From: a virus
Lineage: Duplodnaviria > Heunggongvirae > Uroviricota > Caudoviricetes
Direction: 5' to 3' (one strand)
Virus record (IMG/VR): IMGVR_UViG_3300026549_000047
Coordinates: 52,158-116,157 of that record
Length of the DNA stretch: 64,000 nucleotides
Below are positions 1-64,000 of the stretch, one piece after another. Both the position numbers and the translations under genes were made by a program. The notes under the pieces were generated by a model. The model was not told the DNA's origin. It was given only the letters and a program-made list of their open reading frames with translations, and did no database searches. Each line of letters begins with the position of its first letter. Within the stretch, counting starts at the first letter, position 1.

Positions 1-1605
1 AATAGTGTCGTTGTCGTTAATTTCAAAAGTATTTTCGATACTATTAAATACACTAAATCTGTCCTTATAGTCAATTTGTTGAATATCAAAAGCTCTCTTT
101 TCAGAGATCATGACTAAGTGATTAATAACTACTTTTGGTGTTTTTCCTGCATGCCGGTTTATACCCACGTAGTCATCTTTATACTTACGGTCACTTACTC
201 GATCTGTAAAGACTTGAGTTAGAACCTCTTGATCAGTTGAGGTTTGCCATGTAGAAATTATTCGATTAGTTATTTCAGTCTTTTTAGCTATAACCATTTC
301 GTATTTCTCTTTATCCATTTTCTCTTTCCTCTCTTCTGCATTCTCTGCTTTATCATTTCTGATAGTTTTGTAGTAGAACTCAGCAGAGTTTTTCCATGGG
401 TTCTCCGTTAATCTTTGCCTTCCTAGTATTTGTGGAAGATCCAAGCTTATATCTACACTAAGGCAATCTACATTAGCGTCTGAGAAGATGAAAGTTCTAG
501 CATTATCAGAGTAGAAATCAGCACCAAGATAAACAGTTCTTGTACAAAGCGTAAACATTTTTCTTGGTTCTCCCTTTAGAGGAACTTTTCCAATAGTCCA
601 TGCTCTGCCTATTTCCTTTTGAATCTTTTTTAGATTATCGGGGGTATTACTACATAAGATTGTTGTTTCATCCGGAGTTAGGTTACATTTTTTTATGATC
701 TGTGTGATATTTTTGACAGAATTAACATAAATCATGGCCTCTCTCGAAACAACTGTTTTTACTTGACCTGTCTTTTTATCAACCTGACTAAAGGTTTCGA
801 ATCTTCCGCTCTTGTAATCAGCACAGATCTTTCTGGCTGGAGTGTAGATAGAGTTTATTATTCTTACCTTTAAGTTTGGTTTTCTAATGCGGCTAGGGTC
901 TGCACTCTCCCAATCTAGTTCGTAATAAGGAAGATTAGCAAACTCTGGAATCATAGCCAAATATTGATCAAGCATGGGAGTAGCGGAGACATAACAAACT
1001 TTCTGCACACCCTGTAAGACATTCACGAACTCTAATTCAACGTCTGCTTTAAATCTGCTGTCGGTAAAAATTGACTGAAACTCATCAATAATCACTTGAT
1101 ACCTGTCAAATTCTTCTAGAATATCTTTAAGAATTCGAAAAGAATCATAAGTAACGAGTACTTTAATAGGTTTGCCGTGAAACCGTCTATCGAGAATATA
1201 ATTTCCCAGTTCGACCCTAAGTTTTTCAGTAAAGACTCTTTCATCCTCTTTTCTTTGGGTTTCTAAGTCGTTTAGGTATTTCTTTTTCTCTTCTTCAGTC
1301 ATTTCTCTCGTTGGATCATCTTCTCCTTCTGGCTTGTCAATTTCCTTGTCTACTCCCAAGTCCACGTCATACTTATCGTTGTGTACTCTAAAAACCTCTC
1401 CTAAGTGTTGTTCCCACTTATTTAGAATCAACATATTTCTAGGACTACACAAAATAGTATCTTGGTTATTAGTCAAACACCATTCAGTAAATCCACACCC
1501 AGGAATTTGTTTGTCCATGATGTGTGGATGCTGTGGTAATTCAAATTCTTTCCAATCACCAATGTACCTGATTCCGGCAGGTACCACCAATACGTTTTTA
1601 GTCAT
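1..1605 (-). CDS. SF2 helicase-like ATPase, 3' part cut by window edge; paralog of 57085..59265
   Basis: ATG at 1603-1605 preceded by AGGA. Translation MTKNVLVVPAGIRYIGDWKEFELPQHPHIMDKQIPGCGFTEW...VIIDEFQS...VCYVSATPM has helicase-like motifs: Q-motif, degenerate motif I PGCGFT, Ia-like LCSPR, II DEFQ, III SAT. About 40% identical to the 57085..59265 product, with identical blocks such as GVQKVCYVSATPM. Confidence 0.6.
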   Translation of the reverse strand, partial: MTKNVLVVPAGIRYIGDWKEFELPQHPHIMDKQIPGCGFTEWCLTNNQDTILCSPRNMLILNKWEQHLGEVFRVHNDKYDVDLGVDKEIDKPEGEDDPTREMTEEEKKKYLNDLETQRKEDERVFTEKLRVELGNYILDRRFHGKPIKVLVTYDSFRILKDILEEFDRYQVIIDEFQSIFTDSRFKADVELEFVNVLQGVQKVCYVSATPMLDQYLAMIPEFANLPYYELDWESADPSRIRKPNLKVRIINSIYTPARKICADYKSGRFETFSQVDKKTGQVKTVVSREAMIYVNSVKNITQIIKKCNLTPDETTILCSNTPDNLKKIQKEIGRAWTIGKVPLKGEPRKMFTLCTRTVYLGADFYSDNARTFIFSDANVDCLSVDISLDLPQILGRQRLTENPWKNSAEFYYKTIRNDKAENAEERKEKMDKEKYEMVIAKKTEITNRIISTWQTSTDQEVLTQVFTDRVSDRKYKDDYVGINRHAGKTPKVVINHLVMISEKRAFDIQQIDYKDRFSVFNSIENTFEINDNDTI

Positions 1606-1819
1606 ATATCCTTTAATTTATATTTTATTTGTCCAAAAGAAATAATCCCCACTTGCGAAAGTTAGGATTATTTTATCTATCATATATAAGGGTTTTATAC
1701 CTTTTCTAGACGTAAAAATAAAAAGGGACACTACGGTCCCACCTTCTTTTCCTCCTTTCTTTCTCATTAATAAGGTTTTCACAGCCTTATAGGTGTAATA
1801 ATTAAATAACTTTTTATTT

Positions 1820-2320
1820 ATGTGTAGATTTTGTGAGAAATTAGCTTACGGAGACGAAGAACATAAAATGATTGAGCCATTGGCTGAAACAAAGAATATT
1901 GTACTAGCTATCGATGATATTAACTCCCCAATTTATAAGAGAACAAATGACGCCACTATGACTGTCTATAACTCAGCTACCTCAGAGACGGATCAGATCG
2001 GAATTAACTATTGTCCTAAGTGTGGGCGACCTCTAAGAAAAATTCAAACCCACCCGATCACTAGAGAAGCTTTCAAAGGAAATGACTGGATTGTAGATGT
2101 GTACCCAGGGCGAGAGGTTTATATTCACAAAAACAAGAAGGGCGTTTTTGCTAGAGTTATAGCTTATGCTAACGGAAGGACAGACCTAGTTGTACACGAT
2201 GGTGATAAAACTACTGTTGAGGGTTTTAGGGCTCAGGTTCGTGTAGAGACTCTGGAGGATATTAAAGTTGTCCTTGGAGTGTATGGACTCACTACTCGGT
2301 TCGACTATGAAAATCTTTGA
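1820..2320 (+). CDS. hypothetical protein with CxxC...CxxC zinc-ribbon
   Basis: 166 aa ORF; CRFC and CPKCG pairs; tight spacing to neighbours. Confidence 0.5.
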   Translation: MCRFCEKLAYGDEEHKMIEPLAETKNIVLAIDDINSPIYKRTNDATMTVYNSATSETDQIGINYCPKCGRPLRKIQTHPITREAFKGNDWIVDVYPGREVYIHKNKKGVFARVIAYANGRTDLVVHDGDKTTVEGFRAQVRVETLEDIKVVLGVYGLTTRFDYENL

Positions 2321-2549
2321 ACACTATAAAACCCCTGACGATCTTTACTACATTGTATTATCTTATGTAGAGAGACATTGTCTGGAGTTCAGAGATAGTC
2401 CATATCGCCCTCCCGGAACACCTGCTCCAAAGAGAGTTAGGGACCTGACCTTAGAGGAGTTTAAGAAGTACGCTAAAGAGGCGACCGATTATTATATGTC
2501 AAAAACAGAACCCTCCACGGAGGAAGAATTTATAATGAGCAATGACTGA
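2268..2549 (+). CDS. hypothetical protein (true start probably the internal Met near 2304)
   Basis: ORF overlaps the previous gene's 3' end in another frame; no recognisable motif. Confidence 0.35.
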   Translation: MSLECMDSLLGSTMKIFEHYKTPDDLYYIVLSYVERHCLEFRDSPYRPPGTPAPKRVRDLTLEEFKKYAKEATDYYMSKTEPSTEEEFIMSND

Positions 2550-3012
2550 CTTACAGAAACAGATTGACGAGAAATGGAAACTTGTCGAGGAAAAGCGACT
2601 TAAGTATGAAAAGGCAGAATCTGAGCGTAATTCGCTTAGAGATGACTACTATGAATGTAGGAGGAGTATTAATGACGAGATAGAAGAGCTTAAGCGAAAA
2701 GATGCCCTAGAGAGATATGGTTTCTATATTGGCCAGTACTTCGTAACAGAGGATAATCATTCCTGGACCATGTTAGGAAGAATAACTGGAATATATCAAG
2801 GAGGCAATTCCTTTACCTATGAAGGATTCAGGTTAGAGATAAAAGAGAAGAAGGAGAACTGGGATCTTTCTATCAGCCACTTTAATACGAATACAATAGA
2901 TATATCTGAACTAACCTATAAGAAGGAAGCAAGGCTTATCTCCAGAGACGAAGCGCTTCAGATACTATATAGGTATCAAAATCAATTCTCCAGTTTAGGG
3001 AAGGAGTTTTAA
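2542..3012 (+). CDS. hypothetical protein, N-terminal coiled-coil
   Basis: 156 aa ORF, ATGA overlap with upstream gene; charged heptad-like N-terminus. Confidence 0.5.
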   Translation: MTDLQKQIDEKWKLVEEKRLKYEKAESERNSLRDDYYECRRSINDEIEELKRKDALERYGFYIGQYFVTEDNHSWTMLGRITGIYQGGNSFTYEGFRLEIKEKKENWDLSISHFNTNTIDISELTYKKEARLISRDEALQILYRYQNQFSSLGKEF

Positions 3013-3036
3013 TAGCTCCTTTTCTTTTTTTTTTCG
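3000..3036 (+). terminator. rho-independent terminator
   Basis: AAGGAG-ttttaatag-CTCCTT hairpin followed by a T-run of more than 10 directly after the 2542..3012 stop. A second hairpin ACTCACG...CGTGAGT at about 3058-3090 with flanking T-runs may terminate the convergent minus-strand gene. Confidence 0.5.
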
Positions 3037-3166
3037 AGGACAAAAATAAAAAGAACTCACGACACAAAACTAAACGTGAGTCTTTGATTTTTTTGCTTAA
3101 CGCTATTTTCTGGTTAGCTTATCCTATATTATGTAACGCCAGGAGGCTTATTCTTTGGTATCACTG

Positions 3167-3685
3167 TTACCAAACTTCTATGATTCCGTTGGGTCTTTTC
3201 AACCAATAGGTTTCCTGACCTGTACTATCTTTTCCCATCCTGATTGGTGTATCGCACGGATAGCCTGTCTGTCGTCCTTGATTATTCCAAGGATAATCTC
3301 CCGGGATATAACCTGGGATCATTGGCTTTCCATAATAACCACCCGTGTTATAGGGATCTGATAGCATAGTCTTATAATAGGACGGATCAAACATACGATT
3401 TATGTTGTTCGCTACATCCATTACACCACCGAGTATATTCATTGTTCCACTCAGTGCCATTTGACCTACTCTTAACCCGTTCATTAGCTTTACTGACCCC
3501 TCACTCGGAGCCATAATAGGCATGGGTTCATCTGTAGGATCCTGCTGATTGTCTTCTTCGTTGTTCTTTAAAGTGTTCCCTCCACGACTAAGCTTACTTA
3601 GCCCAGCGTAAAGAGCTACACCCCCCACGATCGCAGCCAAGAGTTTGATACCAGTGGCAGCGATATTAATGTAATTCGCCTTCAT
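3167..3685 (-). CDS. membrane-anchored Gly/Tyr/Pro-rich hypothetical protein
   Basis: 172 aa; one N-terminal hydrophobic helix (IAATGIKLLAAIVGGVALYAGL); low-complexity G/Y/P-rich C-terminus. Confidence 0.5.
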   Translation of the reverse strand: MKANYINIAATGIKLLAAIVGGVALYAGLSKLSRGGNTLKNNEEDNQQDPTDEPMPIMAPSEGSVKLMNGLRVGQMALSGTMNILGGVMDVANNINRMFDPSYYKTMLSDPYNTGGYYGKPMIPGYIPGDYPWNNQGRQTGYPCDTPIRMGKDSTGQETYWLKRPNGIIEVW

Positions 3686-3869
3686 TGAGAGTTTTCGGAT
3701 TCGGTTATGTTCTGTCTAATGTTCTTCTTGTCCTGCCAAAAACTCCCTTGTTCTGTGTCTCTCGGTCTGTTCATCTTTAGGTAACTAACCCGTTCATTTG
3801 TTTAATTGTTAAAAATTGTTCTTCTTATATCAACGGCGCGCCAATAGCGTCATTTCATTCCTAAGGGTT

Positions 3870-4418
3870 TTATCTCGTATGCTTGTTTTCCGCTAGAGCA
3901 ATGAGACATTCCCTAACTTTGTCTAAGCATTTCCCCAGGAGATTCGTTCCTCTCCAGTTCTTTGGATCTTCACACTTAGGGTCTTCCCAACTTAAGCCAA
4001 TAGCCCAGATTCTATCGTATGGGGAGGCCTCAACAAAGTGTTTCTCTGCCCAATCAGGGTTGAGAAGTTTTGCTTTAAGGTCTGGATTCTGAGAATACTT
4101 AAGGAAGTTTCCATCGAACATTACTTTCTCTCTAATGGGTGCCCAAACGGCATCGTTATAACCCCTAACCTTTTGGCCAAGATTTCTTGCTTCCTGTGGC
4201 GTATTCACTAGGAGAATCTGTTTAGCGATCTCCCAATCTTTGAAAGTAATTGCTTTCCACCACATGAAGTATTGCTCCGTGCAGAAGAACTCTTGTATTG
4301 GAGTCCCTGTTATCTTCCCTATAATGGTTTTATCATCTAGGGTAACAAAGAAAGGAGCCCTCTTAAAATTACTGGGCCACTCTTTCCAGAAAAATACGTA
4401 ATCGTCTGTTATTCTCAT
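3870..4418 (-). CDS. NADAR-domain protein (YbiA/DUF1768 family), candidate ADP-ribosyl-guanine hydrolase
   Basis: FFWKEWPSNF...FCTEQYFMWWKA.F.D...AKQIL....P.EA..LGQKV...WAPIREKVMFDGNFLKYSQNPDLKAKLLNP...WRGTNLLGKCLDKVRE matches the NADAR signature blocks (FSNF, EHYFQ, KF, NLLG..LM.VR). Confidence 0.7.
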   Translation of the reverse strand: MRITDDYVFFWKEWPSNFKRAPFFVTLDDKTIIGKITGTPIQEFFCTEQYFMWWKAITFKDWEIAKQILLVNTPQEARNLGQKVRGYNDAVWAPIREKVMFDGNFLKYSQNPDLKAKLLNPDWAEKHFVEASPYDRIWAIGLSWEDPKCEDPKNWRGTNLLGKCLDKVRECLIALAENKHTR

Positions 4419-4423
4419 CTTCT

Positions 4424-4666
4424 CTAATCAAACCACTCAAGGCAACCTTCTGTGGATGCCCATATTTCTTCTTCTCCTGGGCGACCATGTCCTGCGTTCG
4501 TTGGACGTCCATGTTTTTCTGCCCACTCACGATATCCACAGTGACCTGATTCACTAGGTCTCTCCGAATCAAACCACATACATTGTCCACAACATGCATG
4601 ACCATAGTAGTGTTCGTGATCTTGGATCTCCTCATCGAAAATCCTTTTTCCTATCATGTTTCTCAT
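4424..4666 (-). CDS. small Cys/His-rich hypothetical protein
   Basis: 80 aa with HACCGQCMW...HCGY pattern; overlaps the alternative ORF 4369..4635, which is less protein-like. Confidence 0.35.
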   Translation of the reverse strand: MRNMIGKRIFDEEIQDHEHYYGHACCGQCMWFDSERPSESGHCGYREWAEKHGRPTNAGHGRPGEEEIWASTEGCLEWFD

Positions 4667-4667
4667 A

Positions 4668-4886
4668 CTAGTCGTCGTTATAATCCCTACAGTCGTCTGC
4701 CGGGGTTAGTGATTCAACCGCCTTTCCTTTCTTATGACACCACCTTTGATGCCAACCAATAGGATGAGAATCGCAGTCCCTGTTAGTGGGATCGCATACT
4801 GAATTCCAGCATCTTCCACATACTCGTCCGTATTCGTCTTCAGAGATTGCGTTGTCTAAGATCTGTTGTTTATTTGTTTTCTTCAT
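4668..4886 (-). CDS. small Cys-rich hypothetical protein
   Basis: 72 aa; CGRCWNSVCD...CDSH...WCH; good gene packing. Confidence 0.4.
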   Translation of the reverse strand: MKKTNKQQILDNAISEDEYGRVCGRCWNSVCDPTNRDCDSHPIGWHQRWCHKKGKAVESLTPADDCRDYNDD

Positions 4887-4930
4887 TACAGAAATAAGGG
4901 AGAGAACTTATACTGTCCCCTCCCTATCTA

Positions 4931-5329
4931 TTAGAGAATATTAACCATTCGGTCAAAGATCTTAGCTATACCAGCCCTATCTAAGAAAGCTGAATAGTTC
5001 CTGAAAACAGGAGTCCTTACCTTGAATTGAAGGATGGGAATGATGTCTCCTGCCACCCATACATCCAGTCGTCTTGCTTTTGGAATAAAAACCAACGACC
5101 CAAGATCCTGTTTAGGATAATCCGTTCCTGCCACAGTGAATCGATATACCTCATCCTCGTCGCTCTCCATTATCTCAAACCTTGGGGCTGTGACATTGAA
5201 TACAACTCGAACTGCTTCATACATAGCTTTCACTTTTAGGATGACCGATGATCCTCGCTCCTGTTGAAAAAACTTATTTGGGTCTTTAACAAGAGCAAAT
5301 TTTTGTTTAGTGTACTCTGTATTTAACAT
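4931..5329 (-). CDS. hypothetical protein
   Basis: 132 aa ORF in a co-directional operon; overlaps the next gene by 7 nt. Confidence 0.5.
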   Translation of the reverse strand: MLNTEYTKQKFALVKDPNKFFQQERGSSVILKVKAMYEAVRVVFNVTAPRFEIMESDEDEVYRFTVAGTDYPKQDLGSLVFIPKARRLDVWVAGDIIPILQFKVRTPVFRNYSAFLDRAGIAKIFDRMVNIL

Positions 5330-5787
5330 AGCTTTTTAATTTCTTCTATTATATCATCTAAGACTCCATCAAAGAATGATACTGGTTTGTCAGAGAATAT
5401 CCTGATTGTTCCAGGCTGTACCTCTACGAAGAGCTTGAATTCTAGGAGCCAAACATCAGACTTTCCCAAGAGCCCAAACTTTCTAAAGGCCCCTGAGATA
5501 AAGTCTACCTGACTGATGAGTGTCCAGCCAGTAATGTCTTTTTCTTTTAGTTCCGGATCTACCTCCAGGAGGAAATTATCCGACATTAATCTGGCCGGTG
5601 CATTTATATACTCAGAGACAGGTGCTTGGCAACAGAATTCAGTGGGTTGACCATTTGCCTTCAGGATGATGCTTCTTGTATCTGTTACGAATACAATAGC
5701 ACCTTCCTGAATTTTATCCCAACTCTTCTCTAAGTTTTCTCTTGAACTCATCCTAATAAATGAGATACCAGAATGAATACTAGCCAT
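5323..5787 (-). CDS. hypothetical protein
   Basis: 154 aa ORF, same operon. Confidence 0.5.
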   Translation of the reverse strand: MASIHSGISFIRMSSRENLEKSWDKIQEGAIVFVTDTRSIILKANGQPTEFCCQAPVSEYINAPARLMSDNFLLEVDPELKEKDITGWTLISQVDFISGAFRKFGLLGKSDVWLLEFKLFVEVQPGTIRIFSDKPVSFFDGVLDDIIEEIKKLC

Positions 5788-5791
5788 AACT

Positions 5792-8557
5792 TTATTTCAT
5801 CGTAACAGTTGTCACTCCAGAGTCGTTTAGGCTCAGGGTGAGAGACTTGTTATTGAAGGCTGGGATGCTCTCCATATGAGATGATATCATAATAAGACCA
5901 ACATTCATTTGATTGATCAAATCAAGTACTACATCATGGTTTCCTGCATCGAGGTGCTTTAAGAATTCGTCCATGACCAAGAGACCCATCCTGGTAACAA
6001 TCTTCGAGAGGAAGTCTACATCCAAGAGCGTCTTCTGACCTTCACTACAATTCTTATACTGAACTGGATTACCATAGAGCATGTAGTATGACTCTAGATT
6101 GAGATGATCTTTTCGATTGCCTTTACCTTCAGTCTCTATAATACCGTATTTAATACGATTATCACTGAACTGTTCTGCCAGGCGAGACATAATCTCCTTG
6201 TAGATAACTCCCGTTGGACCAGTCAGTTTAATGTATTCCTGGTAAGCAGCTACTACCTGACTCATCTGATCAATCTGTCCCTGATATTCAGTCAAGGTTC
6301 TTTCGGCGTTAGCTCTATCCTCATTGAGGGTATTGTATTGTTGCCAACACATAAGGTCAGCCTCAACCCTAGCCATCTGATCCATGAAGTCATCTGGCAG
6401 TTCAACTTTCTCTGGGATTGGTCCAGTCTGAGAGATGTGCATATTAATCGTTGCTAGGGTTCCTTGGAGAGTTTCCAGCTCCTTTGTTATTCTTTCTATG
6501 TCACGTTTCTCTGAGACTAGTTCGCTGGTTTTTGCGTTAAGAGAGGATGTCGTATTTCTCAGGCCGGAATCAATATCTTCTTTTTCATGGTAGCCCGCAT
6601 CCCAGAACTCTTGATACACTTGTCCCTGCTTGGTAAGAAGTTCTTGAATCTTTTCGTCAAGTTCTCTCTTATGGGCTTCCAGGTGTTCATTGTTCTCAAT
6701 AGGTCTACCACAACCAGGACAGATCTTCTTCTGATCAAGTCCCTGCCGTTCCATATAGAGACGTCGTCCTTCTAGTTTAATCTCTTGGAGAGCAGATGTC
6801 TTAGTGGCAATCCAATCAAGGGTTTCCCTATTACTAGCGATTTCCTGATCTATATCGGCTACAGTTCTCTGTTGTCTCTGTTCCGCCATGAGAGAACTTA
6901 TTCGAGATTCTGTATTCTCTTTCTGTGCTTGGAGATTTGCCGTCATGGTCATAAACTGGTTATAGTTCACCCACTTTTTTTGTAGGATACTTCCAAGTTC
7001 CCTCTTTTCACGAAGTTCTTTTTCAGAAACTCCAGGAAGTTGAATATTATCCAGCTTAGTTCGGATATATCCCAAGAGTTCGCGAGTTTTATCAATCTCA
7101 GCCTTCCATCCTCTACAACTCTCTACGTATTTATTGTAGAGTTCTGTTGCGGTGTCGTTATAGGCATCAATCTTATCCATTTTATAAAACTTACTGATTA
7201 TTTCACTTTTCCTTTCGGGAGTGATGTCGCCAATAAGTTTCGGATGGTCGGAGTCGAAGAAGTAGATATCCATATAGTCGATGAAGGGGAACCTAACGTG
7301 CATGTCCTTTCGGAATTCTGTTACATTATTGTACTTCTGTGGTTCTCCGTTTATCCAGAATCCATACTTCTTAGAACCTCTTTGAATCTTATAACCATTT
7401 CCTTGGTACAAGAATTCAACCTCAGTTATACATTCTTTCGTACCGAACTGAACAAAGTCTTTCAGGCTAGAGTTTTCTTGGAATGCATATTTAATAGCAC
7501 TTAGGAGACTACTCTTACCAGAACCATTTGATCCTGTGATTAGAACTTTATCCATATCACCAAAGAATAGCTCAACCTCCTCTATACTTCGCCAGTTCTT
7601 ACAGTAGAATCTAGTGATGACAAAATTGAAGTCAACTTCTTTCTTGTCAATGTCCTTTATGTTCTTTAAGACCTCACTATGAATGTCCTTCAGTCCATTA
7701 TCTAGGATAATACCATTAACAAGTTTGTCAATTTCTTCCCAGGCAGGTACTTTGATATCCTTGACACCTCCTGAGATGCTTTGATTCTCTGGTTTATATA
7801 CACTCCATATGCCATTCTCTGGGTTCCAACCTTCTTCATCTCTGATTGATGTATGCTGGAATCTCATGAGATTGTTGTGGGGATTTAGGTTAACATATTC
7901 GATTTTCTTGGTACTACAGTCTAGGACAATTCCCGTTGAGTACTCGCTGTCTCCCATTTTACATCTCTGGGGGATACCGATTGAGATATACTTTCCTGTT
8001 CTCCCCGGCTTATGGATATCGCCGCATATGGCAATGTCGAATTTTCTTTCATCAAGTTTCTGAGAATGGAATTGATCCTCTTCACTGTAGCTGATAGTAG
8101 CATGAGTGAATAAGACATCCACTTTTCCACTTATCCAGGAGAGATCAAATTCTGGTCTCCAGTTATAGAATCCGATTCGACAACCATCTATGGTAGTTTC
8201 TTTTTTATCCGCATAGTAGAGGTTGGGTGGCAACATAACCGATAGGCAAGAGTCTGAAAATTCGATATCATTACTCTTAGCATCAGCATCATGGTTGCCC
8301 CAGATTATATAGCCAACTTTGAAATATTTCATTAACGTGTCAAGGAAGAGTTTAACCTCCGCTTGTACATACGGTCTAACTATACTTTTCTCTAGGGTAT
8401 CTCCAGCGATGACTATAACATCACAGCCATTTGCTTGACCAGCCTCTATTATGTTCTTACAGACTGTTCTAGTCTGATAGAGTCTATACTTTTCGCTTGG
8501 GTTTCTTTGTGGGTAATCGTGTATGTGAATATCTGCTATTGCTAGGATCTTCGTCAT
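5792..8557 (-). CDS. fused Mre11/SbcD nuclease - Rad50/SbcC ATPase (single 921 aa polypeptide)
   Basis: N-terminal calcineurin-like phosphoesterase motifs (IADIHIHD, GDTLE, GNHD). These are followed by a Rad50 P-loop TGSNGSGKSSLLSAIKYAF, a long coiled coil with CPGCGRP zinc hook, a signature SEGQKTLLD, a Walker B LLVMDEF and a D-loop. Confidence 0.8.
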   Translation of the reverse strand: MTKILAIADIHIHDYPQRNPSEKYRLYQTRTVCKNIIEAGQANGCDVIVIAGDTLEKSIVRPYVQAEVKLFLDTLMKYFKVGYIIWGNHDADAKSNDIEFSDSCLSVMLPPNLYYADKKETTIDGCRIGFYNWRPEFDLSWISGKVDVLFTHATISYSEEDQFHSQKLDERKFDIAICGDIHKPGRTGKYISIGIPQRCKMGDSEYSTGIVLDCSTKKIEYVNLNPHNNLMRFQHTSIRDEEGWNPENGIWSVYKPENQSISGGVKDIKVPAWEEIDKLVNGIILDNGLKDIHSEVLKNIKDIDKKEVDFNFVITRFYCKNWRSIEEVELFFGDMDKVLITGSNGSGKSSLLSAIKYAFQENSSLKDFVQFGTKECITEVEFLYQGNGYKIQRGSKKYGFWINGEPQKYNNVTEFRKDMHVRFPFIDYMDIYFFDSDHPKLIGDITPERKSEIISKFYKMDKIDAYNDTATELYNKYVESCRGWKAEIDKTRELLGYIRTKLDNIQLPGVSEKELREKRELGSILQKKWVNYNQFMTMTANLQAQKENTESRISSLMAEQRQQRTVADIDQEIASNRETLDWIATKTSALQEIKLEGRRLYMERQGLDQKKICPGCGRPIENNEHLEAHKRELDEKIQELLTKQGQVYQEFWDAGYHEKEDIDSGLRNTTSSLNAKTSELVSEKRDIERITKELETLQGTLATINMHISQTGPIPEKVELPDDFMDQMARVEADLMCWQQYNTLNEDRANAERTLTEYQGQIDQMSQVVAAYQEYIKLTGPTGVIYKEIMSRLAEQFSDNRIKYGIIETEGKGNRKDHLNLESYYMLYGNPVQYKNCSEGQKTLLDVDFLSKIVTRMGLLVMDEFLKHLDAGNHDVVLDLINQMNVGLIMISSHMESIPAFNNKSLTLSLNDSGVTTVTMK

Positions 8558-9081
8558 AGAGTAGACATTATCTGTTTATAGTTTGCCATCAGCCATTGGA
8601 AAGCAGCAAAGGAGTGTTTACAAAGGAGAGTTACTCCTCTCTTTCCTTTAGGTTCCTCAGTCATGGCTTGACCTAAGGTACCTCTAATCCACTCGTTCTT
8701 AAAGAGTGAATCGCGCTTATCCAAGAGATATGCACTTCGATACATAAAATCCGCACAGTCACAGTAAATTTTAACGCGATTCTCTGCCCAATCAGTCAGG
8801 GAGAAATCTGGGTCAATTTGAATATAGATATAGTGCGTATTTCCAGTATCTGATGTCACGGCCAGTTTAAGGGTTATATAAAATACTTTGAGAGTATTCT
8901 TCGTAAATAGATTCTTAAACTTACTAAGTGGCGTTTCTTCTTTCAGGGTATAGAATGTATCATCTAGACGAACAGCACATTTGGCAGCTCGATCTTGTCT
9001 ACCCTGATCAACCTTCATAAGTTCACCTAATGTATAGGGTTTCCCGAGTATATTATCAAGTAGTCCAGCCATATCTCTCAA
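8554..9081 (-). CDS. hypothetical protein
   Basis: 175 aa ORF, 4-nt overlap coupling with neighbours. Confidence 0.5.
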   Translation of the reverse strand: MRDMAGLLDNILGKPYTLGELMKVDQGRQDRAAKCAVRLDDTFYTLKEETPLSKFKNLFTKNTLKVFYITLKLAVTSDTGNTHYIYIQIDPDFSLTDWAENRVKIYCDCADFMYRSAYLLDKRDSLFKNEWIRGTLGQAMTEEPKGKRGVTLLCKHSFAAFQWLMANYKQIMSTL

Positions 9082-9308
9082 TGAATTTGGTTAATGTCGA
9101 CGAGAGGTTTAACATTTCCCGTCAAAGTTATCACTTGATTTTTATTTTTAATCCATAGCCCTGCAAAAGATGGGGCAGATTTATCTCTACCATTTCCACT
9201 ATATAGGGGTTCTATCTCGGATTTAGGAATAAAGATATTATCCTTAAAGAGGCGTTCTGTCTCGGGGTCAAACTTATAGACTCCAGCCTTACTTACTATC
9301 TCTATCAT
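9078..9308 (-). CDS. hypothetical protein
   Basis: 76 aa ORF, translationally coupled (ATGA overlaps) on both sides. Confidence 0.4.
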   Translation of the reverse strand: MIEIVSKAGVYKFDPETERLFKDNIFIPKSEIEPLYSGNGRDKSAPSFAGLWIKNKNQVITLTGNVKPLVDINQIH

Positions 9309-10357
9309 CGCTCACAATACATTTTTTGGTCAAATCTACTCATGAACGTCATAAAGAAGGAGTCACTAATGTTTGTAATTCCATACTTATCCAAGAACTT
9401 ATGCCAGTCTTGGAGTGAACCTAAGCGACCACAGATAGGGAGATATTCAAGAATCAGTCTTTTGGCTTCCTCAAATCTTGGGTACTTGGCTACGTCATAT
9501 GTACTAAGCTGTTTATCGAAAAGTTCACGATTTTCTACATCCGAGTAATCCCCAGATAAGATATGATCAATGGCTGTATCGTAATTAACTCCATCCTTCT
9601 TTGATGTTCTCATACCATTATGACTATTTCCTAGTGCGTTCTGATATGCACCATACGCATAAAGACTTAATCTTCCTTTCAGGTTGTCGGGAATATTATT
9701 ATAGACTTTATCATAGGTGACAATTTCTGCTTGTTGTCCGTATTTGGGGATCTTGAGTTTATCCATTTTTGGAGTCAAGCAATAATCTATATCAGAGTCG
9801 TTTGTCACTAGGACACTTGGTTTTTCATTTTCACTATACAAGAGCATTGAAGCTAGGTAAGCCAAGTTATCGTATTCCCAACCGGGGACACTAATGGAAG
9901 GTATTCCGAAAGAATTCATATTTCTAACGAATCCCCACTTAGCATCAAACCTTACTTCGTTTTTATAGAGTTTTTCATAAGCTAATTCCAGGTCCTCTTG
10001 AGAGGTATCTGGGTCTGCTTTCATGGCCTCGTATTTATCTCGGGTCATGTATCCTTTTAGGGGATCTCCTTTTCCTTTTTCCCCTTCTATATCACCACGA
10101 TCGTCTTTATAAGCTCCCTCAAGGATTTGTGTGGTGACATATCCTTTATCTCCATCCCATTTATCTAGGAATAGTACATACTTGTCTGCACTTATTCCAT
10201 AGTCTCTGGGAATTTTATTCATCGTGTAAATGCAAGTTCGCATAAGCTCCGCTGCCGTGTATTCTCCAGGTTTTTTATCTTTCGATACACCGAAAAGATT
10301 CTTCTGGAGGATGACTGAGAAGTCTATGATTGCATATGCATATTTAGTACTTAACAT
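9305..10357 (-). CDS. T4 RNase H-like 5'-3' exonuclease / flap endonuclease (PIN/FEN)
   Basis: YAIIDFSVILQ..., YVLFLDKWDGDKGY...RGD and LVTNDSDIDYC parallel the T4 rnh blocks ICLIDFSQIAL / IVLCIDNAKSGYWRR / IISSDGDFTQL. Confidence 0.6.
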   Translation of the reverse strand: MLSTKYAYAIIDFSVILQKNLFGVSKDKKPGEYTAAELMRTCIYTMNKIPRDYGISADKYVLFLDKWDGDKGYVTTQILEGAYKDDRGDIEGEKGKGDPLKGYMTRDKYEAMKADPDTSQEDLELAYEKLYKNEVRFDAKWGFVRNMNSFGIPSISVPGWEYDNLAYLASMLLYSENEKPSVLVTNDSDIDYCLTPKMDKLKIPKYGQQAEIVTYDKVYNNIPDNLKGRLSLYAYGAYQNALGNSHNGMRTSKKDGVNYDTAIDHILSGDYSDVENRELFDKQLSTYDVAKYPRFEEAKRLILEYLPICGRLGSLQDWHKFLDKYGITNISDSFFMTFMSRFDQKMYCER

Positions 10358-10432
10358 GTTCTCCTTTAAAGAATTAATAAAGGTAAGAGAGTGAGTCTCT
10401 AGAGCTCTTGTTCTCTTACCTGAGTTGAATCG

Positions 10433-11746
10433 TTAGAAAGGCAGTCCATTAGCACCACCGCCAAAGCCTCCTGCGAAAGAGGGCTGTGAGAAAGGTGCAC
10501 TCTGGGGCTGAGCAGCCTGCTGTGCCGTACCTGCAACGGGTGCTCCCGTCAAGGGATCAATGTGTGATGCGGCGGGATTCTGGAATGGATTGTCGTTACG
10601 ATCAGCAACGGTCTGACCATTCTGAACTACATTATTGTTGCCGTATCCACCTACACCCTGTGCTGATGGTGCAGCCTGCACATTCATCTGAGCCAAGATA
10701 GGATCATTTGTCTGTGGGGTTGCAGCAGCTTTAGCAGCCTGGTTAGCGAGAGCGGTCTGATTGGTAGCCTGGATAGCTTCCTCAACAGAAGTTCCGTTCT
10801 GCTTAGCCATACGAATCTTAGCCAACTGGTCGGTCATGAATTCAATGGCCTCCTGAATGAGAGACTTATTGAATAGACGACGCTGATCAGCAGGTACAGA
10901 TTCGTCCTCACGATTAGCCTGCCAGCCAAGGAATGTTTCAACTGGATTCTGCATCAACTCCATGTCACTGGGGTCAATACTAATACCGTTCAGGAATGCT
11001 TCTGCTCCGAGTGTGTGACTAACCGAGATATTAAATCCGGGGCCATCGCTCTTGCTAATATTAAGAAGCATGAATCCTTTACGACCTGTCAGTTCGCGGT
11101 TGTACACATCAGCCAGCCATGCATCGTTACCAATGCCAGAGGTGATGTTAGTGTCAGCAATGCTATTACCAACAATCTCAGGGAACGCTTTACTCGTCAT
11201 CACAAACAGAGCATTAAAGTTCTGACGGACAGGAGTACGAGTATCCTGAACTGACCAGAAGTTAGGACAGTTACCGTAGAACACGGTATAGTTCTTACGA
11301 CGGATCAGACTACGAACAGTAGGATCAGTTGCATTGTTCTTGGCATCGAGCTCTGTAAAGAGTTCCTCCCAGACAGCATAAGCCTGACGCAAAAGTGACT
11401 CATCGGAAGCCGTCAATGACGAAACCTCACGACCTGTCGTCTGGTCTTTGATGGTATAGGCCTGCAGAGGCAAGAACTTAATCCAAGCCTGATAATTCTG
11501 CTCCTGACCATCGGCCGTTACATTACGACGAGGCATGCTAATCTCACGTGTATTAGCCAGACTCACATAAGGGAATCCACTAATTACGGAAGGGATTGGC
11601 AGAATCTGATAACGACCCATGTTAGTTGGGGCCGACAGATATACACGCTCAATCATTCTCTTTTTCTCGAAATTGCGCTTCTTATTAGAAGGGCTCAAAC
11701 TCTGTAATTTCTCCAAAAAGCTGTCTACATTACTAAACTGATTCAT
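10433..11746 (-). CDS. ssDNA-binding protein, T4 gp32-like (tentative)
   Basis: QNYQAWIKFLPLQ resembles gp32 GNGQAVIRFLPSK. Long Gln/Ala/Gly-rich C-terminal tail ends ...GGANGLPF, reminiscent of SSB C-terminal tips. It sits beside the replication genes. Confidence 0.45.
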   Translation of the reverse strand: MNQFSNVDSFLEKLQSLSPSNKKRNFEKKRMIERVYLSAPTNMGRYQILPIPSVISGFPYVSLANTREISMPRRNVTADGQEQNYQAWIKFLPLQAYTIKDQTTGREVSSLTASDESLLRQAYAVWEELFTELDAKNNATDPTVRSLIRRKNYTVFYGNCPNFWSVQDTRTPVRQNFNALFVMTSKAFPEIVGNSIADTNITSGIGNDAWLADVYNRELTGRKGFMLLNISKSDGPGFNISVSHTLGAEAFLNGISIDPSDMELMQNPVETFLGWQANREDESVPADQRRLFNKSLIQEAIEFMTDQLAKIRMAKQNGTSVEEAIQATNQTALANQAAKAAATPQTNDPILAQMNVQAAPSAQGVGGYGNNNVVQNGQTVADRNDNPFQNPAASHIDPLTGAPVAGTAQQAAQPQSAPFSQPSFAGGFGGGANGLPF

Positions 11747-11950
11747 AAAAAATTGTTTGTTTTAAAATAAAGATAATTTTATTAAATAAATAATTCTTCT
11801 ATGAGGAGGCTCTTCACTTAATGTCCTCCTCGTGTATAAGAATTTCACTTTCCGTTGGAGCGCGTTTTTTACGTTTCAGAGAACCAGAAAACCCTATACG
11901 TGATATAAAGGGAACCGGGCGACCCAAAGAGCCCGGATAAGTATAATAAT

Positions 11951-14593
11951 ATGAGAAGAATAGTAATTATTGATCAAATTGAAACACCAAATTATTTAGC
12001 GTATTTTGGATGTGGACTAGGAAACGAGATCTATACTGTTCAGTATCTTCAGGAACTTGAAGAAGATAAACTAAAACAGGTACTAGCTCTCGGACCCGGA
12101 GATGCTGCCATGCTTGTTGGAGCAGAGCCTTTCCGGTATCTCAGACAGTTTTATCATTTCGGAATTCGTGGTGAGAACTACTTTGATTGTGCTAAACTTC
12201 ATCGTTTAAGTATAGAGGGTGGAGCGTACGTTAAAGAGATTATCGACTTTCCAGATCAGAAAACTATTGATGAATTCCTGTCCCCAGAGTTTACACGGAA
12301 AATTGATTTTCCAGGATTTAAGTATAAAGTCATTCATGACTGGGAGGGAGCACTTCGATTCTTAGATTGGTGTGATTCACTTCCCCTAGATACGGACTTT
12401 GGATTTGACTATGAGGCATCTGGTATGCCTATGGAGAAGGTCTTTGCTGTGTCGGGGTATGCTATTTCTACTGAGAAGTATGCGGGGTTTGTTAGCTTGA
12501 CAGACATACGGCATCAAGTGGGAGAAGATAGTAAGGAGTATCGAGAAGTTTTGGATAGAACAGCTAAACTTCTAGTCAAAAGACAAAAACATATGTGGAC
12601 CTATAACCTTCAGTATGAGTATCAGGTAAGTCATAGACTTTTAGGAGTTGATCTATACGATTTATGTGATGCATCTGTGGTTAATGTCCTTGATGGAAAT
12701 CACGAGAAGCACTTCTCTCTCAAATTTACTGCCCAGTTTGTCTTGGGAGTTGATGTTTGGGATTCTGATTTCGATCGTCTTAGTGAACTTATCGAGCACA
12801 TGATTTTGGAGGAGGTTGGTAAACTTAAGAGAGATAAACATTTCGTCGTTAAGATTACTCCCGATACCTTTGAGAATACTCCCGAGTGGGAAGAGATTTG
12901 TGCTAGATATCCTGAATATGTAGATGAATTTAGAGCATTGATTCTTGAGTATTGGGGCAATCAGTTTATGCCTATCCCAAGTGAGATTCTCGGTAAATAC
13001 TGTTGTCTTGACTCTTTCTATACCCTGATGATCTACCTTAAGAAGAAGCCAGAGTATACACAAGAAGCTTTCGAAGTATTTATGGATAACCTTCGACTGG
13101 GTGCTCGTTTGATGAGCCATGGTCATTATATTGATGAGAATTATCGCTTGAAATATGATAAGTATTGTCGACAAATGATGGCTTGGTCGATTACATGGAA
13201 TACGAGAGCTCTTTGTTGGTTGAAGATGGAGAAGCATAAAGCTAAGGCTACAAATATAAAGAGATATAAAGACATTGCCATTAAGCTCCTAGAGGAAGGT
13301 AATTTCTTCCAGGGCAATTCCGTTGAGATTGTTAAGTACCTTTTAAGTACTAATATCGATACTATGGACACCACTGAAACCGGCTTAAATGAAGGTCAGA
13401 TTAAGATGAAGTATGGTGAGAAATTCGCCGATCAATTCGTTCAGCTGGTCAAAGATGCTATGGTTGAGGTGAAAATGAAAGGCAAGATTGATGAAGGAAT
13501 TGTCAGGAAGAAAAAGATTCTTGGAGTTTTAGCGGAAAATGCTAAACACTTGTTAGGTCTAGATCAACTTAAGTACGATGACAATGGAAAGATCAATTCC
13601 AAGCACATTGAGCTTGAGAAGTATATGTACTACAAAAAAGTTTATGAAGAGCTTGAGAGAATAAATAATAGACAGCTTAAGGATGTTAATAATATCCCTG
13701 ACACTATCTATATCTTTGGACAGAAGATGGAAATCTTAGAGTATGCAAACTACTTGCAAGATAATTATTTCCAGTGTCTTAGCCCAGAGAAAAACGATAA
13801 AATTGTCTATGATATGATGATGAATCAACAGCTTCCCGGTCTTCGTGCTAAGACAGCCTTCTTAGGTGCCATTCTTGAAAGTACCCAGCAGCTACCAGAA
13901 ACAGATAAGTTTTATAGTAGCAGAAACATAACTGACATTAATGTTGGTTTTGCCGAGATGATGAAGGAGTGGGAGACCTACTGGAAGAACGTAGATAGCG
14001 ACGGCATGATCCATTGGCATAGTTCTTTATATCCAGACAAGGTGTTTAACATCGCTATGGAACTATATCGTAGTCCTAAAACAAGTTCAAAAGTTTCAAC
14101 AAAGGGCGTTAAAGCGACTCTTTATGAAGTAGTTGACAAGGTAAAAGATATATGGACTGATTTTGCTGGATTTAATTGCCAGACACAGTTCTTCCCCGAA
14201 TATGCAAAGGATTATGAGAACTATGAGAGTCCATTTGATCCGATTCTGGACTTGAGTGATGAATTCTACTTCATGAGAAAGTTCACTATAAACTATCTAG
14301 TTTTCAAAAAGCATGCTAAGATGTTGTCAGTGTATGCTGGAGAAGACGGTATGTTTAATAAGAGGGCTAAGTATGTAATCGAAGATGAACACCACATTCC
14401 GATTCGAGATGCGGATCCTGATGAGCCAGGAGCAGTGAAGAAAAACTTTACTCCATACGAAGTGCTTATGAAGTCATCAAAGCGCTGGAGCTCAAGCTTC
14501 CACACGATTATCAGTCATGGAGATATAAAGAACTGTCTTGTACCTGCCCCAAGCTGGGATGAAAATGGAGACATCGTATATGGAGGCGCTGAT
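11951..14593 (+). CDS. DNA polymerase, family A: exon 1 (3'-5' exo domain to motif A ...GDIVYGGAD)
   Basis: The 895 aa ORF has an Exo I-like DFGFDYEASG block. It ends ...CLVPAPSWDENGDIVYGGAD(Q), aligning to the Pol I AF.AP....L.SADYSQIELR block just before motif A. The track's tail LLTYFDINKTSVT is predicted intron read-through. Confidence 0.75.
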
Positions 14594-16163
14594 CAGTTAC
14601 TGACATATTTTGACATTAATAAAACTAGTGTCACGTAGAAGTGATTCTATGTTAAAACAAACTTACTATATGCTGGAAAGACTTGTTAGGTCTCTGGTAC
14701 TAGTCGATTTAGTCACGACAGTAATAATCCAGAGAATAGAGTTAATCAGCAGGTTTAAGAAAAAGAAGAAATTAAAATAATATTAATTACGAAGAAATAT
14801 ATTATGGGAGCACTAGAGGATTTTGAAAAATTTTTGAAGGAGTCTGATATTAAGTCTCGTATAGACCTAAGTAAAAGATTTCCTTCAGTATATGATAGAT
14901 TCCTATTACTAGACGAGGAGTTTAAAGATAAGCTCTTACCATCTTTGGTAGTGCCAATAATATTGAGTGGCATAGATGAGTACAGTAATTTTATAAAAGA
15001 TCATAATATTACTACTAGAACCCAATTTTATAAAAGTTTTCCCAATGTATATAAAAGATTCATTAAAGACTTTAGTAAAGAAGACCAAGATAGGCTTCTT
15101 CCTAAACTAAAGAATACTTATGGTGATGAATCAGGTACTTATAGTTATTTGGAAAAATTTATTGAGGAAAATGATATAAAAAGTAGAACAGAATTTAGTA
15201 GTAGATGTGATGCACTTTATAAAAAATTCTTAAAATTACCAAAAAATGAACAAGAAGAACTGCTTTCTCAAAGCAAGTTTTCTGGAATAAAAGATTTTGA
15301 GAGTTTTAGTCAGTTTATAATAGATAATAACATTATTTCCAGGAAAGATTTTGATAAAAGATTTTCTAGATTGTATATGAAATTTTTAGAGATATTTTCA
15401 CCGGAGGAACAAGAAAGTTTACTACCTTCAAGTAGAGAAGATTTGTCTAGTCTTGTTGATTATTCTGGATTTTCTGATTTTATAAATAAAAATAATATAT
15501 TATCTAGGCGGGATTTTCAAAACAAATCAACTGCTGGATATCATAGGTTTAAGACCATGCTTAGTGAAGAAGAGCAAGATCTATTACTACCTATTTGTCA
15601 TTCGTCCGTTGGAGAATTATTTCTTATGGATTTATTCAATAAAAATGGATTTAAATTTTGTATACAAAAAGTATTTCAAGACTTATTCGGAAAAGGTAGT
15701 AGACCATTAAGGTATGATTTTTATTTACCGGAGTATAATATTTTGGTTGAATATCACGGTCGTCAACATTTTGATCTGGATGATAATTTTTACAATGAAG
15801 ATGCTATACTCAGGGATAAGGTGAAATTTGAATATGCAAAATTAAATAACATCTCTATACTCTATTTTACAAATGAGGTAGAGGTATATAATAAGTTTGG
15901 ATATTTCACCGAGGTTATAACTGATAGTGATATCCTTATAGAGAAAATAAAAGAGATTGGTCTGACTAACCAATTGAATTCTTAAACCCCAACGACTATC
16001 CCAATAGTGGGAGTACACTTGAAATCGTTAAGTGGAAACGGTAAGAATCTCATCTCTGAGATTAAGATATAGTCTGATCTGTATGGAGACATACAGGAGT
16101 TCGTCTTAGTTTAGATTAAGTGAGAACCGGGAGAAGTAACGTACCTCTTGAACACAAATGTAG
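14594..16163 (+). mobile_element. group I intron 1 of DNA polymerase gene (about 1.57 kb), carries a homing-endonuclease ORF
   Basis: Interrupts motif A. The ORF 14804..15985 overlaps the P3-P6 region. R element CCAACGACTATCCC at 15989-16002 and S element AAGATATAGTCTGA at 16065-16078. Downstream exon resumes ...SSAEVKAAGYASGD. Exact splice sites ambiguous: 5' at 14593 or 14598, 3' at 16158-16163. Confidence 0.6.
14804..15985 (+). CDS. intron-encoded homing endonuclease candidate: five tandem ~50-aa helical repeats + C-terminal DUF559/Vsr-like PD-(D/E)xK nuclease domain
   Basis: Five repeats of the pattern DIKSR.DFSKRF...Y.KFL....EEQ..LLPS. C-terminus RYDFYLPEYNILVEYHGRQHFDLDD...RDK matches the DUF559 (E.DG..H...D..RD) restriction-endonuclease-like motif. 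Confidence 0.65.
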   Translation: MGALEDFEKFLKESDIKSRIDLSKRFPSVYDRFLLLDEEFKDKLLPSLVVPIILSGIDEYSNFIKDHNITTRTQFYKSFPNVYKRFIKDFSKEDQDRLLPKLKNTYGDESGTYSYLEKFIEENDIKSRTEFSSRCDALYKKFLKLPKNEQEELLSQSKFSGIKDFESFSQFIIDNNIISRKDFDKRFSRLYMKFLEIFSPEEQESLLPSSREDLSSLVDYSGFSDFINKNNILSRRDFQNKSTAGYHRFKTMLSEEEQDLLLPICHSSVGELFLMDLFNKNGFKFCIQKVFQDLFGKGSRPLRYDFYLPEYNILVEYHGRQHFDLDDNFYNEDAILRDKVKFEYAKLNNISILYFTNEVEVYNKFGYFTEVITDSDILIEKIKEIGLTNQLNS

Positions 16164-16337
16164 TAGTGCGGAAGTAAAGGCAGCTGGGTATGCAAGTGGA
16201 GATCCTGACTTAATTTCGCGCTTCAATGATGGAACTGATATTTACATATACAGTGCAAAACTCTACCTTGGTGATGAAGGATGGGGGAAGTTAACTAAAA
16301 AACAACAAAAAACCTGGCGCAAACGTTTCAAGACCAT
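16164..16337 (+). CDS. DNA polymerase family A: exon 2 (motif A remainder to first half of motif B)
   Basis: Translation ...SSAEVKAAGYASGDPDLISRFNDGTDIYIYSAKLYLGDEGWGKLTKKQQKTWRKRFKTI aligns with Taq/E. coli Pol I YSQIELRxxAHLSGDENLIxxFxxGxDIHxxTAxxxFG...RRxAKxINF. Confidence 0.6.
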
Positions 16338-16622
16338 ATGTTGATGTGGCATAGTTAAGTAATTAACTAGTGAAAAGGTTGTGAACTCGTAAATACGAGG
16401 TGTGCTAAAAAAATAGTGCTAACGGTGGAAAGCTAAGTTCCTAAAAAATTAGGAATATGCCAATACCGTGCTAAGCTTGGAGTTAATCCGAGAAAGTGTA
16501 ACGACTATCCCTTCATGGGAGTAGGTTTAGGGTGAAATTCCCTATTCCGAAGTGCAACCTATCCGCAATAGTACGGATAATGATATAGTCTAATCCCAGA
16601 AAGAAATGATGGGTAGTAAATG
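16338..16622 (+). mobile_element. group I intron 2 of DNA polymerase gene (285 nt, ORF-less)
   Basis: Splits motif B: exon 2 ...RKRFKTI | FLGVLYG exon 3. Intron follows a U at 16337 and ends with G at 16622. Length 285 is divisible by 3, consistent with both exons sharing a genomic frame. R GTAACGACTATCCC (16503-16516), S GATATAGTCTAAT (16589-16601), then a P9 hairpin ATCCCAgaaagaaatgaTGGGTA. Confidence 0.7.
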
Positions 16623-17025
16623 ATTCTTGGGCGTTTTATATGGCCTAGGTAAGCAAAGCCTTGCGGAAAGACTTGATGCTTCTGTTGAAGAGGCAGAGGA
16701 TATTATACAAGGTCTTTATAAATCTTTCCCACAGCTCAGACATTACGTGGATTCACAGGGACAATATCCTCTAGATCACGATGGATATATTAGAACAATG
16801 TTAGGAGATAAACTTAGACTGAGAGAGTACTATGATTATCTTCCTAAAGCAAAAAATGATAGAGAAAAGAATAACTTAATTGCTCGTATTAAACGACTTG
16901 GTGTGAATCTTCCTATACAAGGAGGTACAAGCACTATAATGGCTCATGGATTTGATAATAATATTCGTGTGTCTATTAAGGAGGGATGGAGTCAGCCGTT
17001 ACAGCCAATTATAACGGTTCATGAT
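16623..17025 (+). CDS. DNA polymerase family A: exon 3 (motif B GVLYG ... PIQGG ... motif C VHD)
   Basis: FLGVLYGLGKQSLAERLDASVEEAEDIIQGLYKSFPQLRHYV...NLPIQGGTSTIMAHG...IITVHD matches Pol I NFGVLYG...FP....Y...A.N.PIQG.AAD....HDE. The ORF track starts at an internal TTG. Confidence 0.7.
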
Positions 17026-17152
17026 CAGATTAGGTCATGTAATTAAGAAGAATTGCTGGAATCTTAATAAGAAATCAGCAAACATAATTAATGTTTCAAT
17101 GACTGTGTATTTTAGCAAGAAGATACAGTCTGCCCTCAAGTTGAGGCTTGAG
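17026..17152 (+). mobile_element. group I mini-intron 3 of DNA polymerase gene (about 127 nt), inserted in motif C between HD and E
   Basis: Exon 3' end CAUGAU pairs perfectly with intron IGS GUCAUG (17033-17038), including the U.G at the splice site. P element AAUUGCUGGAAUC (17050-62), Q AAAUCAGCAAAC (17075-86). R UUCAAUGACUGUGUAU (17094-109) pairs with S AAGAUACAGUCUG (17122-134), a P7 covariation GACUGU/ACAGUC. P9 hairpin CCUCAAguUGAGG. Intron ends at G17152, so the spliced reading is ...ITVHD|ENTSNTNLIPVEH, restoring HDE and a LVFEVH-like strand. Confidence 0.7.
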
Positions 17153-17551
17153 GAAAATACGTCTAATACAAATCTCATCCCTGTTGAGCATATTTTTGAT
17201 ATACTTGCTTTCTATCAGAAGAATTATACGGATTATTGTGCTCAATGTGGACCTAAAATTCGTCTACTATTTGACTTGCTTGTAGGATTTGGTTATGAAT
17301 CAGCATGTCCTCTTAAGCAGATAGATGAAAATACGATAGAATTTTCAGGTCCTGCATCTAATATAATCTTAATTTACGATAAAATCATGAAGTGTAAGCA
17401 CATAAAGGTTGAGTGTAATAAGACTAGAGAAGAGATTATGGATTCTAGAAAGATGATCACTGATCCATATTATAGAACTATTCTCGAAAGTGGATGTTCT
17501 ATAGAAAAGGATACTTCTGATATCAAGGTTCAGTTCCATAAATTAAGCTAA
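17153..17551 (+). CDS. DNA polymerase family A: exon 4 (C-terminal ~130 aa after motif C)
   Basis: ENTSNTNLIPVEHIFDILAFYQKNY...KIRLLFDLLVGFGYESA aligns with Pol I ELVFEVHKDDVDAVAKQIHQLMEN...LDVPLLVEVGSGENW, with matching spacing. The ORF track's 17021..17551 has a spurious N-terminus made of intron sequence. Confidence 0.65.
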   Translation, partial: ENTSNTNLIPVEHIFDILAFYQKNYTDYCAQCGPKIRLLFDLLVGFGYESACPLKQIDENTIEFSGPASNIILIYDKIMKCKHIKVECNKTREEIMDSRKMITDPYYRTILESGCSIEKDTSDIKVQFHKLS

Positions 17552-17552
17552 A

Positions 17553-17612
17553 TTTATAGTCTCTGTTGTAATAGTTAAAATTACTATTATATGGAGACTA
17601 TTATTTTTTAAA
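17553..17612 (+). terminator. hairpin terminator candidate after DNA polymerase gene
   Basis: 8-bp stem TATAGTCTC...GAGACTATA with an internal GTAATagttaaaATTAC hairpin, followed by TTATTTTTTAAATATTT. Confidence 0.35.
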
Positions 17613-17623
17613 TATTTAAAATT

Positions 17624-18886
17624 ATGTTATATTTAGACTGTTGGAAATCTATGAAATATTATCGAAAAGATCAAGGAATGTTAGAAGATATTTCAGAAGT
17701 AGAGATATCTATTTCTGGAAAATTTAGAATAAAAAGAAGTAAACGAGATATTTCTGTCTATGATATTGGTCAAGGATATCCGGGCATTCTTTTGATCCGA
17801 GATGGTAGAGTTTCTAGATATCGTGCTCATGTAGCTATGATATCCTCTTTCGGTAGTTATGATTTTTCTAAATCGGGTTTAGTTGTAGATCATATAAATC
17901 GAAATATATGTGACTATAGATTATGTAATCTTCGATTAGTTACTGTCACTGAAAATAATAAGAATAGAGTTGTATTTAGAAAGAGCAGAGCATATATACT
18001 AGTTAATAGTAATGGGGATATAATAAAATCTGCTACTTTTCCAAACGAAGGGTCGAAGTTATATACCACTTTAAATAGGTTTAGGGAGAATAGGAAAGAT
18101 TATCTAGTAATCTCTTTATCAGAAGACTGTTTTTCGAAAATAAAAAATGTGAATAATATAAGCTATTTATTAAATCAAACTTGGAAAAAAGTAGGAACAA
18201 GCAATTTATACGTTGGGGAGAATGGTCTTCTGAAAATGAGTACGAACTTTGGACTCTATTTATCTTTCGGATCTATAAATAAAAATGGTTATTATGTGTT
18301 CAATAATAGGACTGCCAGGAAAGACAATTCTCAGTACGTTCACATACTAGTAGCTAAATATTTCCTTAATAGCGGTCAACCAATCGATAGTAAAAAGTTC
18401 TCCGTAGACCATATAGATACTAATAAAGAGAATAATAATTACCATAATCTTAGAATAGTATCATTAAAGGATAATATTAATAATCAGAATACTAAGATAA
18501 AACAAGAAAGATCTATTTCTATTAATTATCTAGGAGAAATTTATAAAATTCGAAGTGTTTTGGAGTTCTCAAAAATGACAGGACATAGTAGATCATCCAT
18601 AATGAAATGGATTTCAGATGGGATTAATATGAGAGGTCCTGCTGAAATTTTAGAAATTAAATACATTAGTAAAGAAGAAAAGTATGATGCGTTTAATAAT
18701 AATGAATTTATAGATGATATAAATTTTTTAAAATTTACTAGTATGGAAGATCTGAAAAGTATTAGATCTATAAACGAATTTATTAAAGAAAACAAGATAC
18801 GTGATATGTCTTTATTAAAAATTCAACTCCTGAATCAAATAAAGGATCTCGGTCTGTTAGATAGTATAAAATTATATTCCGAATAA
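17624..18886 (+). CDS. free-standing HNH homing endonuclease with two HNH-like motifs
   Basis: GYPGILLIRDGRVSRYRAHVAMISSF...VVDHINRNICDYRLCNLRLVTVTENNKN is a classic phage HNH pattern. A second motif is FSVDHIDTNKENNNYHNLRIVSLKDN. HTH-like MTGHSRSSIMKWI. Located immediately downstream of the intron-rich polymerase gene. The real start may be the Met near 17678. Confidence 0.7.
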   Translation: MLYLDCWKSMKYYRKDQGMLEDISEVEISISGKFRIKRSKRDISVYDIGQGYPGILLIRDGRVSRYRAHVAMISSFGSYDFSKSGLVVDHINRNICDYRLCNLRLVTVTENNKNRVVFRKSRAYILVNSNGDIIKSATFPNEGSKLYTTLNRFRENRKDYLVISLSEDCFSKIKNVNNISYLLNQTWKKVGTSNLYVGENGLLKMSTNFGLYLSFGSINKNGYYVFNNRTARKDNSQYVHILVAKYFLNSGQPIDSKKFSVDHIDTNKENNNYHNLRIVSLKDNINNQNTKIKQERSISINYLGEIYKIRSVLEFSKMTGHSRSSIMKWISDGINMRGPAEILEIKYISKEEKYDAFNNNEFIDDINFLKFTSMEDLKSIRSINEFIKENKIRDMSLLKIQLLNQIKDLGLLDSIKLYSE

Positions 18887-18904
18887 AAAAAATTAGAGAA
18901 AGGG

Positions 18905-18937
18905 ACTTCGTGTCCCAATCTCTTTTTATTTAATCCC
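18905..18937. terminator. bidirectional rho-independent terminator
   Basis: GGGACttcgtGTCCC hairpin followed by AATCTCTTTTTATTT on the plus strand, with an A-run preceding it for the convergent minus-strand gene. Confidence 0.5.
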
Positions 18938-19639
18938 CTTCAGCTTTTTCACTGTTTCCTCGTCTAGGAAATGTCCCATGCCATACGTGCTTTTGATCGG
19001 CTTCTGCTTTGGTTTTTTCTCCTTGGCAGGTAGACCGGTATCCTCACGTGTTTTGGCACGGATTATCCAGGCTATATCCTTTTCCTTCTCTTCACCACGA
19101 ATGCAGTCAGAGACGAACAGACTTAGCGCCCATTCAGCGGCATTGCTTAGGAGTTTCTCACTAGTGGCGCTGCAATAAGCTGTTGTACCAGTTCGTACTT
19201 CAATAGGCATTTTGTTGAGGAGTTTGTTGATTCGTTTCTTCTCCTCCTTAGTCCTCTCCTTCCGACCAGCCTCGGTCATTGCCTTGTCTACTAATGCTTC
19301 TTCTGCTTTTACCTCGTCGTGTGACTTGATAATGTTATTAGCACCAGCCACTCTGATGTTAAGAATACAGCATCGGTTTATATTGTTCTTAACCTGCTCC
19401 TCTGTGAAAGAGGCTACCAATGTCCCGGTATTGATGGGCAGGAAACCGCGAATGAGGTGTTTTACAAACTCACGTGAACCATCGGTTTTGTTCCAGAGTT
19501 CACAGATTTTCTGATATGCTTTGTTAATCTGATCCTCGTTCGGCTGTCCAAGTTTCTGGGGATGATCTTTTGTGTAGAGCTTAATTGGAGTTTTCTCATT
19601 TTGCTCTTTAAGTTTCTGTACTAATTCCGAATTGTTCAT
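18926..19639 (-). CDS. hypothetical protein
   Basis: 237 aa ORF; Lys/Glu-rich; no recognisable catalytic motif. Confidence 0.5.
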   Translation of the reverse strand: MNNSELVQKLKEQNEKTPIKLYTKDHPQKLGQPNEDQINKAYQKICELWNKTDGSREFVKHLIRGFLPINTGTLVASFTEEQVKNNINRCCILNIRVAGANNIIKSHDEVKAEEALVDKAMTEAGRKERTKEEKKRINKLLNKMPIEVRTGTTAYCSATSEKLLSNAAEWALSLFVSDCIRGEEKEKDIAWIIRAKTREDTGLPAKEKKPKQKPIKSTYGMGHFLDEETVKKLKGIK

Positions 19640-19703
19640 GATGTTTTATGAGTTTAATGTTATCAAGTATAAGGAAAAGAGCGTAACCACCTTATAGGTA
19701 GAT

Positions 19704-20258
19704 ATGATAGAAAGAAAATTAATTATTGGATTAGGAAATCCAGAAGAAGAAAGAAAAGAAACCAGGCATAATATTGGCTGGATGTGTATTGATAAGTTAG
19801 TAGGGGACGGTCAGTATATAGAAAAAGAGTATGGCTTAGTCTTTGAAACCCCTGAAGCCATTTATCTTAAGCCAACAGTTGGTATGAATTCTAGCGGTGA
19901 GGCTGTCAAGGCTGCTATGACTGAATATGAGATTGAAGCTAAAGATATTCTTGTGATCGTTGATGACCTTGACCTAGATTTTGGTCGCCTCAGATTAAAA
20001 GGAAAAGGCAGCACTAGACATAATGGCTTAAAGAGTATTGAGGAATGTATTGGCACTCAGAAATATGATCGCCTGAAGTTTGGAATAGGTCACGATTTTC
20101 CGGAAGGTGGACAATTTGATTATGTCCTTTCACCATTCACAGAAAATGAAGTTGCTCAACTCCCATACCTCATTGAGAGGGTGTCGGATGGAATTAAGAA
20201 CCACTACTTAGTGGAACCAAACAAGGACAAAGTAATGAACGTGATTAATAATGGATAA
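19704..20258 (+). CDS. pth: peptidyl-tRNA hydrolase (Pth family)
   Basis: LIIGLGNPEEERKETRHNIGWMCIDKL matches the Pth N-terminal signature LIVGLGNPGxxYxxTRHNxG. GSTRHNGLKSI matches GHNGL(K/R)SI. Correct length of 184 aa. Confidence 0.8.
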   Translation: MIERKLIIGLGNPEEERKETRHNIGWMCIDKLVGDGQYIEKEYGLVFETPEAIYLKPTVGMNSSGEAVKAAMTEYEIEAKDILVIVDDLDLDFGRLRLKGKGSTRHNGLKSIEECIGTQKYDRLKFGIGHDFPEGGQFDYVLSPFTENEVAQLPYLIERVSDGIKNHYLVEPNKDKVMNVINNG

Positions 20259-20526
20259 AGAGCTCTTAGAAAAATTACACGAAAACGGAAGTATGTTTCT
20301 ACTGCTTGTCTCGCTCATTTCGTCAGATACATTGACTGACTTAGAGGCATGTGAGGAATCAAAGAAGACAACAGAGGAGATTCTTTCCGTTTTACCAGAG
20401 GTTAATATTCCTGAAGAAGATAAAAAGAAATATGAAGATTATTTGAAGCGGGGACTTGAGATAATAGAAAGAGATGGAAAAGAGTTTAAAAGCTGTAGTA
20501 GTAAGAACAAAAGAAAGAAAACTTGA
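20251..20526 (+). CDS. hypothetical protein
   Basis: 91 aa ORF, 8-nt overlap with pth. Confidence 0.35.
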   Translation: MDKELLEKLHENGSMFLLLVSLISSDTLTDLEACEESKKTTEEILSVLPEVNIPEEDKKKYEDYLKRGLEIIERDGKEFKSCSSKNKRKKT

Positions 20527-20815
20527 ACTTAGGATAGGGTATGTCTTCTATCATAGAGACTTCCTTAATTCTGGTGAAACTTGTTTAGGAGGAACTAGGT
20601 GGAATATAGATGAAGAGAATAAAGAGGTTATTTTCTACGGCTTCTCCGACGACTTTGGCCAAATGCCTTCCGACGGGTGGGAATCTTTGGTGAAAGATTT
20701 TAAAGCAGACTGGTTAAACTCTTGGCATCTAGAGAGAATCCTCAAGAATGTTTTAAAAGTGGAGGATACAGATATTAACAATTATAAATTTAAGTATGGC
20801 GACAAAACAGCTTAG
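20474..20815 (+). CDS. hypothetical protein
   Basis: 113 aa ORF in operon context. Confidence 0.4.
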   Translation: MEKSLKAVVVRTKERKLELRIGYVFYHRDFLNSGETCLGGTRWNIDEENKEVIFYGFSDDFGQMPSDGWESLVKDFKADWLNSWHLERILKNVLKVEDTDINNYKFKYGDKTA

Positions 20816-21389
20816 AGCAGTTTACTTCGAGAGTATTAATGGAAGTTTTCTCAGGATGGGGTGGACAGAGTATGATAGAAATCTCTTAACCCCAGATGAT
20901 GGAGAGATCTGGAATGTTATGGCCTCTACCTGGTTCGTTGATACTAGTAGTAGGAGGATAATATTCAATGGACAATCTAATGAGTTTAAAGATCTTGAGA
21001 TTAAGCAGGAGAATATTAGTAACTGGAATGAGGCCGTCGATAGATTCAAGTGGTCTCAGGACAGACTTGATATTCAAGTTGTTTTATCGGTTGAGTTTGG
21101 CATGAGGAATGTGCCCATCGAAGAATATAACTTTGCTGCTCCAGTAAAAAGTTATCATCCTATTGAGAACTTTCATAATTTTAGGGTAGGCCAATTGAAA
21201 GAGATGCTTAGTAGTATATCAGATGATGACTTTATTATGGTTCAGGCTGATTCTCACTCAGGTAACTCTTACCCAATAGCGCACATTGAGGATAGTACTT
21301 CAATAGGATTCTGGGAACTTAGGTTTGACTCAAGCCGAGATTTCTGGAATACCCTGAATGAATATAAGAACAGTGGAAAGAAGGTGTGA
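20796..21389 (+). CDS. hypothetical protein
   Basis: 197 aa ORF in operon context. Confidence 0.45.
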   Translation: MATKQLRAVYFESINGSFLRMGWTEYDRNLLTPDDGEIWNVMASTWFVDTSSRRIIFNGQSNEFKDLEIKQENISNWNEAVDRFKWSQDRLDIQVVLSVEFGMRNVPIEEYNFAAPVKSYHPIENFHNFRVGQLKEMLSSISDDDFIMVQADSHSGNSYPIAHIEDSTSIGFWELRFDSSRDFWNTLNEYKNSGKKV

Positions 21390-22251
21390 TATATGCATCG
21401 AAGAACAGTGTGGCGGGAAACGTGACTGTAATTGCGATACTTGCCAAGTCAAAGATAAATGTCCGAAGATCCTCAGACCAACTATTAGGATAACCAATAG
21501 GTGTACTCAAGAGTGCAGCCATTGCTGTTTTGAATCTTCTCCGAAGTCTAATACAAATATGACTGTCGAGAAGGCAAAGGAGATTGCTAAGTTTCTAGAG
21601 GCCAATCAGATCCATGATTTGAACATGATGGGTGGAGAATTCTTCTGTAACCCAGATTGGTTGGAAGTTCTCATGGAACTTGGTCTTCCAGATCACATTA
21701 TCTATTTCAGATTAGTATCGAACAGTGATTGGTATAAGAATGACACCGTGAAGCAAGGTCTCCTTTCTTTGAGAGATGCACTTGGACCCAAGTTTCATAT
21801 GTCACTTTCAAAAGATAGGTGGCATACAAATGTTGGTGTAGAGAAGGCTGAGAAATGGTTAGTGGAAAATAATATTCTAACGATCGTTGCCAACAAGAGC
21901 AACACGAAACAAGAGAGTATTGTTCCTGTCGGCCGTGCAGAGTGGGGTTTCTGGGGATTCTTTGATACGATACAGAATCAATGTGCTGGAGATGAAGAGC
22001 ACTATACTTTCTTGATTGACGAAGAAGGTCTAATCTACAAATGCAACTTCGGTGTTTGGCCTTACGCAAAAGTGGATGAATACTTAGAGGGAGGTTTTAG
22101 GGAGAGATTCAAGTCCTATAACCAGAAGTTCTATAAAATATTTATCCCTAACTGCAAGGTATGCTATAGGAGCGCGAAGAGGTTTGAAACCGAAGAAGAG
22201 AACAAAGATCAGATCAGATACGATCGATTAGTAGTAAAAAGAGGTTACTAA
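21358..22251 (+). CDS. radical SAM enzyme (CX3CX2C) with additional N-terminal Cys cluster
   Basis: NRCTQECSHCCF is the CxxxCxxC radical-SAM cluster motif, followed by MMGGEFF (a GGEP-like SAM-binding motif). The N-terminus CDICIEEQCGGKRDCNCDTCQVKDKC suggests an auxiliary Fe-S site. It could be an NrdG-like or QueE-like activase, but it is not assignable from sequence alone. Confidence 0.55.
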   Translation: MNIRTVERRCDICIEEQCGGKRDCNCDTCQVKDKCPKILRPTIRITNRCTQECSHCCFESSPKSNTNMTVEKAKEIAKFLEANQIHDLNMMGGEFFCNPDWLEVLMELGLPDHIIYFRLVSNSDWYKNDTVKQGLLSLRDALGPKFHMSLSKDRWHTNVGVEKAEKWLVENNILTIVANKSNTKQESIVPVGRAEWGFWGFFDTIQNQCAGDEEHYTFLIDEEGLIYKCNFGVWPYAKVDEYLEGGFRERFKSYNQKFYKIFIPNCKVCYRSAKRFETEEENKDQIRYDRLVVKRGY

Positions 22252-22343
22252 AAGGGTAATCTCTTTATTTTTTCCCTCTGAAACGTAAAAAACGCGTTCA
22301 GGAAAGGGTATAATTCTTAAGCAATGAAGAAAAATAATACATC

Positions 22344-22414
22344 GCGGAGTGGAGAAGCTGGTATCTCGTCAGCCTCATAAGCTGAAGATCGTGGGATCGT
22401 GACCCACCTCCGCA
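22344..22414 (+). tRNA. tRNA-Met or tRNA-Ile2 candidate, anticodon CAT
   Basis: Cloverleaf: acceptor GCGGAG/CTCCGC; D stem GAGA/TCTC with GG in the loop; anticodon stem TCAGC/GCTGA with loop C-U-CAU-AA; 5-nt variable loop; T stem GTGGG/CCCAC. The T-loop ATCGTGA is non-canonical (A54...T58). Confidence 0.45.
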
Positions 22415-22472
22415 ACTATAAAAGAGATGATAACAATTTGTTAATAATTAACTTAAATTTTAAAAAGAAAGA

Positions 22473-23504
22473 ATGAGAAAATTTATTTTGACAATGGCTC
22501 TGATTCTTGGAATTGGAGTAAGTGCTAACGCACAGAAGATTGCTACAGAGAATAGTAATGCCTTTGATAACATCGGTATTGGCCTGACAGGCGGTGTATC
22601 GACTCCCTTGGATTTCAATTCTATGTTTCCGGTTAACCCGAACATAGGTTTGAAGATTACGAAGGACTTTACTCCTGCTTTCGGTATTCAGATCGAAGGT
22701 CTTGCATTCCTTAATGACAATCATTTCACGGACCTCAAGACGACTGTTAAGGCAACTAATGTAAGCTTGCTTGGTGCAATTAATTTGTCTAATGCCTTGT
22801 TTGGTTATAAAGGTACCCCCAGAACATTTGAGGTATCTCCTGTGGCTGGTATTGGTTGGCTGCATGAGTGGAATACGTCGGTTAATAGCTTATCTAGTAA
22901 GACTGGTATTGACTTTGCATTTAACCTGGGCAAGGCTAAGGCACATTCTATTGTTCTGACTCCAGCTATTTACTGGAATCTTAATAGCCTTAAAGAGATT
23001 CAGTTTAATAAAAATCATGCGCAGTTGGCACTTAATCTTACTTACATCTATCACTTTAAAACATCAAATGGTACTCATCATTTCAAAACCTATGACATTA
23101 GTGCCATGGAAAGTGAGATTAATTACTTGAGAGGTCGTGTAGATGAGTTAGAGAATAAACCTATTCCTGTTGCAACAAATGCAGTGGCTGCAGTAGAGAC
23201 CAAGACTGTTGAAAAAGTTGTTCCGGCTGAGTCTCAGTGGTATATTCAATTTGCTAAGAGCAGTTCTGCACTGACTGACGAGGCTAAAGAGGTTCTTGAC
23301 AAGGTTTCAGCAGAGGCAGTGGATATTGTAGGTACAGCATCTCCCGAAGGTTCAGCCGAATTCAATCAGGCATTATCGGAGAAGCGTGCTGCAGTTGTAG
23401 CAGACTACTTGACGAAGCGTGGTATAAAGGTGAATAGTTGGGTTGGTAAGGGTTCAACTGGAGACTCTTCTAATCGTTTGGCTATCATTAGCGTAGTTAA
23501 GTAA
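22473..23504 (+). CDS. OmpA-family outer-membrane protein (signal peptide + beta-barrel-like region + OmpA C-terminal peptidoglycan-binding domain)
   Basis: Signal MRKFILTMALILGIGVSANAQ. C-terminus VDIVGTASPEGSAEFNQALSEKRAAVVADYLTKRGI carries the OmpA-C-like TD.G....N..LS..RA..V motif. Confidence 0.75.
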   Translation: MRKFILTMALILGIGVSANAQKIATENSNAFDNIGIGLTGGVSTPLDFNSMFPVNPNIGLKITKDFTPAFGIQIEGLAFLNDNHFTDLKTTVKATNVSLLGAINLSNALFGYKGTPRTFEVSPVAGIGWLHEWNTSVNSLSSKTGIDFAFNLGKAKAHSIVLTPAIYWNLNSLKEIQFNKNHAQLALNLTYIYHFKTSNGTHHFKTYDISAMESEINYLRGRVDELENKPIPVATNAVAAVETKTVEKVVPAESQWYIQFAKSSSALTDEAKEVLDKVSAEAVDIVGTASPEGSAEFNQALSEKRAAVVADYLTKRGIKVNSWVGKGSTGDSSNRLAIISVVK

Positions 23505-23750
23505 TAAAAAGATTTGTGGAAGGTGACTAGTCGGTAGTTACTTAAAAGGTTCGAATCCTCCTTCCACAGCAAAAAAGCTGGAAATGAGGTGTTCCTAGCT
23601 ATATGAGAGAGGGCAACGGGGTAAAATATTGGACTATAATGCTAGCAATAGTCTCCTTAAGCTGACAAATTTGTTTTCATGGTTTTAGGGTTGTGGTCAA
23701 CCTAAGGATAAAACAATAGACAACCTCTCCAAAATAAAAACCCCGTTTAT

Positions 23751-23822
23751 GGACCGGTAGCTCAGTGGTAGAGCGGATGTTTGAAGGGCATCGCGTCGGT
23801 GGTTCAATTCCATCTCGGTCCA
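23751..23822 (+). tRNA. tRNA-Phe (GAA)
   Basis: Canonical cloverleaf: acceptor GGACCGG/TCGGTCC; D arm GCTCAGTGGTAGAGC; anticodon loop TT-GAA-GG; T arm GGTGGTTCAATTCCATC; discriminator A. Confidence 0.85.
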
Positions 23823-23828
23823 CGAGTT

Positions 23829-25613
23829 ATGAAGAAGCTTATTTTATTTGTAACTTCTTTTGCTTTAATGATGTCCTGTATGAGTCACGACCTCGATACA
23901 ACACAGGGGCAAGGAAGTGATGTGAAAGAGAACGTTAAAAATATTTTTGGCGTTGAGTTTAGTGAGAACCAAGATTGGAAGACAGCTTTTTCTAGCAGTG
24001 TAAGTGTTCGAGTTAATCCTGGTGATGGTGTCAATAAAATTCAAATTATGGCACTTATCAAAGAGGATGACGAGAACCAATGTCTTAAAGTTCTCAACGA
24101 ATTTAACTTAACCAGAGAGACCTTTGTTAAGCTAAATTATGATGCTCCTAAGGATAACTTAGGTTTGTACGTTACATATATAACTTCTTCTGGATCTTAC
24201 CATTTCGTAGAGATCAAGGGAGATGAGGTTAGTATGCCCTCAAAGACTAGGAGATTGACAAGATCGTTTAACCCTAGTGGATATAATTTGCCGACAGGAG
24301 ATTTCTTTATTACATCCTCTGAGGAATCTTATGCCAATAAACGTGGCTGGGTTCCTGGTGAAATGCTTTATCAGTATTCCACTCAGAAAATGGATGCTGA
24401 AGAATATGATGATGAGTATAAAGAAACCCTTCGACTCTTAGTATTCTCTTATTTTAAGAACGGTAGAAAGTATAATAACCTTCCACTTGTTAAGCAGACT
24501 GGATATTACAATGAGAAAATCTATCCTATCACAACGGGAGATGATCCGATTGTATTATCACCAGTCTACAAGAATGATGGTGGTTATCAGGAGGTTGAAA
24601 ATTCTGACTTGTACTACTATTACTTTAAAGAAGAGGACCTAGGAAGTGATCCAGTTGGTTATATTGAGAGTCTTCCTAAATACAAAGCCATTCAATTGAA
24701 TGAATGTATTAAAGGAGATGATGTAATTAGTAAACATGCTTCCTACGCACTTATGTATTGGGGAGACGGTGTTCCTGTAGTAGGTGAGACTCAAGGATCT
24801 TTTCAGTTCCCGAAGGGGTACAAGATCGGTTTCATGATTCGAGCTAAAACGGAAGCAGAAGGAAAAAAGAAGCAGGGTGAACTTTATGGTGATGGTCGCC
24901 TTAATAATCATGTTAATAACTATGGAAACTTCAAGTCATCTAAGCTTGGCGAGGATGGTCCTAGAATGGCATGGTTAACGGTAAACAATAAAATGCTTCT
25001 TTGTTGTGAATCAGGAACAGACACAGATTTCAATGATATTATCTTTGAAGTAGAGGGAGGTATTGAAGGACTTATCGTCATCCCTGAGATCGAATCTAAT
25101 TTCTACGTATTCTGTTATGAAGACCAGAGATTAGGTGATTATGATCTTAATGATGTAGTTTTGAAAGGACGAAGACTTAGTGACACGAAAGTAGAGTATA
25201 CACTTATGGCTTGTGGTGCTTTGGATGAGCTCTTTATCTATAATGTAGAGGGCAAGCGAATAAAGCATGACAAGGAAGTACATTCTATATTTGGTAGAAC
25301 AAAGCCAGAATTCGTTAATACCCTTAAGAATGATAACACCCCATTCGTAGTTGATACAATTACAGTGACTAGTAGTTTCAGTTTTCTTAATGCTGATACT
25401 CAACCTTACCTGTACGACAAAACTAAGAATTGGGAAGTTCGAATAGCAAGAGAGGGACAAGATCCTCATGCTATTATGATCCCCTACGACTTTAAGTGGC
25501 CCTTAGAAAGAATTTGTATTAATAGAGCTTACTTGAAGTTTAATGAATGGGGAACAGGTTTAGTTACCTCTACGGATTGGTATAAATATCCGGAGGAAGA
25601 CAAAGTATGGTGA
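23829..25613 (+). CDS. putative lipoprotein (large, secreted)
   Basis: ATG at 23829 gives MKKLILFVTSFALMMSC, a lipobox with Cys. About 595 aa; no catalytic motif recognised. The ORF track start at 23781 overlaps tRNA-Phe and is unlikely. Confidence 0.6.
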   Translation: MKKLILFVTSFALMMSCMSHDLDTTQGQGSDVKENVKNIFGVEFSENQDWKTAFSSSVSVRVNPGDGVNKIQIMALIKEDDENQCLKVLNEFNLTRETFVKLNYDAPKDNLGLYVTYITSSGSYHFVEIKGDEVSMPSKTRRLTRSFNPSGYNLPTGDFFITSSEESYANKRGWVPGEMLYQYSTQKMDAEEYDDEYKETLRLLVFSYFKNGRKYNNLPLVKQTGYYNEKIYPITTGDDPIVLSPVYKNDGGYQEVENSDLYYYYFKEEDLGSDPVGYIESLPKYKAIQLNECIKGDDVISKHASYALMYWGDGVPVVGETQGSFQFPKGYKIGFMIRAKTEAEGKKKQGELYGDGRLNNHVNNYGNFKSSKLGEDGPRMAWLTVNNKMLLCCESGTDTDFNDIIFEVEGGIEGLIVIPEIESNFYVFCYEDQRLGDYDLNDVVLKGRRLSDTKVEYTLMACGALDELFIYNVEGKRIKHDKEVHSIFGRTKPEFVNTLKNDNTPFVVDTITVTSSFSFLNADTQPYLYDKTKNWEVRIAREGQDPHAIMIPYDFKWPLERICINRAYLKFNEWGTGLVTSTDWYKYPEEDKVW

Positions 25614-25684
25614 AAATAAAATTGGGTTCATATAAAGTTATTATAATTCCAAACCAGATACCCAACTGTTAGGGAATTATTTAA

Positions 25685-25757
25685 GCCTTCTTAATTCAAT
25701 TGGTAGAATTTCTGATTTGTAATCAGATCGTTATTGGTTCGAGCCCAATAGAAGGCT
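25685..25757 (+). tRNA. tRNA-Thr (TGT)
   Basis: Acceptor GCCTTCT/AGAAGGC (7 bp perfect); D arm ATTCAATTGGTAGAAT; anticodon stem TCTGA/TCAGA with loop TT-TGT-AA; T arm ATTGGTTCGAGCCCAAT. Confidence 0.85.
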
Positions 25758-25759
25758 CT

Positions 25760-26230
25760 ATGATGATTTTTAAATGGATAAGATATTACATAGTAAAATT
25801 CATATTGATATTTTATTGCCCAGTCCAAGACAAACTCGGTCTTGGTGCTAGATATAAAAGAATTTATTGGTGGAAAGATCGACCAACATTATACTACAAC
25901 TTTAATTTTGAGAGAGGACAGATTATCAAACTTGTAGATAATTGTCCTGTGTGGTTGGTTGAAAAGGGTTTTGGCATAAGATTCCTTGATTCTCCGATTT
26001 ACATGAAGGTGGATCACTGGAGTTATGAAACTCTTGAAGTGTTCGGACATAAGATTGATAAGAATCTTTATGGACCAATTGAATTCAAGAACCACATGTT
26101 AAAGGTCAAGTTCTATGATTTGGATTTTCCAATAATTCCAATGAAAGAGGAGAACTTTCATGATGAAATCTTTTGGATTGACTATGTATATAACCCCAAG
26201 GAGAGTGAATTGCAGCGGCCTGCAAGGTAG
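25760..26230 (+). CDS. hypothetical protein
   Basis: In-frame ATG at 25760 right after tRNA-Thr. The track ORF 25700..26230 would start inside the tRNA. Confidence 0.45.
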   Translation: MMIFKWIRYYIVKFILIFYCPVQDKLGLGARYKRIYWWKDRPTLYYNFNFERGQIIKLVDNCPVWLVEKGFGIRFLDSPIYMKVDHWSYETLEVFGHKIDKNLYGPIEFKNHMLKVKFYDLDFPIIPMKEENFHDEIFWIDYVYNPKESELQRPAR

Positions 26231-26456
26231 TCTTGAAAACTATTCGTACGGTGAAACGTATTGGGATCGACACCTACTCTCTCCGCCGCGAACATTTGTT
26301 TCGCTCTGACTTTAATAATAACAATGAAAAGAATGAAGTTTAAGAAACAGAAATGGTAGACTAGTAGTGGAATACGTTCCCCAGGAAGCCAGAGTCAGTG
26401 TTTATTTGCGAGAGATTATGTGATGAGAATTAAATTACAAACCTTTAAAATTAATA

Positions 26457-26735
26457 TTGACAATGGAACAGAACGTATTGAAGTTTAAGAATGATATTAA
26501 GGCCTTAGTTGCTAAAAAGAAGGAAACTGGTTATGCAGGAACATGGATGCACCCTATCTATTGTGCGTACTATATTCTGAAACACCGTGTAGAGAACAAA
26601 GAAGAATTTATCAATGAGGATATTAAGAAATCATACAAAGCCCTCAGGGATTCTTACCTACAGAACTTATTTAGACAAAAGGTTGATAATATCTGTGAAA
26701 AGTATGCCGCCGAAGAGATTGTACGTGCTGATTGA
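26457..26735 (+). CDS. hypothetical protein
   Basis: 92 aa ORF. Confidence 0.4.
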   Translation: MTMEQNVLKFKNDIKALVAKKKETGYAGTWMHPIYCAYYILKHRVENKEEFINEDIKKSYKALRDSYLQNLFRQKVDNICEKYAAEEIVRAD

Positions 26736-26994
26736 TAAGACCCTTGACCCCATTTATGGGTGTGTACAGGGAGGACATGCAGTGGCACAATGGCTCTTAG
26801 ATCATCCGGAGCAGGGATGGAACAATAGTTACCTGATCTACTTATCGGCTGACATTGAGAGATGGAAAGATAAGCTTGAGTACCTAGGAATAGACTACAC
26901 AAGTTTTCAGGAACCGGATCTTAAGAACCAAACTACGTCTCTGGCTGTATTAGGAAATGAAAAACTTTTTAAAAATTTAAAATTAATTAGATGA
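26704..26994 (+). CDS. hypothetical protein (internal Met start of track ORF 26614..26994)
   Basis: MPPKRLYVLIDKTLDPIYGCVQGGHAVAQWLLDH...; the upstream part of the track ORF overlaps the previous gene in another frame. Confidence 0.4.
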   Translation: MPPKRLYVLIDKTLDPIYGCVQGGHAVAQWLLDHPEQGWNNSYLIYLSADIERWKDKLEYLGIDYTSFQEPDLKNQTTSLAVLGNEKLFKNLKLIR

Positions 26995-27674
26995 AGAAGA
27001 TTATTCTATTTTTGGCTGCCATTGTTATGGTTGGCCTGACCTCTTGTAATTCATGTGGGTCGAACAATGAACAAAAACTTAGCGCTACTGACTATGATGG
27101 AGTAGTACAGGATTTCACAGCTGGTGTAGCTCACATTCAAGCATTGCATCGTCAAACCATGTTTGGCCTCGTACAGAATGAAAAATCTGTAACGGGTGGA
27201 TATGAATGGCGAAATTCAAACGTGCTATTTAATGATAGCATTAAAATGGAAACCATTGACGATCTGCATGTAACTAATGTTACTGATGTGTTCTACTATT
27301 GGAACAAGGAGAAAGGACCACAGGTTCAGTTTATCACGACTGATGTGAAAAAGGGAACGCTCATTCCACCTGCTATTAATGATGTATGGATTGAGGATGC
27401 TGATATGAGCGAAAAAGAGATTAAACTGAATGCAGAGGATGTACTAAAACGTTTGAAGGAATGGAATGGAATAATTCCTCCTGCTAATGGAATGTCATTA
27501 CGTTATCCTGTCGGTCCATGTGAGTGTAATGCGCAGTGGGTCATTGGTGATGTTTATGATGTAATTTTCGTAGATGCCGTTACTGGTGAGATTAGTAACT
27601 GGAATCCTGCCTTTAACCCAACAAAAGGTGTAAAAGGTGGTGATTTTGGAAAGCCTCTCGGTGAGTGGCCCTAA
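26991..27674 (+). CDS. putative lipoprotein
   Basis: MKKIILFLAAIVMVGLTSC lipobox; 227 aa. Confidence 0.6.
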   Translation: MKKIILFLAAIVMVGLTSCNSCGSNNEQKLSATDYDGVVQDFTAGVAHIQALHRQTMFGLVQNEKSVTGGYEWRNSNVLFNDSIKMETIDDLHVTNVTDVFYYWNKEKGPQVQFITTDVKKGTLIPPAINDVWIEDADMSEKEIKLNAEDVLKRLKEWNGIIPPANGMSLRYPVGPCECNAQWVIGDVYDVIFVDAVTGEISNWNPAFNPTKGVKGGDFGKPLGEWP

Positions 27675-27910
27675 TGATTAAAAGTCTTGACCACAGACTT
27701 AAAAAGTGGTCAAATGGCCTTGCTGACGTCTCAGAACATGGTCTCTAAAACCATAGTTTCTCGGGTAGGCACCGAGCTAGGTCACTAAAAGTTTTCGGCC
27801 AATATATTTCATTTTCAATTTCTATTTTAGTGTTTGATTTTTAGAGGTGTAGTTATTTTAATAACGAAACCTCTTTTTACCAAACCTTGAAATTCTTAAA
27901 TATGGAAATT

Positions 27911-27995
27911 GCTCGATTGGTGGAATGGTAGACACGGCAGGTTTAAGCCCTGCTGGCCCGGAAGGACCATACAGATTCGACTTCTGTATCGAGCA
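27911..27995 (+). tRNA. tRNA-Leu (TAA), type II with long variable arm
   Basis: Acceptor GCTCGAT/ATCGAGC; anticodon stem GCAGG/CCTGC with loop TT-TAA-GC; long variable arm; T arm ACAGATTCGACTTCTGT; followed by CTTTTTT. Confidence 0.75.
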
Positions 27996-28004
27996 CTTTT
28001 TTAT

Positions 28005-28086
28005 GCGGCTGTGCTGGAAATGGTATACAGGCTAGTCTTAGGAACTAGTGCCTTCGGGATTATGGGATCGTGGCCCATCAGCCGTA
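28005..28086 (+). tRNA. tRNA-Leu (TAG) candidate, type II
   Basis: Acceptor GCGGCTG/CAGCCGT; 3-bp D stem; anticodon stem CTAGT/ACTAG with loop CT-TAG-GA; variable arm with GCC-TTCG-GG hairpin; T stem ATGGG/CCCAT. The T-loop ATCGTGG is non-canonical. Confidence 0.5.
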
Positions 28087-28092
28087 CTAAAT

Positions 28093-28164
28093 TGGGGATT
28101 AGTGTAATTAGTAACACCTAGATCTTTGGAGTCTATATTACTGGGGCGGAGCCAGTATCCCCAA
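28093..28164 (+). tRNA. tRNA-Gln (TTG) candidate
   Basis: Perfect 7-bp acceptor TGGGGAT/ATCCCCA; D stem GTGT/ACAC; anticodon stem TAGAT/GTCTA with loop CT-TTG-GA; T stem ACTGG/CCAGT. The T-loop GGCGGAG and a D-loop lacking GG are atypical. Confidence 0.5.
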
Positions 28165-28172
28165 CCTAATAA

Positions 28173-28244
28173 GTGCCGTTGCATGAGTAGTTTAGTGGGT
28201 GGTCCGCAAAACCATTTAGAGTGGTGCAATTCCACTACGGCACT
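28173..28244 (+). tRNA. tRNA-Cys (GCA) candidate
   Basis: Perfect 7-bp acceptor GTGCCGT/ACGGCAC; T arm AGTGGTGCAATTCCACT; anticodon stem GTGGT/ACCAT with loop CC-GCA-AA (C33 is unusual); followed by a T-run. Confidence 0.35.
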
Positions 28245-28286
28245 CCTTTTAAAACATAAAACATAACTAAATTTTAAAGTTTATAT

Positions 28287-28925
28287 ATGGCAGAAATTAC
28301 AGTAACAAGAGCCCTTAGTGAATTAAAGACACTTAAGGCTAGATTCGAAAAGTCACTCAGAGACCTTAACCTGGTGGCTGTTAATCAGGGATCAAAGCTC
28401 CGTGCTCCCTTCACTTCCTACAAGAAGGAGGATTTTGAAGATAAAGCCAGAGCAGGGCTTCAGAGTTCCAACGCTCTTTATGCAAGGATTATTGCTCTCA
28501 AGACCGCCATTGACCAGTCCAATTCTGTGACGAAGGTTAAGATATGTGGTCAAGAGCTAACTATCCAGGAAGTCCTCGTCCAGAAAAAGTACTTAGAGTT
28601 GAAGCATGACTTACTCAGTGAATTGAAATCACAGGCAGTACGTATGCGTCAGGATTATGATTCAGCAATTCAGGAGAACAACTCAGCTATCGAGAAGATG
28701 GTTGCATCAACTATTGGTCGTGACGGTAGCGAACAACAAAAGACAGCCGCACGAAAAGAGGCTGAGGAGTATATCAACAGAACCCGCGAGGTTAGTGTGA
28801 TTGATCCTTGCGCTATCGATGGACTTATTAAGGACCTAGAGGATAATATCTCTGAGTTTGAGAATAATGTAGACTATGCCTTGTCGGAAAGTAACAGCAC
28901 AACTGTTATCAATATACCCGACTAA
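28287..28925 (+). CDS. hypothetical protein (coiled-coil rich)
   Basis: 212 aa ORF following the tRNA cluster. Confidence 0.5.
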   Translation: MAEITVTRALSELKTLKARFEKSLRDLNLVAVNQGSKLRAPFTSYKKEDFEDKARAGLQSSNALYARIIALKTAIDQSNSVTKVKICGQELTIQEVLVQKKYLELKHDLLSELKSQAVRMRQDYDSAIQENNSAIEKMVASTIGRDGSEQQKTAARKEAEEYINRTREVSVIDPCAIDGLIKDLEDNISEFENNVDYALSESNSTTVINIPD

Positions 28926-29074
28926 AGAAGAATAATATTACTTACCCGGAAAGCGGCAAGAAATAACGCCTTCTTTATATCTGGAAGTAAATTAAGATAT
29001 GTTTTCTAGAACCGCCATGGTTTTGGGTTTATGCAGCTTGCAACGCTGTGTTAGTATTAACACTTATTAAAATT

Positions 29075-29175
29075 TACTCAAAGATCAAAGATATAAAGAT
29101 GAAAGTTCAAAGATTAAAGCTTATGAGAAAATTAAAGTTAAAAGATCATAGCTTAAAGATAGACAAAATCCTTGG
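29075..29175. repeat. cluster of at least 7 AAAGAT / TTAAAG short direct repeats (iteron-like)
   Basis: caaagatcaaagatataaagatgaaagttcaaagattaaagc...ttaaaagatcatagcttaaagatagac in an otherwise non-coding stretch. Confidence 0.3.
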
Positions 29176-29469
29176 ATTAGTTCATCACTCGAAAGGGTGT
29201 AGGAGTTTTGCAGTTGTACCTTCTGCCGCTTATACAAGGCAGGGTCGGTAATATAGATTTATAAAGAGAATTCCCTAATGAAGGGAGTTTTCTTTTTTAC
29301 CGTCTAAAAAGCTGCGAAAGCCTTATATATGAAGAATATAATATGAATTTTACCCGGAAATTTCAAACACCGGGGGGGGGATGGAAATTACAAATGTAAT
29401 TTTCTTCCTTTAATTTTTTTGAATTGTGATAATTAACAAAAATATTAACAAGAAAAGCAAAAAAAGTTT

Positions 29470-29796
29470 ATGAAAACAGTAAAATTAGAGTTCAAAGAAG
29501 AAACTGTATCTGGATTTATTTCCCTAGAGTATATTGAAAACACGAAGAATGGTGATTTAAATTGGCACTATGCTACTGCCACTGATAGCTATGAAACGGC
29601 TGGAAATCCTGATTATAAATTTATAGCAGTAACTGACTGGAAACATGCTGATAAGTTCGCAGATTTCTGTGAAGCAGTGGCAGGAATAAACAAAAAATCA
29701 AGAAAGGCAAGAAGATTTACTGCATTACCGTTTACTGGTGATCAAGTACGAGAACTCTGGGTAAAATTTCTATACAGAGAATTATTAAAGAATTAA
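29470..29796 (+). CDS. hypothetical small protein, tandem paralog A
   Basis: Shares FIAVTD.KHA..F.D.CE.AAGI..KS.KARR...LPFTG.Q...LWV.F with the next gene. Confidence 0.55.
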   Translation: MKTVKLEFKEETVSGFISLEYIENTKNGDLNWHYATATDSYETAGNPDYKFIAVTDWKHADKFADFCEAVAGINKKSRKARRFTALPFTGDQVRELWVKFLYRELLKN

Positions 29797-29889
29797 TGAA
29801 CCTTTGGGAAATAGGTTACTGACCTAGAGTACCATGACATAAATTAACAGACAAATTTATCTTATTAACAATTATATGAATAAAAAATT

Positions 29890-30192
29890 ATGAAAAGTTT
29901 AACATTTAAAGGGGAGTATTTTTATGCTTTAGAATATCTTGAAAGAAACAAATATTGTAATTGGCATCTTGGTTCAGTAAATAGTTATAAGGAACCTGGT
30001 ATTAGCGATTACGTATTCATTGCAGTTACAGATAATAAACATGCTGAGAGGTTTATGGATTATTGTGAACATGCTGCAGGAATATGTTTAAAATCAAAGA
30101 AAGCCAGAAGATGTAAAAGATTGCCTTTTACAGGTGAGCAAATAAAAGTACTTTGGGTAAATTTTATATCACAAGAAATCAAAGAAAGATAA
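29890..30192 (+). CDS. hypothetical small protein, tandem paralog B
   Basis: About 35-40% identical to 29470..29796 over the full length. Confidence 0.55.
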   Translation: MKSLTFKGEYFYALEYLERNKYCNWHLGSVNSYKEPGISDYVFIAVTDNKHAERFMDYCEHAAGICLKSKKARRCKRLPFTGEQIKVLWVNFISQEIKER

Positions 30193-30251
30193 AGGGTTTC
30201 AACCCTTTTCTTTTTCTACGCCTTATATGTGTATAAAATTATAAAACTTAT

Positions 30252-31172
30252 ATGACAAACAGAGAAAGAATATTAAACGCATGGGGCGAAAATAATGAAA
30301 TTAAGTATCCTATTGGTTTTGGTCAAATAGTTGGAAAAAGAACTCCAGAAGGAGAATACCTATTTAGCTATATGTATACCAAAAATAAACAGATCGTTTT
30401 TGGATTAGATGGAAATGAATGTTACGAAGAAATTACCTGGGACAAACTCGATAGAGACATAAGAAAGAATGTTTACGAGTTCATGAAACGCGGCGGCTTG
30501 TTCTACCCTAAAGAGAACTTGTTATCGTATGAAGAAATTTCAAAACAAATAATTGAAATTTTTGGTGATGACGACTTAGGTGAAGAAGGAGAAGCATACT
30601 TTGAGCCAGAAGATTACATAATCATTCATGGAAAAATAGACGATGACGAATTTGCTCCATATAATATATCTGGGGCATCAACGCAGAGTGGAGAAGTTTT
30701 AGTATTCTTCGATAACAGTGAAGGCGTCTCTACTTTGCGTCCAGAGGAAGTTTCTCTTATAGACGCTAATATTCTTCTATCTAGAATAAAAGAATTAGAA
30801 AAAGCAGGAAGATTTGAAGATGAGAAAAAATATTACGAAAAGCTATACGAAAGTACGAAAGACGACGATCCATATAAAGATTGGAGAGATGATGAAGATA
30901 CTTCCACTGCTGAGAAACTTAGATATGAAATACTAGAACTTATCAAGAAACAAGGAGTACAGGAAAGGTGTATTAAGTTAAGTCCTTATGTTCAAGTAGG
31001 GCCATGTAATTTCCTTATGGCTTTTCACCTCGATGAAGATGACAGATACCTGGATGGATTTGAGTTAGATATGACTGGAGGTTCTGTAATGTTGAAAGAA
31101 ACAACCTATTCAAAAGTTCTTAAGAATTTACAGAAACAAGTTAAGGAAGGAAAATCCATAATAGATTACTAA
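30252..31172 (+). CDS. acidic (Asp/Glu-rich) hypothetical protein
   Basis: 306 aa, strongly acidic. Confidence 0.5.
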   Translation: MTNRERILNAWGENNEIKYPIGFGQIVGKRTPEGEYLFSYMYTKNKQIVFGLDGNECYEEITWDKLDRDIRKNVYEFMKRGGLFYPKENLLSYEEISKQIIEIFGDDDLGEEGEAYFEPEDYIIIHGKIDDDEFAPYNISGASTQSGEVLVFFDNSEGVSTLRPEEVSLIDANILLSRIKELEKAGRFEDEKKYYEKLYESTKDDDPYKDWRDDEDTSTAEKLRYEILELIKKQGVQERCIKLSPYVQVGPCNFLMAFHLDEDDRYLDGFELDMTGGSVMLKETTYSKVLKNLQKQVKEGKSIIDY

Positions 31173-31252
31173 AGAGGGTTAATTCCCTCTTTCTTTTCAT
31201 TTCCTTAAAGATGATATAAACTTTTAGTTTTATTTAAACTCATTATTTTATT

Positions 31253-32767
31253 ATGGTAACTTACATTATTATTGGAGCAATTTTATTGCTATTTGTATTA
31301 GTTGCGTCGATGTCTTACGTCAAGGCTCCTCCCTCGTATGCCTTCGTGATCTCTGGTATCAACAAGGAACCTCGTGTGCTCATTGGTCGTGGTGGATTCC
31401 GTCTGCCATTCCTGGAGCGCCTGGATAAGGTTTATCTTGGTCAGGTCAACGTAGATGTACGGACTGAAGAAGACGTTCCCACATCTGACTTTATTAATGT
31501 AGCTGTGGACGGCTGCTGTAAGGTGCGCGTTATTCCTTCCTCAGAGGGTATTCGTCTGGCTGCAAAGAACTTCCTTAACGCGAAAGCAGAGAATATCTCT
31601 CAACAGTTGAAGGACACCTTGCAGTCTAATCTTCGTGAGATTGTAGGTACCATTGACCTGAAGTCTCTTAATCAGGATCGTGATGGTTTCGGAAAGAAGG
31701 CCGAGTTGAGTGCATCCAAAGATATGGAGAAACTCGGTATTGAGATTCTTTCATTCAATATTCAGTCTATCACTGATCGTGAAGGTCTTATCAAGGACCT
31801 GGGTGCTGACAATACAGCCCGCATTAAGAAGGACGCCGCCATCAACAAGGCTAACGCAGAACGTGACGTAGCCAAGGCAAAGGCTCTTGCTGATCGTGAG
31901 GCTAATGAAGCTCGTGTTGATGCTGATACTGCTATCGCCGAGAAACAGAATGAGCTTGCCTTGAAGAAGGCCGCCCTTAAACAGAAAGCAGATACTGCTC
32001 AGGCTGATGCCGACGCTGCCTATGCTATTCAGCAGCAGGAACAGCAGAAGACTATCAACATCAAGACCGTCGAAGCTCAGATTGAGCAGACTCGTCAGGA
32101 GAAAATTCTCTCAAAGGAGCAGATTGAAATTAAGCAGAACCAGCTGACTGCAGAGGTTGAGAGAAAGGCTGATGCTGAGAAGTATAAGACTGAGAAGGAT
32201 GCACAGGCTGCCCTTGAGACTCGTAAGCGTAAGGCTGAGGCCGAGCGTTATGAGGCAGAACAGCAGGCACAGGCTAAGAATGCTGAAGCTGAGGCTAGGA
32301 AGTATGCCATGGAGCAGGAGGCGGCTGGTATCAAAGCTAAGGGTGAAGCCGAGGCATATGCCATCCGAGAGAAAGGTAAAGCTGAAGCAGAAGCAACGGC
32401 TGCTCGTCTCGCTGCAGAGGCTGAAGGTATGGACAAGAAAGCTGAGGCTTTCAAGAAGTACAATGATGCTGCTATCACTCAGATGATCGTTGAGCAGCTC
32501 CCAGGTATGGCTGAGTCTATCGCCAAGAGCATTGCCGGTGTTGGTAGTATCAATATCTACAGCACGAATGGTGGCTCTGGTCTGGAGTCTGTGGCAGGTT
32601 CTGTGCCTGTCATGATCAAGCAGGTCATGGATACGGTGAAGAGTGCAACCGGAGTCGATATGGCTGGTGTCATTAAGGCCGGTAGCATTGAGGCTCAGAC
32701 GGACAGAAATATTAACGTAACTGGAATCCCAGGTGGTGCTCCAGCTACTCCGACGCAAGAAGAATAA
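31253..32767 (+). CDS. flotillin-like SPFH/band-7 protein (N-terminal membrane anchor, SPFH domain, long Ala/Glu/Lys-rich coiled coil)
   Basis: TM helix IIIGAILLLFVLVA; SPFH-like block VISGINKEPRVLIGRGGFRLPFLERL...; about 200 aa of EA/AEA-type coiled-coil repeats typical of flotillin FloT/YuaG. Local GC is visibly higher (about 50%) than the surrounding genome. Confidence 0.8.
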   Translation: MVTYIIIGAILLLFVLVASMSYVKAPPSYAFVISGINKEPRVLIGRGGFRLPFLERLDKVYLGQVNVDVRTEEDVPTSDFINVAVDGCCKVRVIPSSEGIRLAAKNFLNAKAENISQQLKDTLQSNLREIVGTIDLKSLNQDRDGFGKKAELSASKDMEKLGIEILSFNIQSITDREGLIKDLGADNTARIKKDAAINKANAERDVAKAKALADREANEARVDADTAIAEKQNELALKKAALKQKADTAQADADAAYAIQQQEQQKTINIKTVEAQIEQTRQEKILSKEQIEIKQNQLTAEVERKADAEKYKTEKDAQAALETRKRKAEAERYEAEQQAQAKNAEAEARKYAMEQEAAGIKAKGEAEAYAIREKGKAEAEATAARLAAEAEGMDKKAEAFKKYNDAAITQMIVEQLPGMAESIAKSIAGVGSINIYSTNGGSGLESVAGSVPVMIKQVMDTVKSATGVDMAGVIKAGSIEAQTDRNINVTGIPGGAPATPTQEE

Positions 32768-32777
32768 AAATAGAGAA

Positions 32778-32822
32778 ACCTTAGGGGACGTTTAAATCCT
32801 CTAAGGCTCTCTTTTTATTTTC
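32778..32822. terminator. bidirectional rho-independent terminator between convergent genes
   Basis: 10-bp stem CCTTAGGGGA...TCCTCTAAGG, followed by CTCTCTTTTTATTTT on the plus strand and preceded by A/T-rich sequence. Confidence 0.55.
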
Positions 32823-33456
32823 ACTCTCCTCGGTAAATCTCCTCAGCCTCACGCCTCAAATCGCGAATCCGGAAGAATCTATCAACGGTATTGTTGTAGG
32901 TAATATTATGAACTTTATAGTCCTTATCTCCTGCATCATAACTTATGATTATATCTTCTGGTCGAACAGTAGATGCCTCTAAGATGAGACGAAGCTGTTC
33001 TAAGTCCACGTACTTTTGAGTAAGACCTGGTTGAATTTCAGCCAAGGTTAAGTGTGGAGTGTAGTTTTTGAAAGTAGGTTCAATACCATACTTGGTCAGG
33101 AGTTTCTCGTTAAACTCTGAGAGTACCTTAAACCACCAAGTATCTTCCTTTAATTTCAGAACTACATAACCACTATCATTTTCAAAATTTCCTAACTCGA
33201 AGAGATCGAAGACGGGATAAACCTCTCCATAACTCTTCAAGTTGACTAATTCTGAGTTAAGTGACTCCGGAGAGTCAAACATAACATCAGTCTTATCAAT
33301 AAATCGATCACGGGCATATAGAATTGTGATGTGAGATTCAAATTCTATGCCAGTGTCCTTAAGATCTTCTGCCTCAAAAACCGTAGCAAGTGAGACAGGG
33401 GTCTGTAAGTCACAGGCGAGCATTACACAGCTCGTTACTTTCTTATCGTTTTCCAT
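32821..33456 (-). CDS. 2H phosphoesterase superfamily protein (LigT / cyclic-phosphodiesterase / Acb1-like fold)
   Basis: Two H-x-T-x motifs about 85 aa apart (HITILYA and HLTLAEI) in a 211-aa protein, the diagnostic arrangement for the 2H family. Confidence 0.6.
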   Translation of the reverse strand: MENDKKVTSCVMLACDLQTPVSLATVFEAEDLKDTGIEFESHITILYARDRFIDKTDVMFDSPESLNSELVNLKSYGEVYPVFDLFELGNFENDSGYVVLKLKEDTWWFKVLSEFNEKLLTKYGIEPTFKNYTPHLTLAEIQPGLTQKYVDLEQLRLILEASTVRPEDIIISYDAGDKDYKVHNITYNNTVDRFFRIRDLRREAEEIYRGE

Positions 33457-33464
33457 ATCTCATA

Positions 33465-33596
33465 TTACTTTTGATTTTTTAAGCGGAACTTTACCTTCAT
33501 ATCACCAAGACGGCTCTTGAGCGATGAGCCTCCCTGATTATAACCCTTTGAGTCGGTTACCGTGAGTCCCAAACCAAGCAAGTGATTTAGGAATCG
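33465..33596 (-). CDS. rpoB: RNAP beta subunit: terminal exon (tentative)
   Basis: RFLNHLLGLGLTVTDSKGYNQGG... aligns with the beta C-terminus AYTLQEMLTVKSDDVNGR. It follows an omega-G at 33597 (aaucag|cga). The track ORF 33465..33674 starts in intron sequence. Confidence 0.45.
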   Translation of the reverse strand, partial: RFLNHLLGLGLTVTDSKGYNQGGSSLKSRLGDMKVKFRLKNQK

Positions 33597-34583
33597 CTGA
33601 TTGTCTTCGGCTGCGGTATCACCTCGGGCTGAGTCAAGAAAGTCTTTAGCATTTCTCGAAAGATATGCTGACAATTCCCGTAAAATTCTCTACACTATAT
33701 GTAGAGACAGACTATATCTTCAGCAATGAAAGCTGACTTGTACATAGTCGTTGTGTATAGCTTTAATTTTCTGGCAAAAATCTATATCCACTTTCAGGGT
33801 GTTTAGTTATTAAGCTTTTAACTACTTTTCCTGATAATCCATTAGCTTCCCCTGCTTTTGCTAAGCTTGGAAATATTCGACCTAACGGATCAACTACCTT
33901 TTGGAGCTTTCTTCCTTTTCTTATACTACTAAGCTTAGCTTTTTGTTCATCAGACATTGGTACACCTTTGTTCCATGCCTTTTGTCCTTTGTGGCCTTCA
34001 GATTGATTTAATAAGTAGTCTATATCTCTTTTTCGATTTTTCATATAATTAGACATTTTTTGTCTTTGGCTATTACTTACAATTCTTTTTCTATTAGCTT
34101 CTGCAATCTTCTGTCCGAAACCTTCAGGCATCTTTCTACCTCTATGAGCCTTTGCTGCCTGTTCTCTATAATATGCTATTTCTCTGGTAGAAAATCGTTT
34201 CTCACCTTCTCTACCACCTTTTTTATTAAGAGCCATAGCATTTACAGCCTCTGCTAATCCGGGGCACTTTGGATATATTTCATGTAGTAGTTTATGGACC
34301 AATACATGTTCTTTCGCTGTTAAGTATACAGTATTAGATACATCATCTGTTCCTCCACAGCATTTAGGTATAATATGATGAAATTCATAATATTCCCCAC
34401 ATACTTTTTCTCGATTCTTGGCTCTATTTATTATACTATCGTGCCAAGTTTTATATTTATAATCTGGATTTTTATACTGCATCATCTTTTTATTATATGC
34501 AATATGTTCAGGTCTAGATTTATTTGCCATCTGTTTAATTTTATTTTAACTATATTACTGGTTTTGTTTTTACAGTTCCAGTA
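33597..34583 (-). mobile_element. group I intron (beta intron 5) carrying an HNH homing endonuclease ORF
   Basis: The 5' splice site is about 50 nt upstream of HNH ORF 33763..34530, whose 3' end overlaps the P/Q region. R ACACAACGACUAUG (33757-33744), P8 CAGCuuucauuGCUG, S GAUAUAGUCUG (33735-33725), P9 UCUCUACAuauagUGUAGAGA. It sits between beta motifs GQKIGEIIWFHKPENY and RFLNHLL. Confidence 0.55.
33763..34530 (-). CDS. intron-encoded HNH homing endonuclease with NUMOD-like repeats
   Basis: YYEFHHIIPKCCGGTDDVSNTVYLTAKEHVLVHKLLHE is an HNH motif. Repeated basic ...EANRKR...SDEQKAKLSSIRKGRK... modules follow. Confidence 0.75.
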   Translation of the reverse strand: MANKSRPEHIAYNKKMMQYKNPDYKYKTWHDSIINRAKNREKVCGEYYEFHHIIPKCCGGTDDVSNTVYLTAKEHVLVHKLLHEIYPKCPGLAEAVNAMALNKKGGREGEKRFSTREIAYYREQAAKAHRGRKMPEGFGQKIAEANRKRIVSNSQRQKMSNYMKNRKRDIDYLLNQSEGHKGQKAWNKGVPMSDEQKAKLSSIRKGRKLQKVVDPLGRIFPSLAKAGEANGLSGKVVKSLITKHPESGYRFLPEN

Positions 34584-34694
34584 ATTCTCAGGTTTATGAA
34601 ACCAAATAATTTCACCGATCTTTTGACCCGTTTGTCTATAACGACCACGGCCCATGATAGGATCATCTTTAAACTCATTCACATCTACGCCAAA
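34584..34694 (-). CDS. rpoB: RNAP beta subunit: 37-codon micro-exon between two introns
   Basis: Encodes FGVDVNEFKDDPIMGRGRYRQTGQKIGEIIWFHKPEN, matching the universally conserved beta C-terminal block [25 protein letters not shown]. It is hidden inside track ORF 34482..34724. Confidence 0.5.
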
Positions 34695-34867
34695 CATCGA
34701 TGATGTTACCTTGTTACTGTACATCTATCATTCGCTAAATTATTTTAGTGCTAAGACTATATCACCTAACAGTACATAGTCGTTGTGGAATTTTATTCTA
34801 GCTGATTAGACTTAATCTTTCCAGCTATTAAACTGATTTTACATCCCCATGAATGTAATCTAGGGAT
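34695..34867 (-). mobile_element. group I mini-intron (beta intron 4, about 173 nt, ORF-less)
   Basis: Follows exon ...VGYMSLIELYH, which parallels beta VGYMYMLKLNHL. P UAAUAGCUGGAAAG, Q AAUCAGCUAG, R CCACAACGACUAUG (34790-34777), S GAUAUAGUCUUAG (34764-34752), P9 CUAAAuaauUUAG. An omega-G at 34695 is followed by the micro-exon. Confidence 0.55.
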
Positions 34868-35452
34868 ATGGTACAATTCTATGAGGGACATATAACCCAC
34901 ACTAAGTGGTTTATCTACCTCAATGTATTTACCTTCCATGTTTTTCTTGATGATTTCAAATTCGTCCTCGGGGAGGTTTTCTTTAAGCTCATCAAGATCA
35001 GCAACAGTATTTGTTGGAATGAGTATTTTTGATTGTGGTGTAACACCAAGTTCCTGTGCCCACTGATCCACCAGCTGCGGAGTAAACTTAGTGCTATACG
35101 AACCGACGTTCATGTAATAGACGTCCTCAAGCTTATGAGTATTGTGATATTCAATAAACTCGTCGAGGGTCATATTATCAAAACGGCCGGGATAATATTT
35201 TTGTACGAGAGGAAGAATAGTATTTCGCTCAGTTTTACTACCATTCTTACGTTCTTCTACGATGTCATGAATACGAACACAACAGGTAGAGAGAAGTTGT
35301 TCCATGTTCACGCTGGGGATTTTACGATTGATTGTACTGTATGGGTTCATGACCACCTCGACTACTCGTTTTTTCCCAGTTCCATTCTCTACCATGATCG
35401 GCATCTGGCTGTCTGGGAGAATTTTGCTTATAACTCCCTTACCTCCATCAAG
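34868..35452 (-). CDS. rpoB: RNAP beta subunit: exon (LDGGKGVISKI...NPYS...VGYMSLIELYH)
   Basis: Upstream extension of track ORF 34793..35404: LDGGKGVISKILPDSQMPIMVENGTGKKRVVEVVMNPYSTINRKIPS matches beta [42 protein letters not shown]. The track's tail after ...LYHI is intron read-through. Confidence 0.7.
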
Positions 35453-35596
35453 TCAATTACCAAACCTTTGTTTAGTATTAAGACTATATCTTCGTAAATA
35501 CATATAGTCGTTGGAGACATTCCTATCTTGCTGATTTGAACTTAATATCGTCCCAGCAATTAATACTTTTAACAGACCTGGAATTTAATCTGTTTG
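35453..35596 (-). mobile_element. group I mini-intron (beta intron 3, about 144 nt, ORF-less) inside the [13 protein letters not shown] catalytic-region motif
   Basis: Flanking exons join as ...IKRTNLMIG | LDGGKGVISKI, the same length as E. coli [15 protein letters not shown]. The upstream frame is closed by TGA at 35453-55. The intron holds all four cores: P AUUGCUGGGA, Q AAAUCAGCAAG, R CCAACGACUAUAUG (35516-35503), S GAUAUAGUCUU (35490-35480), then P9 ACAAAggUUUGG. Confidence 0.65.
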
Positions 35597-36881
35597 TCAC
35601 CTTACTACCAATCATCAGGTTAGTTCTCTTGATCAGTCTCACTCTAATCGTATAAACCACCTTGTAATTTTTGTCTGACAGACTTATCGGATCAAGCCTA
35701 TCAGCTGCGATATACTCGGGATATCTATCATAAATAACCTTTCTATCCTTGTTCTTTTCGTATTCACTTATCACATCCTGTGACGTATGAGAGAAAGAGA
35801 GATCAGGTCGCTTAACACCTTTACCTGGCGTACGAACAACTTTATTCTCCTGGATCATAACATCACTTACATAAGCTTCGTCAATATTGGGAGGAACTAT
35901 TAAGGAATTTTCGATCGTATACTCAGAGAAATCTCTTCCCTCACCAAACAAGCTACCAAGCTTATCCTGGAGTGCTTTATTAATTTCGTCCAACCTAACA
36001 GCTTTGTACACTGTCAAGACAGGATCTTTACTTTTTACTTTAGTACCGATGGGAGCAATCCACTTAAGAGCTTCTGTTGACTTAACGTCATACATTAGAT
36101 CTATAATGGAGAAGCTACACATCTTCTTTGCAAATGATTCGCTAACAACGAGAGCATCCTCATTAACATAGCCAAACATTGCATGGAATAGAACTAGTGC
36201 GTTTAGTCCTGCCTTATACGTATCAGCTTCCAAGTTAACTGCACCCGTAATAACGTCACCTTTCTTAACCTTCTGGCCAACTTTGACCTTAGGTTCAATA
36301 AAGACGTCGACATCATTAACGGATTGAATTGCAGTACGTCTGGGAACTTCAACCGTATCTTTATCCGGAAGTTCAATAATAACAGAATCCTCCGTTATCT
36401 CTTTCACTACTCCCTCATCTTTTGTAAACTTTTCATTCAGAACGTTGTCCTTGAGCTCTTCTACGTTGCCAGTATCAACCAATGGTCTTTCGGCACCGGG
36501 GAGAGGTATAGATTGTTTGAGCATCGAGCTACCCATGTGAATTCGCACACTATCTGTATAGTTAACGAATGGAATTCTTCGTACCTCTTCCGATAAACGA
36601 TAATCGGGGTGAAGATCCACTAACTCAACTTCCTCCACGGGAACACGTTTTCTTTTCAATCTATGTTTAACCTCTACCATACCCTCAGCATCTGGCTTAA
36701 GAGTATTAGTCTCGTAATCAACATACTCACTAGCACATACTTTTTTGTTTAGATAGTCGAAATATGGAATTGTTATTTTCACAAAATCTGGACTATATAC
36801 GTCGAAAAGTATGTCAGTGTCCGTTACATGTACGGATTTCGTCAAGGCATTTTGTTTTCCAACATTTTGATTTATCGGTGT
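35597..36881 (-). CDS. rpoB: RNAP beta subunit: central exon (fork/active-site region)
   Basis: ...SVHVTDTDILFDVYSPDF...FVNYTDSVRIHMGSSMLKQSIPLPGAERPLVDTGNVE...NALVLFHAMFGYVNEDALVVSESFAKK...IKRTNLMIG matches beta ...[23 protein letters not shown]...[24 protein letters not shown]...GDKMAG. The frame opens right after the UAG at 36884-82, which contains the omega-G. Confidence 0.7.
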
Positions 36882-37985
36882 CTAAATTATCTAAGTATCA
36901 ACTACTTAGAATAGACTATATCTTTAGAAATTGTATATAGTCGTTGAATAATTTTAACTAAGAATATTTAATCTATATATGAAAACCCTTTTTCGTTATT
37001 TTTAGCCCATCTTCCTATAACCACTGGACTATGATTAGTTGCTTGCCCTGCTTCTTTAACAGAGTCGTAGATAGTACCATCAGGGCCTTGAATTTTTCTT
37101 ATACAAGATATTACGCTAGTATATTTTCCGGTATATTTAAACCCTTTCTCCGGATGTCTGTTTATCCAGTTTCTTAAAATTCCTACAGTAATATTGTTCT
37201 CTCTAGCACAGCTAGCTAAAGTAGGATATATGGTTCCATCAGGTCCCTCAATTTCTTTTCCTTGAGGATGTCCGGAATTCCTGTTTGAGATCGTTGTTTT
37301 AAATTTTTCATCTCTAGGTCCAGTAGATTTTCCTAATTTGGCAAGTGATTGCTTTTTCCGGGCTTCATCACTAGCTGATGTACCAAAAGTGCGGTTCTCG
37401 ACACCATATTTAATATGTTTCTTCCACTTTTCATATCCTTCTTTTGACATTGGGCCGCGCTTCTTTCCTTTAGTAGATTTTGAGATATTTTTACCAATAT
37501 TTGAAGCGATTAATTTTCTTTTTTCATGCCACAGCTCTCTATAGTATGCTGCAGTTGATACGGAGATTTTAATGTTCTTTCCCAAAGCCTCTGCTACTCT
37601 AAACATATAATCTACGGCACATGCTAATTTCGCATTATCTGGGTAACATCTTTGTAATAACATATGAGCAATTATATGCTCTTTTGCAGTTAATAAAACA
37701 TAATTAGACTCTTCATCTTTACCTCCCATACACTTTGGCAGAATATGATGTCTCTCCGTGTAATAATCTAATCTTGTTTTATCTAACCCTCTATGTAGGG
37801 ATTTATTTATCAAATTATTATATGTATTATAATACCAAACCCTATTATAATACTCTATCTCTTCTATTGACATTACTTAGTTTATTTTAATTATTGCTGA
37901 TCTGACTTTTGCCTTTCCAGCAATTAATTTCAATTTAGGAGCCTACCACCTAAACTTAAGCTCCAACACAAATCAAGTCGGAAAA
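36882..37985 (-). mobile_element. group I intron (beta intron 2) with HNH homing endonuclease ORF in P6
   Basis: P2 hairpin GGAGC...GCUCC; P AAUUAAUUGCUGGAAAG (37935-37918); Q AGAUCAGCAAU (37905-37895); HNH ORF 36968..37873; R UUCAACGACUAUAUAC (36950-36938); S AGAUAUAGUCU (36924-36914); P9 UCUAAGUAguugaUACUUAGA; omega-G in ...aauuuag|aca at 36882. The 5' boundary is approximate. Confidence 0.5.
36968..37873 (-). CDS. intron-encoded HNH homing endonuclease with duplicated C-terminal DNA-binding modules
   Basis: RHHILPKCMGGKDEESNYVLLTAKEHIIAHMLLQRCYP is an HNH motif. The module GPDGTIY...A...N occurs twice (IEGPDGTIYPTLASCARENNI and IQGPDGTIYDSVKEAGQATNH). Confidence 0.75.
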   Translation of the reverse strand: MSIEEIEYYNRVWYYNTYNNLINKSLHRGLDKTRLDYYTERHHILPKCMGGKDEESNYVLLTAKEHIIAHMLLQRCYPDNAKLACAVDYMFRVAEALGKNIKISVSTAAYYRELWHEKRKLIASNIGKNISKSTKGKKRGPMSKEGYEKWKKHIKYGVENRTFGTSASDEARKKQSLAKLGKSTGPRDEKFKTTISNRNSGHPQGKEIEGPDGTIYPTLASCARENNITVGILRNWINRHPEKGFKYTGKYTSVISCIRKIQGPDGTIYDSVKEAGQATNHSPVVIGRWAKNNEKGFSYID

Positions 37986-38057
37986 CGACGAATTGTAAGC
38001 TACACTTTGAGGTATTTGGATCTTACCAGTTAAGCTCTGCAAATTTCATTTTATTTC

Positions 38058-38206
38058 TCTCAATTTTCTTGAGACCTTTTAGACTATATCACCTTTGTTC
38101 TATCATATAGTCGTTGAAACTTTTGTCTGCCGATTGTAGTTTTTCTCTTTCCGGCAATTATACAGAAAGCCACAAATCTTTCTATGGCATTAATACCCGG
38201 GCTTAT
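38058..38206 (-). mobile_element. group I mini-intron (beta intron 1, about 150 nt, ORF-less)
   Basis: P2 AGAAAGauuuguggCUUUCU; P UAAUUGCCGGAAAG (38160-38147), close to the consensus AAUUGCGGGAAAG; Q AAUCGGCAGAC (38134-38124); R GUUUCAACGACUAUAUG (38118-38105); S GAUAUAGUCU (38090-38081); P9 CUCAAgaaaaUUGAG. The track ORF 38084..39058 reads through it: P encodes IIAGKR, R encodes FQRLYD, and the stop lies inside S. A short micro-exon is expected between about 37986 and 38057. Confidence 0.5.
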
Positions 38207-39058
38207 CTGCAGATCACTTCCTCCCTTACTAGCATCGCTACTGCCTTTCCAATATCTAACGCACAGCATTGTCAAGACATTAACTTGCTCTTGTAGTTTA
38301 TTATAACGGGACCAATAATTCATGATCTTCTTTCTGGTTCCCCAGTAGTTTCTCTTATTGGATCCGTTAAACAAATAGTTCATAAACCCACTTGGAATGG
38401 ACTCGATTCTCTTATCAATCACCAAATCCTTCACACGATCATCTCCAAAAGCCAGACACTCTTCAATCAAGCGCTTTGTTATGAACTCAGGTTTGTAGTC
38501 TAAGTCTAACTTAATTTCCAGCTTTTTAATCTGACGGTCAGTGAGTCTAAGGGCCTCTCTTTCAAGACCCGTCACATTGTCGATTTCATCCAGAGTATAT
38601 TCTCGAACTCGCTCCTGCAAGCCAAGCTCTGGATTAGTTCGTTTAATCTTGAGGACACCTTTCCTGATATCATAGATACGATCATAGTCAAAGTTGATAT
38701 CATACCTTCCAGTTCCAGACATATTGATTCTACAATCGTAGTCATTGCCCAGAGTATTGGTTGCAATACGATATGCTCCCTCGATAATGAAAGCACCATC
38801 AATCTCTTTGGGGACCTCAAATTCAGAAAACCGAACCTCATCATCATAGTTTATGGTATACTCCAAGATAACCTTGTGAGTAGCCGTCAATCCATTCTCA
38901 ATATAGTAAGATGCGGGACGAGGAGTTTCCTCTTCGATATGCCAATTCAAGTTTGTTAACTTGTACTTGGGATTATACGCATCAATTTCACTACCAAAGA
39001 ATCGATCTACAATAAGTTTTGCTCCTGTGTTTCTGAAATACTGATTAAAGTTACTCAT
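38207..39058 (-). CDS. rpoB: RNAP beta subunit: first exon (N-terminal about 284 aa)
   Basis: ...GDDRVKDLVIDKRIESIPSGFMNYLFNGSN... parallels the beta [26 protein letters not shown] block. The start ATG directly follows the TAA of the upstream gene. Confidence 0.7.
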
Positions 39059-39427
39059 TTATAAAAGTATTTTTAATGTTAACTGTTTAAACTCACAGTC
39101 GAGCGAGTTAAAGAATGTCTCTAACTCAATTTTTACTTTTTCTTTTAGCTTTTCTGCTTCTACATATTCTTCCATGGGAAGGCCCACAGTTGACATAAAG
39201 AAAGCAGTATACTCTACTATATAATTAAACGTATCTTTTCTCTGATACAGACATAGTTTAGTGGAGAATTTATCATACCTAGGCTCTGGCACCATTTTAG
39301 TCAGATTCTCATACAAATTTTCTCTCACACTAACTACATCTGGGTCATTGGAATCAAGGACGTTGTAGGGTATCTCATAAGCTAAGACTATTTTATAAAA
39401 ATAATCATTTTCATTATTACCCATCAT
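39059..39427 (-). CDS. hypothetical protein between beta' and beta genes
   Basis: 122 aa ORF; no RNAP motifs recognised. Confidence 0.5.
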   Translation of the reverse strand: MMGNNENDYFYKIVLAYEIPYNVLDSNDPDVVSVRENLYENLTKMVPEPRYDKFSTKLCLYQRKDTFNYIVEYTAFFMSTVGLPMEEYVEAEKLKEKVKIELETFFNSLDCEFKQLTLKILL

Positions 39428-39434
39428 ACTAACC

Positions 39435-39695
39435 TTAGAAGTCTATGTTCATCATATTTCCTCCCCCAATTGGCGTAACTGACTTTGGAGTTACCTTAGT
39501 CGACACACCTGGTACGGGAGTTGTCACGTTTTTCTGTTTCTCCGGCTTAGGAGTGGGAACAGGGATACTCCCCTTTGAGGATGATGAGGTAGTAGACATA
39601 GAGTCAACCACAACACCATCCTTCTTTAGGGTTATATTCACGTTAAGTTCTTTCTCAAAGTCGGGAATATCAAGTTCAAGTTTTATAATTCCCAT
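39435..39695 (-). CDS. hypothetical Ser/Thr/Pro-rich small protein
   Basis: 86 aa ORF; low complexity. Confidence 0.4.
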   Translation of the reverse strand: MGIIKLELDIPDFEKELNVNITLKKDGVVVDSMSTTSSSSKGSIPVPTPKPEKQKNVTTPVPGVSTKVTPKSVTPIGGGNMMNIDF

Positions 39696-39701
39696 CTTCT
39701 T

Positions 39702-40550
39702 TTATTTACTGTCAAGTTTATCATTCAGGAGAAGGTTCAATACCGTACTTGTCATGGTATCGCCTTCCAAATTAAGTTCACCCTTGAGGGCACGACCAAT
39801 AATTCTGGACGACCAACCATATGACAAAGTTGTAAAGAAGGACTTACGATTAAGAATAGCATTCTGGGTTCCTTGATATTCAATCTCCTCAACTTTATTT
39901 GTCTTGGGATCAACTACCATGTTAGTAAGACCAGAGAATACCATTTCAACAATTTCCTCTTGCATGTCACTAGGACTTACAATACCGCTCTTCTGAAAGT
40001 CATTACTTGTTAATGAATAATATTGATTTCTAAATATATTAAATGCCCCGTTAATATCTCCGGGCAGGTCAGCCGTAACCTGTCTCATGTTCACAACTCC
40101 TGAACAGAAGCGTTGGTATTTCTTGATCTCTGTGCCGTCAGGGAAGTAGTATATTGACTCGGGGGAGTATGCATACTGACGTCCGCCAATGAACACTTCA
40201 ATCTCACCACGTTTGTTTTCGGTGTAGTGAATAGTTCCAGCTTCATACGCGTAACAATCGGCGACAGTTACCGTATCTTTCTCGAAATATTTCGTGCCTG
40301 AGCTACCCTTAGCATTCATTAATCGAATAACTGAGTTTAGCTTATATACTGGAGATGTAGTATGATAAGCTGTTCCTAAAAGTTCTCCCGCTGCATATTT
40401 CTGCTTGGGAATACCAACCCAGTTGTCTGGTCTTGGATAACGAAGCTCTCCACCTCGTACTTTAAGAACAAGCCACCTACCATCTTCTCTCAGTTCACAA
40501 TCTTTAGGAGCATATAGATTTCCTGAATTATCGATGACTCTTTCATGACC
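39702..40550 (-). CDS. rpoC: RNAP beta' subunit: last exon (trigger-loop insertion, TL C-terminal half, C-terminal clamp region)
   Basis: GHERV...LPGDINGAFNIFRNQY resembles TL2 ITGGLPRVADLFEAR. ...SFFTTLSYGWSSRIIGRALKGELNLEG resembles FQETTRVLTEAA..GKRDEL.GLKENVI.G. It follows an omega-G at 40551 after the P9 hairpin AAUCCUAAAgagaUUUAGGAU. Confidence 0.7.
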   Translation of the reverse strand, partial: GHERVIDNSGNLYAPKDCELREDGRWLVLKVRGGELRYPRPDNWVGIPKQKYAAGELLGTAYHTTSPVYKLNSVIRLMNAKGSSGTKYFEKDTVTVADCYAYEAGTIHYTENKRGEIEVFIGGRQYAYSPESIYYFPDGTEIKKYQRFCSGVVNMRQVTADLPGDINGAFNIFRNQYYSLTSNDFQKSGIVSPSDMQEEIVEMVFSGLTNMVVDPKTNKVEEIEYQGTQNAILNRKSFFTTLSYGWSSRIIGRALKGELNLEGDTMTSTVLNLLLNDKLDSK

Positions 40551-41705
40551 CAAAATTATCCTAAATCTCTTTAGGATTTAGACTATATCTTATTAAATAA
40601 CATATAGTCGTTGAATTATATACTTAAAAGTTTTAGCTGTTCTTGTATAAATGATAATATCTCTTCTTTCTTCTCAATCAAAAATCCCTCGTTTCCTATA
40701 ACAATAAATTCTTTAAATTCCATTTTAACGCTGTATTCTAATTCTGCTATCTTCTCTCTAGTAGATTTTGCTAGTACAGTACTTTTTCCATAGCTATATC
40801 CATGATACCCTCTTAAGTCAATACGATTACTAGTATTTCTACTAACACCCAGCTTAAATGCATTAGAATTTTCTAATTCTACTAAATAATATTCACAAAT
40901 ATCAAATAGATCTCCTTTGTTTAGGAACATTTTTCTGTCGATAGCTATTAATTCATCAACACTAAATGTTTTATCTACCGGCAAACCAATATCTATTGCC
41001 GCCTTATCATAGGAATCTCTTGTTGTTTGTTTAAGTTTCTCAATGTTAGTCTCTGCTTTCGGAATCCAAGGTTTCCTAACATCATCAGGTGAAAATATAC
41101 TATTTCCATCTGCTATTTGTTTCTTTGCATTAATACTGAGCTTTTTGCGCCACTCTTTTGATCTTCTGTTTGCCTTCTGAAGACCAGTTACTCCTCTTTT
41201 ATAATTTTCTCTCTGAGCAACTTGAGTAGCAGCATTTGCTAGGTGGTCTTTACAACCATCCATAAAATAGTTCATCCATTTTCCATTTTTAATTGGAACC
41301 AAAGATCTAAATACTCTTGGTTGGTTACATTTTTCTCCAGTATATGGATTTTTATAAGAACATATAGGTATTTTAGACTCATCCCCTTCAAATACTACTA
41401 TTATATAGTACTCAAATTCTGTAAGTCCGTACTTATTAAATAAGTATTGTTTTCGTTGAGAAGTAGAGAGTTCTTTACAGTCATCTAGTTGATCTAATAT
41501 TTGAAAATATTTAGATCGAGGACTAACCAGGTTAGTCCTACTGTATTCAATTCTTCCAGGACAAGACACGATATACTCTTTTTCTTTATAGATAACTTTC
41601 TTTTTCTTCATAAATTTTAATTTAAAATATTCTTTAAGTATCTCTAAACTGCTGGTAATGATATTTTCAATTCCAGCAATAATTTATTTTTATACACAGC
41701 TAATC
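40551..41705 (-). mobile_element. group I intron (beta' intron 4) with endonuclease-like ORF in P6, inserted in the trigger loop
   Basis: Upstream exon ends ...TTQSILGLKHGF(D), a TL1 GEPGTQLTMRTFHIGG-like block. P AAUUAUUGCUGGAAUUG (41672-41661); Q AUUACCAGCAG; ORF 40616..41611; R UUCAACGACUAUAUG (40620-40604); S GAUAUAGUCU (40590-40577). Confidence 0.55.
40616..41611 (-). CDS. intron-encoded putative homing endonuclease (family not assignable; basic NUMOD-like central region)
   Basis: 331 aa ORF filling the P6 position of the intron. Lys/Arg-rich helix-like modules (KANRRSKEWRKKLSINAKKQ). No HNH, GIY or LAGLIDADG motif recognised. Confidence 0.5.
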   Translation of the reverse strand: MKKKKVIYKEKEYIVSCPGRIEYSRTNLVSPRSKYFQILDQLDDCKELSTSQRKQYLFNKYGLTEFEYYIIVVFEGDESKIPICSYKNPYTGEKCNQPRVFRSLVPIKNGKWMNYFMDGCKDHLANAATQVAQRENYKRGVTGLQKANRRSKEWRKKLSINAKKQIADGNSIFSPDDVRKPWIPKAETNIEKLKQTTRDSYDKAAIDIGLPVDKTFSVDELIAIDRKMFLNKGDLFDICEYYLVELENSNAFKLGVSRNTSNRIDLRGYHGYSYGKSTVLAKSTREKIAELEYSVKMEFKEFIVIGNEGFLIEKKEEILSFIQEQLKLLSI

Positions 41706-42047
41706 AAAACCGTGTTTTAAGCCTAAGATTGATTGCGTAGTTGCCTCCGAGAAGGACGAACCTGCAGCCAAACCTAAACCACTGCCATCTGGTGTATCTG
41801 TTTTCAGGAAATTTTTGCTAAGTAAGTCCGGAGTTATGATATCGAGGTCGCCTTCTCTTTTCATAACTATTGATCTTACCGGTACTAAGTCATCCTCATT
41901 CTGACGTACAACATCACCATATACTTTGCCATTAGGCGCAGTACGGCCCGTTGCTACGTATCGGGGAATAAGGAGTCCCTCATTATTTGGATCACTGCCC
42001 TCTGCACTGAACTTATAATTGTTCAAAAGGAACGTGATCTGTCGGTT
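41706..42047 (-). CDS. rpoC: RNAP beta' subunit: exon 4 (region between bridge helix and trigger loop)
   Basis: NRQITFLLNNYKFSAEGSD...GLGLAAGSSFSEATTQSILGLKHGF; the C-terminal part matches the TL1 consensus E.GTQ(L/S)(T/I)(M/L)..H.G. Confidence 0.6.
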
Positions 42048-42389
42048 CATATATCCACCCAAGGGTCAAGACCGAGAATTTATATTTCCCGGTCGGGTGG
42101 TAATAAGTTCTGTATTCGTTCATACAGATTAAGACTATACCATGACTCAACACCATAGAGCCTCTTAAGTAATAGTCGTTGATCTTATTACTTACAAGTT
42201 TCTTCTTTTCCTTCCTTCCCACATTCATCACTAGAGGGAGGAACAGCTTTCTGGACGATGTCGTTATACTGAGCTAGCATTTGGCCAATCCCAGAAAATA
42301 TCATTCCAAGAGCTGTCAAGATCTTCACTACTTGATTCATAACAAGTTGCTGATTTTAATTATAAATTTTTCTTCCAGCAATATTTTTA
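42048..42389 (-). mobile_element. group I intron (beta' intron 3, about 342 nt, ORF-less) directly after the bridge helix
   Basis: Upstream exon ends ...YISHAIENRSLQSIKQSGVQYLLRVRHAQN, the bridge helix [35 protein letters not shown]. P AUAUUGCUGGAAG (42384-42371); Q AAUCAGCAAC (42355-42346); R AUCAACGACUAUUAC (42190-42176); S GGUAUAGUCUUAAU (42146-42133); P9 CUGUAUgaacgaAUACAG; P9.1 GACCGggaaauauaaauucUCGGUC; omega-G at 42048. Confidence 0.6.
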
Positions 42390-43206
42390 GATTTTGTGCA
42401 TGGCGCACCCTTAGTAAATATTGTACGCCACTTTGCTTGATACTTTGTAAGCTGCGGTTCTCAATCGCATGTGAAATGTACTCGCTTTCACTTAGACCAC
42501 CAAGTAAGCTGCCTCTATTAACTATAGGCTTCTCATCCACACCCGAGATAATGAACTGAGGTGCGTTGATAGCCACAATAGAAGCCAACTTCACTCGAGC
42601 AGCACGGTCTAATTCTGCTTTTAGGTCAGAACTAAACTCGTTCTCCACAGTCTTCAAGTATCCATTATACTTTTCAGAGATCAACATAAGTTTCTGCTTA
42701 TCTGTTAATTCAGACGAGTCAGCAATCTTTCTAATCTCCTTGTAAGTATCATTATCGGTGTTAGCATATAGTGTAGAGTAGTCAAACGTAACAACACCAG
42801 TACGTGTGACATACTTCAAGCCAAGTCGCTGAAGCTTGTTAGCTTTCTCTACCCAATCTTCATATCCATATAGATATGACATCAACCTTCCAGCTGATTT
42901 TGCGTTAATGCGCTCATACGGACCAATCACGGGCTTACCACCTACTTTAATTTCATCAAGATCGGCTTCAATGATCTTTGAAATTCTGAGTCGTCCATAT
43001 GTAGTAATCTTCGATTGATAATCAACGCCACCTAGTTTTCCTGTAAAGACAATAGGAGTTCCTGCTTTTATTTTACCATCTACCTCAACATCTTTTAAGA
43101 GCTGAGCATAGTCGGTATAATAATGCTTAGGATTCTTCATGTCGTCAGGACTATCCGGAGTATACTCCGAAATATTAGCTAAGCCATTACGTAGGTCTAT
43201 ATAAAA
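42390..43206 (-). CDS. rpoC: RNAP beta' subunit: exon 3 (about 272 aa, through F-loop and bridge helix)
   Basis: FYIDLRNGLANISEYTPDSPDD...TTYGRLRISKII...SAGRLMSYLYGYEDWVEKANKLQRLGLKYVTRTGVVTFDYSTLY...GLSESEYISHAIENRSL parallels beta' LSPANGEPIIVPSQD...TTVGRAILWMIV...[31 protein letters not shown]...[18 protein letters not shown]. Confidence 0.7.
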
Positions 43207-44391
43207 CATATATAGACTAGACTATATCATAAGTTCTCATGAATAGTCGTTGAATTAATTTAATGTAGTTTAACAGAAATTATACATAGTAGTCGTATAG
43301 ATACAGAGATCTATTTAATCTTTTACTGTCTCTTCTCTCATAAAACTTTCTTTTGATATATAGATCATCTTCCGTCAAAGTTATATATTTAACGTTGTTC
43401 TTTCTACACCACTTTTTTCCAGCCAACCTTTTATTAATAACCTTCTCCGTGTTTAATAAATTTTTAGCTTTAATTTCCACCATAAATTTATCACCAGATA
43501 AAGTAGTTACTAAGAAGTCTGGATAATAATAATGTGATTTGTCCCCTATTTTATATTTTATAGGATCTGGTATAGACAAATCAACTATATAGTGACTCGA
43601 TTCTATAATCGTTAAAAAGTCTTTTTCATATGAAGATAAGTAACCTATCTCAGTATTAAACTTAGTTGAGACAAATTTTCCAGATTCATAATAGTTTCTA
43701 GATTTTATTTTTCCTTTTTTGGATTTGGAAATTTTTTCTTTTGCCTCTTCAGATAATTTAAAATGGTATCCCCTAGGTCTTTTTAACCGCTGTTCTTCTG
43801 TCAGTTTCTTACCTTTTTTAGCAAGACTTAAATTTTTCTTATTCTCTTCTGACAAAGGTTTCCCTTTTAGTTTAATAGAGTTAAGTTCTGCAGTATGTCT
43901 ATACCTACAATTCTTGCAATAAGTCTTATATCCGGGATATCTATTTTTCTTAGGATCCCTAATAAACAAAAACATACACTCTTTCCCACAAAACTGACAT
44001 TTAGGTCTATCATTTACACTACTTATACCTAAAACTACTAAATCGAAATATATTTGTATATTTACACCTTCTTTTAAATTCTTAAGTAACCAGGGTCCTT
44101 TTGCCCAGGCATCTTTATTGTTTTTATTAATAAAAGATGGTATAAAATATTCCCAAAATCTTCCCGATTTCCTACAATAATTCTCTATTCCAAGCCCAAC
44201 TCCATTAAATGGGTTTAACTTAGAGTAATATTCATAAAGATCATTCATAAAATTACACTACATTTGTTATTAACTGCTGATCTGTTTTAATACTTTCCAG
44301 CAATTTGTAAGATTTTATAACCCCTAGGTTTTTCAAGGGTTTCGTGATTAAACTCGAAGATATTTTTCAGATTCTTTTTATAAAGCTTGTT
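43207..44391 (-). mobile_element. group I intron (beta' intron 2) with PD-(D/E)xK-type homing endonuclease ORF in P6
   Basis: P AAAUUGCUGGAAAG (44290-44277); Q AACAGAUCAGCAG (44265-44253); ORF 43280..44248; R UUCAACGACUAUUC (43258-43243); S GAUAUAGUCUAGUCUAUAUAUG (43233-43207), ending in the omega-G at 43207 that precedes exon FYIDLRNG. The joined exons ...AKMSPR|FYIDLRNGLANIS have the same length as beta' MMSTNNILSPANG. Confidence 0.6.
43280..44248 (-). CDS. intron-encoded homing endonuclease: Zn-finger + NUMOD3-like repeats + C-terminal PD-(D/E)xK nuclease domain
   Basis: CQFCGKEC...CKNCRYRH zinc finger. Repeats ...SEENKKNLSLAKKGKKLTEEQRLKR... and SEEAKEKISKSKKGK. C-terminus YYYPDFLV...KFMVEIKAK is a canonical PD...(D/E)xK core. 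Confidence 0.6.
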   Translation of the reverse strand: MNDLYEYYSKLNPFNGVGLGIENYCRKSGRFWEYFIPSFINKNNKDAWAKGPWLLKNLKEGVNIQIYFDLVVLGISSVNDRPKCQFCGKECMFLFIRDPKKNRYPGYKTYCKNCRYRHTAELNSIKLKGKPLSEENKKNLSLAKKGKKLTEEQRLKRPRGYHFKLSEEAKEKISKSKKGKIKSRNYYESGKFVSTKFNTEIGYLSSYEKDFLTIIESSHYIVDLSIPDPIKYKIGDKSHYYYPDFLVTTLSGDKFMVEIKAKNLLNTEKVINKRLAGKKWCRKNNVKYITLTEDDLYIKRKFYERRDSKRLNRSLYLYDYYV

Positions 44392-44589
44392 AACGCGGGG
44401 CGACATCTTCGCCATCGTGTCCTCTTTTGCTTCTTCTGGTACTAATACGACACTAATTGTGTCACCGTCGAAGTCAGCGTTCAATGGACCACATAAACTG
44501 ATCGGGTACGCAATAGCGTCCTGCTCTACAAGACGAAGCTTGCAACAGTATATACTGTACTCATGCAACGTCGGTTGACGATTAACACT
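44392..44589 (-). CDS. rpoC: RNAP beta' subunit: exon 2 with catalytic NADFDGD motif
   Basis: SVNRQPTLHEYSIYCCKLRLVEQDAIAYPISLCGPLNADFDGDTISVVLVPEEAKEDTMAKMSPR matches beta' [64 protein letters not shown]. The tail of track ORF 44287..44604 after ...MSPR is intron read-through. Confidence 0.7.
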
Positions 44590-45340
44590 CTGATTATTAA
44601 GCATTTAGCTTTATCATCAGATAGACTATATCTTTGTAATCGTACATAGTCGTTGAACTTACTCTAGTTTTGTACTTCAAATTTTAAATTTTTATTCTTC
44701 CTAACTGAGTCTTTCAAGAACTGATACACCTCTTTTTTCTTTGATTTCTCAAGGAACTCAGTATATCTAATTCCATTGGGATCCAGTTTCGTATAATCTT
44801 GGAACTTGATCATTACATCAAATTCAAGATCAGCCAAATCATCAGTAGGCCCTGAAATAATTGCTATCACACGACCACCTAATATCTGTTTTGTTGTTCT
44901 GCGTTCCCAATCTTTTGAGAACCCAACTTTTATACTTTGTGGGAATTCGAGTAGATATATATACCCATCAGCTCCCTGGAATTTATTATGTAAGAGATTT
45001 CTGTTATTAACTCTCATAGCATACTCAGATCCATAACCACGAGCGGATTTATCTAAGAGATTTCTCTCTCGAATTTTTTCCATCCTATCATGTTTTTCCT
45101 GGCTCTGATTCCACACTCCAATCTTCGACGTCCCAAGGTATCTACCTTGTTGGTGAAGTTGTTTCATGTGTTCACTTCGATTCCATCCTAGGTCTGAGTA
45201 TGTTTTTCTTTTTAATACTACCATGCTCAACGCCTTTCTTTTTTTTTTCTAACAAAACTTAAGTAAGCTGCTGATTTTAAGGATCCACCCTTAATCCCAG
45301 CAATTCATCAATTTATACGTACCAATTAAATACTTAGCAC
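44590..45340 (-). mobile_element. group I intron (beta' intron 1) with T5orf172 (GIY-YIG superfamily)-type ORF in P6
   Basis: P GAUGAAUUGCUGGGAUUAAGG (45311-45295); Q UUAAAAUCAGCAGCUUAC (45280-45263); ORF 44664..45230; R UUCAACGACUAUG (44660-44647); S GAUAUAGUCUAUC (44636-44624); P9 AAGCuaaaUGCUU; omega-G at 44590 (aauaaucag|agu). Confidence 0.55.
44664..45230 (-). CDS. intron-encoded T5orf172-domain protein (putative GIY-YIG-superfamily homing endonuclease)
   Basis: GYIYLLEFPQSIKVGFSKDWERRTTKQI...EFDVMIKF fits the T5orf172 pattern GY(V/I)Y(I/L)L.....KIG.T.....RR. The start is probably the ATG at 45224. Confidence 0.6.
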   Translation of the reverse strand: MSMVVLKRKTYSDLGWNRSEHMKQLHQQGRYLGTSKIGVWNQSQEKHDRMEKIRERNLLDKSARGYGSEYAMRVNNRNLLHNKFQGADGYIYLLEFPQSIKVGFSKDWERRTTKQILGGRVIAIISGPTDDLADLEFDVMIKFQDYTKLDPNGIRYTEFLEKSKKKEVYQFLKDSVRKNKNLKFEVQN

Positions 45341-46471
45341 GACCTGATTTTCTGCATACTCCTTAAAGAGTCGCATAAGTTCAGGATTTTCATACTCCTC
45401 CTTCGTTGACTTCTCAGCCTCCTCCTGTGTGAAGTTAAGCTCTTTGATTAAGTGCTTAATGAAGCCCTCACGACACATTTCGTAAGCGAGATGAAGGGGA
45501 ATACCTATCTCATCCACAGCTAATGTTGTACTAGGTACAATAGGACAACGAGCAGAGTTCTTAACACGAACTGAATACAATCCACGAGCCTCATTCTTCT
45601 TTGATGTATTTAAGAGGTCTGTTGCTTGTTTCTTACCTGCATTCAGTAACATCCTCAGCAAGGCAGTGTATCTCACACGCTCGCCAGGGGTCTTGAACTG
45701 CTCCAGAGTCTTTACATAGTTCTGGGGATTTGATTTAACGTCATCCGCACAACACAGGCGAATAACAATAGAGTACCATATACTCAGTTTGTGAGAGTTC
45801 ATTTTCTTCTGACCTCCACGCATAACCAAGCTAAATGGTCGCATCATAGCCGGTTGTACTAAGTAATACCGGTTAATCATTCGTTTGTATGCCAGCAAAT
45901 GCTCCGGGAAGTATTTCTCGATAATAGCCATCAAACCTTCATACGAACATTTACTCTCATTTGTAATAAACTCAGAGATAGTGAGCTCGTTTTTGGCTTT
46001 GCTATATTCGAACTGGCAAGTATCAAATACTTTTATACCCAACTTCTTAGCGGAACGTCCAGCATAACCATTTCTTCTTAGATCTTCTCCCTGAAAATCA
46101 AGTTTTATCTTGACTCCGTCAAAAATCTGATCGAAGAGTTCTTTGAAGATATCAAAACGTAAGTCATTCAGGTAGTAGAAGGGGAGTTCAATCCTAGCAA
46201 ATCTACGTAGACCCTCTTCCTTTGTGAAAACACGTGCTCCACAATTAGGGCAAGGTTCAGCGGAGGTTTGTCGAATCTTACCACACACACAACGATCTTC
46301 ATACGGGGATCCAAAGATCTCCACATCGTATACACCCCCTGGAACAGGCTGAATTGAGCCAAATTTCAAGTTGAGGTCTTTGTGTGAGGTTAGAACTCTA
46401 TCCTTACCCTCTGAGTGGGTATAGTCAAGGATATCCTCATCGGTTAACAATTCAAGACTAACTTCTGCCAT
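45341..46471 (-). CDS. rpoC: RNAP beta' subunit: exon 1 (N-terminal zinc-binding region to switch-2 region)
   Basis: CVCGKIRQTSAEPCPNCGARV is the beta' N-terminal zinc ribbon. GLYSVRVKNSARCPIVPSTTLAVDEIGIP matches beta' [24 protein letters not shown]. It ends ...YAENQVV(L), which parallels EHPVLL just before NRAPTLH. Confidence 0.75.
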
Positions 46472-46477
46472 GTATAA

Positions 46478-47590
46478 TTATTTTACAAGTTTTAAGTCTT
46501 TCCATATAATCTTATCAGCAAGCTCGGAATCCATTGGGTTGTCCTTAGACCACTCTTTGAATACCTGCTTGACATCAGCGATAGCATCAGAACGTGTCTT
46601 ATCTTTGAGCTTCTCGTAAAGCTTATTAGGCTCAATAACTACCTCGATTAAGTCTGATACTAAGTCCTGCGTAATTGTACGACTAGCATTAGTAAAACGA
46701 GGTCTAAACTCACGATAATCCATTACATCCTGATGGTCAAGATCCAGGTCAGCGTATGCAGCAAGAGAACGAATCTCGGCTGGCTCTTTAGTGAACCACT
46801 CGATACCCATCTTCCTAACACGCTCAGCCACCTTATCTCGTCCACGGCTTTCATAACGTTGTGCAAGCTGCTCCACAATTACATACTTCTGCTTCTGAAT
46901 ACGTTCAAATGCATTTTTAATCTGCACTGCATATTCGGGAGGCATGGTCTCACAATTTAAAATAAGATCATACATTCCTGATGAGAACAGAAATATGATA
47001 AGTGCTGGGAGCTGTCTCTGTTTGCGTCTTTTCGACACAATAGAATCACGCGACAGGTCACGTTCTGACAGGTACTTAACAAAGCGGGCAATCTGAGCAC
47101 GGGCTTCTTTTGCATAGGCTTCATTAAATCCAGCATCATCAGCTCCACCAAATTCATCATCCAGGTCTCCACTTCTGAGCGGCTGATCTGGTGCATAAAT
47201 ACTAGCGGGGATACGGTTGTGACCCTGTGTCTGGAAAAGTTCCTTGGTGTAGTTCTCAACGGTCATCTGAGCTGTATTCTTAGGAGAAGCGGCAATAATG
47301 GTTCGAACAGCATCCACTATATTACTTGGGAATGCACGTCCACCACCCATACTTACACGATCTTCTTTCTTAGAGGCAGCCATGATGTCGTCGTAGGCAG
47401 AGGATAACCAAATCTCATCCTTTGTCATTTTACCACCATAGTCTTCTTCCGTTAGCTGAGGACTCGATTCTTTCTCTTCATCAGACTCTGATTCGAAATC
47501 TCCTTCTTCATCTACGTCCTCTTCTGGAGTGACATATTCTTGATCTTCGAGATCCTCTTCATCATCTAGCAAAAAATCGTCTTCATTCAT
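46478..47590 (-). CDS. hypothetical protein with highly acidic N-terminus
   Basis: 370 aa ORF directly upstream of beta'; about 60 aa D/E-rich N-terminal tail. Confidence 0.5.
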   Translation of the reverse strand: MNEDDFLLDDEEDLEDQEYVTPEEDVDEEGDFESESDEEKESSPQLTEEDYGGKMTKDEIWLSSAYDDIMAASKKEDRVSMGGGRAFPSNIVDAVRTIIAASPKNTAQMTVENYTKELFQTQGHNRIPASIYAPDQPLRSGDLDDEFGGADDAGFNEAYAKEARAQIARFVKYLSERDLSRDSIVSKRRKQRQLPALIIFLFSSGMYDLILNCETMPPEYAVQIKNAFERIQKQKYVIVEQLAQRYESRGRDKVAERVRKMGIEWFTKEPAEIRSLAAYADLDLDHQDVMDYREFRPRFTNASRTITQDLVSDLIEVVIEPNKLYEKLKDKTRSDAIADVKQVFKEWSKDNPMDSELADKIIWKDLKLVK

Positions 47591-47693
47591 TTGTTTATAT
47601 ATTCTTTAATAATTTTTAATTCTGAAAATAAAACCTGAAATTTATTCTCATTATATAACGGCGTCCATGGCCCTCAGCCGCATTTTAGCCGTT

Positions 47694-48245
47694 TTAGAAT
47701 ATTGCAAGGAGATTAGTAATGTCTCCTAGGTTGTCATTACAGACTCTTTTCTCTTCTACGTCAACCATATCGCCCTGGGGATTAATATACTTCGTGCCAG
47801 GGAATACAATCTCCTTTGGTTGAATAGTATAAGAACTCTTAGCATTATCAGCAGCCGTCTTAAATCGAGTCAGCCATACTTTTGCATAGTCACCCTTTCC
47901 ATCAGCAGGATCATAGGGTTCCTCAAAAAGACCTTCTTTCGGACGAGGACACTCGATCATTCTCGTAATCTCCGTAGTATCATCTTCCGAATCAGTCATC
48001 TTATACTCCCAATAGAAATATGTCTTCTTTAGGTTGCTCTTATATTCGTGTGCGCCATCCGCTTTGAGTAAGTCCTCCCAAATATTCTTGATCAGGGGTA
48101 CGATATTCTCGGAGACACCACTCGATGAGATCAAGGTCTGATTTTGAACGAGGCTATCACCAATAATCATAGCCTGTCCTTTAATAATCTTTCCTGTCAT
48201 TCCTTTAAACTTAAACTTTTTAATGAAAGAAAAGAGCATGATCAA
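47694..48245 (-). CDS. hypothetical protein
   Basis: 183 aa ORF. Confidence 0.5.
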   Translation of the reverse strand: MIMLFSFIKKFKFKGMTGKIIKGQAMIIGDSLVQNQTLISSSGVSENIVPLIKNIWEDLLKADGAHEYKSNLKKTYFYWEYKMTDSEDDTTEITRMIECPRPKEGLFEEPYDPADGKGDYAKVWLTRFKTAADNAKSSYTIQPKEIVFPGTKYINPQGDMVDVEEKRVCNDNLGDITNLLAIF

Positions 48246-48266
48246 TTGGTCACACTCTTCCTTTTC

Positions 48267-49307
48267 TTACTTAATTCTTCCCTCTCGGGCAAGTTTCTGA
48301 ACGATTCTTAGGTAACTATCACAGTTATAATACTCGCTCAGACTTTCCGTTAGCTTTAAGAAACTAAGCGGGAAGTGTCTTTCAATCTCTGCCTTCATGT
48401 CTGGTTCATTCATATACTTTCGGAATATATAACTTACTCCGCCGCATACAAGAATACCATCCACAGCATCGATAGCTTCACCTAACTTGTTTTCAAGTAG
48501 GTTTAATACATCAGCCAGATATTTTTTGCAAATTTTATCCATAGGTTCCGTTACATCATAACGACGACCTCTTCGCTCAAACTGACCCTGAGGGCTATCC
48601 TCAATAATCTTCTGAACTTCTCGGTTGCTTAAACGGAACTCATATGTTTTGTAGATATAATCTGACAAGTTGTTAACTATATTAATAACACCACTACCTT
48701 CTACACCAATACAGCTACCTGCAGTTGTTCCTGAAGAAGCAATATTAGCAAAATCACAAGTAAGCATACCACCATCCAAGAGGATATAAGAGTTCATCTT
48801 AGTCTTAGAACTTTTCTCCTGAAGGCTAAGGCCCATTTCATTATAAGATGCCTTACAACTTAGGCCTTGTGGTAAGCAAAGGAAGTAATTAGTGGAGGGA
48901 TTTATCATTAAAGTTTCGTAGAGATAAGACAAGAGGTCATCGGCATACTGATTAAAAGCCATGCTAAGACCAACAGCTACCTTGTCAAAAGATAGGCCAT
49001 AAGTCTTGTATCTTTGAAGGAGAAAACTAACTAAGATTGGATAACATGCTTTCATGGACTTATAGTCAACAATCTCAATAAGGTATGACTTAGGTACATG
49101 AAGAGCTGCTTCTCCAATGATGTAATATTCTCCGTTTACCTGAAACATAACATCGTTGTCAATCTCCAAGGGCTTCTCGGGGAATTTGGCAACTGCGCTT
49201 ATAAACTTCTCATACTGGAGTACGCCTTCAAGGTCAGTATAACAAGCCTTGATGGCACTATAACCCAAGTCGAGAGCTAATACTTTAATTTCGTTTTCCT
49301 CTCCCAT
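48267..49307 (-). CDS. actin-like ATPase (ParM/StbA/Alp family)
   Basis: N-terminal phosphate-1 motif KVLALDLGYSAIKACY, a later GGG-containing adenosine/phosphate-2 region ILVCGGVSYIFRKY, and a length of about 350 aa typical of ParM-like proteins. Confidence 0.6.
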   Translation of the reverse strand: MGEENEIKVLALDLGYSAIKACYTDLEGVLQYEKFISAVAKFPEKPLEIDNDVMFQVNGEYYIIGEAALHVPKSYLIEIVDYKSMKACYPILVSFLLQRYKTYGLSFDKVAVGLSMAFNQYADDLLSYLYETLMINPSTNYFLCLPQGLSCKASYNEMGLSLQEKSSKTKMNSYILLDGGMLTCDFANIASSGTTAGSCIGVEGSGVINIVNNLSDYIYKTYEFRLSNREVQKIIEDSPQGQFERRGRRYDVTEPMDKICKKYLADVLNLLENKLGEAIDAVDGILVCGGVSYIFRKYMNEPDMKAEIERHFPLSFLKLTESLSEYYNCDSYLRIVQKLAREGRIK

Positions 49308-49309
49308 AA

Positions 49310-49759
49310 TTACTTTTTAAGTGCATTAATAATACTTACGTATGTATTGATGATTTTCTTATCTACTTTGTACTTCTCTAAGTCCGAAAGAAGATCTGAC
49401 TCTAGATACTCGATAGGGAGGTGTGGATATAAGACAGAAAATCCTGCTGTAATCATACCCATTCCATAATCATCTGATAGCTTTCCAGTTTGCTCATCTA
49501 TATTTCTAACCACCACAACCTGACATAGGTCGCTCTTTGTATTAGTGTTTTTATAGAGGAACACGGGAACGCCTTCAAGAAGCGTACGATGAATAGATGC
49601 AAATACTTCAGCAGCTGCCTTATCAACACTATCCCATCCCCATACAATCTGATTAATTCTTTCATCAGTAAATTCTTCTTCAGAACTCGTGTTGTTCATA
49701 ATAGGATTCGGGTCCTCCATAGGAGAAGGACTCTTCCGGATTCTCTTTTTCTCTTCCAT
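49310..49759 (-). CDS. hypothetical protein (start probably at an internal Met)
   Basis: ORF overlaps the upstream gene by about 80 nt in another frame. Confidence 0.4.
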   Translation of the reverse strand: MEEKKRIRKSPSPMEDPNPIMNNTSSEEEFTDERINQIVWGWDSVDKAAAEVFASIHRTLLEGVPVFLYKNTNTKSDLCQVVVVRNIDEQTGKLSDDYGMGMITAGFSVLYPHLPIEYLESDLLSDLEKYKVDKKIINTYVSIINALKK

Positions 49760-50123
49760 TATTAATAATATAAATTAGTACGTAATAATAATTTGGTAAT
49801 CCACACTCTACCTGCTGTATTCCCATTTGATCTACATTCAAGCTTACTAAAGACTGTCCTATTATATCTAGAACATTAAAAATATGTCTTAACCATTGTG
49901 GATTTTCTATAACTTTTTTTATTTCTATTAAGAGACTGAACTCTTCCCATTGGCCATGTTCTGTTTCGATGGCCTGTGACTCAATGAATTTAAGATCGGC
50001 ACCGGGAAACTTATCCCAGGGTATAGACTGGATCGCGTCAGCAATTTCTCCCTTGACTCCCAGCCTTCTTTTGCCTTTCATCTTCAGGAGTCGCTCTATA
50101 TTATTTCCGACCCGTATGTCCAT
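49680..50123 (-). CDS. hypothetical protein
   Basis: 147 aa ORF. Confidence 0.45.
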
Positions 50124-50538
50124 ATCCTCCGTCTCCGCGCTCTGTTTCTGACAATTCTGTAGTGAGTTCTAGGTCAGCCTGTTCATGTTGGGCAATAACT
50201 AATTGAGCTATTCTTTCACCTGGCTCAATAGTACATTCCTCATTACTCAGGTTAATTAGAACCACACCTATTTCTCCTCTGTAATCAGCATCAACTGTGC
50301 CAGGGGCATTAAGAACTGTCAATCCTTTCTTCAATGCCAGTCCACTACGAGGTCTTACTTGTGCCTCGTATCCAAGTGGCAACTGAATAAATAGTCCCGT
50401 TGGGAATAGTTTTCTCTCAAGTGGTTTGAGAGTTATTTCTTGTTCTATATTTGCTCTTAGATCCATTCCCGCTGATCCTGATGTTGCATATTCAGGAAGT
50501 GGGTAGTTAGACTTATTAATTACTTTTACTTTAATCAT
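50101..50538 (-). CDS. dut: dUTP diphosphatase (dUTPase)
   Basis: All five dUTPase motifs are present: [35 protein letters not shown] and a C-terminal [10 protein letters not shown]. Confidence 0.85.
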
Positions 50539-50984
50539 AGTTTATATTTCCACTTAGTAAACAGTCTAAAGAGCCAGGAATTGCCTGATACAAACCTAAC
50601 ACTTCCTATTCTATCTGGCCCTTTACTAAATTCTCGGAGATCAACTGCATAAATATCAAACCCATAATTCTCTGGGGAAAGACATGTCCTTTCATCTAAG
50701 ATCCTATCATCTGCAATCATAGATTGAAGAGTATTCATTAGATAATTATAGTCATCCGGGAGAAGATAAGTGGGCTTTTTTATAGAGTCAAGTCCAAGAC
50801 AATAGTAGATAGGAAGACGAAGTCTCACGGATATTCCTTTCTGCTCTAGCAGGAGAGGTGATCCAACTCCGTCTTTCTCATACTTTACTGTAATGGGAAT
50901 GGGTCTATCAGTCAGAACAGTTGTTTTCGAAAACTCTACTAAGTTATTGTAGATCTCGAGAAGATCGTTCTGAAGTGTAACCAT
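50535..50984 (-). CDS. hypothetical protein
   Basis: 149 aa ORF, 4-nt overlaps on both sides. Confidence 0.5.
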
Positions 50985-51610
50985 TAACCCTCAGTGCTAG
51001 TTGCCAAGAACAGCTTAACTCCTACCTGATCAAGAATGTCATAGATACGGGTTGCGTAACCAGGCTCAATACGGCCAGTCAGTTCCTTAACCTTCTCAAG
51101 ATTCTCAATCATCTCCTTCAGAGGATTCTTAGTACCACTGAACTTACTATCATCAAAAAGACCAGACTGATCAATTGCCTGACGAAGAACAGTTACGATA
51201 TCCATACCGTCCGTGGGAATAATCTTAATGGCAGTCGGATAATCATACTGAACAAAGTTGCTATCAATAACATTCCACTCGGCTGTGCCAGCAGGAACAT
51301 CAGTAGCATTGTCCTCGTCGTCTGTTACATTCTGAATCTTTACCAGATAACCAGCCTTAGCCAGCCAATAATTAATACAAGCAAAATCCTTGGTCGTAAT
51401 TCCGGCGTCACCGTTAATTACATTGATAATGTCCGGATTTCCCAAGGCAACTTCAATAGATGCAACGTTCGTGCGCAGAAATCCCTTAACGAAATCCATA
51501 ACACTAACGCCCATAGTCTCCTTGTCGAAACGTGAACGATCGACACATTGTCCCATAGTAACGTTAACATCGCTACCTGCGGGAACTGCATACAAACTTA
51601 CTTCAATCAT
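50984..51610 (-). CDS. hypothetical protein
   Basis: 208 aa ORF. Confidence 0.5.
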   Translation of the reverse strand: MIEVSLYAVPAGSDVNVTMGQCVDRSRFDKETMGVSVMDFVKGFLRTNVASIEVALGNPDIINVINGDAGITTKDFACINYWLAKAGYLVKIQNVTDDEDNATDVPAGTAEWNVIDSNFVQYDYPTAIKIIPTDGMDIVTVLRQAIDQSGLFDDSKFSGTKNPLKEMIENLEKVKELTGRIEPGYATRIYDILDQVGVKLFLATSTEG

Positions 51611-51618
51611 TTGTTGTT

Positions 51619-51999
51619 TTAGATATTATTTATATTAGTCGGATCCGTGATAGCAAGTAAGATACCCCAAATCCTTTCCTCAGGTTTTCCAACCTGGAAT
51701 AGTCTCTTTTCATTAGAAGTAAAATCTCCTGTAGTCAAGATGGCCTCATAAATCTCTGTGAGATCTACTTCTTCTCCTTTCATCCAATCTAGCTGTCTAT
51801 CCATCAGGTAGGATTCGAAAGGTCCATTCTGACATTGTCTGAGGTCAAGTAGCATGAACTCATCAACGTCATAGATGTCTTTCCAAATCTCAAACATATT
51901 GGATATCCTGGCTGCACTTCCAAAATCACGGACCACACGATGGAATGTCTCCAAGGTTGTGGCCGGATAATTTTTATTCTTCTTGTCTACTTTGTACAT
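51619..51999 (-). CDS. hypothetical protein
   Basis: 126 aa ORF. Confidence 0.45.
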   Translation of the reverse strand: MYKVDKKNKNYPATTLETFHRVVRDFGSAARISNMFEIWKDIYDVDEFMLLDLRQCQNGPFESYLMDRQLDWMKGEEVDLTEIYEAILTTGDFTSNEKRLFQVGKPEERIWGILLAITDPTNINNI

Positions 52000-53486
52000 A
52001 CTTCGGTTAAGACCTTGAAACTGGCTGCCCAGACTAACTCGAGGTTTCTCTTTTGAAGTGATGTCTTCAGGAATGAATCTAAGTAATCGTGATACCCTTG
52101 TGAATCATTTGCTCTGATATACATGAGAAGTACAGTCTTATCAAAACCAGTGTTTTCCCATCTAAAACGATCAATCACAAGTAACTGATTGAGATCGAGA
52201 TCGTCAATGGATTTAACACTTCCCATATAGGCTCGCATCCGGTTTAGTCTCTGAGAACACATTGGATTACCGCACTTAATTAGGGATCCATAAACGTCTT
52301 TCTCTGACATGGTATATCCACAAGTACAGGTAGGCCACTGATAGTCTCCATTACCACCCTTAAATACTTCACCCACCATGGGAATAGTACTATTGGCCAA
52401 GATTATACCAACCTCAGCACCTGGAGTAATGTTATTCTTTACTAACTTTGCCACAGAACCTGCACTAGGTTTCTTAACTGTACAACCATGAATGGTAACT
52501 GGATCTACTATTACGTTAGCAGACCAAGAGTCTTTACCTTTCGGGGTCTGATCATTCCACTGAATGGAGTGAACCACAGTCTTAATAGCCTCTGTGCCAG
52601 AACCTGCTCCCGCGTATTTGAGGGCTCTCTGACAAATTCCCTGGGCATTATAGATAACAATACCGTCGTTCAGGAATCTGCCAGTGTTTGTCAAAGTTCT
52701 ATCATGTTCTACAAAATCACCCATAGTCTCCAATTCCGTCAATGTCCATACCTGTGCTGGGGCGAACATAACATGTCCGTCAAGCGCAGATGTAACTGTC
52801 TGGAAAGATCCTAAAACGTTTTTGTAGTTGGAGTTTCTAATGAACTGTCCTTGCTGAGTATTATCTGTGTAATACCGATAGGCTCGAAGAGTCAAGAGAC
52901 TAGAAACTTCTGCATCACAATACTTCGAGTTAATCAAGCCATTAGCTTTCTGCCTAGCCCGATCAGGGTCAATGTCATTTAATCTATCTATATCAATTAA
53001 TGCTTCTGCTTGAATAGCAACAATACCTTTAGGGAATTTCTTTGGGAGAAACTTCATAAGCTTCCATGTCTGATCCACCCCAAGTCCACTTAAGTTCAGG
53101 TTTCCCACTGTTACAATACGTTTCGGTTTTCCTGTTGTGGAATCAAGATAGATAGCAATACTACTACCATCGTACTTCAGAGTACAATAAGTTTCGTCCT
53201 TACTAAGACCAAGCTCCTGAGAAGATTGTCTAATAGCCTCCAGCATTGTTACACCTTCCACCTTAAACTTCTTTATCTTCTCAATATATTCATTTTTTGT
53301 TTTCGCTCCTTTCAGAAACGTATCAAAAACATAGTCCCTTACGAAAAATCCATCCTCTTGGGCTGCTTTTCGTTCATAGGAATCAAAAGTTTCATCTGAC
53401 ATGCCGGTCGGGAGAGAATCTACCCAATAATTTTTTGCGGCATTAATCAAGAATTCCCATTTCTGTATTACTGCTTCTTCAACCAT
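51987..53486 (-). CDS. DNA ligase (adenylation KxDG motif, C-terminal Cys4 zinc finger; LigA-like architecture)
   Basis: TLKYDGSSIAIY is motif I with the catalytic Lys. C-terminus PTCTCGYTMSEKDVYGSLIKCGNPMCSQR resembles the LigA Zn finger. About 500 aa. Confidence 0.7.
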   Translation of the reverse strand: MVEEAVIQKWEFLINAAKNYWVDSLPTGMSDETFDSYERKAAQEDGFFVRDYVFDTFLKGAKTKNEYIEKIKKFKVEGVTMLEAIRQSSQELGLSKDETYCTLKYDGSSIAIYLDSTTGKPKRIVTVGNLNLSGLGVDQTWKLMKFLPKKFPKGIVAIQAEALIDIDRLNDIDPDRARQKANGLINSKYCDAEVSSLLTLRAYRYYTDNTQQGQFIRNSNYKNVLGSFQTVTSALDGHVMFAPAQVWTLTELETMGDFVEHDRTLTNTGRFLNDGIVIYNAQGICQRALKYAGAGSGTEAIKTVVHSIQWNDQTPKGKDSWSANVIVDPVTIHGCTVKKPSAGSVAKLVKNNITPGAEVGIILANSTIPMVGEVFKGGNGDYQWPTCTCGYTMSEKDVYGSLIKCGNPMCSQRLNRMRAYMGSVKSIDDLDLNQLLVIDRFRWENTGFDKTVLLMYIRANDSQGYHDYLDSFLKTSLQKRNLELVWAASFKVLTEVCTK

Positions 53487-53833
53487 CCTAATATGATATC
53501 TTGTATTTCATCAATAAACGTATCCATGAGATTAGATTCGCTCGGACTGTCTGGAATATACTCTTGATCAGGTCTAGCCACGATCGTGTATTCTTCTTCA
53601 GTCTCGGGATCAAATCTATCAATCACGGCATATCCGCGATCTCTCAGGAATTTCTTAACTTTGTCCGGGTCCCAGGGAATGCCAAACGGCTTGGGAATCA
53701 ATGTAGCTGCTAAGATAGTTTTGGCCCAAGGGCAATCATCCTCGTCAGGCTCTTCACCACCATCTATCCAGTTTCCATCAGGGGGTCCCTCCCCAGGAGT
53801 AGGATCAAATTTGCTAAAATCATTATCAAACAT
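53468..53833 (-). CDS. hypothetical acidic protein
   Basis: 121 aa ORF. Confidence 0.45.
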   Translation of the reverse strand: MFDNDFSKFDPTPGEGPPDGNWIDGGEEPDEDDCPWAKTILAATLIPKPFGIPWDPDKVKKFLRDRGYAVIDRFDPETEEEYTIVARPDQEYIPDSPSESNLMDTFIDEIQDIILGWLKKQ

Positions 53834-53945
53834 AACCTAAAATATTATCTCTTTTCATTCACTAATCAGGGATTCGAGGGTAAGGATCCGCGTTTTCTTT
53901 GTTTCGAAAAAGAAATACCCGTTTTATAGGGTACTTCCTTTCTTT

Positions 53946-55586
53946 TTAGATTACACCACCATTCTCCTTTTTGATCTCTGGGTCATCAATAATAGTACAG
54001 TCAATCAAGAGAATCATGGCTGCAGCACTGATTGAATTCTCCAAGGATACTCGAAGTGCTTTAGCGGAATCCAGAATCATAGAATCCTCGATTTTCTCCA
54101 TCTGCTTCGTCTTGGCATTAAACACGAAACCGTCCTTTGTAATGGCAGCTCGTTCCAAGACAATAACACCTTCTGCTCCCGCATTATCTGCAATGGTTTT
54201 CAGGACAACAGGCAGTGAATCAAACACTGTCATGGCACCTTCCTTCTCACTAGGAGTCAGGTTCTTCCAGAATGCCTTGTCTTTCTTAGCGGCACGGCTA
54301 CCCTTGAAGAAGATATAACCACCGCCTGGTACACAACCCTCTTCAATGGCACTCTTCGCGGCGAGTACAGAATCTTCGATGGTTGCTTTACGATTCTGCT
54401 TCTCAGCTTCTGTTGCACCACCAGCACGAATGATAGCAATACCACCCGTCAGATTAGCGAGACGCTTCTCAAACTTGGTCTTATCATAGTCACTAACCCC
54501 CTCAGCCTGGAGACGAGCCTTAACAATCTCAGCACGTTCACGAACAGCCTCTGGATCACCATGACCCTCATAGATAATCGTACTATCACGACTTACCACT
54601 ACACGAGTAGCCATACCAAGGTTAGCCAAGGTGGCCTGTGCAACGGTCGTACCATTCTCCTGACATAGGTAGTCAGCTCCAACAGCAATGGCAATATCAG
54701 CCATGATGTTCTTTCTGGAATCACCAAAGTCAATACCTTTCACAACACAGCAACGAATAGCTCCATGCAAGACATTCATAACGAACGTAGCATTAACGAT
54801 ATCGTCCATGTCGTCACAGATAATCAGCAAGGGACGTCCCTGTGAATTGGTCTGATAATCCTGGAGAAGAGTCATGAGCTGACCCATACTAGAGATACGT
54901 TCACCAGCAACCAGGATGTAAGGATTATCCATAGTACACTTACCATCCTCTGGGGAAGTTATGTACTGTGGAGATGCCCAACCACGATCCAGTTTCATAC
55001 CGGTAGTAACGTCAATGATAGTATCAAGACCAGATGCCATGTCAGCCGTGATCAAACCATTCAAACCGACCTTCTGAATACCTTCTACCACCAAGTTACC
55101 GACCTCGGGGTCATTGTTAGCAGAGATAGTGGCTACTTTTCGAATCTTCTCAAGGTCACCATCAATTTCAATGGCATTATCCTTGATGTAATTCTCCATC
55201 CACTTACCAGCCTTCAACATACCAGCCTTAAGCTCATTCACATTAGCTCCATTGGTGACTGCTTTGTGACCCCTTACACAAAACTCTTCGATAAGAAGTG
55301 ATGTTGTGGAAGTAGCATCACCCGCCTGATCCTCCGTGAGGGTAGCTGCCTTCTTAACAAGTTCAGCACCAATATTCTCCTCACGGTTTTTCAGTTGGAT
55401 AGACTTTGCCACGGTAGCACCGTCACGAGTAATCTCCACGCCAAAGTCAGTGTCAATGGCAACAGCTTTACCGGAAGGTCCAATAGTTGTCTTAATAGCC
55501 TCAACGGCCTTCACTACACCAGCGATGACTCGGCTCTGAACCTGGTCACCTTTTTCAATAATCTTATTATTCATTTCTTTAATCAA
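53946..55586 (-). CDS. groEL: GroEL-like chaperonin (Hsp60)
   Basis: GPSGKAVAIDTDFGVEITRDGATVAKSIQLKN..ENIGAELVKKAA......GDATSTTS parallels GroEL [46 protein letters not shown]...GDGTTTAT. 546 aa. Confidence 0.85.
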   Translation of the reverse strand: MIKEMNNKIIEKGDQVQSRVIAGVVKAVEAIKTTIGPSGKAVAIDTDFGVEITRDGATVAKSIQLKNREENIGAELVKKAATLTEDQAGDATSTTSLLIEEFCVRGHKAVTNGANVNELKAGMLKAGKWMENYIKDNAIEIDGDLEKIRKVATISANNDPEVGNLVVEGIQKVGLNGLITADMASGLDTIIDVTTGMKLDRGWASPQYITSPEDGKCTMDNPYILVAGERISSMGQLMTLLQDYQTNSQGRPLLIICDDMDDIVNATFVMNVLHGAIRCCVVKGIDFGDSRKNIMADIAIAVGADYLCQENGTTVAQATLANLGMATRVVVSRDSTIIYEGHGDPEAVRERAEIVKARLQAEGVSDYDKTKFEKRLANLTGGIAIIRAGGATEAEKQNRKATIEDSVLAAKSAIEEGCVPGGGYIFFKGSRAAKKDKAFWKNLTPSEKEGAMTVFDSLPVVLKTIADNAGAEGVIVLERAAITKDGFVFNAKTKQMEKIEDSMILDSAKALRVSLENSISAAAMILLIDCTIIDDPEIKKENGGVI

Positions 55587-55851
55587 CTACAGTTAAGATG
55601 TCCGACACAGAGATAACCTTATAGGTCTCTCCCTCATAAGTAACTTCATGACCAGCGTTAGGGTATGTATAAACCAACGCACCACCAGTAATAGATTGAT
55701 CTGCTACGTTAGGACCAACGGACACAACACGAGCCGAATCAAACTTACCATCACCAACAGTCATCTTAAAGCCTCCGAGTTTCTCGGTCAAGGCATCATC
55801 CTGTAATTTCTCAGGTTTAACTAAAATTTTAGTATCAATTGCTCTAATCAT
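55579..55851 (-). CDS. groES: GroES-like co-chaperonin (Hsp10)
   Basis: 90 aa. IRAIDTKILVKPEK...VVSVGPNV...SDILTVV parallels GroES IRPLHDRVIVKR...VLAVGNGR...SDILAIV. Located directly upstream of, and overlapping, the groEL-like gene. Confidence 0.6.
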   Translation of the reverse strand: MIRAIDTKILVKPEKLQDDALTEKLGGFKMTVGDGKFDSARVVSVGPNVADQSITGGALVYTYPNAGHEVTYEGETYKVISVSDILTVVD

Positions 55852-55920
55852 AATTAATAAATTAATTTATTCTTTCACGCATAAAGAAGAGACCTGCCAG
55901 GGAAACGCAAAATCTTCATT

Positions 55921-56562
55921 TCACGAGTGAACATCCACAATAGTCAAGCGAGTTTCTGGAGAAAGAGACTTAAGAACCTCTTTTATATGATTCTCAAAGT
56001 CAGCTTCTCTTGCCCTGAGTTCCTCGTAGTCGTTTACTCTCCAGTTGAAACCATCGTCTGGACCTTCCCAAACTCCGTTGTTCAGGAGATAGTAGGAATG
56101 TAGGGTGTCTAGGTTCTTAATATCTTTAACCAGGGCGGTATCGGCTGTAGTTCCATCATTAAGTTCAATGTCACCACCCCACCTACCACCTATCTCATAC
56201 CAATCCCACTTTCCGTCCGGGTTCCTTGTCGAATATTCACCGCCGTCGTCCGGATCTATATCATCCGAATATTCAATGGCATGAAAATACCATTCCTCGT
56301 CTGTCCATAAGAAACGTTTATCCAAGGTTTCAACCCTCGTAATTAAGTTTTGATCTTTCTCATGTTCCTTAAGCCAGGCAGTCCGATCTTTTACGTAATT
56401 AATCCATTCACCATGACCCACTTCATATCTGAAGCGTTCCTTTACTTCCCGAATTAAGTCAGCCTTGGAAGCTCTCAGGTAACGTTCTACCTCAAGGTTC
56501 TCGTCATAGGGCTCTAGCTGAGTTTCGGGATCTTCGCCGATAACAATTACTGAATAGTGCAT
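55921..56562 (-). CDS. hypothetical protein
   Basis: 213 aa ORF; the last gene before a 520-nt AT-rich divergent intergenic region. Confidence 0.5.
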   Translation of the reverse strand: MHYSVIVIGEDPETQLEPYDENLEVERYLRASKADLIREVKERFRYEVGHGEWINYVKDRTAWLKEHEKDQNLITRVETLDKRFLWTDEEWYFHAIEYSDDIDPDDGGEYSTRNPDGKWDWYEIGGRWGGDIELNDGTTADTALVKDIKNLDTLHSYYLLNNGVWEGPDDGFNWRVNDYEELRAREADFENHIKEVLKSLSPETRLTIVDVHS

Positions 56563-57084
56563 AAAGTTTCGTCATTTGTTCTCTGATAAGGGCGTGGAAG
56601 GGAACCCTCAGAGAAAGAGAAGAAAGGAAAGACTCACACCACCGGCCTGCCCGTGGCCACCGATTTCTTAACGCTCCGCCGCTTCGCGTCTCCACTAAAA
56701 TCGTCACCCCGGTTGGTGTTTCGTTTGGGGCTTCGCCCGAACACAGTAGGATTTCCCTGGAGGATTATGTCTTTCTTATTTCTCAAATTTTGATTATTTA
56801 ATGAGCCAATAAAAGAATTATATTGAAATAAGAAAAAATTAGAATTTTCATTTTTTAATATTTCTGTTATTATAATCTATATACAAGAACAGAACTGAAA
56901 TGTGAAAATTTATAAATATTTGGTTTCTCTTTTTTTTAGTGGAATGAGCAGTAATTAAAGACTTTGTCAAATATTCTAGATGAAATGAGAAAAACGCGTT
57001 TAGAGGAAAACAAAAACCTAACTAATGAAAAGAAACCTTGGGTTCCCTAGCAACGACTTTTTAGGAAGTTGCTAGTTTTTAAAA
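56563..57084. promoter_or_regulatory. AT-rich divergent intergenic region (candidate promoters / replication-control region)
   Basis: About 520 nt non-coding between divergently transcribed gene blocks. A-tracts, and the GAAAAACGCGTT motif at 56990 that also occurs at 22285 and 63485. Confidence 0.3.
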
Positions 57085-59265
57085 GTGGACTCTGTATTAA
57101 TTTTAACCAAAAGACATATGGATAACATTATAAATTTTACTGAGGCTAATAGCCTAGAGCGAGTTGATCAAGAAGTTGGTCAATCTATTGTTGTACCTAA
57201 AGGAGTTAGGTATATATCTGAGTGGAAAGAGTACGATCAAAAGTATTTCTTTCCATATCCACATATTGTTGATAAAAAGATTCCAGGTTGTGGATATACT
57301 GAGTATTGTATAAGAAATTCTAGAGATATTATTCTCTGCTCCCCTCGTAGAGTTCTTCTTCAAAACAAATTTGATCAGCATCCAGATGAAGTTTTTTATG
57401 CAAAGAACGATTTAGAGGTTTTGCTAAATATCGATAAGGATTATAATTCTATTGGTAAAGGAAAATATTCCTTGGATAAAGACTTGGAGGCAATAAAATC
57501 TGAGGAAGAAAAGATTTCAGTACAGAACGAAAAACAAAAAGAGGAGAGCATTAAAAGGTATAAAACTCTCTATTATGATCTCCTTGAGTACCGCGATCGT
57601 ATGAGATCTCATGGTAAACCCATGAAAATTCTCGTTACTTATGATTCGTATAGCATTATTAAGTCTATTCTTAGTGATGGAGCTAACGGATTAACTGGTT
57701 TTGGCATTTTCGACCAGTTCTATACTGTTGTAGATGAGTTTCAGAGCGTGTTTCTTGATTCCATTTTTAAATCTACTACAGAATTGAAATTCGTAGGAGA
57801 TCTGCAAGGAGTACAAAAAGTATGCTACGTATCAGCGACTCCCATGATAGGGTCTTATCTTATGTTAATTCCCGAGTTTGCAAATCTTCCTTATTACTAT
57901 TTCGACTGGATAACAGAACAGCCAGAAAGAGTAACTAAACCACGACTAAAAGTAAGAACCATTGATTCTCTAACGAAAACCATCAGAGGTATTGTAGATT
58001 CTTACAAAAAAGGAAAAGGTGAAAGCAGAGTTGTTGGTACAAAAATGGTCACGTCTCAAGAAGCTGTTATCTATCTTAATTCAGTTAATAATATCTGTAA
58101 TACTATATCTAGACTAGATCTTGCTCCAGAAGAATGTAATATTCTCTGTGCTGATACTCGAGAGAACAGGCAGAGGCTTCACCAGAAGCTTGGTCCTGGT
58201 TGGGAGATAGGCCGAGTTCCTCTTCGTGGAGAGTCTAGGAAGATGTTTACTTTCTGTACACGAACCGTCTACTTAGGTGCGGACTTTTATTCAGATAATG
58301 CTAAGTCTTTTATTATATCCGATGCTAACGTAGATTCAATGGCTGTTGATATCTCATTGGATCTTCCTCAGATTCTTGGTAGGCAAAGACTTACTGAAAA
58401 TCCTTGGAAAAATGAAGCTGAATTTTATTATATAGTGAGAAGAGTTGGCAAGGATAATAGGACTCTCGAAGAAATCATTTCTAAGAAGATGAAGACGACG
58501 GAGACTTTATTGGCTGGAAATAAAAGAGCTATGGAAAGCTCCGATCCTGTATTAATTTCTTCTGAGATAGAACACGTAAAGAATATGGATCTCCTAGCTA
58601 AGATTTATAATTATAAAAAAGACTATGTAGCAGTTAATCACGTCTATAATCCGACCACTAAGTCGTTTGATCTTGTACCCGTTGAAAATAAACTGGCATA
58701 TATAGCAGAGGTTAGGTCTTATGATATTCAGTATAAAGACTATGCTGATAGATTTAGCGTATTTAATACCTTAGAAAGAGTCTTAGGTAGTGATTCTATC
58801 TCGGAAAGAGTGAAAGATTTTCTTAGCGTATATGAAACTTTGGGTAGTTTTTATGAAAAAGCTAAGTTTCTTTGCGATAGTGATTATCTATTTTCTGATG
58901 GTGAGATAGAGGTAATATTAGATCAAATAGATCCGTTGATTTCTGACAGTTATAGATATATTGGAAAGAATAGGATGACCAGTTATAAATATAGCGTTAA
59001 AAAGATGAAGGAACTATTAGCAATGAAGATCTTTGATGTTAATGACCTTAAGTCAGAGGTTTGTGCCAGGTTCTCACAGGGAGATAGAGTATCTAAGGTA
59101 TATATTAAGAATGTTCTTCGAGAGATATATGAAAATTTCTCTTATAAGAAGACACCTAAAGCTACAGACTTACAAGAATGGTTTGACTTGAAACTAATCA
59201 AAGTATGGGACCCAATTACTCAGAAATGGGAAAACGGCTTTGAAATCTTATCACTAAAACCCTAA
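57085..59265 (+). CDS. SF2 helicase-like ATPase with degenerate Walker A (PGCGYT), paralog of 1..1605
   Basis: Q-motif-like FFPYPHIVDKKIPGCGYTEY; Ia-like LCSPRRVL; motif II VVDEFQS; motif III VCYVSATPM. 726 aa. Confidence 0.6.
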   Translation: MDSVLILTKRHMDNIINFTEANSLERVDQEVGQSIVVPKGVRYISEWKEYDQKYFFPYPHIVDKKIPGCGYTEYCIRNSRDIILCSPRRVLLQNKFDQHPDEVFYAKNDLEVLLNIDKDYNSIGKGKYSLDKDLEAIKSEEEKISVQNEKQKEESIKRYKTLYYDLLEYRDRMRSHGKPMKILVTYDSYSIIKSILSDGANGLTGFGIFDQFYTVVDEFQSVFLDSIFKSTTELKFVGDLQGVQKVCYVSATPMIGSYLMLIPEFANLPYYYFDWITEQPERVTKPRLKVRTIDSLTKTIRGIVDSYKKGKGESRVVGTKMVTSQEAVIYLNSVNNICNTISRLDLAPEECNILCADTRENRQRLHQKLGPGWEIGRVPLRGESRKMFTFCTRTVYLGADFYSDNAKSFIISDANVDSMAVDISLDLPQILGRQRLTENPWKNEAEFYYIVRRVGKDNRTLEEIISKKMKTTETLLAGNKRAMESSDPVLISSEIEHVKNMDLLAKIYNYKKDYVAVNHVYNPTTKSFDLVPVENKLAYIAEVRSYDIQYKDYADRFSVFNTLERVLGSDSISERVKDFLSVYETLGSFYEKAKFLCDSDYLFSDGEIEVILDQIDPLISDSYRYIGKNRMTSYKYSVKKMKELLAMKIFDVNDLKSEVCARFSQGDRVSKVYIKNVLREIYENFSYKKTPKATDLQEWFDLKLIKVWDPITQKWENGFEILSLKP

Positions 59266-59850
59266 CATATGGAAGAAGAATATAACCTAATTAAGATGAA
59301 ACAACATCATAATCTATCGAAAACTAAAGACTTGATTAATCCTATGATTCTCATGGGAGTAGAAGAAGATGATTATGCAGGGGAAGACGATTCGTCCGAT
59401 ATTATGGATCGTTTTGCTGGTTAGAAAAATTACCATCCCCCGAAAACCTTATACATGGAATAAGGAGAGAATATTAACGTTATTACAAGGAAGCCCCTGG
59501 GAAGGGCTGGCAATGGAAGTTAGAGTCCACCCCAATTTGCATTTAGCGACGGCTTCGGCCCAGGTACTATCTGGCTCCGGGGAGATAGTCGACATCAAGC
59601 TTTGCTGGCCAGGATTCCTACGGGACGGCGTTAGTTCTCTCCTTCGTTTTCCCAACCATTAACAATATCCCCGATACCTCTACGTGGTTTAATGGACTAT
59701 TAGCACTAAAGTTGTGAAGCTAATGTCGGGGCGAACCTGAGGAGGTAGTATACTGAGTGTGCGCCTCAGGGGAGTACGAAGTTAGCTGTCTTAAGGGATT
59801 TATCTCTTAAGGTGGTATACCTTTATTACACAAAATAACTTTATACCCAA

Positions 59851-60447
59851 TTGAAATTAAACGAAATTAAGCAAAAACGAAATAAAATAAACTCTGTAAT
59901 GACAAAAGATAATAATTCTAGTAAGTTTACGATCGCTTCAGCACTTTTGCTGCTGTTGGGATTCCTAGGTTATAGGAAGGTGTCTGGTGAGAGAAACATA
60001 GTGATGAAAGGAGAAATAGTGAAAGGAGAAAATAAAAATGACAAGACATCTGTAGAGCTAGGTAATGCTAAAACAGAATTGTCCCCTGAGGCTATACTCC
60101 CCAATGACAAGGCGTTTAAGACTGTAGTCTTGCGAATGATCAAAGAACCAGGGGATGTTACATCCATGGAAGACTTTAAGAGTAAGTTTATACTCCTCAG
60201 CATGAGACTATATGTCACAAGCAAGGAAATGGTTAAACGAATTCCAAAGTCCGATGAGGCTTTTGATGCATTCCTGGAGAGAACCGATCTTAAGGACTCT
60301 GTTCATAAGTTCATTAACTATTGCGTTAGTGATAGGAAAGAGGTTCTCATTGAAGAGGCATCTGGTCTTATCCCCACTGCGAGACGAGAATTCCGCACTT
60401 CCCTCAGTGAAACAGGGGGGGGGGAGATTCTAATCCGCGTAGGATAA
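59851..60447 (+). CDS. hypothetical protein with N-terminal membrane anchor; contains a G9 homopolymer near its 3' end
   Basis: 198 aa ORF; hydrophobic segment FTIASALLLLLGFLGY; GGGGGGGGG run at 60413-60421 encodes ...ETGGGE. Confidence 0.45.
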   Translation: MKLNEIKQKRNKINSVMTKDNNSSKFTIASALLLLLGFLGYRKVSGERNIVMKGEIVKGENKNDKTSVELGNAKTELSPEAILPNDKAFKTVVLRMIKEPGDVTSMEDFKSKFILLSMRLYVTSKEMVKRIPKSDEAFDAFLERTDLKDSVHKFINYCVSDRKEVLIEEASGLIPTARREFRTSLSETGGGEILIRVG

Positions 60448-60480
60448 TTTTGTTATGAGAGAGAAAAAGAAGAGAGACTG

Positions 60481-60984
60481 CTAATCTCTCTTTTTATTTT
60501 CCCACCTTAACTCTACTCGCCGAATTATGTTTTGGGCTGTTCCACTATTCCTTTTTCCCGGTCTGACAAAAGCTATGTCCTGATCAGAGTCCCTTGTCAT
60601 GGCTGCATCTCTGGATTCGTCATCCAAGAAATCACCTCTCTTCTTAAACTCCTTCGACACATATACTCTTGGTTCCTTTAACATGTGATATACCGTTACA
60701 CGACTTTTATCCTCCAGTACTTTGGCTAGATAAGTTTGAGCCATCTCATCTACTCCCCAGTAATCTCCTACTACAAATGTGTTACTTGGATCCTTAATTG
60801 CTTCGCTTATAACCGGCTTATATAGCCTGTCAAATTCTTCTTGACTTATTTCTCTGTGTCCTGATATAAAGTATGTCATCTTTGATGAATTAGTTATTTT
60901 GCTATTGATAAGGCTTCCCAACCTTATGGGTGGATATAATATAAATTTCAGAAAGAATGGATAATAACAACTATGTAATTCCAT
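60481..60984 (-). CDS. hypothetical protein (Rossmann-like; weak SLOG/DprA-like features)
   Basis: 167 aa; YFISGHREIS...FVVGDYWGVDEMAQ pattern; classification uncertain. Confidence 0.45.
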   Translation of the reverse strand: MELHSCYYPFFLKFILYPPIRLGSLINSKITNSSKMTYFISGHREISQEEFDRLYKPVISEAIKDPSNTFVVGDYWGVDEMAQTYLAKVLEDKSRVTVYHMLKEPRVYVSKEFKKRGDFLDDESRDAAMTRDSDQDIAFVRPGKRNSGTAQNIIRRVELRWENKKRD

Positions 60985-62318
60985 ATGAATTAGTTTTTTA
61001 TTACCCGGCTAATGAGGAAACGAACAAGCTATTTGGTTCACCTCTGCCACCGGGGTATGCATTAGCAGCAGCGACATCAGGGTCCGCTAAGTCTGCCTTG
61101 AAGTCTTCTGTGAGAAGTAACTTTGAAGGATACTACCTTAGGAAGAATGCAGCCAGTAGTGGTAAGGCAGGTCCTATGGAGGATAACAATGTTACTAAAG
61201 TAGTGACTATCAGGAATCAGGGCCTTCGCTTAGAAGTTTCTCAGTTTAGTTCAGAAAATTTCCGTTACTATAGTGGGTATGCAACTTACGTGGCGGTAGA
61301 CTCGGAGGAGATACAAGAGAAGGTTGGAAAGAAGCTCCTGATCCATATTATCCGAGAAGATTTCTTCAAACTTCTTTGGCGAGCTAAGAATATGACAAAC
61401 CTTGTTCTGGCGGGAACATACTGTTTCTCTGCGAATACCTCACAAGACTTTAACTTGACTGCTCACTTAGAGGACAGTAGTGATCAGGTTTTGGAAGAGA
61501 GTAAGGAAGCAGGAACTAAGATGTCGGCTACTAAGATGACTTCTAAGTGGATCCCAGGTCATAAATATGTCTTGAAGAAAGATAGTAAATATATCCTATA
61601 CTTGGGGGAAATCGAGGAAGTCTTGACGAGCAATGAATTCGTCTGGCAGAAGAGACTTAGAAATCATTTCTTCAACTTCTCTGGGGGAAGTAGTTCCTAT
61701 TATACCGGTTATGTTGAGAAAGGAACTGTCTACTTAGAACTTACTCAGGATGTTATTAAAGTGGTGGGCGAGTATGAAGGAAAATCACTCCCCGAGTTTA
61801 TCCACAAGTGTCTCATGACGCCGGATGGATGGAGATCGTTGTCTTCTTACCTCTGGGTTCGTGATTCGAGAGCAGAACAGAAGTTAACGGGTGCTGATAT
61901 GGGAGAATACATGACCTCCAGTAACACCTATGACCTCAATGTCCTAGTCAAGTCTATTTGTGGAGAAGTCCAGGCTAATACCAAGAACTTAGGCAATCTT
62001 CTGAATTACCAGAATGACCTTTACATGTATACATCTCTTGCCCCCGACTTAGTGAGAACTAACTCTGGCCTAGTGTCCAAGATTCACGACCTAAACAAGG
62101 AATACTTGAAGAGCAATATCAAGAGTAGATGTGATAGAACTTGGGGTACTCCAAAGATCGGAATTAAAGACCTTACATTAGAGGTAGTGAAAACGCAGCT
62201 TGGTTTTAGAAAAGACAATATGTTTGCATTTATAGACAAGTTTGCGCCTTTCACAGACAAAGAATTTGATCAAATGGTAGAAACTATAATCACTGAATTA
62301 CAAAGAGATGGAAAATGA
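60957..62318 (+). CDS. hypothetical protein
   Basis: 453 aa ORF. Confidence 0.5.
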   Translation: MDNNNYVIPYELVFYYPANEETNKLFGSPLPPGYALAAATSGSAKSALKSSVRSNFEGYYLRKNAASSGKAGPMEDNNVTKVVTIRNQGLRLEVSQFSSENFRYYSGYATYVAVDSEEIQEKVGKKLLIHIIREDFFKLLWRAKNMTNLVLAGTYCFSANTSQDFNLTAHLEDSSDQVLEESKEAGTKMSATKMTSKWIPGHKYVLKKDSKYILYLGEIEEVLTSNEFVWQKRLRNHFFNFSGGSSSYYTGYVEKGTVYLELTQDVIKVVGEYEGKSLPEFIHKCLMTPDGWRSLSSYLWVRDSRAEQKLTGADMGEYMTSSNTYDLNVLVKSICGEVQANTKNLGNLLNYQNDLYMYTSLAPDLVRTNSGLVSKIHDLNKEYLKSNIKSRCDRTWGTPKIGIKDLTLEVVKTQLGFRKDNMFAFIDKFAPFTDKEFDQMVETIITELQRDGK

Positions 62319-62619
62319 CTATACCATGATCGTGGAGGTGTTAGCTGAGCCTGGGGAAAGTAATATTGCTATAACTGATGTGTCTGATACAGACATGGAA
62401 GTACTTGAACCAATGCTCTTAGATATCCAGCAACACCGAGGATATTATCCCACTGGGGATATGTGTAAAAGAGGACAACTAACCGCCCGTGATCTTTATC
62501 GGAAACATCAAGGTTGGGACGTCTTTGAATCCATTGTTCCTCGTCCGCCATCTGGTTTTAATACAATTATCTCAGTACGACTATTCAGACAGGAACCTCT
62601 CAAAATGGAGATGCTGTGA
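62308..62619 (+). CDS. hypothetical protein
   Basis: 103 aa ORF overlapping the previous stop. Confidence 0.35.
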   Translation: MENDYTMIVEVLAEPGESNIAITDVSDTDMEVLEPMLLDIQQHRGYYPTGDMCKRGQLTARDLYRKHQGWDVFESIVPRPPSGFNTIISVRLFRQEPLKMEML

Positions 62620-62897
62620 ATACCTTATGAGTAGAAAGTACACAAACTTATTAAAGCAAGAAGAAAAATGAAGAACAATGAAAACGATTTTGGCTTTTTC
62701 AAAGCTGACGAAGTGATCACCTGGGAAGAACCTAGGTTCGATCAAAAAATGCCCGGCAAGGGAGAGAAAACGGCAAAAGTAGACTGTTTATCAGGACTTC
62801 CAAACGAAGTTCTCTTGCCGTAGGCGCAAAGCTAAAAACCAAAAAGAAAAACAAGGAGCTCTGGGTAAAACGGGGCTCCAATTTTTATAGTCACTTT

Positions 62898-63518
62898 ATG
62901 AAATTAGATCTGGTAAAAAAGTATATTGAGATTTTGTCTGGAAAAGAAGAAAGTAGAGTTATGTCAGCTCTACGTGGATTACCAGACCTTGATAGGGATG
63001 AAAAGAATCTAATCTATACTTATCTATTCCCCAAACCTCTTCTTCACATGGAACTTCCTAGTGTTATCATGTCTGATCGTGGTAAACATACGGAGGGACA
63101 CCTCTCAGAGAACTTTGAGGAGACACTCATTCTCCTTAGAGCTTATCGGACGCTTCAATATAGGAAGTTTATGCTTCACCTACTTCACTCCTTCATTGAA
63201 GGAGATAACGAGAAAGTTTACGTGGAGGAAGCTGTCCCTGGGAGAGAGGGCTATACGTGCGGTATTTGTAAGAAACAACTCTATGATTACCGTTACTGGA
63301 AGTTCTTGTGTGAGAAGAATCCAAAGTTTGGGGAGCAGGAAAGAAAAGAGTACTTAGCTTTTGCTAGTACACAGAGCAGTCAGCACATATGTATTGACTG
63401 TATGGTCCAGCTTCAGTTTCTTCATAAAATCCTCCTTGCCTTGGAAGGACCGACCTACCTGTCTTGGATTGTTCCGAAACAAGAAAAACGCGTTCCATGG
63501 GGAGGGAGTACCTTATGA
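62898..63518 (+). CDS. hypothetical protein with CxxC...C..C zinc-binding pattern
   Basis: 206 aa; CGICKKQ...CIDC. Confidence 0.45.
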   Translation: MKLDLVKKYIEILSGKEESRVMSALRGLPDLDRDEKNLIYTYLFPKPLLHMELPSVIMSDRGKHTEGHLSENFEETLILLRAYRTLQYRKFMLHLLHSFIEGDNEKVYVEEAVPGREGYTCGICKKQLYDYRYWKFLCEKNPKFGEQERKEYLAFASTQSSQHICIDCMVQLQFLHKILLALEGPTYLSWIVPKQEKRVPWGGSTL

Positions 63519-63593
63519 CTGTGACAAGATGGTTTTAGTAGTTTGTGTTGAGGGAGAGCTACGTAATGTTTTCCCTCTTTCTTTTATAGGATG

Positions 63594-64000
63594 AAAGATA
63601 TAAATGAATATAAGAAAGAATTCGTAATTCCTGGGATTAATTATCAAACGTTTCCTGTTTATGCTATAGCGAAGACGGGACGACTGGTTAATTTCAAGAA
63701 TATAGTTTACCCGAATCCTAAGTCGGCCAAGAGATTTACTAGACGAAAACAACTCGTCCATAGGTCTCAGCAGGCTAGGATGTTTGATATGCTCATTAAT
63801 ATTGGTTACTTCGATGGTCTCGGAGAAATAGTGAGGGAGATGCCTGTCCTGATTGAGAACAGTAAACGACCAGAGGGGCTTAAAGGAGGACTTTTCTGGC
63901 TGATCGACTATTACTTTCAGAATATTCGTGTAGCCGTGGAGTTAGATTCTGAGTATCATGATGATTACAAAGATTCTCTCCGTGACAAGTACCTTCAGGA
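63594..64000 (+). CDS. DUF559/Vsr-like PD-(D/E)xK endonuclease-domain protein, 3' end beyond window (second member of the family seen in the polymerase intron ORF)
   Basis: ATG at 63594. ...NIRVAVELDSEYHDDYKDSLRDKYLQ repeats the LVEYHGRQHFD...RDK motif of 14804..15985. Confidence 0.45.

Follow-up and report, generated by a model that had tools for sequence, protein, structure and literature searches.

A candidate counter-defence NADAR protein of an uncultured jumbo phage, encoded next to two small cysteine-rich genes

The NADAR gene and its surroundings

The window (the whole stretch of 64,000 nucleotides of viral DNA analysed here) carries a gene for a NADAR protein that directly follows two small cysteine-rich genes, which we call CysA and CysB. 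The gene set lies among DNA replication and recombination genes, near a fused Mre11/Rad50-like gene. The features of the locus, in window coordinates, are as follows.

3167..3685, minus strand: protein of 172 aa whose N-terminus carries a hydrophobic helix, separated from the NADAR gene by 184 nt on the downstream side
3870..4418, minus strand: NADAR gene, 182 aa, ATG to TAA, stand-alone and of the AdfN-Bas60 / PnNADAR type
4424..4666, minus strand: CysB, 80 aa, with invariant C26, C29, C43 and C75; its stop lies 5 nt before the NADAR start
4668..4886, minus strand: CysA, 72 aa, with invariant C23, C26, C31, C38, H41, C50, H51 and C66; its stop lies 1 nt before the CysB start
4897..4925, minus strand: terminator-like hairpin with an 11-bp stem followed by a T-rich tail, a pattern match from a consensus scan
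5792-8557, minus strand: Mre11/Rad50-like fusion protein of 921 aa, in which an Mre11-like metallophosphoesterase (residues 3-184) is followed by a Rad50/SbcC-like SMC ATPase

The NADAR gene occupies 3870-4418 exactly as originally predicted, being an ATG-to-TAA ORF on the minus strand that encodes 182 aa, and the NADAR signature that had been read from its sequence is real and far beyond chance. The protein matches Pfam PF08719 with 137.2 bits (E 8.2e-40; gathering cut-off 35.1) over positions 2-162 of the 163 in the profile, and it matches the PHROG family phrog_1017, a family of unknown function, with E 8e-44. The domain spans residues 10-172 of the 182, without a DarG1-type N-terminal extension, and the start codon is backed by the alignment with the coliphage protein AdfN-Bas60, which runs from Met1 (MRITD.YVFF). 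On these matches, the ORF is a full-length, intact member of the NADAR superfamily (PF08719 / DUF1768).

Other profiles were matched as well. The PADLOC candidate-defence component PDC-M42C was hit with 115 bits, implying that close bacterial relatives of the protein sit in candidate defence loci, while the NCBIfam model NF053876 (NADAR family anti-phage protein DS32_2) gave 30.1 bits, far under its cut-off of 240. A second NCBIfam model, TIGR02464, named 'riboflavin biosynthesis intermediates N-glycosidase', gave 132 bits against a cut-off of 73.7. Because the experimentally validated AdfN-Bas60 also passes TIGR02464, with 109 bits, this model is superfamily-wide and does not discriminate, and we therefore dropped its name as evidence for a riboflavin role.

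The terminator-like hairpin falls in the 44-nt gap between an upstream 132-aa ORF and CysA, and from its position and pattern it is a probable transcription-unit boundary. In the related locus L040, the upstream gene call overlaps CysA, so there is no gap for such a hairpin. On the downstream side, homologues of the 172-aa protein that are 52-60% identical follow NADAR in L031 and L033, ORFs of similar size occupy its place in L036-38 and L042 (judged by size and position), and this putative transmembrane (TM) protein is missing from L040. Its C-terminal region is conserved (...GYIPGDYPWN...TYWL.RPN.IIEVW). The neighbours of 172, 132 and 154 aa gave no match in Pfam, PHROG or PADLOC. In sister lineages the Mre11- and Rad50-like parts are separate genes (Metallophos of 216-218 aa and SMC_N of about 270 aa).

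The window comes from a metagenomic contig of ~384 kb, most likely that of a jumbo phage. Megablast of window positions 1-12000 against 50,697 phage records returned no match, indicating a phage without a close cultured relative. A batch scan of the window ORFs of at least 100 aa found fragments of a split multisubunit RNA polymerase (beta/beta') and a GroEL-like chaperonin (PHROG 5725, E 9e-112), and a tail fibre protein and homing endonucleases are encoded on the contig. The 59 long window ORFs gave no match to an ART, Macro, PARG, RtcB, Nudix, NAD-salvage or riboflavin-pathway family. The same scan also brought up a peptidyl-tRNA hydrolase, a dUTPase, a dCTP deaminase-like protein, a Band7/flotillin protein, an OmpA-family domain, an actin-like ALP/MreB-like protein, a family-A DNA polymerase and an NAD-dependent DNA ligase-like protein; most window proteins are without any Pfam match.

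Several minor features lie elsewhere on the contig. Seven tRNA genes (Met, Phe, Thr, Leu x2, Gln and Cys) form a plus-strand block at window positions 22343-28246; the TTG-start ORFs at 23781 and 25700 begin within tRNA genes, so their real starts are probably further downstream. Just upstream of this block, a 297-aa radical SAM / 4Fe-4S (Fer4_12) protein is encoded at 21358-22251 on the plus strand, for which a tRNA- or nucleotide-modifying role would be a guess. HNH and homing endonuclease families were matched in the window, and a 420-aa ORF at 17624-18886 on the plus strand has two HNH_3 stretches. About 7 kb past the left end of the window, on the same contig (L001:17410-18402), a 330-aa ORF has a weak RVT_1 (reverse transcriptase) match and could be part of a diversity-generating retroelement or a group II intron.

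Fold, active site and relationship to tested NADARs

The AlphaFold2 model of the NADAR protein, built with 42 homologues as input, has a mean pLDDT of 96.6 and a pTM of 0.91. When the model was searched with Foldseek, the significant PDB matches were only two solved NADARs, the Phytophthora nicotianae protein PnNADAR in complex with ADP-ribose (8BAU; TM 0.76, E 6.5e-10, 32% identity) and E. coli YbiA (2B3W; TM 0.69, 24% identity in the structural alignment). At the level of the predicted structure, the NADAR alpha+beta fold is confirmed in the window protein.

To compare active sites, we used an alignment of 42 NADAR homologues reaching down to 37% identity, in which E48, K55, W92, E130 and D135 of the window protein are among the invariant columns. 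E48 and K55 are spaced by 7 residues, as in the known catalytic Glu/Lys pairs. By mutagenesis, the pair for guanine-ADPr hydrolysis is E88/K95 in the E. coli C7 NADAR, where K95 corresponds to K50 in PnNADAR (PMC11543638), and E36/K43 are needed for the same reaction in the T4 AdfN (PMC11825919); the residue roles that we give for the window protein are carried over from these two papers. E48/K55 and E130 align with the EQYFMKRK and YEAS motifs of 8BAU, and E130 is the counterpart of the superfamily-conserved Glu. DarG1-type NADARs have a specific catalytic Asp two residues ahead of this conserved Glu (D171/E173 in E. coli C7; PMC11543638). In the window protein, F128 (FVE130) would sit where this Asp falls, as judged by spacing, and AdfN-Bas60 carries the same FVEAS motif. 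From the conserved residues and the model, the window NADAR looks catalytically competent, and the invariance of the Glu/Lys pair and the other active-site positions argues for selection on catalysis.

By sequence comparison, the nearest experimentally tested relative of the window NADAR is AdfN-Bas60 (bas60_0111, QXV83846.1), with 43% identity over the full length (BLASTP E 4e-37). AdfN-Bas60, which is encoded by phages Bas60-62, neutralises DarT1 in E. coli and lets RB69, T5 and Bas25 form plaques again on DarTG1 hosts, but the thymine-specific DarTG2 is not countered (Johannesman et al. 2025, PMC11825919). The two proteins are both stand-alone phage NADARs of similar size (183 aa in Bas60, 182 aa here), have the same MRITD.YVFF start and the CxEQY..W.KA and FVEASPYD motifs in common, and behave alike on the TIGR02464 and NF053876 profiles. 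They differ in 57% of their residues and in their carriers, a 150-kb coliphage (Escherichia phage PaulScherrer, Justusliebigvirus) on the one side and the ~384-kb uncultured jumbo phage on the other. The upstream neighbours differ too: unlike in the window, the Bas60 gene is preceded by a gene for an FtsH-like protease and an ORF of 467 aa and not by CysA or CysB. AdfN-Bas60 has been grouped with the "non-YbiA, non-DarG1 bacterial NADARs" (PMC11825919), and the window NADAR, on its overall similarity, belongs with it in this non-YbiA, non-DarG1 bacterial-type branch.

The best match among solved structures is PnNADAR (8BAU; Schuller et al. 2023, PMC11543638), in which the Glu/Lys pair aligns. 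PnNADAR resembles the window protein in being stand-alone and having no DarT link, and it acts on G-ADPr; it differs in being eukaryotic and in having a longer insertion after the IWGIG motif. E. coli YbiA has the same fold and also passes TIGR02464, but it is distant from the window NADAR, whose gene is phage-encoded and without riboflavin gene context. Single-sequence phmmer gave E 6e-16 for PnNADAR vs 7e-3 for YbiA, and the subfamily profile gave 126 bits vs 65 bits. The original prediction had named placement in a riboflavin-intermediate glycosidase clade only as a result that would speak against it; in substance, the protein is not so placed, as AdfN-Bas60 passes TIGR02464 as well and the profile prefers PnNADAR to YbiA.

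The validated AdfNs in our comparison are AdfN-Bas60 and AdfN-T4. T4 gp30.3 (AdfN-T4) has no significant BLASTP similarity to the window NADAR (E 0.26). AdfN-T4 and the DarG1-type antitoxins belong to the same superfamily and would have the proposed enzymatic removal of guanine-linked ADP-ribose in common with the window protein. Unlike the DarG1-type antitoxins, however, the window NADAR has no N-terminal extension and no adjacent DarT, and it has Phe at the presumed position of the DarG1 Asp; among the PDB matches there was no NADAR chain of the DarG1 type, and this held for the subfamily profile at E <= 1 too. No DarT1 ADP-ribosyltransferase lies next to the gene, whose neighbours are CysA, CysB, the TM protein and the fused Mre11/Rad50-like protein. 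The window NADAR is, in short, a phage-encoded orphan with clear homology to one validated AdfN and with no cognate toxin found within the window.

The cysteine-rich genes and the arrangement across lineages

The two small Cys-rich ORFs are present where they had been noted, both on the minus strand, and both proved to be conserved protein-coding genes. CysB is conserved at 39-47% identity over five lineages, each time directly upstream of NADAR, and CysA at 49-60% identity over the same five lineages; in the near-identical L005 variant, the changes in CysA are mostly synonymous. Neither protein has a match in Pfam, PHROG, NCBIfam or PADLOC. A cluster search over 5.8 billion proteins returned 9 clusters for CysA and 7 clusters for CysB, and an exhaustive profile search over 1.84 billion representatives gave a CysB family of 5 members with no known domain. 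Judged by this conservation and distribution, CysA and CysB are real genes of tiny, lineage-specific families. The four Cys of CysB presumably bind Zn, and the six Cys and two His of CysA could be ligands for two metal sites. We assign no fold to CysA because its AlphaFold2 model is poor (pLDDT 66) and Foldseek found no match for it in the PDB. The opening YG..VCG.C.W..S is common to CysA and CysB; paralogy of the two is unsupported (BLASTP E 0.57, hhalign probability 1.3%). One distant CysA-like protein was found without NADAR (L039).

The five lineages are the window and L031/32, L040/41, L033-38 and L042, whose NADARs are ~75%, ~74%, ~65% and ~63% identical to that of the window, respectively. 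The order CysA-CysB-NADAR is kept in all five, with 3-6 nt between CysB and NADAR. The flanks vary, with an SMC-type ATPase or Metallophos gene lying downstream rather than upstream. The near-identical strains L001-L006 are uninformative for the conservation of gene order. A variable cassette between the nuclease and NADAR genes of L004 was considered and withdrawn, since the L004 DNA is identical to the window and the gene calls alone differ. NADAR is probably co-transcribed with CysA and CysB. The suggestion in the original prediction that the Cys-rich ORFs are part of the same module as NADAR gains modest support from their tight adjacency in five lineages; because all five are related phages, the linkage is suggestive and does not amount to independent proof of a module.

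Two sister lineages have an extra ORF of 100-111 aa between CysA and CysB (L033:6102-6437, L036:5669-6004 and L042:4445-4747), which the window is without. Its overlap with the start of CysB is 4 nt, and the L033 copy has a hydrophobic segment.

NADARs that are 60-63% identical to the window protein also occur in other jumbo-phage contigs, without CysA and CysB. In some of these the gene order is RtcB - DUF488 - NADAR (L027:5310-8543 and L028-L030:5375-8519), and in L028-L030 a LAGLIDADG endonuclease ORF interrupts RtcB. The 14-nt overlap between DUF488 and NADAR suggests a conserved operon. Genes for a bacterial-type PARG and an R2K ATP-grasp protein lie near these NADARs, and in L043:1-10483 / L044 a Macro gene and a CTP_transf_like (nucleotidyltransferase) gene are also found near NADAR, with no RtcB or DUF488 called.

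Proposed role and alternatives

From the comparisons above we infer that the protein is an active enzyme, what it acts on and that it serves in counter-defence, as well as any part that CysA or CysB may play. These comparisons support the original reading of the NADAR as a candidate counter-defence protein in that the domain is complete, the catalytic positions are invariant, the fold is that of NADARs and the protein is 43% identical to the anti-DarT1 AdfN-Bas60. We think it rather probable that the NADAR of this jumbo phage strips guanine-linked ADP-ribose from phage nucleic acid and so counters a host ART such as DarT1. In vitro, hydrolysis of G-ADPr on both DNA and RNA has been seen with every NADAR type tested to date (PMC11833690). 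One study found in vitro activity for both the T4 NADAR and YbiA, yet cells were left unprotected from DarT1, meaning that in vitro competence is no guarantee of an in vivo role.

In the mechanism that we propose, NADAR would be made early or in the middle of phage infection, and a host guanine-directed ADP-ribosyltransferase (DarT1-like) would modify single-stranded phage DNA at guanine N2. NADAR would bind the ADP-ribose, K55 contacting the diphosphate and E48 and E130 being placed at the distal ribose, and would cleave by hydrolysis the N-glycosidic bond that joins ADP-ribose to guanine's exocyclic amine. The ADP-ribose would be released and the base restored, giving a replicable or translatable template on which replication could proceed. 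As for the AdfN proteins, the target would be the modification and not the toxin.

A different substrate is possible, although we hold it to be somewhat unlikely: the main substrate of NADAR may be RNA carrying ADP-ribosylated guanosine or cytidine, or else ADP-ribose derivatives of low molecular weight, which might arise as by-products of RNA repair or serve as signalling molecules in immunity, rather than DarT-modified DNA. The 60-63% identical relatives that directly follow the RtcB RNA ligase and DUF488 genes, with PARG, Macro, R2K and nucleotidyltransferase genes close by, point to roles in RNA repair or on soluble ADPr in at least part of the clade. NADARs are also able to reverse guanosine ADP-ribosylation on RNA (PMC11833690), and some of them reverse cytidine ADP-ribosylation (PMC12945103); in the view of Iyer et al. 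2022, the usual targets of phage NADARs are soluble ADPr derivatives or products of RNA repair (PMC9503650). In the window and the four sister lineages, however, NADAR lies in no RNA-repair island and is next to genes for Mre11/Rad50-type DNA nucleases, RtcB, Macro and PARG are absent among the 59 long window ORFs, and the closest tested protein, AdfN-Bas60, counters a toxin that modifies DNA. Since the neighbours are DNA-metabolism genes and no ADPr- or RNA-repair family is found in the window, a DNA-directed role is mildly favoured. The two roles are compatible and do not exclude each other.

We consider it highly improbable that NADAR instead works without catalysis, binding or sequestering ADP-ribose or an effector and so blocking a defence that consumes NAD+ or depends on ADPr. 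The NADAR pocket does bind ADPr, as in the complex 8BAU, and according to its citation in PMC11825919 another phage NADAR protein, reported with Retron-Eco1, needs no enzymatic activity; against this, the subfamily shows no variation at the catalytic Glu/Lys pair or at the other active-site positions. That the protein is a YbiA-type housekeeping N-glycosidase, destroying reactive intermediates of the riboflavin pathway, is hardly credible in our view, for although it scores well above the TIGR02464 cut-off and several GenBank phage homologues are labelled 'YbiA-like N-glycosidase' or 'GTP cyclohydrolase II', this model takes in the entire superfamily, PnNADAR is a far stronger match than YbiA, the window ORFs include no riboflavin-pathway family, and YbiA itself hydrolyses G-ADPr in vitro.

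Returning to the removal of guanine-linked ADP-ribose as the preferred role of NADAR, CysA and CysB might belong to it as parts of a three-component counter-defence module, either as accessory factors or as inhibitors of the cognate ADP-ribosyltransferase, a proposal that we regard as doubtful. As accessory factors, they would target or stabilise NADAR or give it specificity, comparable to the phage factor without which AdfN-T4 is not fully active. As inhibitors, they would make up a combined operon to 'block the writer and erase the mark'. Should CysA and CysB turn out to modulate NADAR or the toxin, they would count as the first accessory factors identified for a phage NADAR.

That a jumbo phage should encode a NADAR is to be expected, as one is reported for more than 48% of medium and jumbo phages (Iyer et al., PMC9503650), and counter-defence by phage NADARs is no longer a proposal, having been published in 2025 (PMC11825919). 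The window NADAR is a diverged member of the already characterised AdfN-type phage NADARs, published in 2024-2025. Because NADARs are common in such phages and the anti-DarTG1 role has been demonstrated, this protein alone changes little; it adds a diverged case from an uncultured jumbo phage to the AdfN-type NADARs and backs the erasure of base-linked ADP-ribose as a widespread phage strategy. The conserved CysA-CysB-NADAR arrangement is the only modestly new element here, and the pairing of NADAR with two lineage-specific Cys-rich mini-proteins is the point worth following. In the case described here, the phages concerned probably come from the ruminant gut. With tblastn, relatives of the window NADAR were found in 717 of the 50,697 phage records, mainly large myoviruses of Staphylococcus, Escherichia, Listeria, Enterococcus, Bacillus and Klebsiella.

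What the first reader, a model, noticed from the sequence alone, without database searches (positions are those of the whole stretch)
11951..17551. Family-A DNA polymerase gene built from 4 exons; ORF-track fragments misannotate it
Exon 1 ends in motif A (GGAD). Exon 2 (16164-16337) carries the rest of motif A and RKRFKTI. Exon 3 (16623-17025) starts FLGVLYG and ends VHD. Exon 4 (17153-17551) supplies E + LIPVEH... Intron 1 (about 1.57 kb) carries a modular endonuclease ORF. Intron 2 (285 nt) obeys both the 5' U and omega-G rules, with a length divisible by 3. A free-standing double-HNH endonuclease gene (17624..18886) sits right after the gene. Automated annotation would call at least four separate proteins and a 'truncated polymerase'.
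Basis: partly seen in the sequence, partly recalled or inferred. Interest (0 to 1): 0.75.

Follow-up and report, generated by a model that had tools for sequence, protein, structure and literature searches.

The report
Polymerase gene split by three introns
A giant gut-type phage carries its DNA polymerase gene in four pieces separated by three group I introns, an arrangement already reported for such phages, but the third intron is only 136 bases long and belongs to a stripped-down intron family that standard RNA annotation does not detect.

Summary
A 97%-identical intron-less phage contig (L001) fixes the exons at 11951-14616, 16161-16337, 16623-17025 and 17162-17551. Joined, they give 1211 aa, gap-free and 1203/1211 identical to the uninterrupted protein P0001 (Pfam DNA_pol_A, 80.8 bits).

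- **Motifs.** Motif A is YFDI|SSAEVK, not GGAD. Motif C is VHD|S, not VHD+E.
- **Introns 1 and 2.** Intron 1 (1544 nt) holds a homing-endonuclease ORF in its P6 loop. Intron 2 is 285 nt. Both are ordinary phage group I introns.
- **HNH gene.** The downstream double-HNH gene is a separate optional insertion.
- **Intron 3.** It is 136 nt and shows P1 with U·G, P10, P3 (weak here; clearest across the family and in allelic variants), P4-P6, P7, P9 and a terminal G. It has no P2 or P8.
- **Family.** Three more ORF-less copies sit in the RNA polymerase beta-like gene(s) of this window, and dozens occur in related 200-400 kb phage contigs. Covariation is strong, yet Rfam scores intron 3 at 10 bits.

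Group I introns splitting polymerase genes of jumbo gut phages were published in 2026, so the gene is a new member of a known kind. The P8-less mini-intron class looks like a new variant. Splicing is inferred, not shown.

The parts
11951..14616 (+). Exon 1 of the family A DNA polymerase gene (889 codons; ends ...TYFDI, with the last codon completed by the first base of exon 2).
   Evidence: blastn against intron-less L001. Spliced translation is 1203/1211 identical to P0001.
14617..16160 (+). Intron 1, group I, 1544 nt. P1 is TGACAT (14611-14616) with GTGTCA (14628-14633), giving U·G at the 5' splice site. P6 (14752-14760 with 15980-15988) encloses the ORF. P7 is 15994-15999 with 16069-16074. 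The terminal G is 16160.
   Evidence: Insertion relative to L001, L088, L091 and L092. With the ORF removed it is 69% identical to the ORF-less intron at the same site in L019, which scores 57.5 bits on Rfam RF00028. Helices were read from the sequence.
14804..15985 (+). Intron-1 ORF, 393 aa. About five repeated ~55-aa N-terminal modules, followed by a C-terminal nuclease-like domain.
   Evidence: phrog_9084 'homing endonuclease' E 1.4e-17 (residues 252-362); phrog_559 and phrog_4538 also hit. No Pfam hit. Five near-identical cluster members on other contigs.
16161..16337 (+). Exon 2 (SSAEVKAAGYASGDPDL...RKRFKTI): the rest of motif A through the first half of motif B.
   Evidence: Pfam DNA_pol_A positions 160-213.
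16338..16622 (+). Intron 2, ORF-less group I intron, 285 nt. P1 is CCAT with GTGG, with U·G. P7 is 16503-16508 with 16585-16590. The terminal G is 16622.
   Evidence: Insertion relative to L001, L088, L089, L091 and L092. Rfam RF00028 full-length match of 36.9 bits, E 4e-8 in a narrow scan; this is below the gathering score of 50. Fold z-score -4.9.
16623..17025 (+). Exon 3 (FLGVLYG...PIITVHD): second half of motif B through the motif C aspartate.
   Evidence: Pfam DNA_pol_A positions 216-337.
17026..17161 (+). Intron 3, a 136-nt mini group-I-like intron without P2 or P8.
- P1: 17020-17025 (CATGAT) with 17034-17039 (GTCATG), U·G at the splice site.
- P10: 17029-17033 (ATTAG) with 17163-17167 (CTAAT).
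- P3: 17043-17048 with 17110-17115.
- P4: 17054-17059 with 17075-17080.
- P5 hairpin: 17060-17074.
- P6 hairpin: 17081-17095.
- J6/7 plus P7: 17096-17106.
- J8/7: 17120-17124.
- P7': 17125-17130.
- P9: 17134-17141 with 17146-17153.
- Terminal G: 17161.
   Evidence: Exact 136-nt insertion relative to L001, L091 and L092. Present at 136 nt in four other samples. Family covariation. Covariance model R1 scores it at 77 bits. Rfam RF00028 gives only 10.3 bits. Fold z-score -3.7.
17162..17551 (+). Exon 4 (SNTNLIPVEH...QFHKLS, stop at 17549-17551): C-terminal 129 residues of the polymerase.
17553..18884 (+). Optional 1332-bp insertion directly after the polymerase stop codon. It carries a free-standing HNH endonuclease gene (17624-18886, 420 aa, two HNH_3 modules).
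   Evidence: Absent from L001, L087, L091 and L092; present in L090. Pfam HNH_3 E 1.7e-17 with two stretches. Many HNH PHROGs hit.

Best explanation
Window 11951-17551 is the single DNA polymerase gene (family A, 1211 aa) of a roughly 380-430 kb jumbo phage. It is transcribed as one precursor containing three group I introns. Each intron pairs its internal guide sequence with the end of the upstream exon (P1, with a U·G wobble at the splice site) and with the start of the downstream exon (P10). Each ends in a guanosine and is removed by the two guanosine-initiated transesterifications typical of group I ribozymes, which restores the reading frame.

- **Intron 1** is a standard phage-type intron whose P6 loop has been invaded by a homing-endonuclease gene.
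- **Intron 2** is a standard ORF-less intron.
- **Intron 3** is a drastically reduced relative. It keeps P1, P10, P3, P4-P5-P6, P7, J8/7, P9 and the terminal G, but has lost P2, P7.1/7.2 and P8.
- All three introns and the downstream HNH gene are independent, optional mobile insertions. Sister genomes carry them in different combinations.

Shown here: the exon boundaries, the optional nature of each insertion, the RNA structures and their covariation, and the protein family.

Inferred, not shown: that splicing actually occurs (above all for intron 3), that it is autocatalytic rather than protein-assisted, and how the ORF-less introns move.
For: **Boundaries and protein**
- blastn of the window against the 97%-identical contig L001 leaves exactly four unmatched blocks: 14617-16160 (the blastn blocks end at 14613 and resume at 16162; refined by sequence reading), 16338-16622, 17026-17161 and 17553-18884.
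- The joined exons give 1211 aa with no gap and 1203/1211 identity to P0001.
- P0001 scores 80.8 bits on Pfam DNA_pol_A (cut-off 34.3) and matches Taq, Bst and Klenow polymerases in the PDB.
- More than 40 uninterrupted homologues of 1150-1217 aa exist.

**Optional insertions**
- L091 and L092 lack all insertions.
- L088 has only intron 3.
- L087 has introns 1-3 but no HNH gene.
- L090 has intron 3 plus the HNH gene.

**Group I identity**
- Intron 2 scores 36.9 bits full-length on RF00028.
- The ORF-less homologue of intron 1 in L019 scores 57.5 bits.
- A 302-nt intron three bases upstream of the intron-3 site in L014 scores 58.5 bits and shares the P4, J6/7-P7 and J8/7-P7' sequences with intron 3.

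**Intron 3 is a structured RNA under selection**
- 17 distinct family members show 96.6% paired cells against 80.5% in shuffles (0/500) and at most 41% when partners are slid.
- 11 of 20 pairs change on both sides, including all four scored P3 pseudoknot pairs.
- P3 strands pair with their own partner better than with non-self partners, p = 2e-6. P5 and P6 give 0/2000 shuffles.
- The two substitutions seen in other samples (T18C, G22A) turn both P3 wobble pairs into Watson-Crick pairs.
- Four minis at four different sites each have a P1 (with U·G) and a P10 complementary to their own exons (read).
- Two minis restore conserved RNA polymerase beta motifs, and Pfam RNA_pol_Rpb2_6 aligns across one junction.

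**Persistence**
- The intron-3 allele occurs as 8 full-length ORF variants on at least 17 contigs, with exon 4 intact.

**Literature**
- Jumbo gut ('Jug') phages are reported to carry about 18 group I introns per genome, to have polymerase genes frequently split, and to show metatranscriptome support for 37 of 76 predicted introns (PMC12880540).
Against: - No RNA data were available, so splicing of none of the three introns is demonstrated for this phage.
- Intron 3 lacks P8 and P2. P8 is part of the conserved P3-P7-P8-P9 domain of every described group I subgroup (established knowledge).
- Its own P3 is weak in this window (-1.0 kcal/mol, not better than non-self pairings).
- The minimum-free-energy fold pairs J8/7 into an extended P7 hairpin.
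- Rfam does not recognise intron 3 (10.3 bits, E = 2), and intron 2 is below the Rfam gathering score.
- An ATG-initiated ORF (17021 or 17099 to 17551) covers exon 4, so a two-polypeptide polymerase cannot be excluded from sequence alone.
- Intron-less alleles L091 and L092 have the same flanking codons as intron-containing ones, so there is no exon/guide-sequence co-variation within the population at site 3.
Confidence: 0.8

Rival explanations
1. Intron 3 is a decayed remnant of a ~300-nt group I intron and no longer splices. The polymerase is then made as two polypeptides that assemble non-covalently: residues 1-1082 plus QIRSCN, and a C-terminal piece started at ATG 17099 or 17021. Alternatively the gene is defective in these genomes.
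For: - P8, P2 and all peripheral elements are missing, and Rfam gives 10.3 bits.
- A ~300-nt relative sits three bases upstream in L014 and L019.
- An ATG-started ORF covers exon 4 and is called as a gene in public data.
- The likely hosts (Bacteroides or Phocaeicola for the related Jug phages, PMC12880540) are known not to rely on Shine-Dalgarno sites (my background knowledge, not checked in the paper), so the lack of one is not informative.
Against: - A remnant would not keep compensatory changes. P3, P4, P5, P6 and P7 covary across 17 members at many different insertion sites.
- The junction sequences J3/4, J6/7 and J8/7 match the RF00028 consensus (searches compared).
- Every mini has a guide sequence fitted to both of its own exons, plus a terminal G.
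- The two population variants in P3 improve pairing.
- The peptide encoded by the intron in the exon-4 frame is not conserved between the window and L056 minis.
- The break would fall inside the motif C hairpin, between the catalytic Asp and the invariant Ser.
- In L088 the mini-intron is the only interruption of an otherwise intact gene.
Confidence: 0.14
2. The 136 nt are skipped during translation, by ribosomal bypassing or a programmed frameshift, rather than removed from the RNA.
For: The insert is short, changes the frame by +1, and a stop codon follows 18 nt into it (17044-17046), superficially like phage T4 gene 60 (established knowledge).
Against: - There are no matching take-off and landing codons: GAT at 17023-17025, but ACG|TCT at the landing side.
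- 136 nt is far longer than the 50-nt T4 gap.
- The conserved pseudoknotted group I core and the terminal G have no role in bypassing.
- The same element family occurs with endonuclease ORFs of about 1 kb inside it.
Confidence: 0.02
3. The interruptions are assembly or sequencing artefacts, such as chimeric contigs or indels.
For: The window comes from an unknown, probably metagenomic, assembly.
Against: The same introns at the same positions recur in independent assemblies from ENA, Logan and JGI samples, with small sequence differences.
Confidence: 0.01

Closest known systems
Group I introns and homing endonucleases splitting essential genes of jumbo gut ('Jug') phages (Sci Adv 2026, PMC12880540; preprint PMC12363816)
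   Same: - Similar kind of phage: 360-402 kb gut jumbo phages. IMG/VR contigs in that size range carry a polymerase 54% identical to this one.
- Many group I introns per genome, polymerase genes 'frequently split', and HNH and other stand-alone endonucleases.
- Splicing supported by metatranscriptomes for 37 of 76 predicted introns.
   Different: [quoted passage not shown]
- Its main text does not describe a P2- and P8-less architecture or exon-level maps of the polymerase gene. Its supplement was not available here.
- The contigs of the window's own lineage are 384-428 kb, so membership of the named Jug groups is untested.
Group I introns in family A DNA polymerase genes of Bacillus phages SPO1/SP82/Bastille (with HNH endonucleases I-HmuI and I-BasI) and of T7-like phage ΦI (from memory, not checked here)
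   Same: A self-splicing group I intron inside the palm and fingers motifs of a phage family A polymerase gene. HNH-type homing endonucleases are associated with it, and intron-plus and intron-minus relatives both exist.
   Different: Those genes have one intron. Here there are three in 2.5 kb, relatives use at least seven different insertion sites, and one intron is a 136-nt mini form.
Compact bacterial group I introns such as the ~205-nt Azoarcus tRNA-Ile intron and the ~250-nt phage Twort introns (from memory)
   Same: Minimal peripheral decoration, with the core formed by the P1-P2, P4-P6 and P3-P9 domains.
   Different: Those introns retain P2 and P8. The mini-introns here (136-139 nt) have neither, and only 2-5 nt lie between the 3' strand of P3 and J8/7.
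[quoted passage not shown]
   Same: Natural introns far below the usual group I size that keep P1, P7 and P10. One is reported to splice in vitro by the group I pathway.
   Different: The fungal ones lack P3, P4, P5, P6 and P9 as well, and sit in rRNA. The phage minis keep the whole P3/P7 pseudoknot and the P4-P6 domain, sit in protein-coding genes, and form a mobile multi-copy family.
Free-standing homing endonucleases next to ORF-less introns ('collaborative homing', cyanophage psbA / F-CphI; from memory)
   Same: An ORF-less group I intron lies in a gene and a free-standing endonuclease gene lies immediately beside that gene.
   Different: No target-site evidence was obtained here. Intron 3 occurs without the HNH gene (L087, L088), so any cooperation is not obligatory.

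Membership tests
Family A (Pol I / T7-type) DNA polymerase | Significant match to the family profile over the palm and fingers | tested here: met
   Pfam PF00476 scores 80.8 bits against a cut-off of 34.3, covering residues 882-1083 of the intron-less protein. PDB hits to Taq, Bst and Klenow polymerases have E values of 1e-12 to 1e-7.
Family A (Pol I / T7-type) DNA polymerase | Motifs A (D..S..E), B (R...K......YG) and C (HDE) | tested here: inconclusive
   Motif A (FDISSAEVK) and motif B (RKRFKTIFLGVLYG) are present and invariant. Motif C is VHDS in all 18 aligned homologues: the catalytic Asp is present, but Ser replaces the second carboxylate.
Group I intron (introns 1 and 2) | 5' splice site after a U that forms U·G with the internal guide sequence (P1), and a G as the last intron base | tested here: met
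   Intron 1: TGACAT|...GTGTCA and ...AAATG|. Intron 2: CCAT|...GTGG and ...AAATG|. Boundaries were fixed by intron-less alleles.
Group I intron (introns 1 and 2) | Conserved core P3-P9, scored by Rfam RF00028 at or above the gathering score (50 bits) | tested here: inconclusive
   Intron 2 gives a full-length match of 36.9 bits, E 4e-8, below 50, and nothing in the 9-kb scan. Intron 1 was not scored directly because it holds a 1.2-kb ORF; its 69%-identical ORF-less homologue in L019 scores 57.5 bits.
Group I intron (intron 3 and the mini family) | P1 with U·G, P10 with the 3' exon, and a terminal G | tested here: met
   Intron 3: CATGAT|/GTCATG, ATTAG/CTAAT, and G at 17161. The same holds, with different sequences, for the minis at 35587-35449, 34861-34725 and in L056.
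Group I intron (intron 3 and the mini family) | P3/P7 pseudoknot, P4-P6 domain, and conserved J3/4, J6/7 and J8/7 | tested here: met
   Covariation in P3, P4, P6 and P7: 96.6% paired, 0/500 shuffles, 11 pairs with double changes. P5 and P6 give 0/2000 shuffles. The junction sequences equal the RF00028 consensus (AAUUGC.GGAA, UUCAA.GACUA, GAAGAUAUAGUCU; searches compared).
Group I intron (intron 3 and the mini family) | P8 helix between the 3' strand of P3 and J8/7 | tested here: not met
   Only 2-5 unpaired nucleotides lie between P3' and J8/7 in all parsed ORF-less minis. RF00028 scores intron 3 at 10.3 bits, E = 2. It is therefore filed as group-I-like or a reduced derivative, not as a canonical member.
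Group I intron (all three) | Guanosine-initiated self-splicing | not testable with these tools
   No RNA or biochemical data are available. Only published metatranscriptome support for related phages in general exists (PMC12880540).
HNH homing endonuclease (17624-18886) | HNH_3 domain, plus presence/absence polymorphism at a fixed site | tested here: met
   PF13392 E 1.7e-17 with two stretches. The 1332-bp block is absent from L001, L087, L091 and L092 and present in L090. Cleavage specificity was not tested.
Intron-encoded homing endonuclease (14804-15985) | Nuclease domain of a known homing-endonuclease family, located in a peripheral loop of a mobile intron | tested here: inconclusive
   PHROG families annotated as homing or HNH endonuclease hit residues 252-362 (E ~1e-17), but there is no Pfam match. 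The ORF lies in the P6 loop, and an ORF-less version of the intron exists in L019.

The most novel reading that the evidence does not exclude
The 136-139-nt elements are a previously undescribed structural subclass of group I intron. They are P2-less and P8-less, yet retain the P3/P7 pseudoknot, P4-P6, J8/7, P9, P10 and the terminal G. They splice accurately in vivo out of essential protein-coding genes (DNA polymerase, RNA polymerase beta-like subunit) of jumbo gut phages, and they spread between sites by retargeting their guide sequence. If they self-splice, they would be the smallest natural group I ribozymes with a complete core, and would show that P8 is dispensable.
Probability: 0.4. Interest if true: 0.8.

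Novelty: new variant of a known kind. Interest (0 to 1): 0.6.

Why it matters
**Annotation.** The polymerase of this phage lineage is deposited as three to five unrelated 'hypothetical proteins'. The corrected exon map restores a 1211-aa enzyme.

**Detection.** Rfam misses the mini-introns entirely and finds the two ordinary introns only in narrow scans. Intron counts in jumbo-phage genomes based on existing covariance models may therefore be underestimates, and many 'split' genes will stay unexplained.

**Ribozyme biology.** A naturally selected 136-nt group I core without P2 and P8, present in many diverged copies, is a ready-made test of how small a group I ribozyme can be and of what P8 contributes. 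Compact self-splicing modules are also of practical interest, for example in permuted-intron RNA circularisation.

All of this depends on showing that the minis splice, which was not done here.

Tried and rejected
The joins 14598|16164 and 17025|17153 give a 1207-aa protein. Alignment to P0001 and to L001 DNA places the joins elsewhere, so they were rejected.
- **Rfam, wide scan.** An E-value scan of 11000-20000 found no family at all. Narrower scans were needed.
- **GenBank phages.** Megablast of the locus, and blastn of the mini core, gave no match. tblastn of exon 1 gave only two remote polymerase hits.
- **Bacterial and archaeal genomes.** An exact-pattern scan of 185,579 species genomes for the P8-less core gave 0 hits.
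- **Synonymous CAT/CAC difference at site 3.** I considered it evidence for exon/guide co-adaptation. It was dropped because intron-less L091 and L092 also have CAT.
- **Automatic junction refinement.** My script mis-ranked site A, so boundaries there rest on direct sequence comparison.
- **MAFFT alignment A2.** It is not in structural register for P5 and the inner part of P6. Those helices were therefore tested with a custom end-anchored count rather than with the count of structure pairs.
- **Literature.** Searches for a P8-less or miniature phage group I intron found nothing specific. The library does not cover all journals, and the Jug-phage supplement is not held.
- **Unused tools.** Structure prediction, the exhaustive representative-protein search and the metagenome scan were not used. 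The sequence evidence already settled the protein family and the exon map.

Full report
**What is at the coordinates**

The + strand between 11951 and 17551 holds four ORF fragments.
- Two of them hit Pfam DNA_pol_A at consecutive profile positions, 160-213 and 216-337.
- GC content falls from about 0.40 in the coding pieces to 0.25-0.30 in 14650-15950 and 17350-18850. That fits foreign insertions.
- The surroundings are a large phage genome: a tRNA cluster, an SSB-like gene and a peptidyl-tRNA hydrolase gene.

**Fixing the exon boundaries**

Among them was P0001, 1211 aa and 98% identical.
- Many hits are truncated exactly at intron sites: 883 aa, about 900, about 935, about 1030 and about 1050 aa.
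- The contig encoding P0001 (L001) is 97% identical to the window at the DNA level over 17.8 kb.
- It aligns as five blocks that leave out 14617-16160 (the blastn blocks end at 14613 and resume at 16162; the exact ends were refined by reading the sequences), 16338-16622, 17026-17161 and 17553-18884.
- Joining 11951-14616, 16161-16337, 16623-17025 and 17162-17551 gives a 3636-nt ORF. Its 1211-aa product is gap-free and 1203/1211 identical to P0001.

- Intron 1 is 14617-16160 (1544 nt). The junction is ...TYFDI|SSAEVK, so the motif A aspartate is in FDI, not in GGAD.
- Intron 3 is 17026-17161 (136 nt). The junction is VHD|SNTN.
- The family has an invariant VHDS in place of the usual HDE, so no Glu is supplied by exon 4.

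**The protein**

P0001 scores 80.8 bits on DNA_pol_A. It matches Taq, Bst and Klenow polymerases in the PDB and DNA polymerase PHROGs.

**Introns 1 and 2**

Both follow a U that can pair with a G of an internal guide sequence, and both end in G.
- Intron 2 matches Rfam Intron_gpI over the full model at 36.9 bits (E 4e-8) when scanned alone. That is below the gathering score of 50, and it was invisible in the 9-kb scan.
- Intron 1 carries the 393-aa ORF inside a 9-bp P6 helix (14752-14760 with 15980-15988).
- With the ORF removed, intron 1 is 69% identical to a 303-nt ORF-less intron at the same site in the related contig L019. That intron scores 57.5 bits.
- The C-terminal 110 residues of the ORF hit PHROG families annotated as homing or HNH endonuclease (E ~1e-17). 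Pfam is silent.
- Codons flanking site 1 differ synonymously between alleles: GAC ATT in intron-containing ones (2 of 2) and GAT ATC in intron-less ones (4 of 4). This is what one expects near a homing site.

**Optional, independent insertions**

| Locus | Intron 1 | Intron 2 | Intron 3 | HNH gene |
|---|---|---|---|---|
| window | yes | yes | yes | yes |
| L001, L091, L092 | no | no | no | no |
| L088 | no | no | yes | no |
| L089 | not covered | no | yes | not covered |
| L087 | yes | yes (273-nt variant) | yes | no |
| L090 | not covered | not covered | yes | yes |

Another cluster member (P0133) reads through sites 2 and 3 but starts inside intron 1. Across the wider polymerase family at least seven insertion sites are used, and L020 has five or more introns.

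**Intron 3 is the unusual part**

At 136 nt it is too short for a normal group I intron, and Rfam gives it 10.3 bits (E = 2). Even so, it has these elements:
- a 6-bp P1 with U·G at the splice site (CATGAT|...GTCATG);
- a 5-bp P10 with the first bases of exon 4 (ATTAG/CTAAT);
- a terminal G;
- sequence blocks that equal the Rfam group I consensus for J3/4-P4 (AAUUGCUGGAA), P4' (AAUCAGCA), J6/7-P7 (UUCAAUGACUGU) and J8/7-P7' (GAAGAUACAGUCU).

A 302-314-nt intron that Rfam accepts (58.5 bits) lies three bases upstream (VH|D) in L014, L015 and L019, and shares these blocks. Intron 3 therefore looks like a reduced relative that has lost several helices:
- P2;
- the P5 extension;
- P7.1 and P7.2;
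- P8;
- the distal P9 helices.

**A family, not a one-off**

The spacing 'CAAYGACTRT, 11-13 nt, AAGATAYAGTC' recurs on the minus strand of the window.
- A covariance model built from 17 distinct members finds four complete ORF-less copies in the window: 17039-17136 (+), 35476-35573 (-), 34749-34841 (-) and 38076-38171 (-).
- It also finds partial matches to versions that carry endonuclease ORFs.
- The copies at 35587-35449 (139 nt) and 34861-34725 (137 nt) interrupt an RNA polymerase beta-like gene. Removing them restores ...GSKVTNR-Y-GGKGVISKILP... and ...LIELYHIP-MYSNK....
- Pfam RNA_pol_Rpb2_6 aligns across the first of these junctions.
- An exact-pattern scan of IMG/VR found 44 loci, almost all (41) on contigs of 28-401 kb and most of these above 200 kb. 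A scan of 185,579 bacterial and archaeal genomes found none, and GenBank phages gave no match.
- One contig (L056) has two minis in its polymerase gene, at VHDS|NTN and LFDL|LAG.

**Structure support**

- On the 17-sequence alignment, the helices P3 (pseudoknot), P4, P6 and P7 are 96.6% paired. Partner shuffles give 80.5% (0/500), and slid partners give at most 41%.
- 11 of 20 pairs change on both sides, including all four scored P3 pairs.
- P3 strands pair with their own partner better than with others (mean -3.3 against -1.2 kcal/mol, p = 2e-6).
- P5 and P6 give 0/2000 shuffles in an end-anchored count.
- P7 shows the compensatory pair GACTAT/ATAGTC to GACTGT/ACAGTC.
- Between the 3' strand of P3 and J8/7 there are only 2-5 nt, so P8 is absent.
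- Four minis at four sites have different P1 and P10 sequences, each fitted to its own exons.
- In the polymerase mini itself, the only two core substitutions seen in four other samples (T18C, G22A) convert both P3 wobble pairs to Watson-Crick pairs.
- The allele is seen as 8 full-length ORF variants on at least 17 contigs, with an intact exon 4.

**Interpretation**

- The gene is a normal example of a phage polymerase gene colonised by group I introns and homing endonucleases.
- This was reported in February 2026 for 360-402 kb 'Jug' gut phages, with about 18 introns per genome, polymerase genes often split, and 37 of 76 predicted introns supported by RNA reads (PMC12880540).
- The window's lineage has contigs of 384-428 kb and a polymerase 54% identical to that of 360-400 kb IMG/VR phages. 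It is related, but I did not show that it belongs to the named groups.
- What seems not to have been described is the P2- and P8-less mini architecture. Literature searches found only much smaller, more degenerate fungal rDNA introns (PMC3160393).
- I infer that the minis splice by the group I pathway, possibly with protein help.

**Alternatives for intron 3**

| Alternative | Confidence |
|---|---|
| Dead remnant with a two-piece polymerase | about 0.14 |
| Translational bypass or programmed frameshift | about 0.02 |
| Assembly or sequencing artefact | about 0.01 |

**Limits**

- No RNA evidence was available.
- The P1 and P10 assignments for the minis were read by eye.
- P3 of the window's own copy is weak (-1.0 kcal/mol).
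- The shuffle control does not correct for relatedness, although the slid controls do.
- The supplement of the Jug paper could not be checked.

Noticed in passing
window 33440-46471, minus strand: RNA polymerase beta and beta'-like genes are broken into many ORFs; the NADFDGD motif lies in 44287-44604 and the GEME and Rpb2_6 motifs in 33.5-36.8 kb. About ten or more group-I-type introns do the splitting. Several carry HNH or other endonuclease ORFs (33763-34530, 36968-37873, 40616-41611, 43280-44248, 44664-45230) and share the same P7/short-linker/P7' core as polymerase intron 3.
   Followed up: partly
window 35587-35449, 34861-34725 and 38171-38076 (minus strand): Three more ORF-less mini-introns lie in the RNA polymerase beta-like gene(s): 139 nt, 137 nt and an undetermined length (a 96-nt covariance-model match at 38076-38171). 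The third has the compensatory P4 variant TTGCCGG/TCGGCA. Exon continuity was checked only for the first two.
   Followed up: partly
L056 (reverse strand, about 4519-4878): A 5.5-kb IMG/VR contig has two mini-introns in its polymerase gene. One follows VHDS, 3 nt downstream of the window's site. The other lies in LFDL|LAGYSYE and has a variant J8/7 (AAUAAU).
   Followed up: partly
L014/L015 12580-12881; L019 10755-11068: Full-size (302-314 nt) group I introns lie between the His and Asp codons of motif C, 3 nt upstream of the window's mini-intron. Related introns therefore occupy three adjacent positions (VH|D, VHD|S, VHDS|N) in different phages.
   Followed up: partly
L020 7001-14522: This relative's polymerase gene is interrupted at five or more sites (after residues ~851, 889, 916, 952 and 1046). 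Two of the insertions are 1.3-1.8 kb.
   Followed up: no
Polymerase residues 1080-1083 (window 17017-17025 plus 17162-17164): Motif C of this whole polymerase clade is VHDS instead of the canonical HDE. The second carboxylate is replaced by an invariant Ser in 18 of 18 homologues.
   Followed up: no
L087 1543-4130: In this otherwise near-identical allele, exon 1 is called as two overlapping ORFs (250 + 612 aa). This suggests a frameshift or sequencing error in that assembly.
   Followed up: no
L087 (intron 2): Intron 2 is 273 nt in this sample and 285 nt in the window: a 12-nt length variant of the same intron.
   Followed up: no
window 22343-28246: Seven tRNA genes (Met, Phe, Thr, Leu x2, Gln, Cys) lie on the + strand, some overlapping the ends of listed ORFs.
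   Followed up: no
window 11000-20000 (Rfam scan): The 9-kb E-value scan reported no group I intron at all. A 321-nt scan of intron 2 alone gave 36.9 bits, E 4e-8. Filter settings therefore decide whether these phage introns are seen.
   Followed up: yes
window 10433-11746 (minus strand): A 437-aa ORF lies upstream of the polymerase gene and ends in a Gly-rich tail, ...GGFGGGANGLPF, reminiscent of the C-terminal tip of single-stranded DNA-binding proteins. No family search was run.
   Followed up: no

Follow-up and report, generated by a model that had tools for sequence, protein, structure and literature searches.

A group I intron in a phage DNA polymerase gene carries a putative Vsr-like homing endonuclease with an array of five helical modules

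The window analyzed here, a stretch of 64,000 nucleotides from a large (jumbo-size) gut/rumen phage, contains a family-A DNA polymerase gene whose coding sequence is split into four exons on the + strand. Exon 1 (11951..14616), delimited by its ORF and by the boundary found in the metagenomic relative L054, ends ...TAT TTT GAC AT within motif A (YFDI). It is followed by group I intron 1 (14617..16160, + strand, 1,544 nt), defined by RNAalifold and L054, which interrupts the motif-A codons and harbors an endonuclease ORF in a peripheral loop. Exon 2 (16161..16337) was placed by contiguous alignment to L054, its DNA_pol_A match (E = 0.022) being below the Pfam cut-off. Group I intron 2 (16338..16622, + strand, 285 nt), recognized by RF00028 and L054, has no ORF and splits motif B (KTI/FLGVLYG). 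Exon 3 (16623..17025; Pfam DNA_pol_A, E = 1.3e-14, and L054 alignment) ends ...VHD in motif C, and exon 4 (17162..17551; L054 alignment and translation) runs through the stop codon. Between them lies an unexplained 136-nt insertion with group-I-like ends (17026..17161, + strand). We rejected a standard group I intron as the identity of this insertion, since Rfam gave only 8.9 bits.

Excising intron 1 restores motif A (D-I-S-S-A-E-V-K), and the boundaries were confirmed by the intron-less L054 allele. The 5' splice site was found to be identical at eight loci, namely, the window's gene and seven family members that were looked up and that differ in repeat number. RNAalifold, run on ORF-deleted intron composites from seven loci, gave a P1 helix in which a U.G pair marks the 5' splice site (7/7 loci), a P7 helix (GACUA/UAGUC) and compensatory changes in 22 of 94 pairs, and the intron sequence ends in G. 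By the U.G pair in P1, P7, the terminal G and the covariation, intron 1 is a group I intron, and it is predicted to self-splice. Rfam at gathering thresholds returned only tRNAs and no intron for the whole window, and a 4.8-kb scan at E ≤ 10 did not retrieve an intron either; intron 1 falls outside covariance-model scoring because the 1.2-kb ORF splits it. In a 361-nt scan, intron 2 matched RF00028 over the full model length with 36.9 bits (E = 4.8e-8), the gathering score being 50.

L054, with ~90% identity over 12 kb, is devoid of intron 1 and of three other insertions, intron 2 and the 136-nt insertion both being missing. On the basis of this difference between such close relatives, the element is probably mobile. 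The uninterrupted junction is carried by 54 loci, and the candidate intron-less substrate junction, taken from L054, reads ...GATCAGTTACTGACGTATTTTGATATTAGTAGTGCTGAAGTAAAGGCAGCGGGATATGC.... A megablast search of 50,697 phage genomes with the locus gave no match, and scans of IMG/VR with polymerase peptides and the intron-less junction pattern retrieved nothing. The earlier note had read the ORF as a homing endonuclease gene, a reading that gains support from the location of the ORF in a group I intron of the polymerase gene and from the existence of intron-less alleles.

The endonuclease ORF (14804..15985, + strand, ATG start) encodes 393 amino acids, consisting of five repeats of ~55 residues and then a 129-residue domain. 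This C-terminal domain (residues 265 to 393; 15596..15982) was predicted by AlphaFold2 (AF2) with a pLDDT of 94.6 as a Vsr-type alpha/beta fold. Foldseek against the PDB placed Vsr (1vsr, 1cw0) first, with a probability of 1.00, followed by the N-terminal domains of AbaSI and PvuRts1I. The domain had been described beforehand as DUF559/Vsr-like, and these results show that the Vsr part of the description is right at the level of the fold, while the DUF559 label was not borne out: no Pfam family matched the query at E ≤ 0.1, DUF559 (PF04480) included, and PF04480 was touched by only 2 of 37 family members, at E ≥ 0.1. Six residues, E271, D305, E316, H322, D338, and K341, are invariant in 37 diverse sequences. 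Judged from the sequence, E271, D305, H322, and D338 (E7, D41, H58, and D74 in domain numbering) are likely equivalents of the Vsr catalytic residues, and the D-to-H spacing of 17 residues is the same as in I-Bth0305I (D196, H213; PMC3239194).

The nuclease domain is of an already known kind, the "VSR homing endonuclease" of Twort-like Staphylococcus phages. PHROG 9084 ("homing endonuclease") matched it with an E value of 1.4e-17, PHROGs 9084, 4538, and 559 compared with the nuclease domain gave E values of about 1e-17 to 5e-18, and the nuclease lineage was matched by 366 cultured-phage records. Terranova gp079, a "VSR homing endonuclease" (AXY83962.1), displayed 41% identity to the domain (BLASTP, E = 1e-19). 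I-Bth0305I (3R3P) was not retrieved from all PDB sequences by the 37-sequence nuclease profile at E ≤ 10, nor was 3R3P among the top 50 Foldseek matches of the domain; a weak profile alignment to AbaSI spans the catalytic D...E/H region.

The repeats, delimited by HMM matches and AF2, occupy residues 4 to 47 (14813..14944), 57 to 101 (14972..15106), 113 to 156 (15140..15271), 165 to 209 (15296..15430), and 220 to 264 (15461..15595), all on the + strand. A repeat HMM trained on other family members, excluding the query and the three relatives nearest to it, detected exactly five units (residues 5 to 46, 57 to 100, 114 to 154, 165 to 208, and 222 to 263) scoring 51 to 57 bits apiece, compared to a top score of 8.9 bits for 200 shuffles of the N-terminal 268 residues. 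The five tandem repeats that had been noticed ahead of the nuclease are thus real, and the same repeat-plus-nuclease architecture was found in ~70 metagenomic homologues. The remark that they are not a standard NUMOD also held, since the query has no NUMOD or other Pfam match; the NUMOD1-4 models matched neither the query nor any of 85 single repeats at E ≤ 5.

Structure prediction of the five-repeat region, proposed in the earlier note, gave four short helices per unit (AF2). With a net charge of +3.6 in each unit, helices 2 and 3 form a basic face bearing the hypervariable positions, which are 17, 20, 21, 24, 25, and 28 of the HMM. Taken as a whole, the N-terminal region is acidic (pI 5.5). 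The array was modeled with a pLDDT of 93 but a pTM of 0.48, so that inter-unit geometry is not fixed and the model has a beads-on-a-string look. Entropy is low at the F, I, N, Y, L, and P positions that make up the conserved hydrophobic core of the repeat. Variation is best seen in the P0005 array, whose near-identical units share a mean of 86% DNA identity: inter-unit differences cluster at fixed positions, SR-xx-F-xx-RF-xx-GY-x-RF, pairwise differences comprise 226 nonsynonymous versus 75 synonymous changes, and the variable positions are also the most variable ones family-wide. As in TALEs, the units are thus largely alike and differ mainly at a few positions.

The repeat was found in 341 protein clusters, and in the 150 best-scoring of these it is mostly paired with the Vsr-like nuclease. 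In a search for fusions to other nuclease types, ten repeat proteins with no nuclease HMM match were found to have no Pfam domain. Pfam, PHROGs, and NCBIfam gave nothing usable on the repeat region, and comparison of the repeat profile with PDB sequences gave only noise (SARAH domains, E ≥ 0.12). No DNA-binding fold was matched in structure, profile, or Pfam searches, and Foldseek against BFVD returned only uncharacterized viral proteins (E ≥ 0.003). Kinship of helices 1 and 2 with SAP/HeH/Ish1 was considered and dropped, as just 3 of 85 repeats touched Ish1, at E ≥ 0.039. The module that makes up the array is described in no database searched; arrays of it grow and shorten, and its sequence varies at set positions on the surface.

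Members of the family reside in at least three places, namely, an intron in motif A, an intron in motif C, and, free-standing, downstream of the stop codon of the polymerase gene. The free-standing members L002, L003, and L047 lie outside any intron and carry the same kind of array. Copy number ranges from 2 to 9 units at one and the same homing site, where a natural series of 2, 4, 5, 8, and 9 units is found, and arrays of 2, 4, and 8 units at one site are borne by nucleases that are 87 to 95% identical. The number of repeats thus does not follow target length, and a simple target-length rule was rejected, given the presence of 2 to 9 units at an identical splice site. More generally, no fixed relation of unit order or number to target sequence or length was found, and positional orthology of units is absent beyond close relatives. 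Between L001 and L002, array length changes by in-register gain or loss of units. In addition, arrays of zinc-ribbon repeats take the place of helical ones in members of this nuclease lineage that share the genomic position and the C-terminal tail.

On the model of I-Bth0305I and further bipartite homing enzymes from phages, we propose that the gene probably encodes a two-part homing endonuclease, lodged in the loop of a group I intron, in which the C-terminal Vsr-like domain cuts and the N-terminal five-module array targets. During co-infection, the Vsr-like domain, through E271, D305, E316, H322, D338, and K341, would cut the intron-less polymerase allele, with a predicted cut near ...TATTTTGAYAT^TAGTAGTGC.... 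Repair off the intron-bearing genome would then copy the intron together with the gene into the cut allele, and splicing of the intron would leave the polymerase intact. The targeting part would be the N-terminal array of five 55-residue four-helix modules, each contacting DNA that flanks the cut site through its basic hypervariable helix 2-turn-helix 3 face, and flexible linkers would make the array a string of small DNA-binding domains and not a rigid solenoid. We read the array as a modular DNA-targeting part on a Vsr-like homing endonuclease because its basic face is hypervariable, its copy number changes fast, and it can be replaced by zinc ribbons. Several observations speak against this explanation: the acidic N-terminal region, the 2, 4, and 8 units at one site, the failure to retrieve 3R3P, and the lack of an intron match at Rfam gathering thresholds.

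A more specific reading, which we consider unlikely, is that each unit reads a short stretch of bases via its hypervariable residues, amounting to a TALE- or zinc-finger-like code on a new fold. The 55-residue four-helix unit would then represent a new class of tandem, modular repeats for DNA recognition, reading through its basic helix 2-turn-helix 3 face, an assignment of similarly low probability. It is no less doubtful that fast rebuilding of arrays by unit gain, loss, and substitution would allow a nuclease lineage to shift sites and track escaping targets. The clustering of P0005 differences at fixed positions with 226 nonsynonymous against 75 synonymous changes, the family-wide variability of the same positions, the colonization of at least three different positions, and the in-register unit changes between L001 and L002 all favor a code. 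However, a simple code is disfavored by the 2 to 9 units at one homing site, the lack of positional orthology beyond close relatives, the loose inter-unit geometry of the model, and the acidic N-terminal region, and no relation of unit sequence to target sequence could be derived from the loci analyzed. The resemblance to programmable modules put forward in the earlier note thus holds for the variation at few positions but does not extend to unit number or order, which have no fixed relation to the target. At the other extreme, the repeats might bind no nucleic acid and serve in oligomerization, in protein contacts, or as a spacer, target choice being left to the nuclease domain. This would suit the overall acidity of the N-terminal region, the lack of a match to DNA-binding folds, the tolerance of very different copy numbers, and the specificity of I-Bth0305I, which is highest across the cleavage site itself (PMC3239194). 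We nevertheless regard it as quite unlikely: the variable residues lie on a strongly basic face, the DNA-binding half is the noncatalytic half in known bipartite phage homing enzymes (PMC3239194, PMC2677866), and a lone 129-residue Vsr-like domain is not expected to specify a unique site.

Binding of RNA, whereby the repeats would assist intron folding in the manner of a maturase or regulate expression of the enzyme itself, appears very unlikely. The gene does lie inside a structured intron, and a basic helical face suits either nucleic acid, but the intron-free members L002, L003, and L047 carry the same kind of array, zinc-ribbon arrays stand in for helical ones, and matches to PUF and PPR were at noise level. 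Finally, copy-number drift and a P0005 repeat nonsynonymous/synonymous ratio that is overall about neutral would be expected if the gene were a decaying or domesticated non-homing remnant, its repeat variation reflecting relaxed constraint. Given the intact ORFs in about 70 clusters, the invariant catalytic residues, the conserved hydrophobic core of the repeat, and the presence/absence polymorphism between close relatives, we find such a remnant highly improbable.

The favored reading, a two-part homing endonuclease with a modular targeting array, has its nearest described counterpart in I-Bth0305I and the "EDxHD" (Vsr-like) homing endonuclease family (PDB 3R3P; PMC3239194, PMC2677866). In both, the catalytic fold is of the Vsr type, E, D, H, and D are conserved, and an N-terminal DNA-binding region (putative here) is followed by a C-terminal nuclease. 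EDxHD genes are likewise phage borne, residing in group I introns, between split-intein halves, or free-standing. In contrast to I-Bth0305I, the N-terminal half is built of 2 to 9 four-helix 55-residue modules instead of two NUMOD/helix-turn-helix motifs, an extra Glu (E316) and Lys (K341) are invariant, and no sequence similarity to 3R3P was detectable with the 37-sequence profile. The jumbo phage PhiPA3 likewise has an essential gene whose group I intron encodes a homing endonuclease (gp210; PMC11620839), although the host gene there encodes an RNA polymerase subunit and not a DNA polymerase; by likeness to gp210, the present element could be a weapon against co-infecting relatives.

The "Group I intron-associated VSR homing endonuclease" of the Twort-like Staphylococcus phage Terranova (gp079) has all motif residues in common with the present enzyme. 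Its intron lies in the terminase large-subunit gene (terL), and tandem repeats precede the nuclease, as here. The repeats of this lineage are, however, zinc-ribbon modules of ~65 residues, of which Terranova has three and Lactococcus phage AM5 four, and were not matched by the helical repeat HMM. The best structural matches, Escherichia coli Vsr, PvuRts1I, and AbaSI (Foldseek probability of 0.99 to 1.00, TM of 0.5 to 0.6), are just 14 to 17% identical and function in mismatch repair or modification-dependent restriction, not being intron borne; unlike in the Vsr-type enzymes compared, a zinc site is not evident in the query nuclease. With TAL effector and zinc-finger arrays, the repeats share tandem small modules, copy-number variation, and few variable surface positions, but the fold is unrelated, the linkers are flexible with no superhelix, and DNA binding by the repeats is putative.

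To our knowledge, no homing family has been studied less than the Vsr-like homing endonucleases, with a single enzyme characterized and no structure known for the DNA-binding half. A large branch of them builds its putative targeting half from interchangeable small modules, either helical or zinc-ribbon, and the helical module, though in no database searched, is present in hundreds of gut/rumen phage protein clusters. The series of 2, 4, 5, 8, and 9 units at a known site, together with the intron-less target sequence, makes the role of the array in site recognition directly testable. Should the units prove to be sequence reading, they would interest nuclease engineers, and a residue-to-base relation, if true, would provide a new scaffold for designed DNA binders. 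The polymerase gene is invaded at several points within a few dozen bases, which bears on intron competition and phage-phage interference.

The earlier note had counted seven endonuclease genes at this locus, and two of these calls, 40616..41611 and 44664..45230, were left without support. The former, listed as an unclassified endonuclease, matched nothing in Pfam, PHROGs, or NCBIfam and gave no tblastn match against phage genomes, and the latter, called T5orf172/GIY-YIG-like, likewise found nothing in the three databases. A fragment starting at 63594, described as DUF559-like, gave weak matches to DUF559 (E = 0.027) and PvuRts1I_N (E = 0.028) and can be so named only tentatively. The remaining assignments agreed with our searches: 17624..18886 encodes a double HNH with two HNH_3 stretches (E = 1.7e-17), 33763..34530 and 36968..37873 match PHROG 655, "homing endonuclease" (E = 1.8e-38 and 1.9e-33, respectively), and 43280..44248 combines a TnsA-like PD-(D/E)xK domain with NUMOD3. 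Inspection of 44664..45230 and 40616..41611 by eye revealed only a T5orf172-like motif, and 44664..45230 had one tblastn match in phage genomes, an unannotated hypothetical protein of Vibrio phage 150E35-1 (E = 6e-7).

The gene at 14804..15985 (+ strand; ATG start, 393 aa) had been proposed in the earlier note to encode five tandem repeats followed by a DUF559/Vsr-like nuclease. Five units of ~55 aa, with the motif xEDFxxFIxxNNIxSRxDFxxRFxxxYxxFxxxLxxEEQxxLLP, were recognized both by eye and by HMM. A repeat HMM, trained on other members of the family without this protein and the three relatives nearest to it, detected exactly five units (residues 5-46, 57-100, 114-154, 165-208, and 222-263) at 51-57 bits each; among 200 shuffled versions of the N-terminal region, the top score was 8.9 bits. 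The repeats are thus real, and the observation on this gene is confirmed. In a structure model of residues 1-268 (pLDDT 93.2, pTM 0.48), each unit comprises four short helices, and the linkers coincide with dips in confidence. Each unit is confidently folded in the model, but the arrangement of the units relative to one another is not fixed, and the predicted array resembles a string of beads more than a solenoid.

Searching 1.84 billion representative proteins with a profile of the repeat returned 341 clusters at E<=0.001. In the best 150 of these 341, the majority of full-length proteins also bear the Vsr-like nuclease domain, the repeats being usually N-terminal and sometimes flanking the nuclease on both sides. 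Repeat proteins with no nuclease match had no recognizable domain; one 1,360-aa protein (P0095) carries 12-19 helical repeat copies, with neither a nuclease nor a Pfam domain detected. In distant relatives, the unit ends in ...GW(L/M) in place of EEQxxLLP.

The whole protein had no match in Pfam or NCBIfam, and residues ~252-362 matched PHROGs 4538 and 9084 ("homing endonuclease") and 559, with E about 1e-17. A model of residues 265-393, built on an alignment of 37 diverse homologues, reached a pLDDT of 94.6 and a pTM of 0.88. Its closest solved structures are those of E. coli Vsr (1vsr and 1cw0; probability 1.00, TM 0.53-0.62), followed by AbaSI and PvuRts1I, in each case the Vsr-like domain at the N terminus, and by an R2 retrotransposon, through its restriction-like endonuclease domain, in support of the Vsr-like assignment. 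The DUF559 label, in contrast, did not hold, since that Pfam family was reached by only 2 of the 37 members, at E>=0.1. Ten residues are invariant in the alignment (G6, E7, R39, D41, E52, G55, H58, F59, D74, and K77 in domain numbering), and the catalytic set of the full protein is likely to be E271, D305, E316, H322, D338, and K341. The E...D...H...D set agrees with those of Vsr and I-Bth0305I, and the D-to-H spacing of 17 residues is identical to that of I-Bth0305I (PMC3239194); a search of the PDB with the domain profile did not retrieve the latter (3R3P). By tblastn against phage genomes, the nuclease domain matched 366 records, chiefly Twort-like Staphylococcus phages, and judging from its sequence it is clearly homologous to these cultured-phage nucleases. 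The match in phage Terranova, gp079, lies in an intron that interrupts the gene for the large terminase subunit, is annotated as a "group I intron-associated VSR homing endonuclease," and shares 41% identity with the domain studied here (E=1e-19).

On both sides, the ORF is flanked by pieces of a gene for a family-A DNA polymerase. On reading the sequence, excision of 14617..16160 fuses ...TAT TTT GAC AT with T AGT AGT GCG GAA GTA AAG, giving Y-F-D-I-S-S-A-E-V-K, which follows the motif-A pattern D-x-S-x-x-E-x-(R/K); the last base of the upstream exon is U, and that of the insert is G. A second insert at polymerase motif B (16338..16622; 285 nt), probably a group I intron and without an ORF, restores K-T-I-F-L-G-V-L-Y-G when excised, and both inserts contain ACGACUAUCC and GAUAUAGUCU. 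A whole-window Rfam scan at gathering thresholds reported no intron; a small-window scan at 16338..16622 aligned RF00028 over its whole length, with a score of 36.9 bits (E=4.8e-8) that does not reach the gathering score. For the first insert, the alignment that we folded comprised the window and six related loci, each with its ORF deleted (n=7). In the consensus, the last exon base lies in a U.G pair of a P1 helix in all seven sequences, several hairpins accompany a P7 helix (GACUA/UAGUC), and changes on both sides preserve the pairing in 22 of 94 pairs. A loop that separates P7 from the 5' helices holds the ORF, whose stop codon is 8 nt upstream of P7. The DNA for the C-terminal tail (...KIKEIGLTNQ; 15930..15985) is conserved in the counterparts L005, L008, and L010 even past earlier ORF stops, which suggests that the structure of the intron RNA imposes an overlapping constraint.

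A 136-nt insertion at 17026..17161 interrupts the motif-C codons between VHD and S, shifts the reading frame unless removed, and is missing from L054, a ~90% identical locus. It is preceded by U, ends in G, could form a P1-like pairing (CAUGAU/GUCAUG), and has GCUGGAA and GAUACAGUCUG in common with the larger introns. Its Rfam score was 8.9 bits, and its size is far below that of a canonical group I intron.

We checked seven family members on their own contigs (up to 389 kb). All seven, with 2, 3, 5, 5, 6, 8, and 9 repeats, lie directly 3' of polymerase exon 1 (860-889 aa), and the splice site, TATTTTGACAT followed by TAA, is identical in these and in the window's gene (eight loci). A pattern search of metagenome contigs found the uninterrupted junction at 54 loci, from sources including rumen and human gut. 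L054, from a 161-kb contig and with about 90% identity to window 9000..21000, precisely lacks four segments (14617..16160, 16338..16622, 17026..17161, and 17542..18881), which fixes the intron boundaries and shows that close relatives differ in intron presence or absence, as expected of a homing element. Other relatives (L006 ~7040, L008 ~6380, L010 ~6075, L028, L032, L036, L038, and L064) contain additional introns 3' of the motif-A site, at distances of 18 nt (after GAGGTNAAA) and of about 30 nt (after GCAGCTGGGT). With at least three insertion points in about 30 bp, the motif-A region is thus an invasion hot spot.

Running the repeat and nuclease HMMs over all fetched loci located the same architecture in a motif-C intron (L003 5737-6762) and as a free-standing gene just 3' of the polymerase stop codon (L001, L002, L003, and L047). 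At this post-polymerase spot, L035 2179..3225 encodes a homologous nuclease sharing the tail DAEDTAQN, in which three zinc-ribbon repeats replace the helical units. A zinc-ribbon version of the same nuclease lineage and C-terminal tail is found in an intron adjoining site A (L051 396..1157), and the cultured-phage enzymes Terranova gp079 and Lactococcus phage AM5 gp122 have three or four zinc-ribbon repeats. These comparisons indicate that the N-terminal array is exchanged on one nuclease lineage, which argues that helical and zinc-ribbon arrays share one job.

The locus anatomy, the presence/absence polymorphism, and the established properties of I-Bth0305I, which binds DNA through its N-terminal region, carries its Vsr-like nuclease at the C terminus, has a footprint of ~60 bp, and cleaves beside the insertion site (PMC3239194), make a bipartite homing endonuclease the best-supported reading of the protein. 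The Vsr-like domain would cut the polymerase allele that lacks the intron, close to the point of insertion, the repeat array would provide DNA binding, and the polymerase introns would be removed by splicing. The nuclease and its homing context belong to a known kind, and the undescribed part is the array of helical repeats.

The earlier note likened the repeats to programmable recognition modules. Close-family copy number ranges from 2 to 9 units, with 2, 4, or 8 units on nucleases of 87-95% identity. The free-standing genes L001 6536..7381 and L002 6536..7762 are identical except for an in-register loss of two units (2 versus 4), which is direct evidence for copy-number polymorphism in natural populations. 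Family-wide, the conserved positions, termed hydrophobic here, are F, I, N, I, F, F, Y, F, L, L, L, and P, and the most variable are unit positions 14, 17, 20, 24-26, 28, 31, and 33. In P0005, a protein of eight units with 86% mean DNA identity, the differences among units are located at SR-xx-F-xx-RF-xx-GY-x-RF, and pairwise differences are 226 non-synonymous versus 75 synonymous. Helices 2 and 3, which make up the variable stretch, have a net charge averaging +3.6 per unit; helix 1 and helix 4 average -1.2 each, and the N-terminal region is acidic overall (pI 5.5). RNA binding by the repeats, a role for them unrelated to nucleic acids, and decay of the gene are all less likely readings. A code-like, programmable reader seems improbable: arrays of widely differing length occur at one site, units correspond in position between close relatives only, and the modeled inter-unit geometry is loose, all of which speak against the simplest form of a code. 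The variation pattern of the helical array makes it a worthwhile experimental target.

The seven endonuclease genes claimed for the window were borne out in part. Besides the gene studied here, the HNH genes at 17624..18886, 33763..34530, and 36968..37873 stood, as did the TnsA-like PD-(D/E)xK/NUMOD3 gene at 43280..44248. The endonuclease calls at 44664..45230 and 40616..41611 were not supported: these genes matched nothing in Pfam, PHROGs, or NCBIfam; by tblastn against phage genomes, the latter had no match and the former a single one, to an unannotated hypothetical protein of a Vibrio phage. A fragment starting at 63594 has a Vsr-like look, with weak support. The gene at 17624..18886, a free-standing double HNH_3 gene belonging to the insertion 17542..18881, lies between the polymerase stop codon and a terminator and is absent in L054; other relatives have helical-repeat or zinc-ribbon Vsr-like endonuclease genes at this spot, and at its C terminus a single motif (INEFIKENKIRD) weakly resembles the helical repeat (6.7 bits).

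On the minus strand (33000..47600), fragments of a multisubunit RNA polymerase, Rpb2_6 (35523..36845) and Rpb1_2 (45326..46471), alternate with HNH and TnsA-like endonuclease genes, which is consistent with heavy invasion of the essential genes of a jumbo phage. In jumbo phage PhiPA3, an endonuclease encoded in an intron was shown to act when co-infecting phages compete (PMC11620839). On the plus strand, 22343..28246 holds seven clustered tRNA genes (Met, Phe, Thr, two Leu, Gln, and Cys), and two of the seven adjoin or overlap long ORFs.
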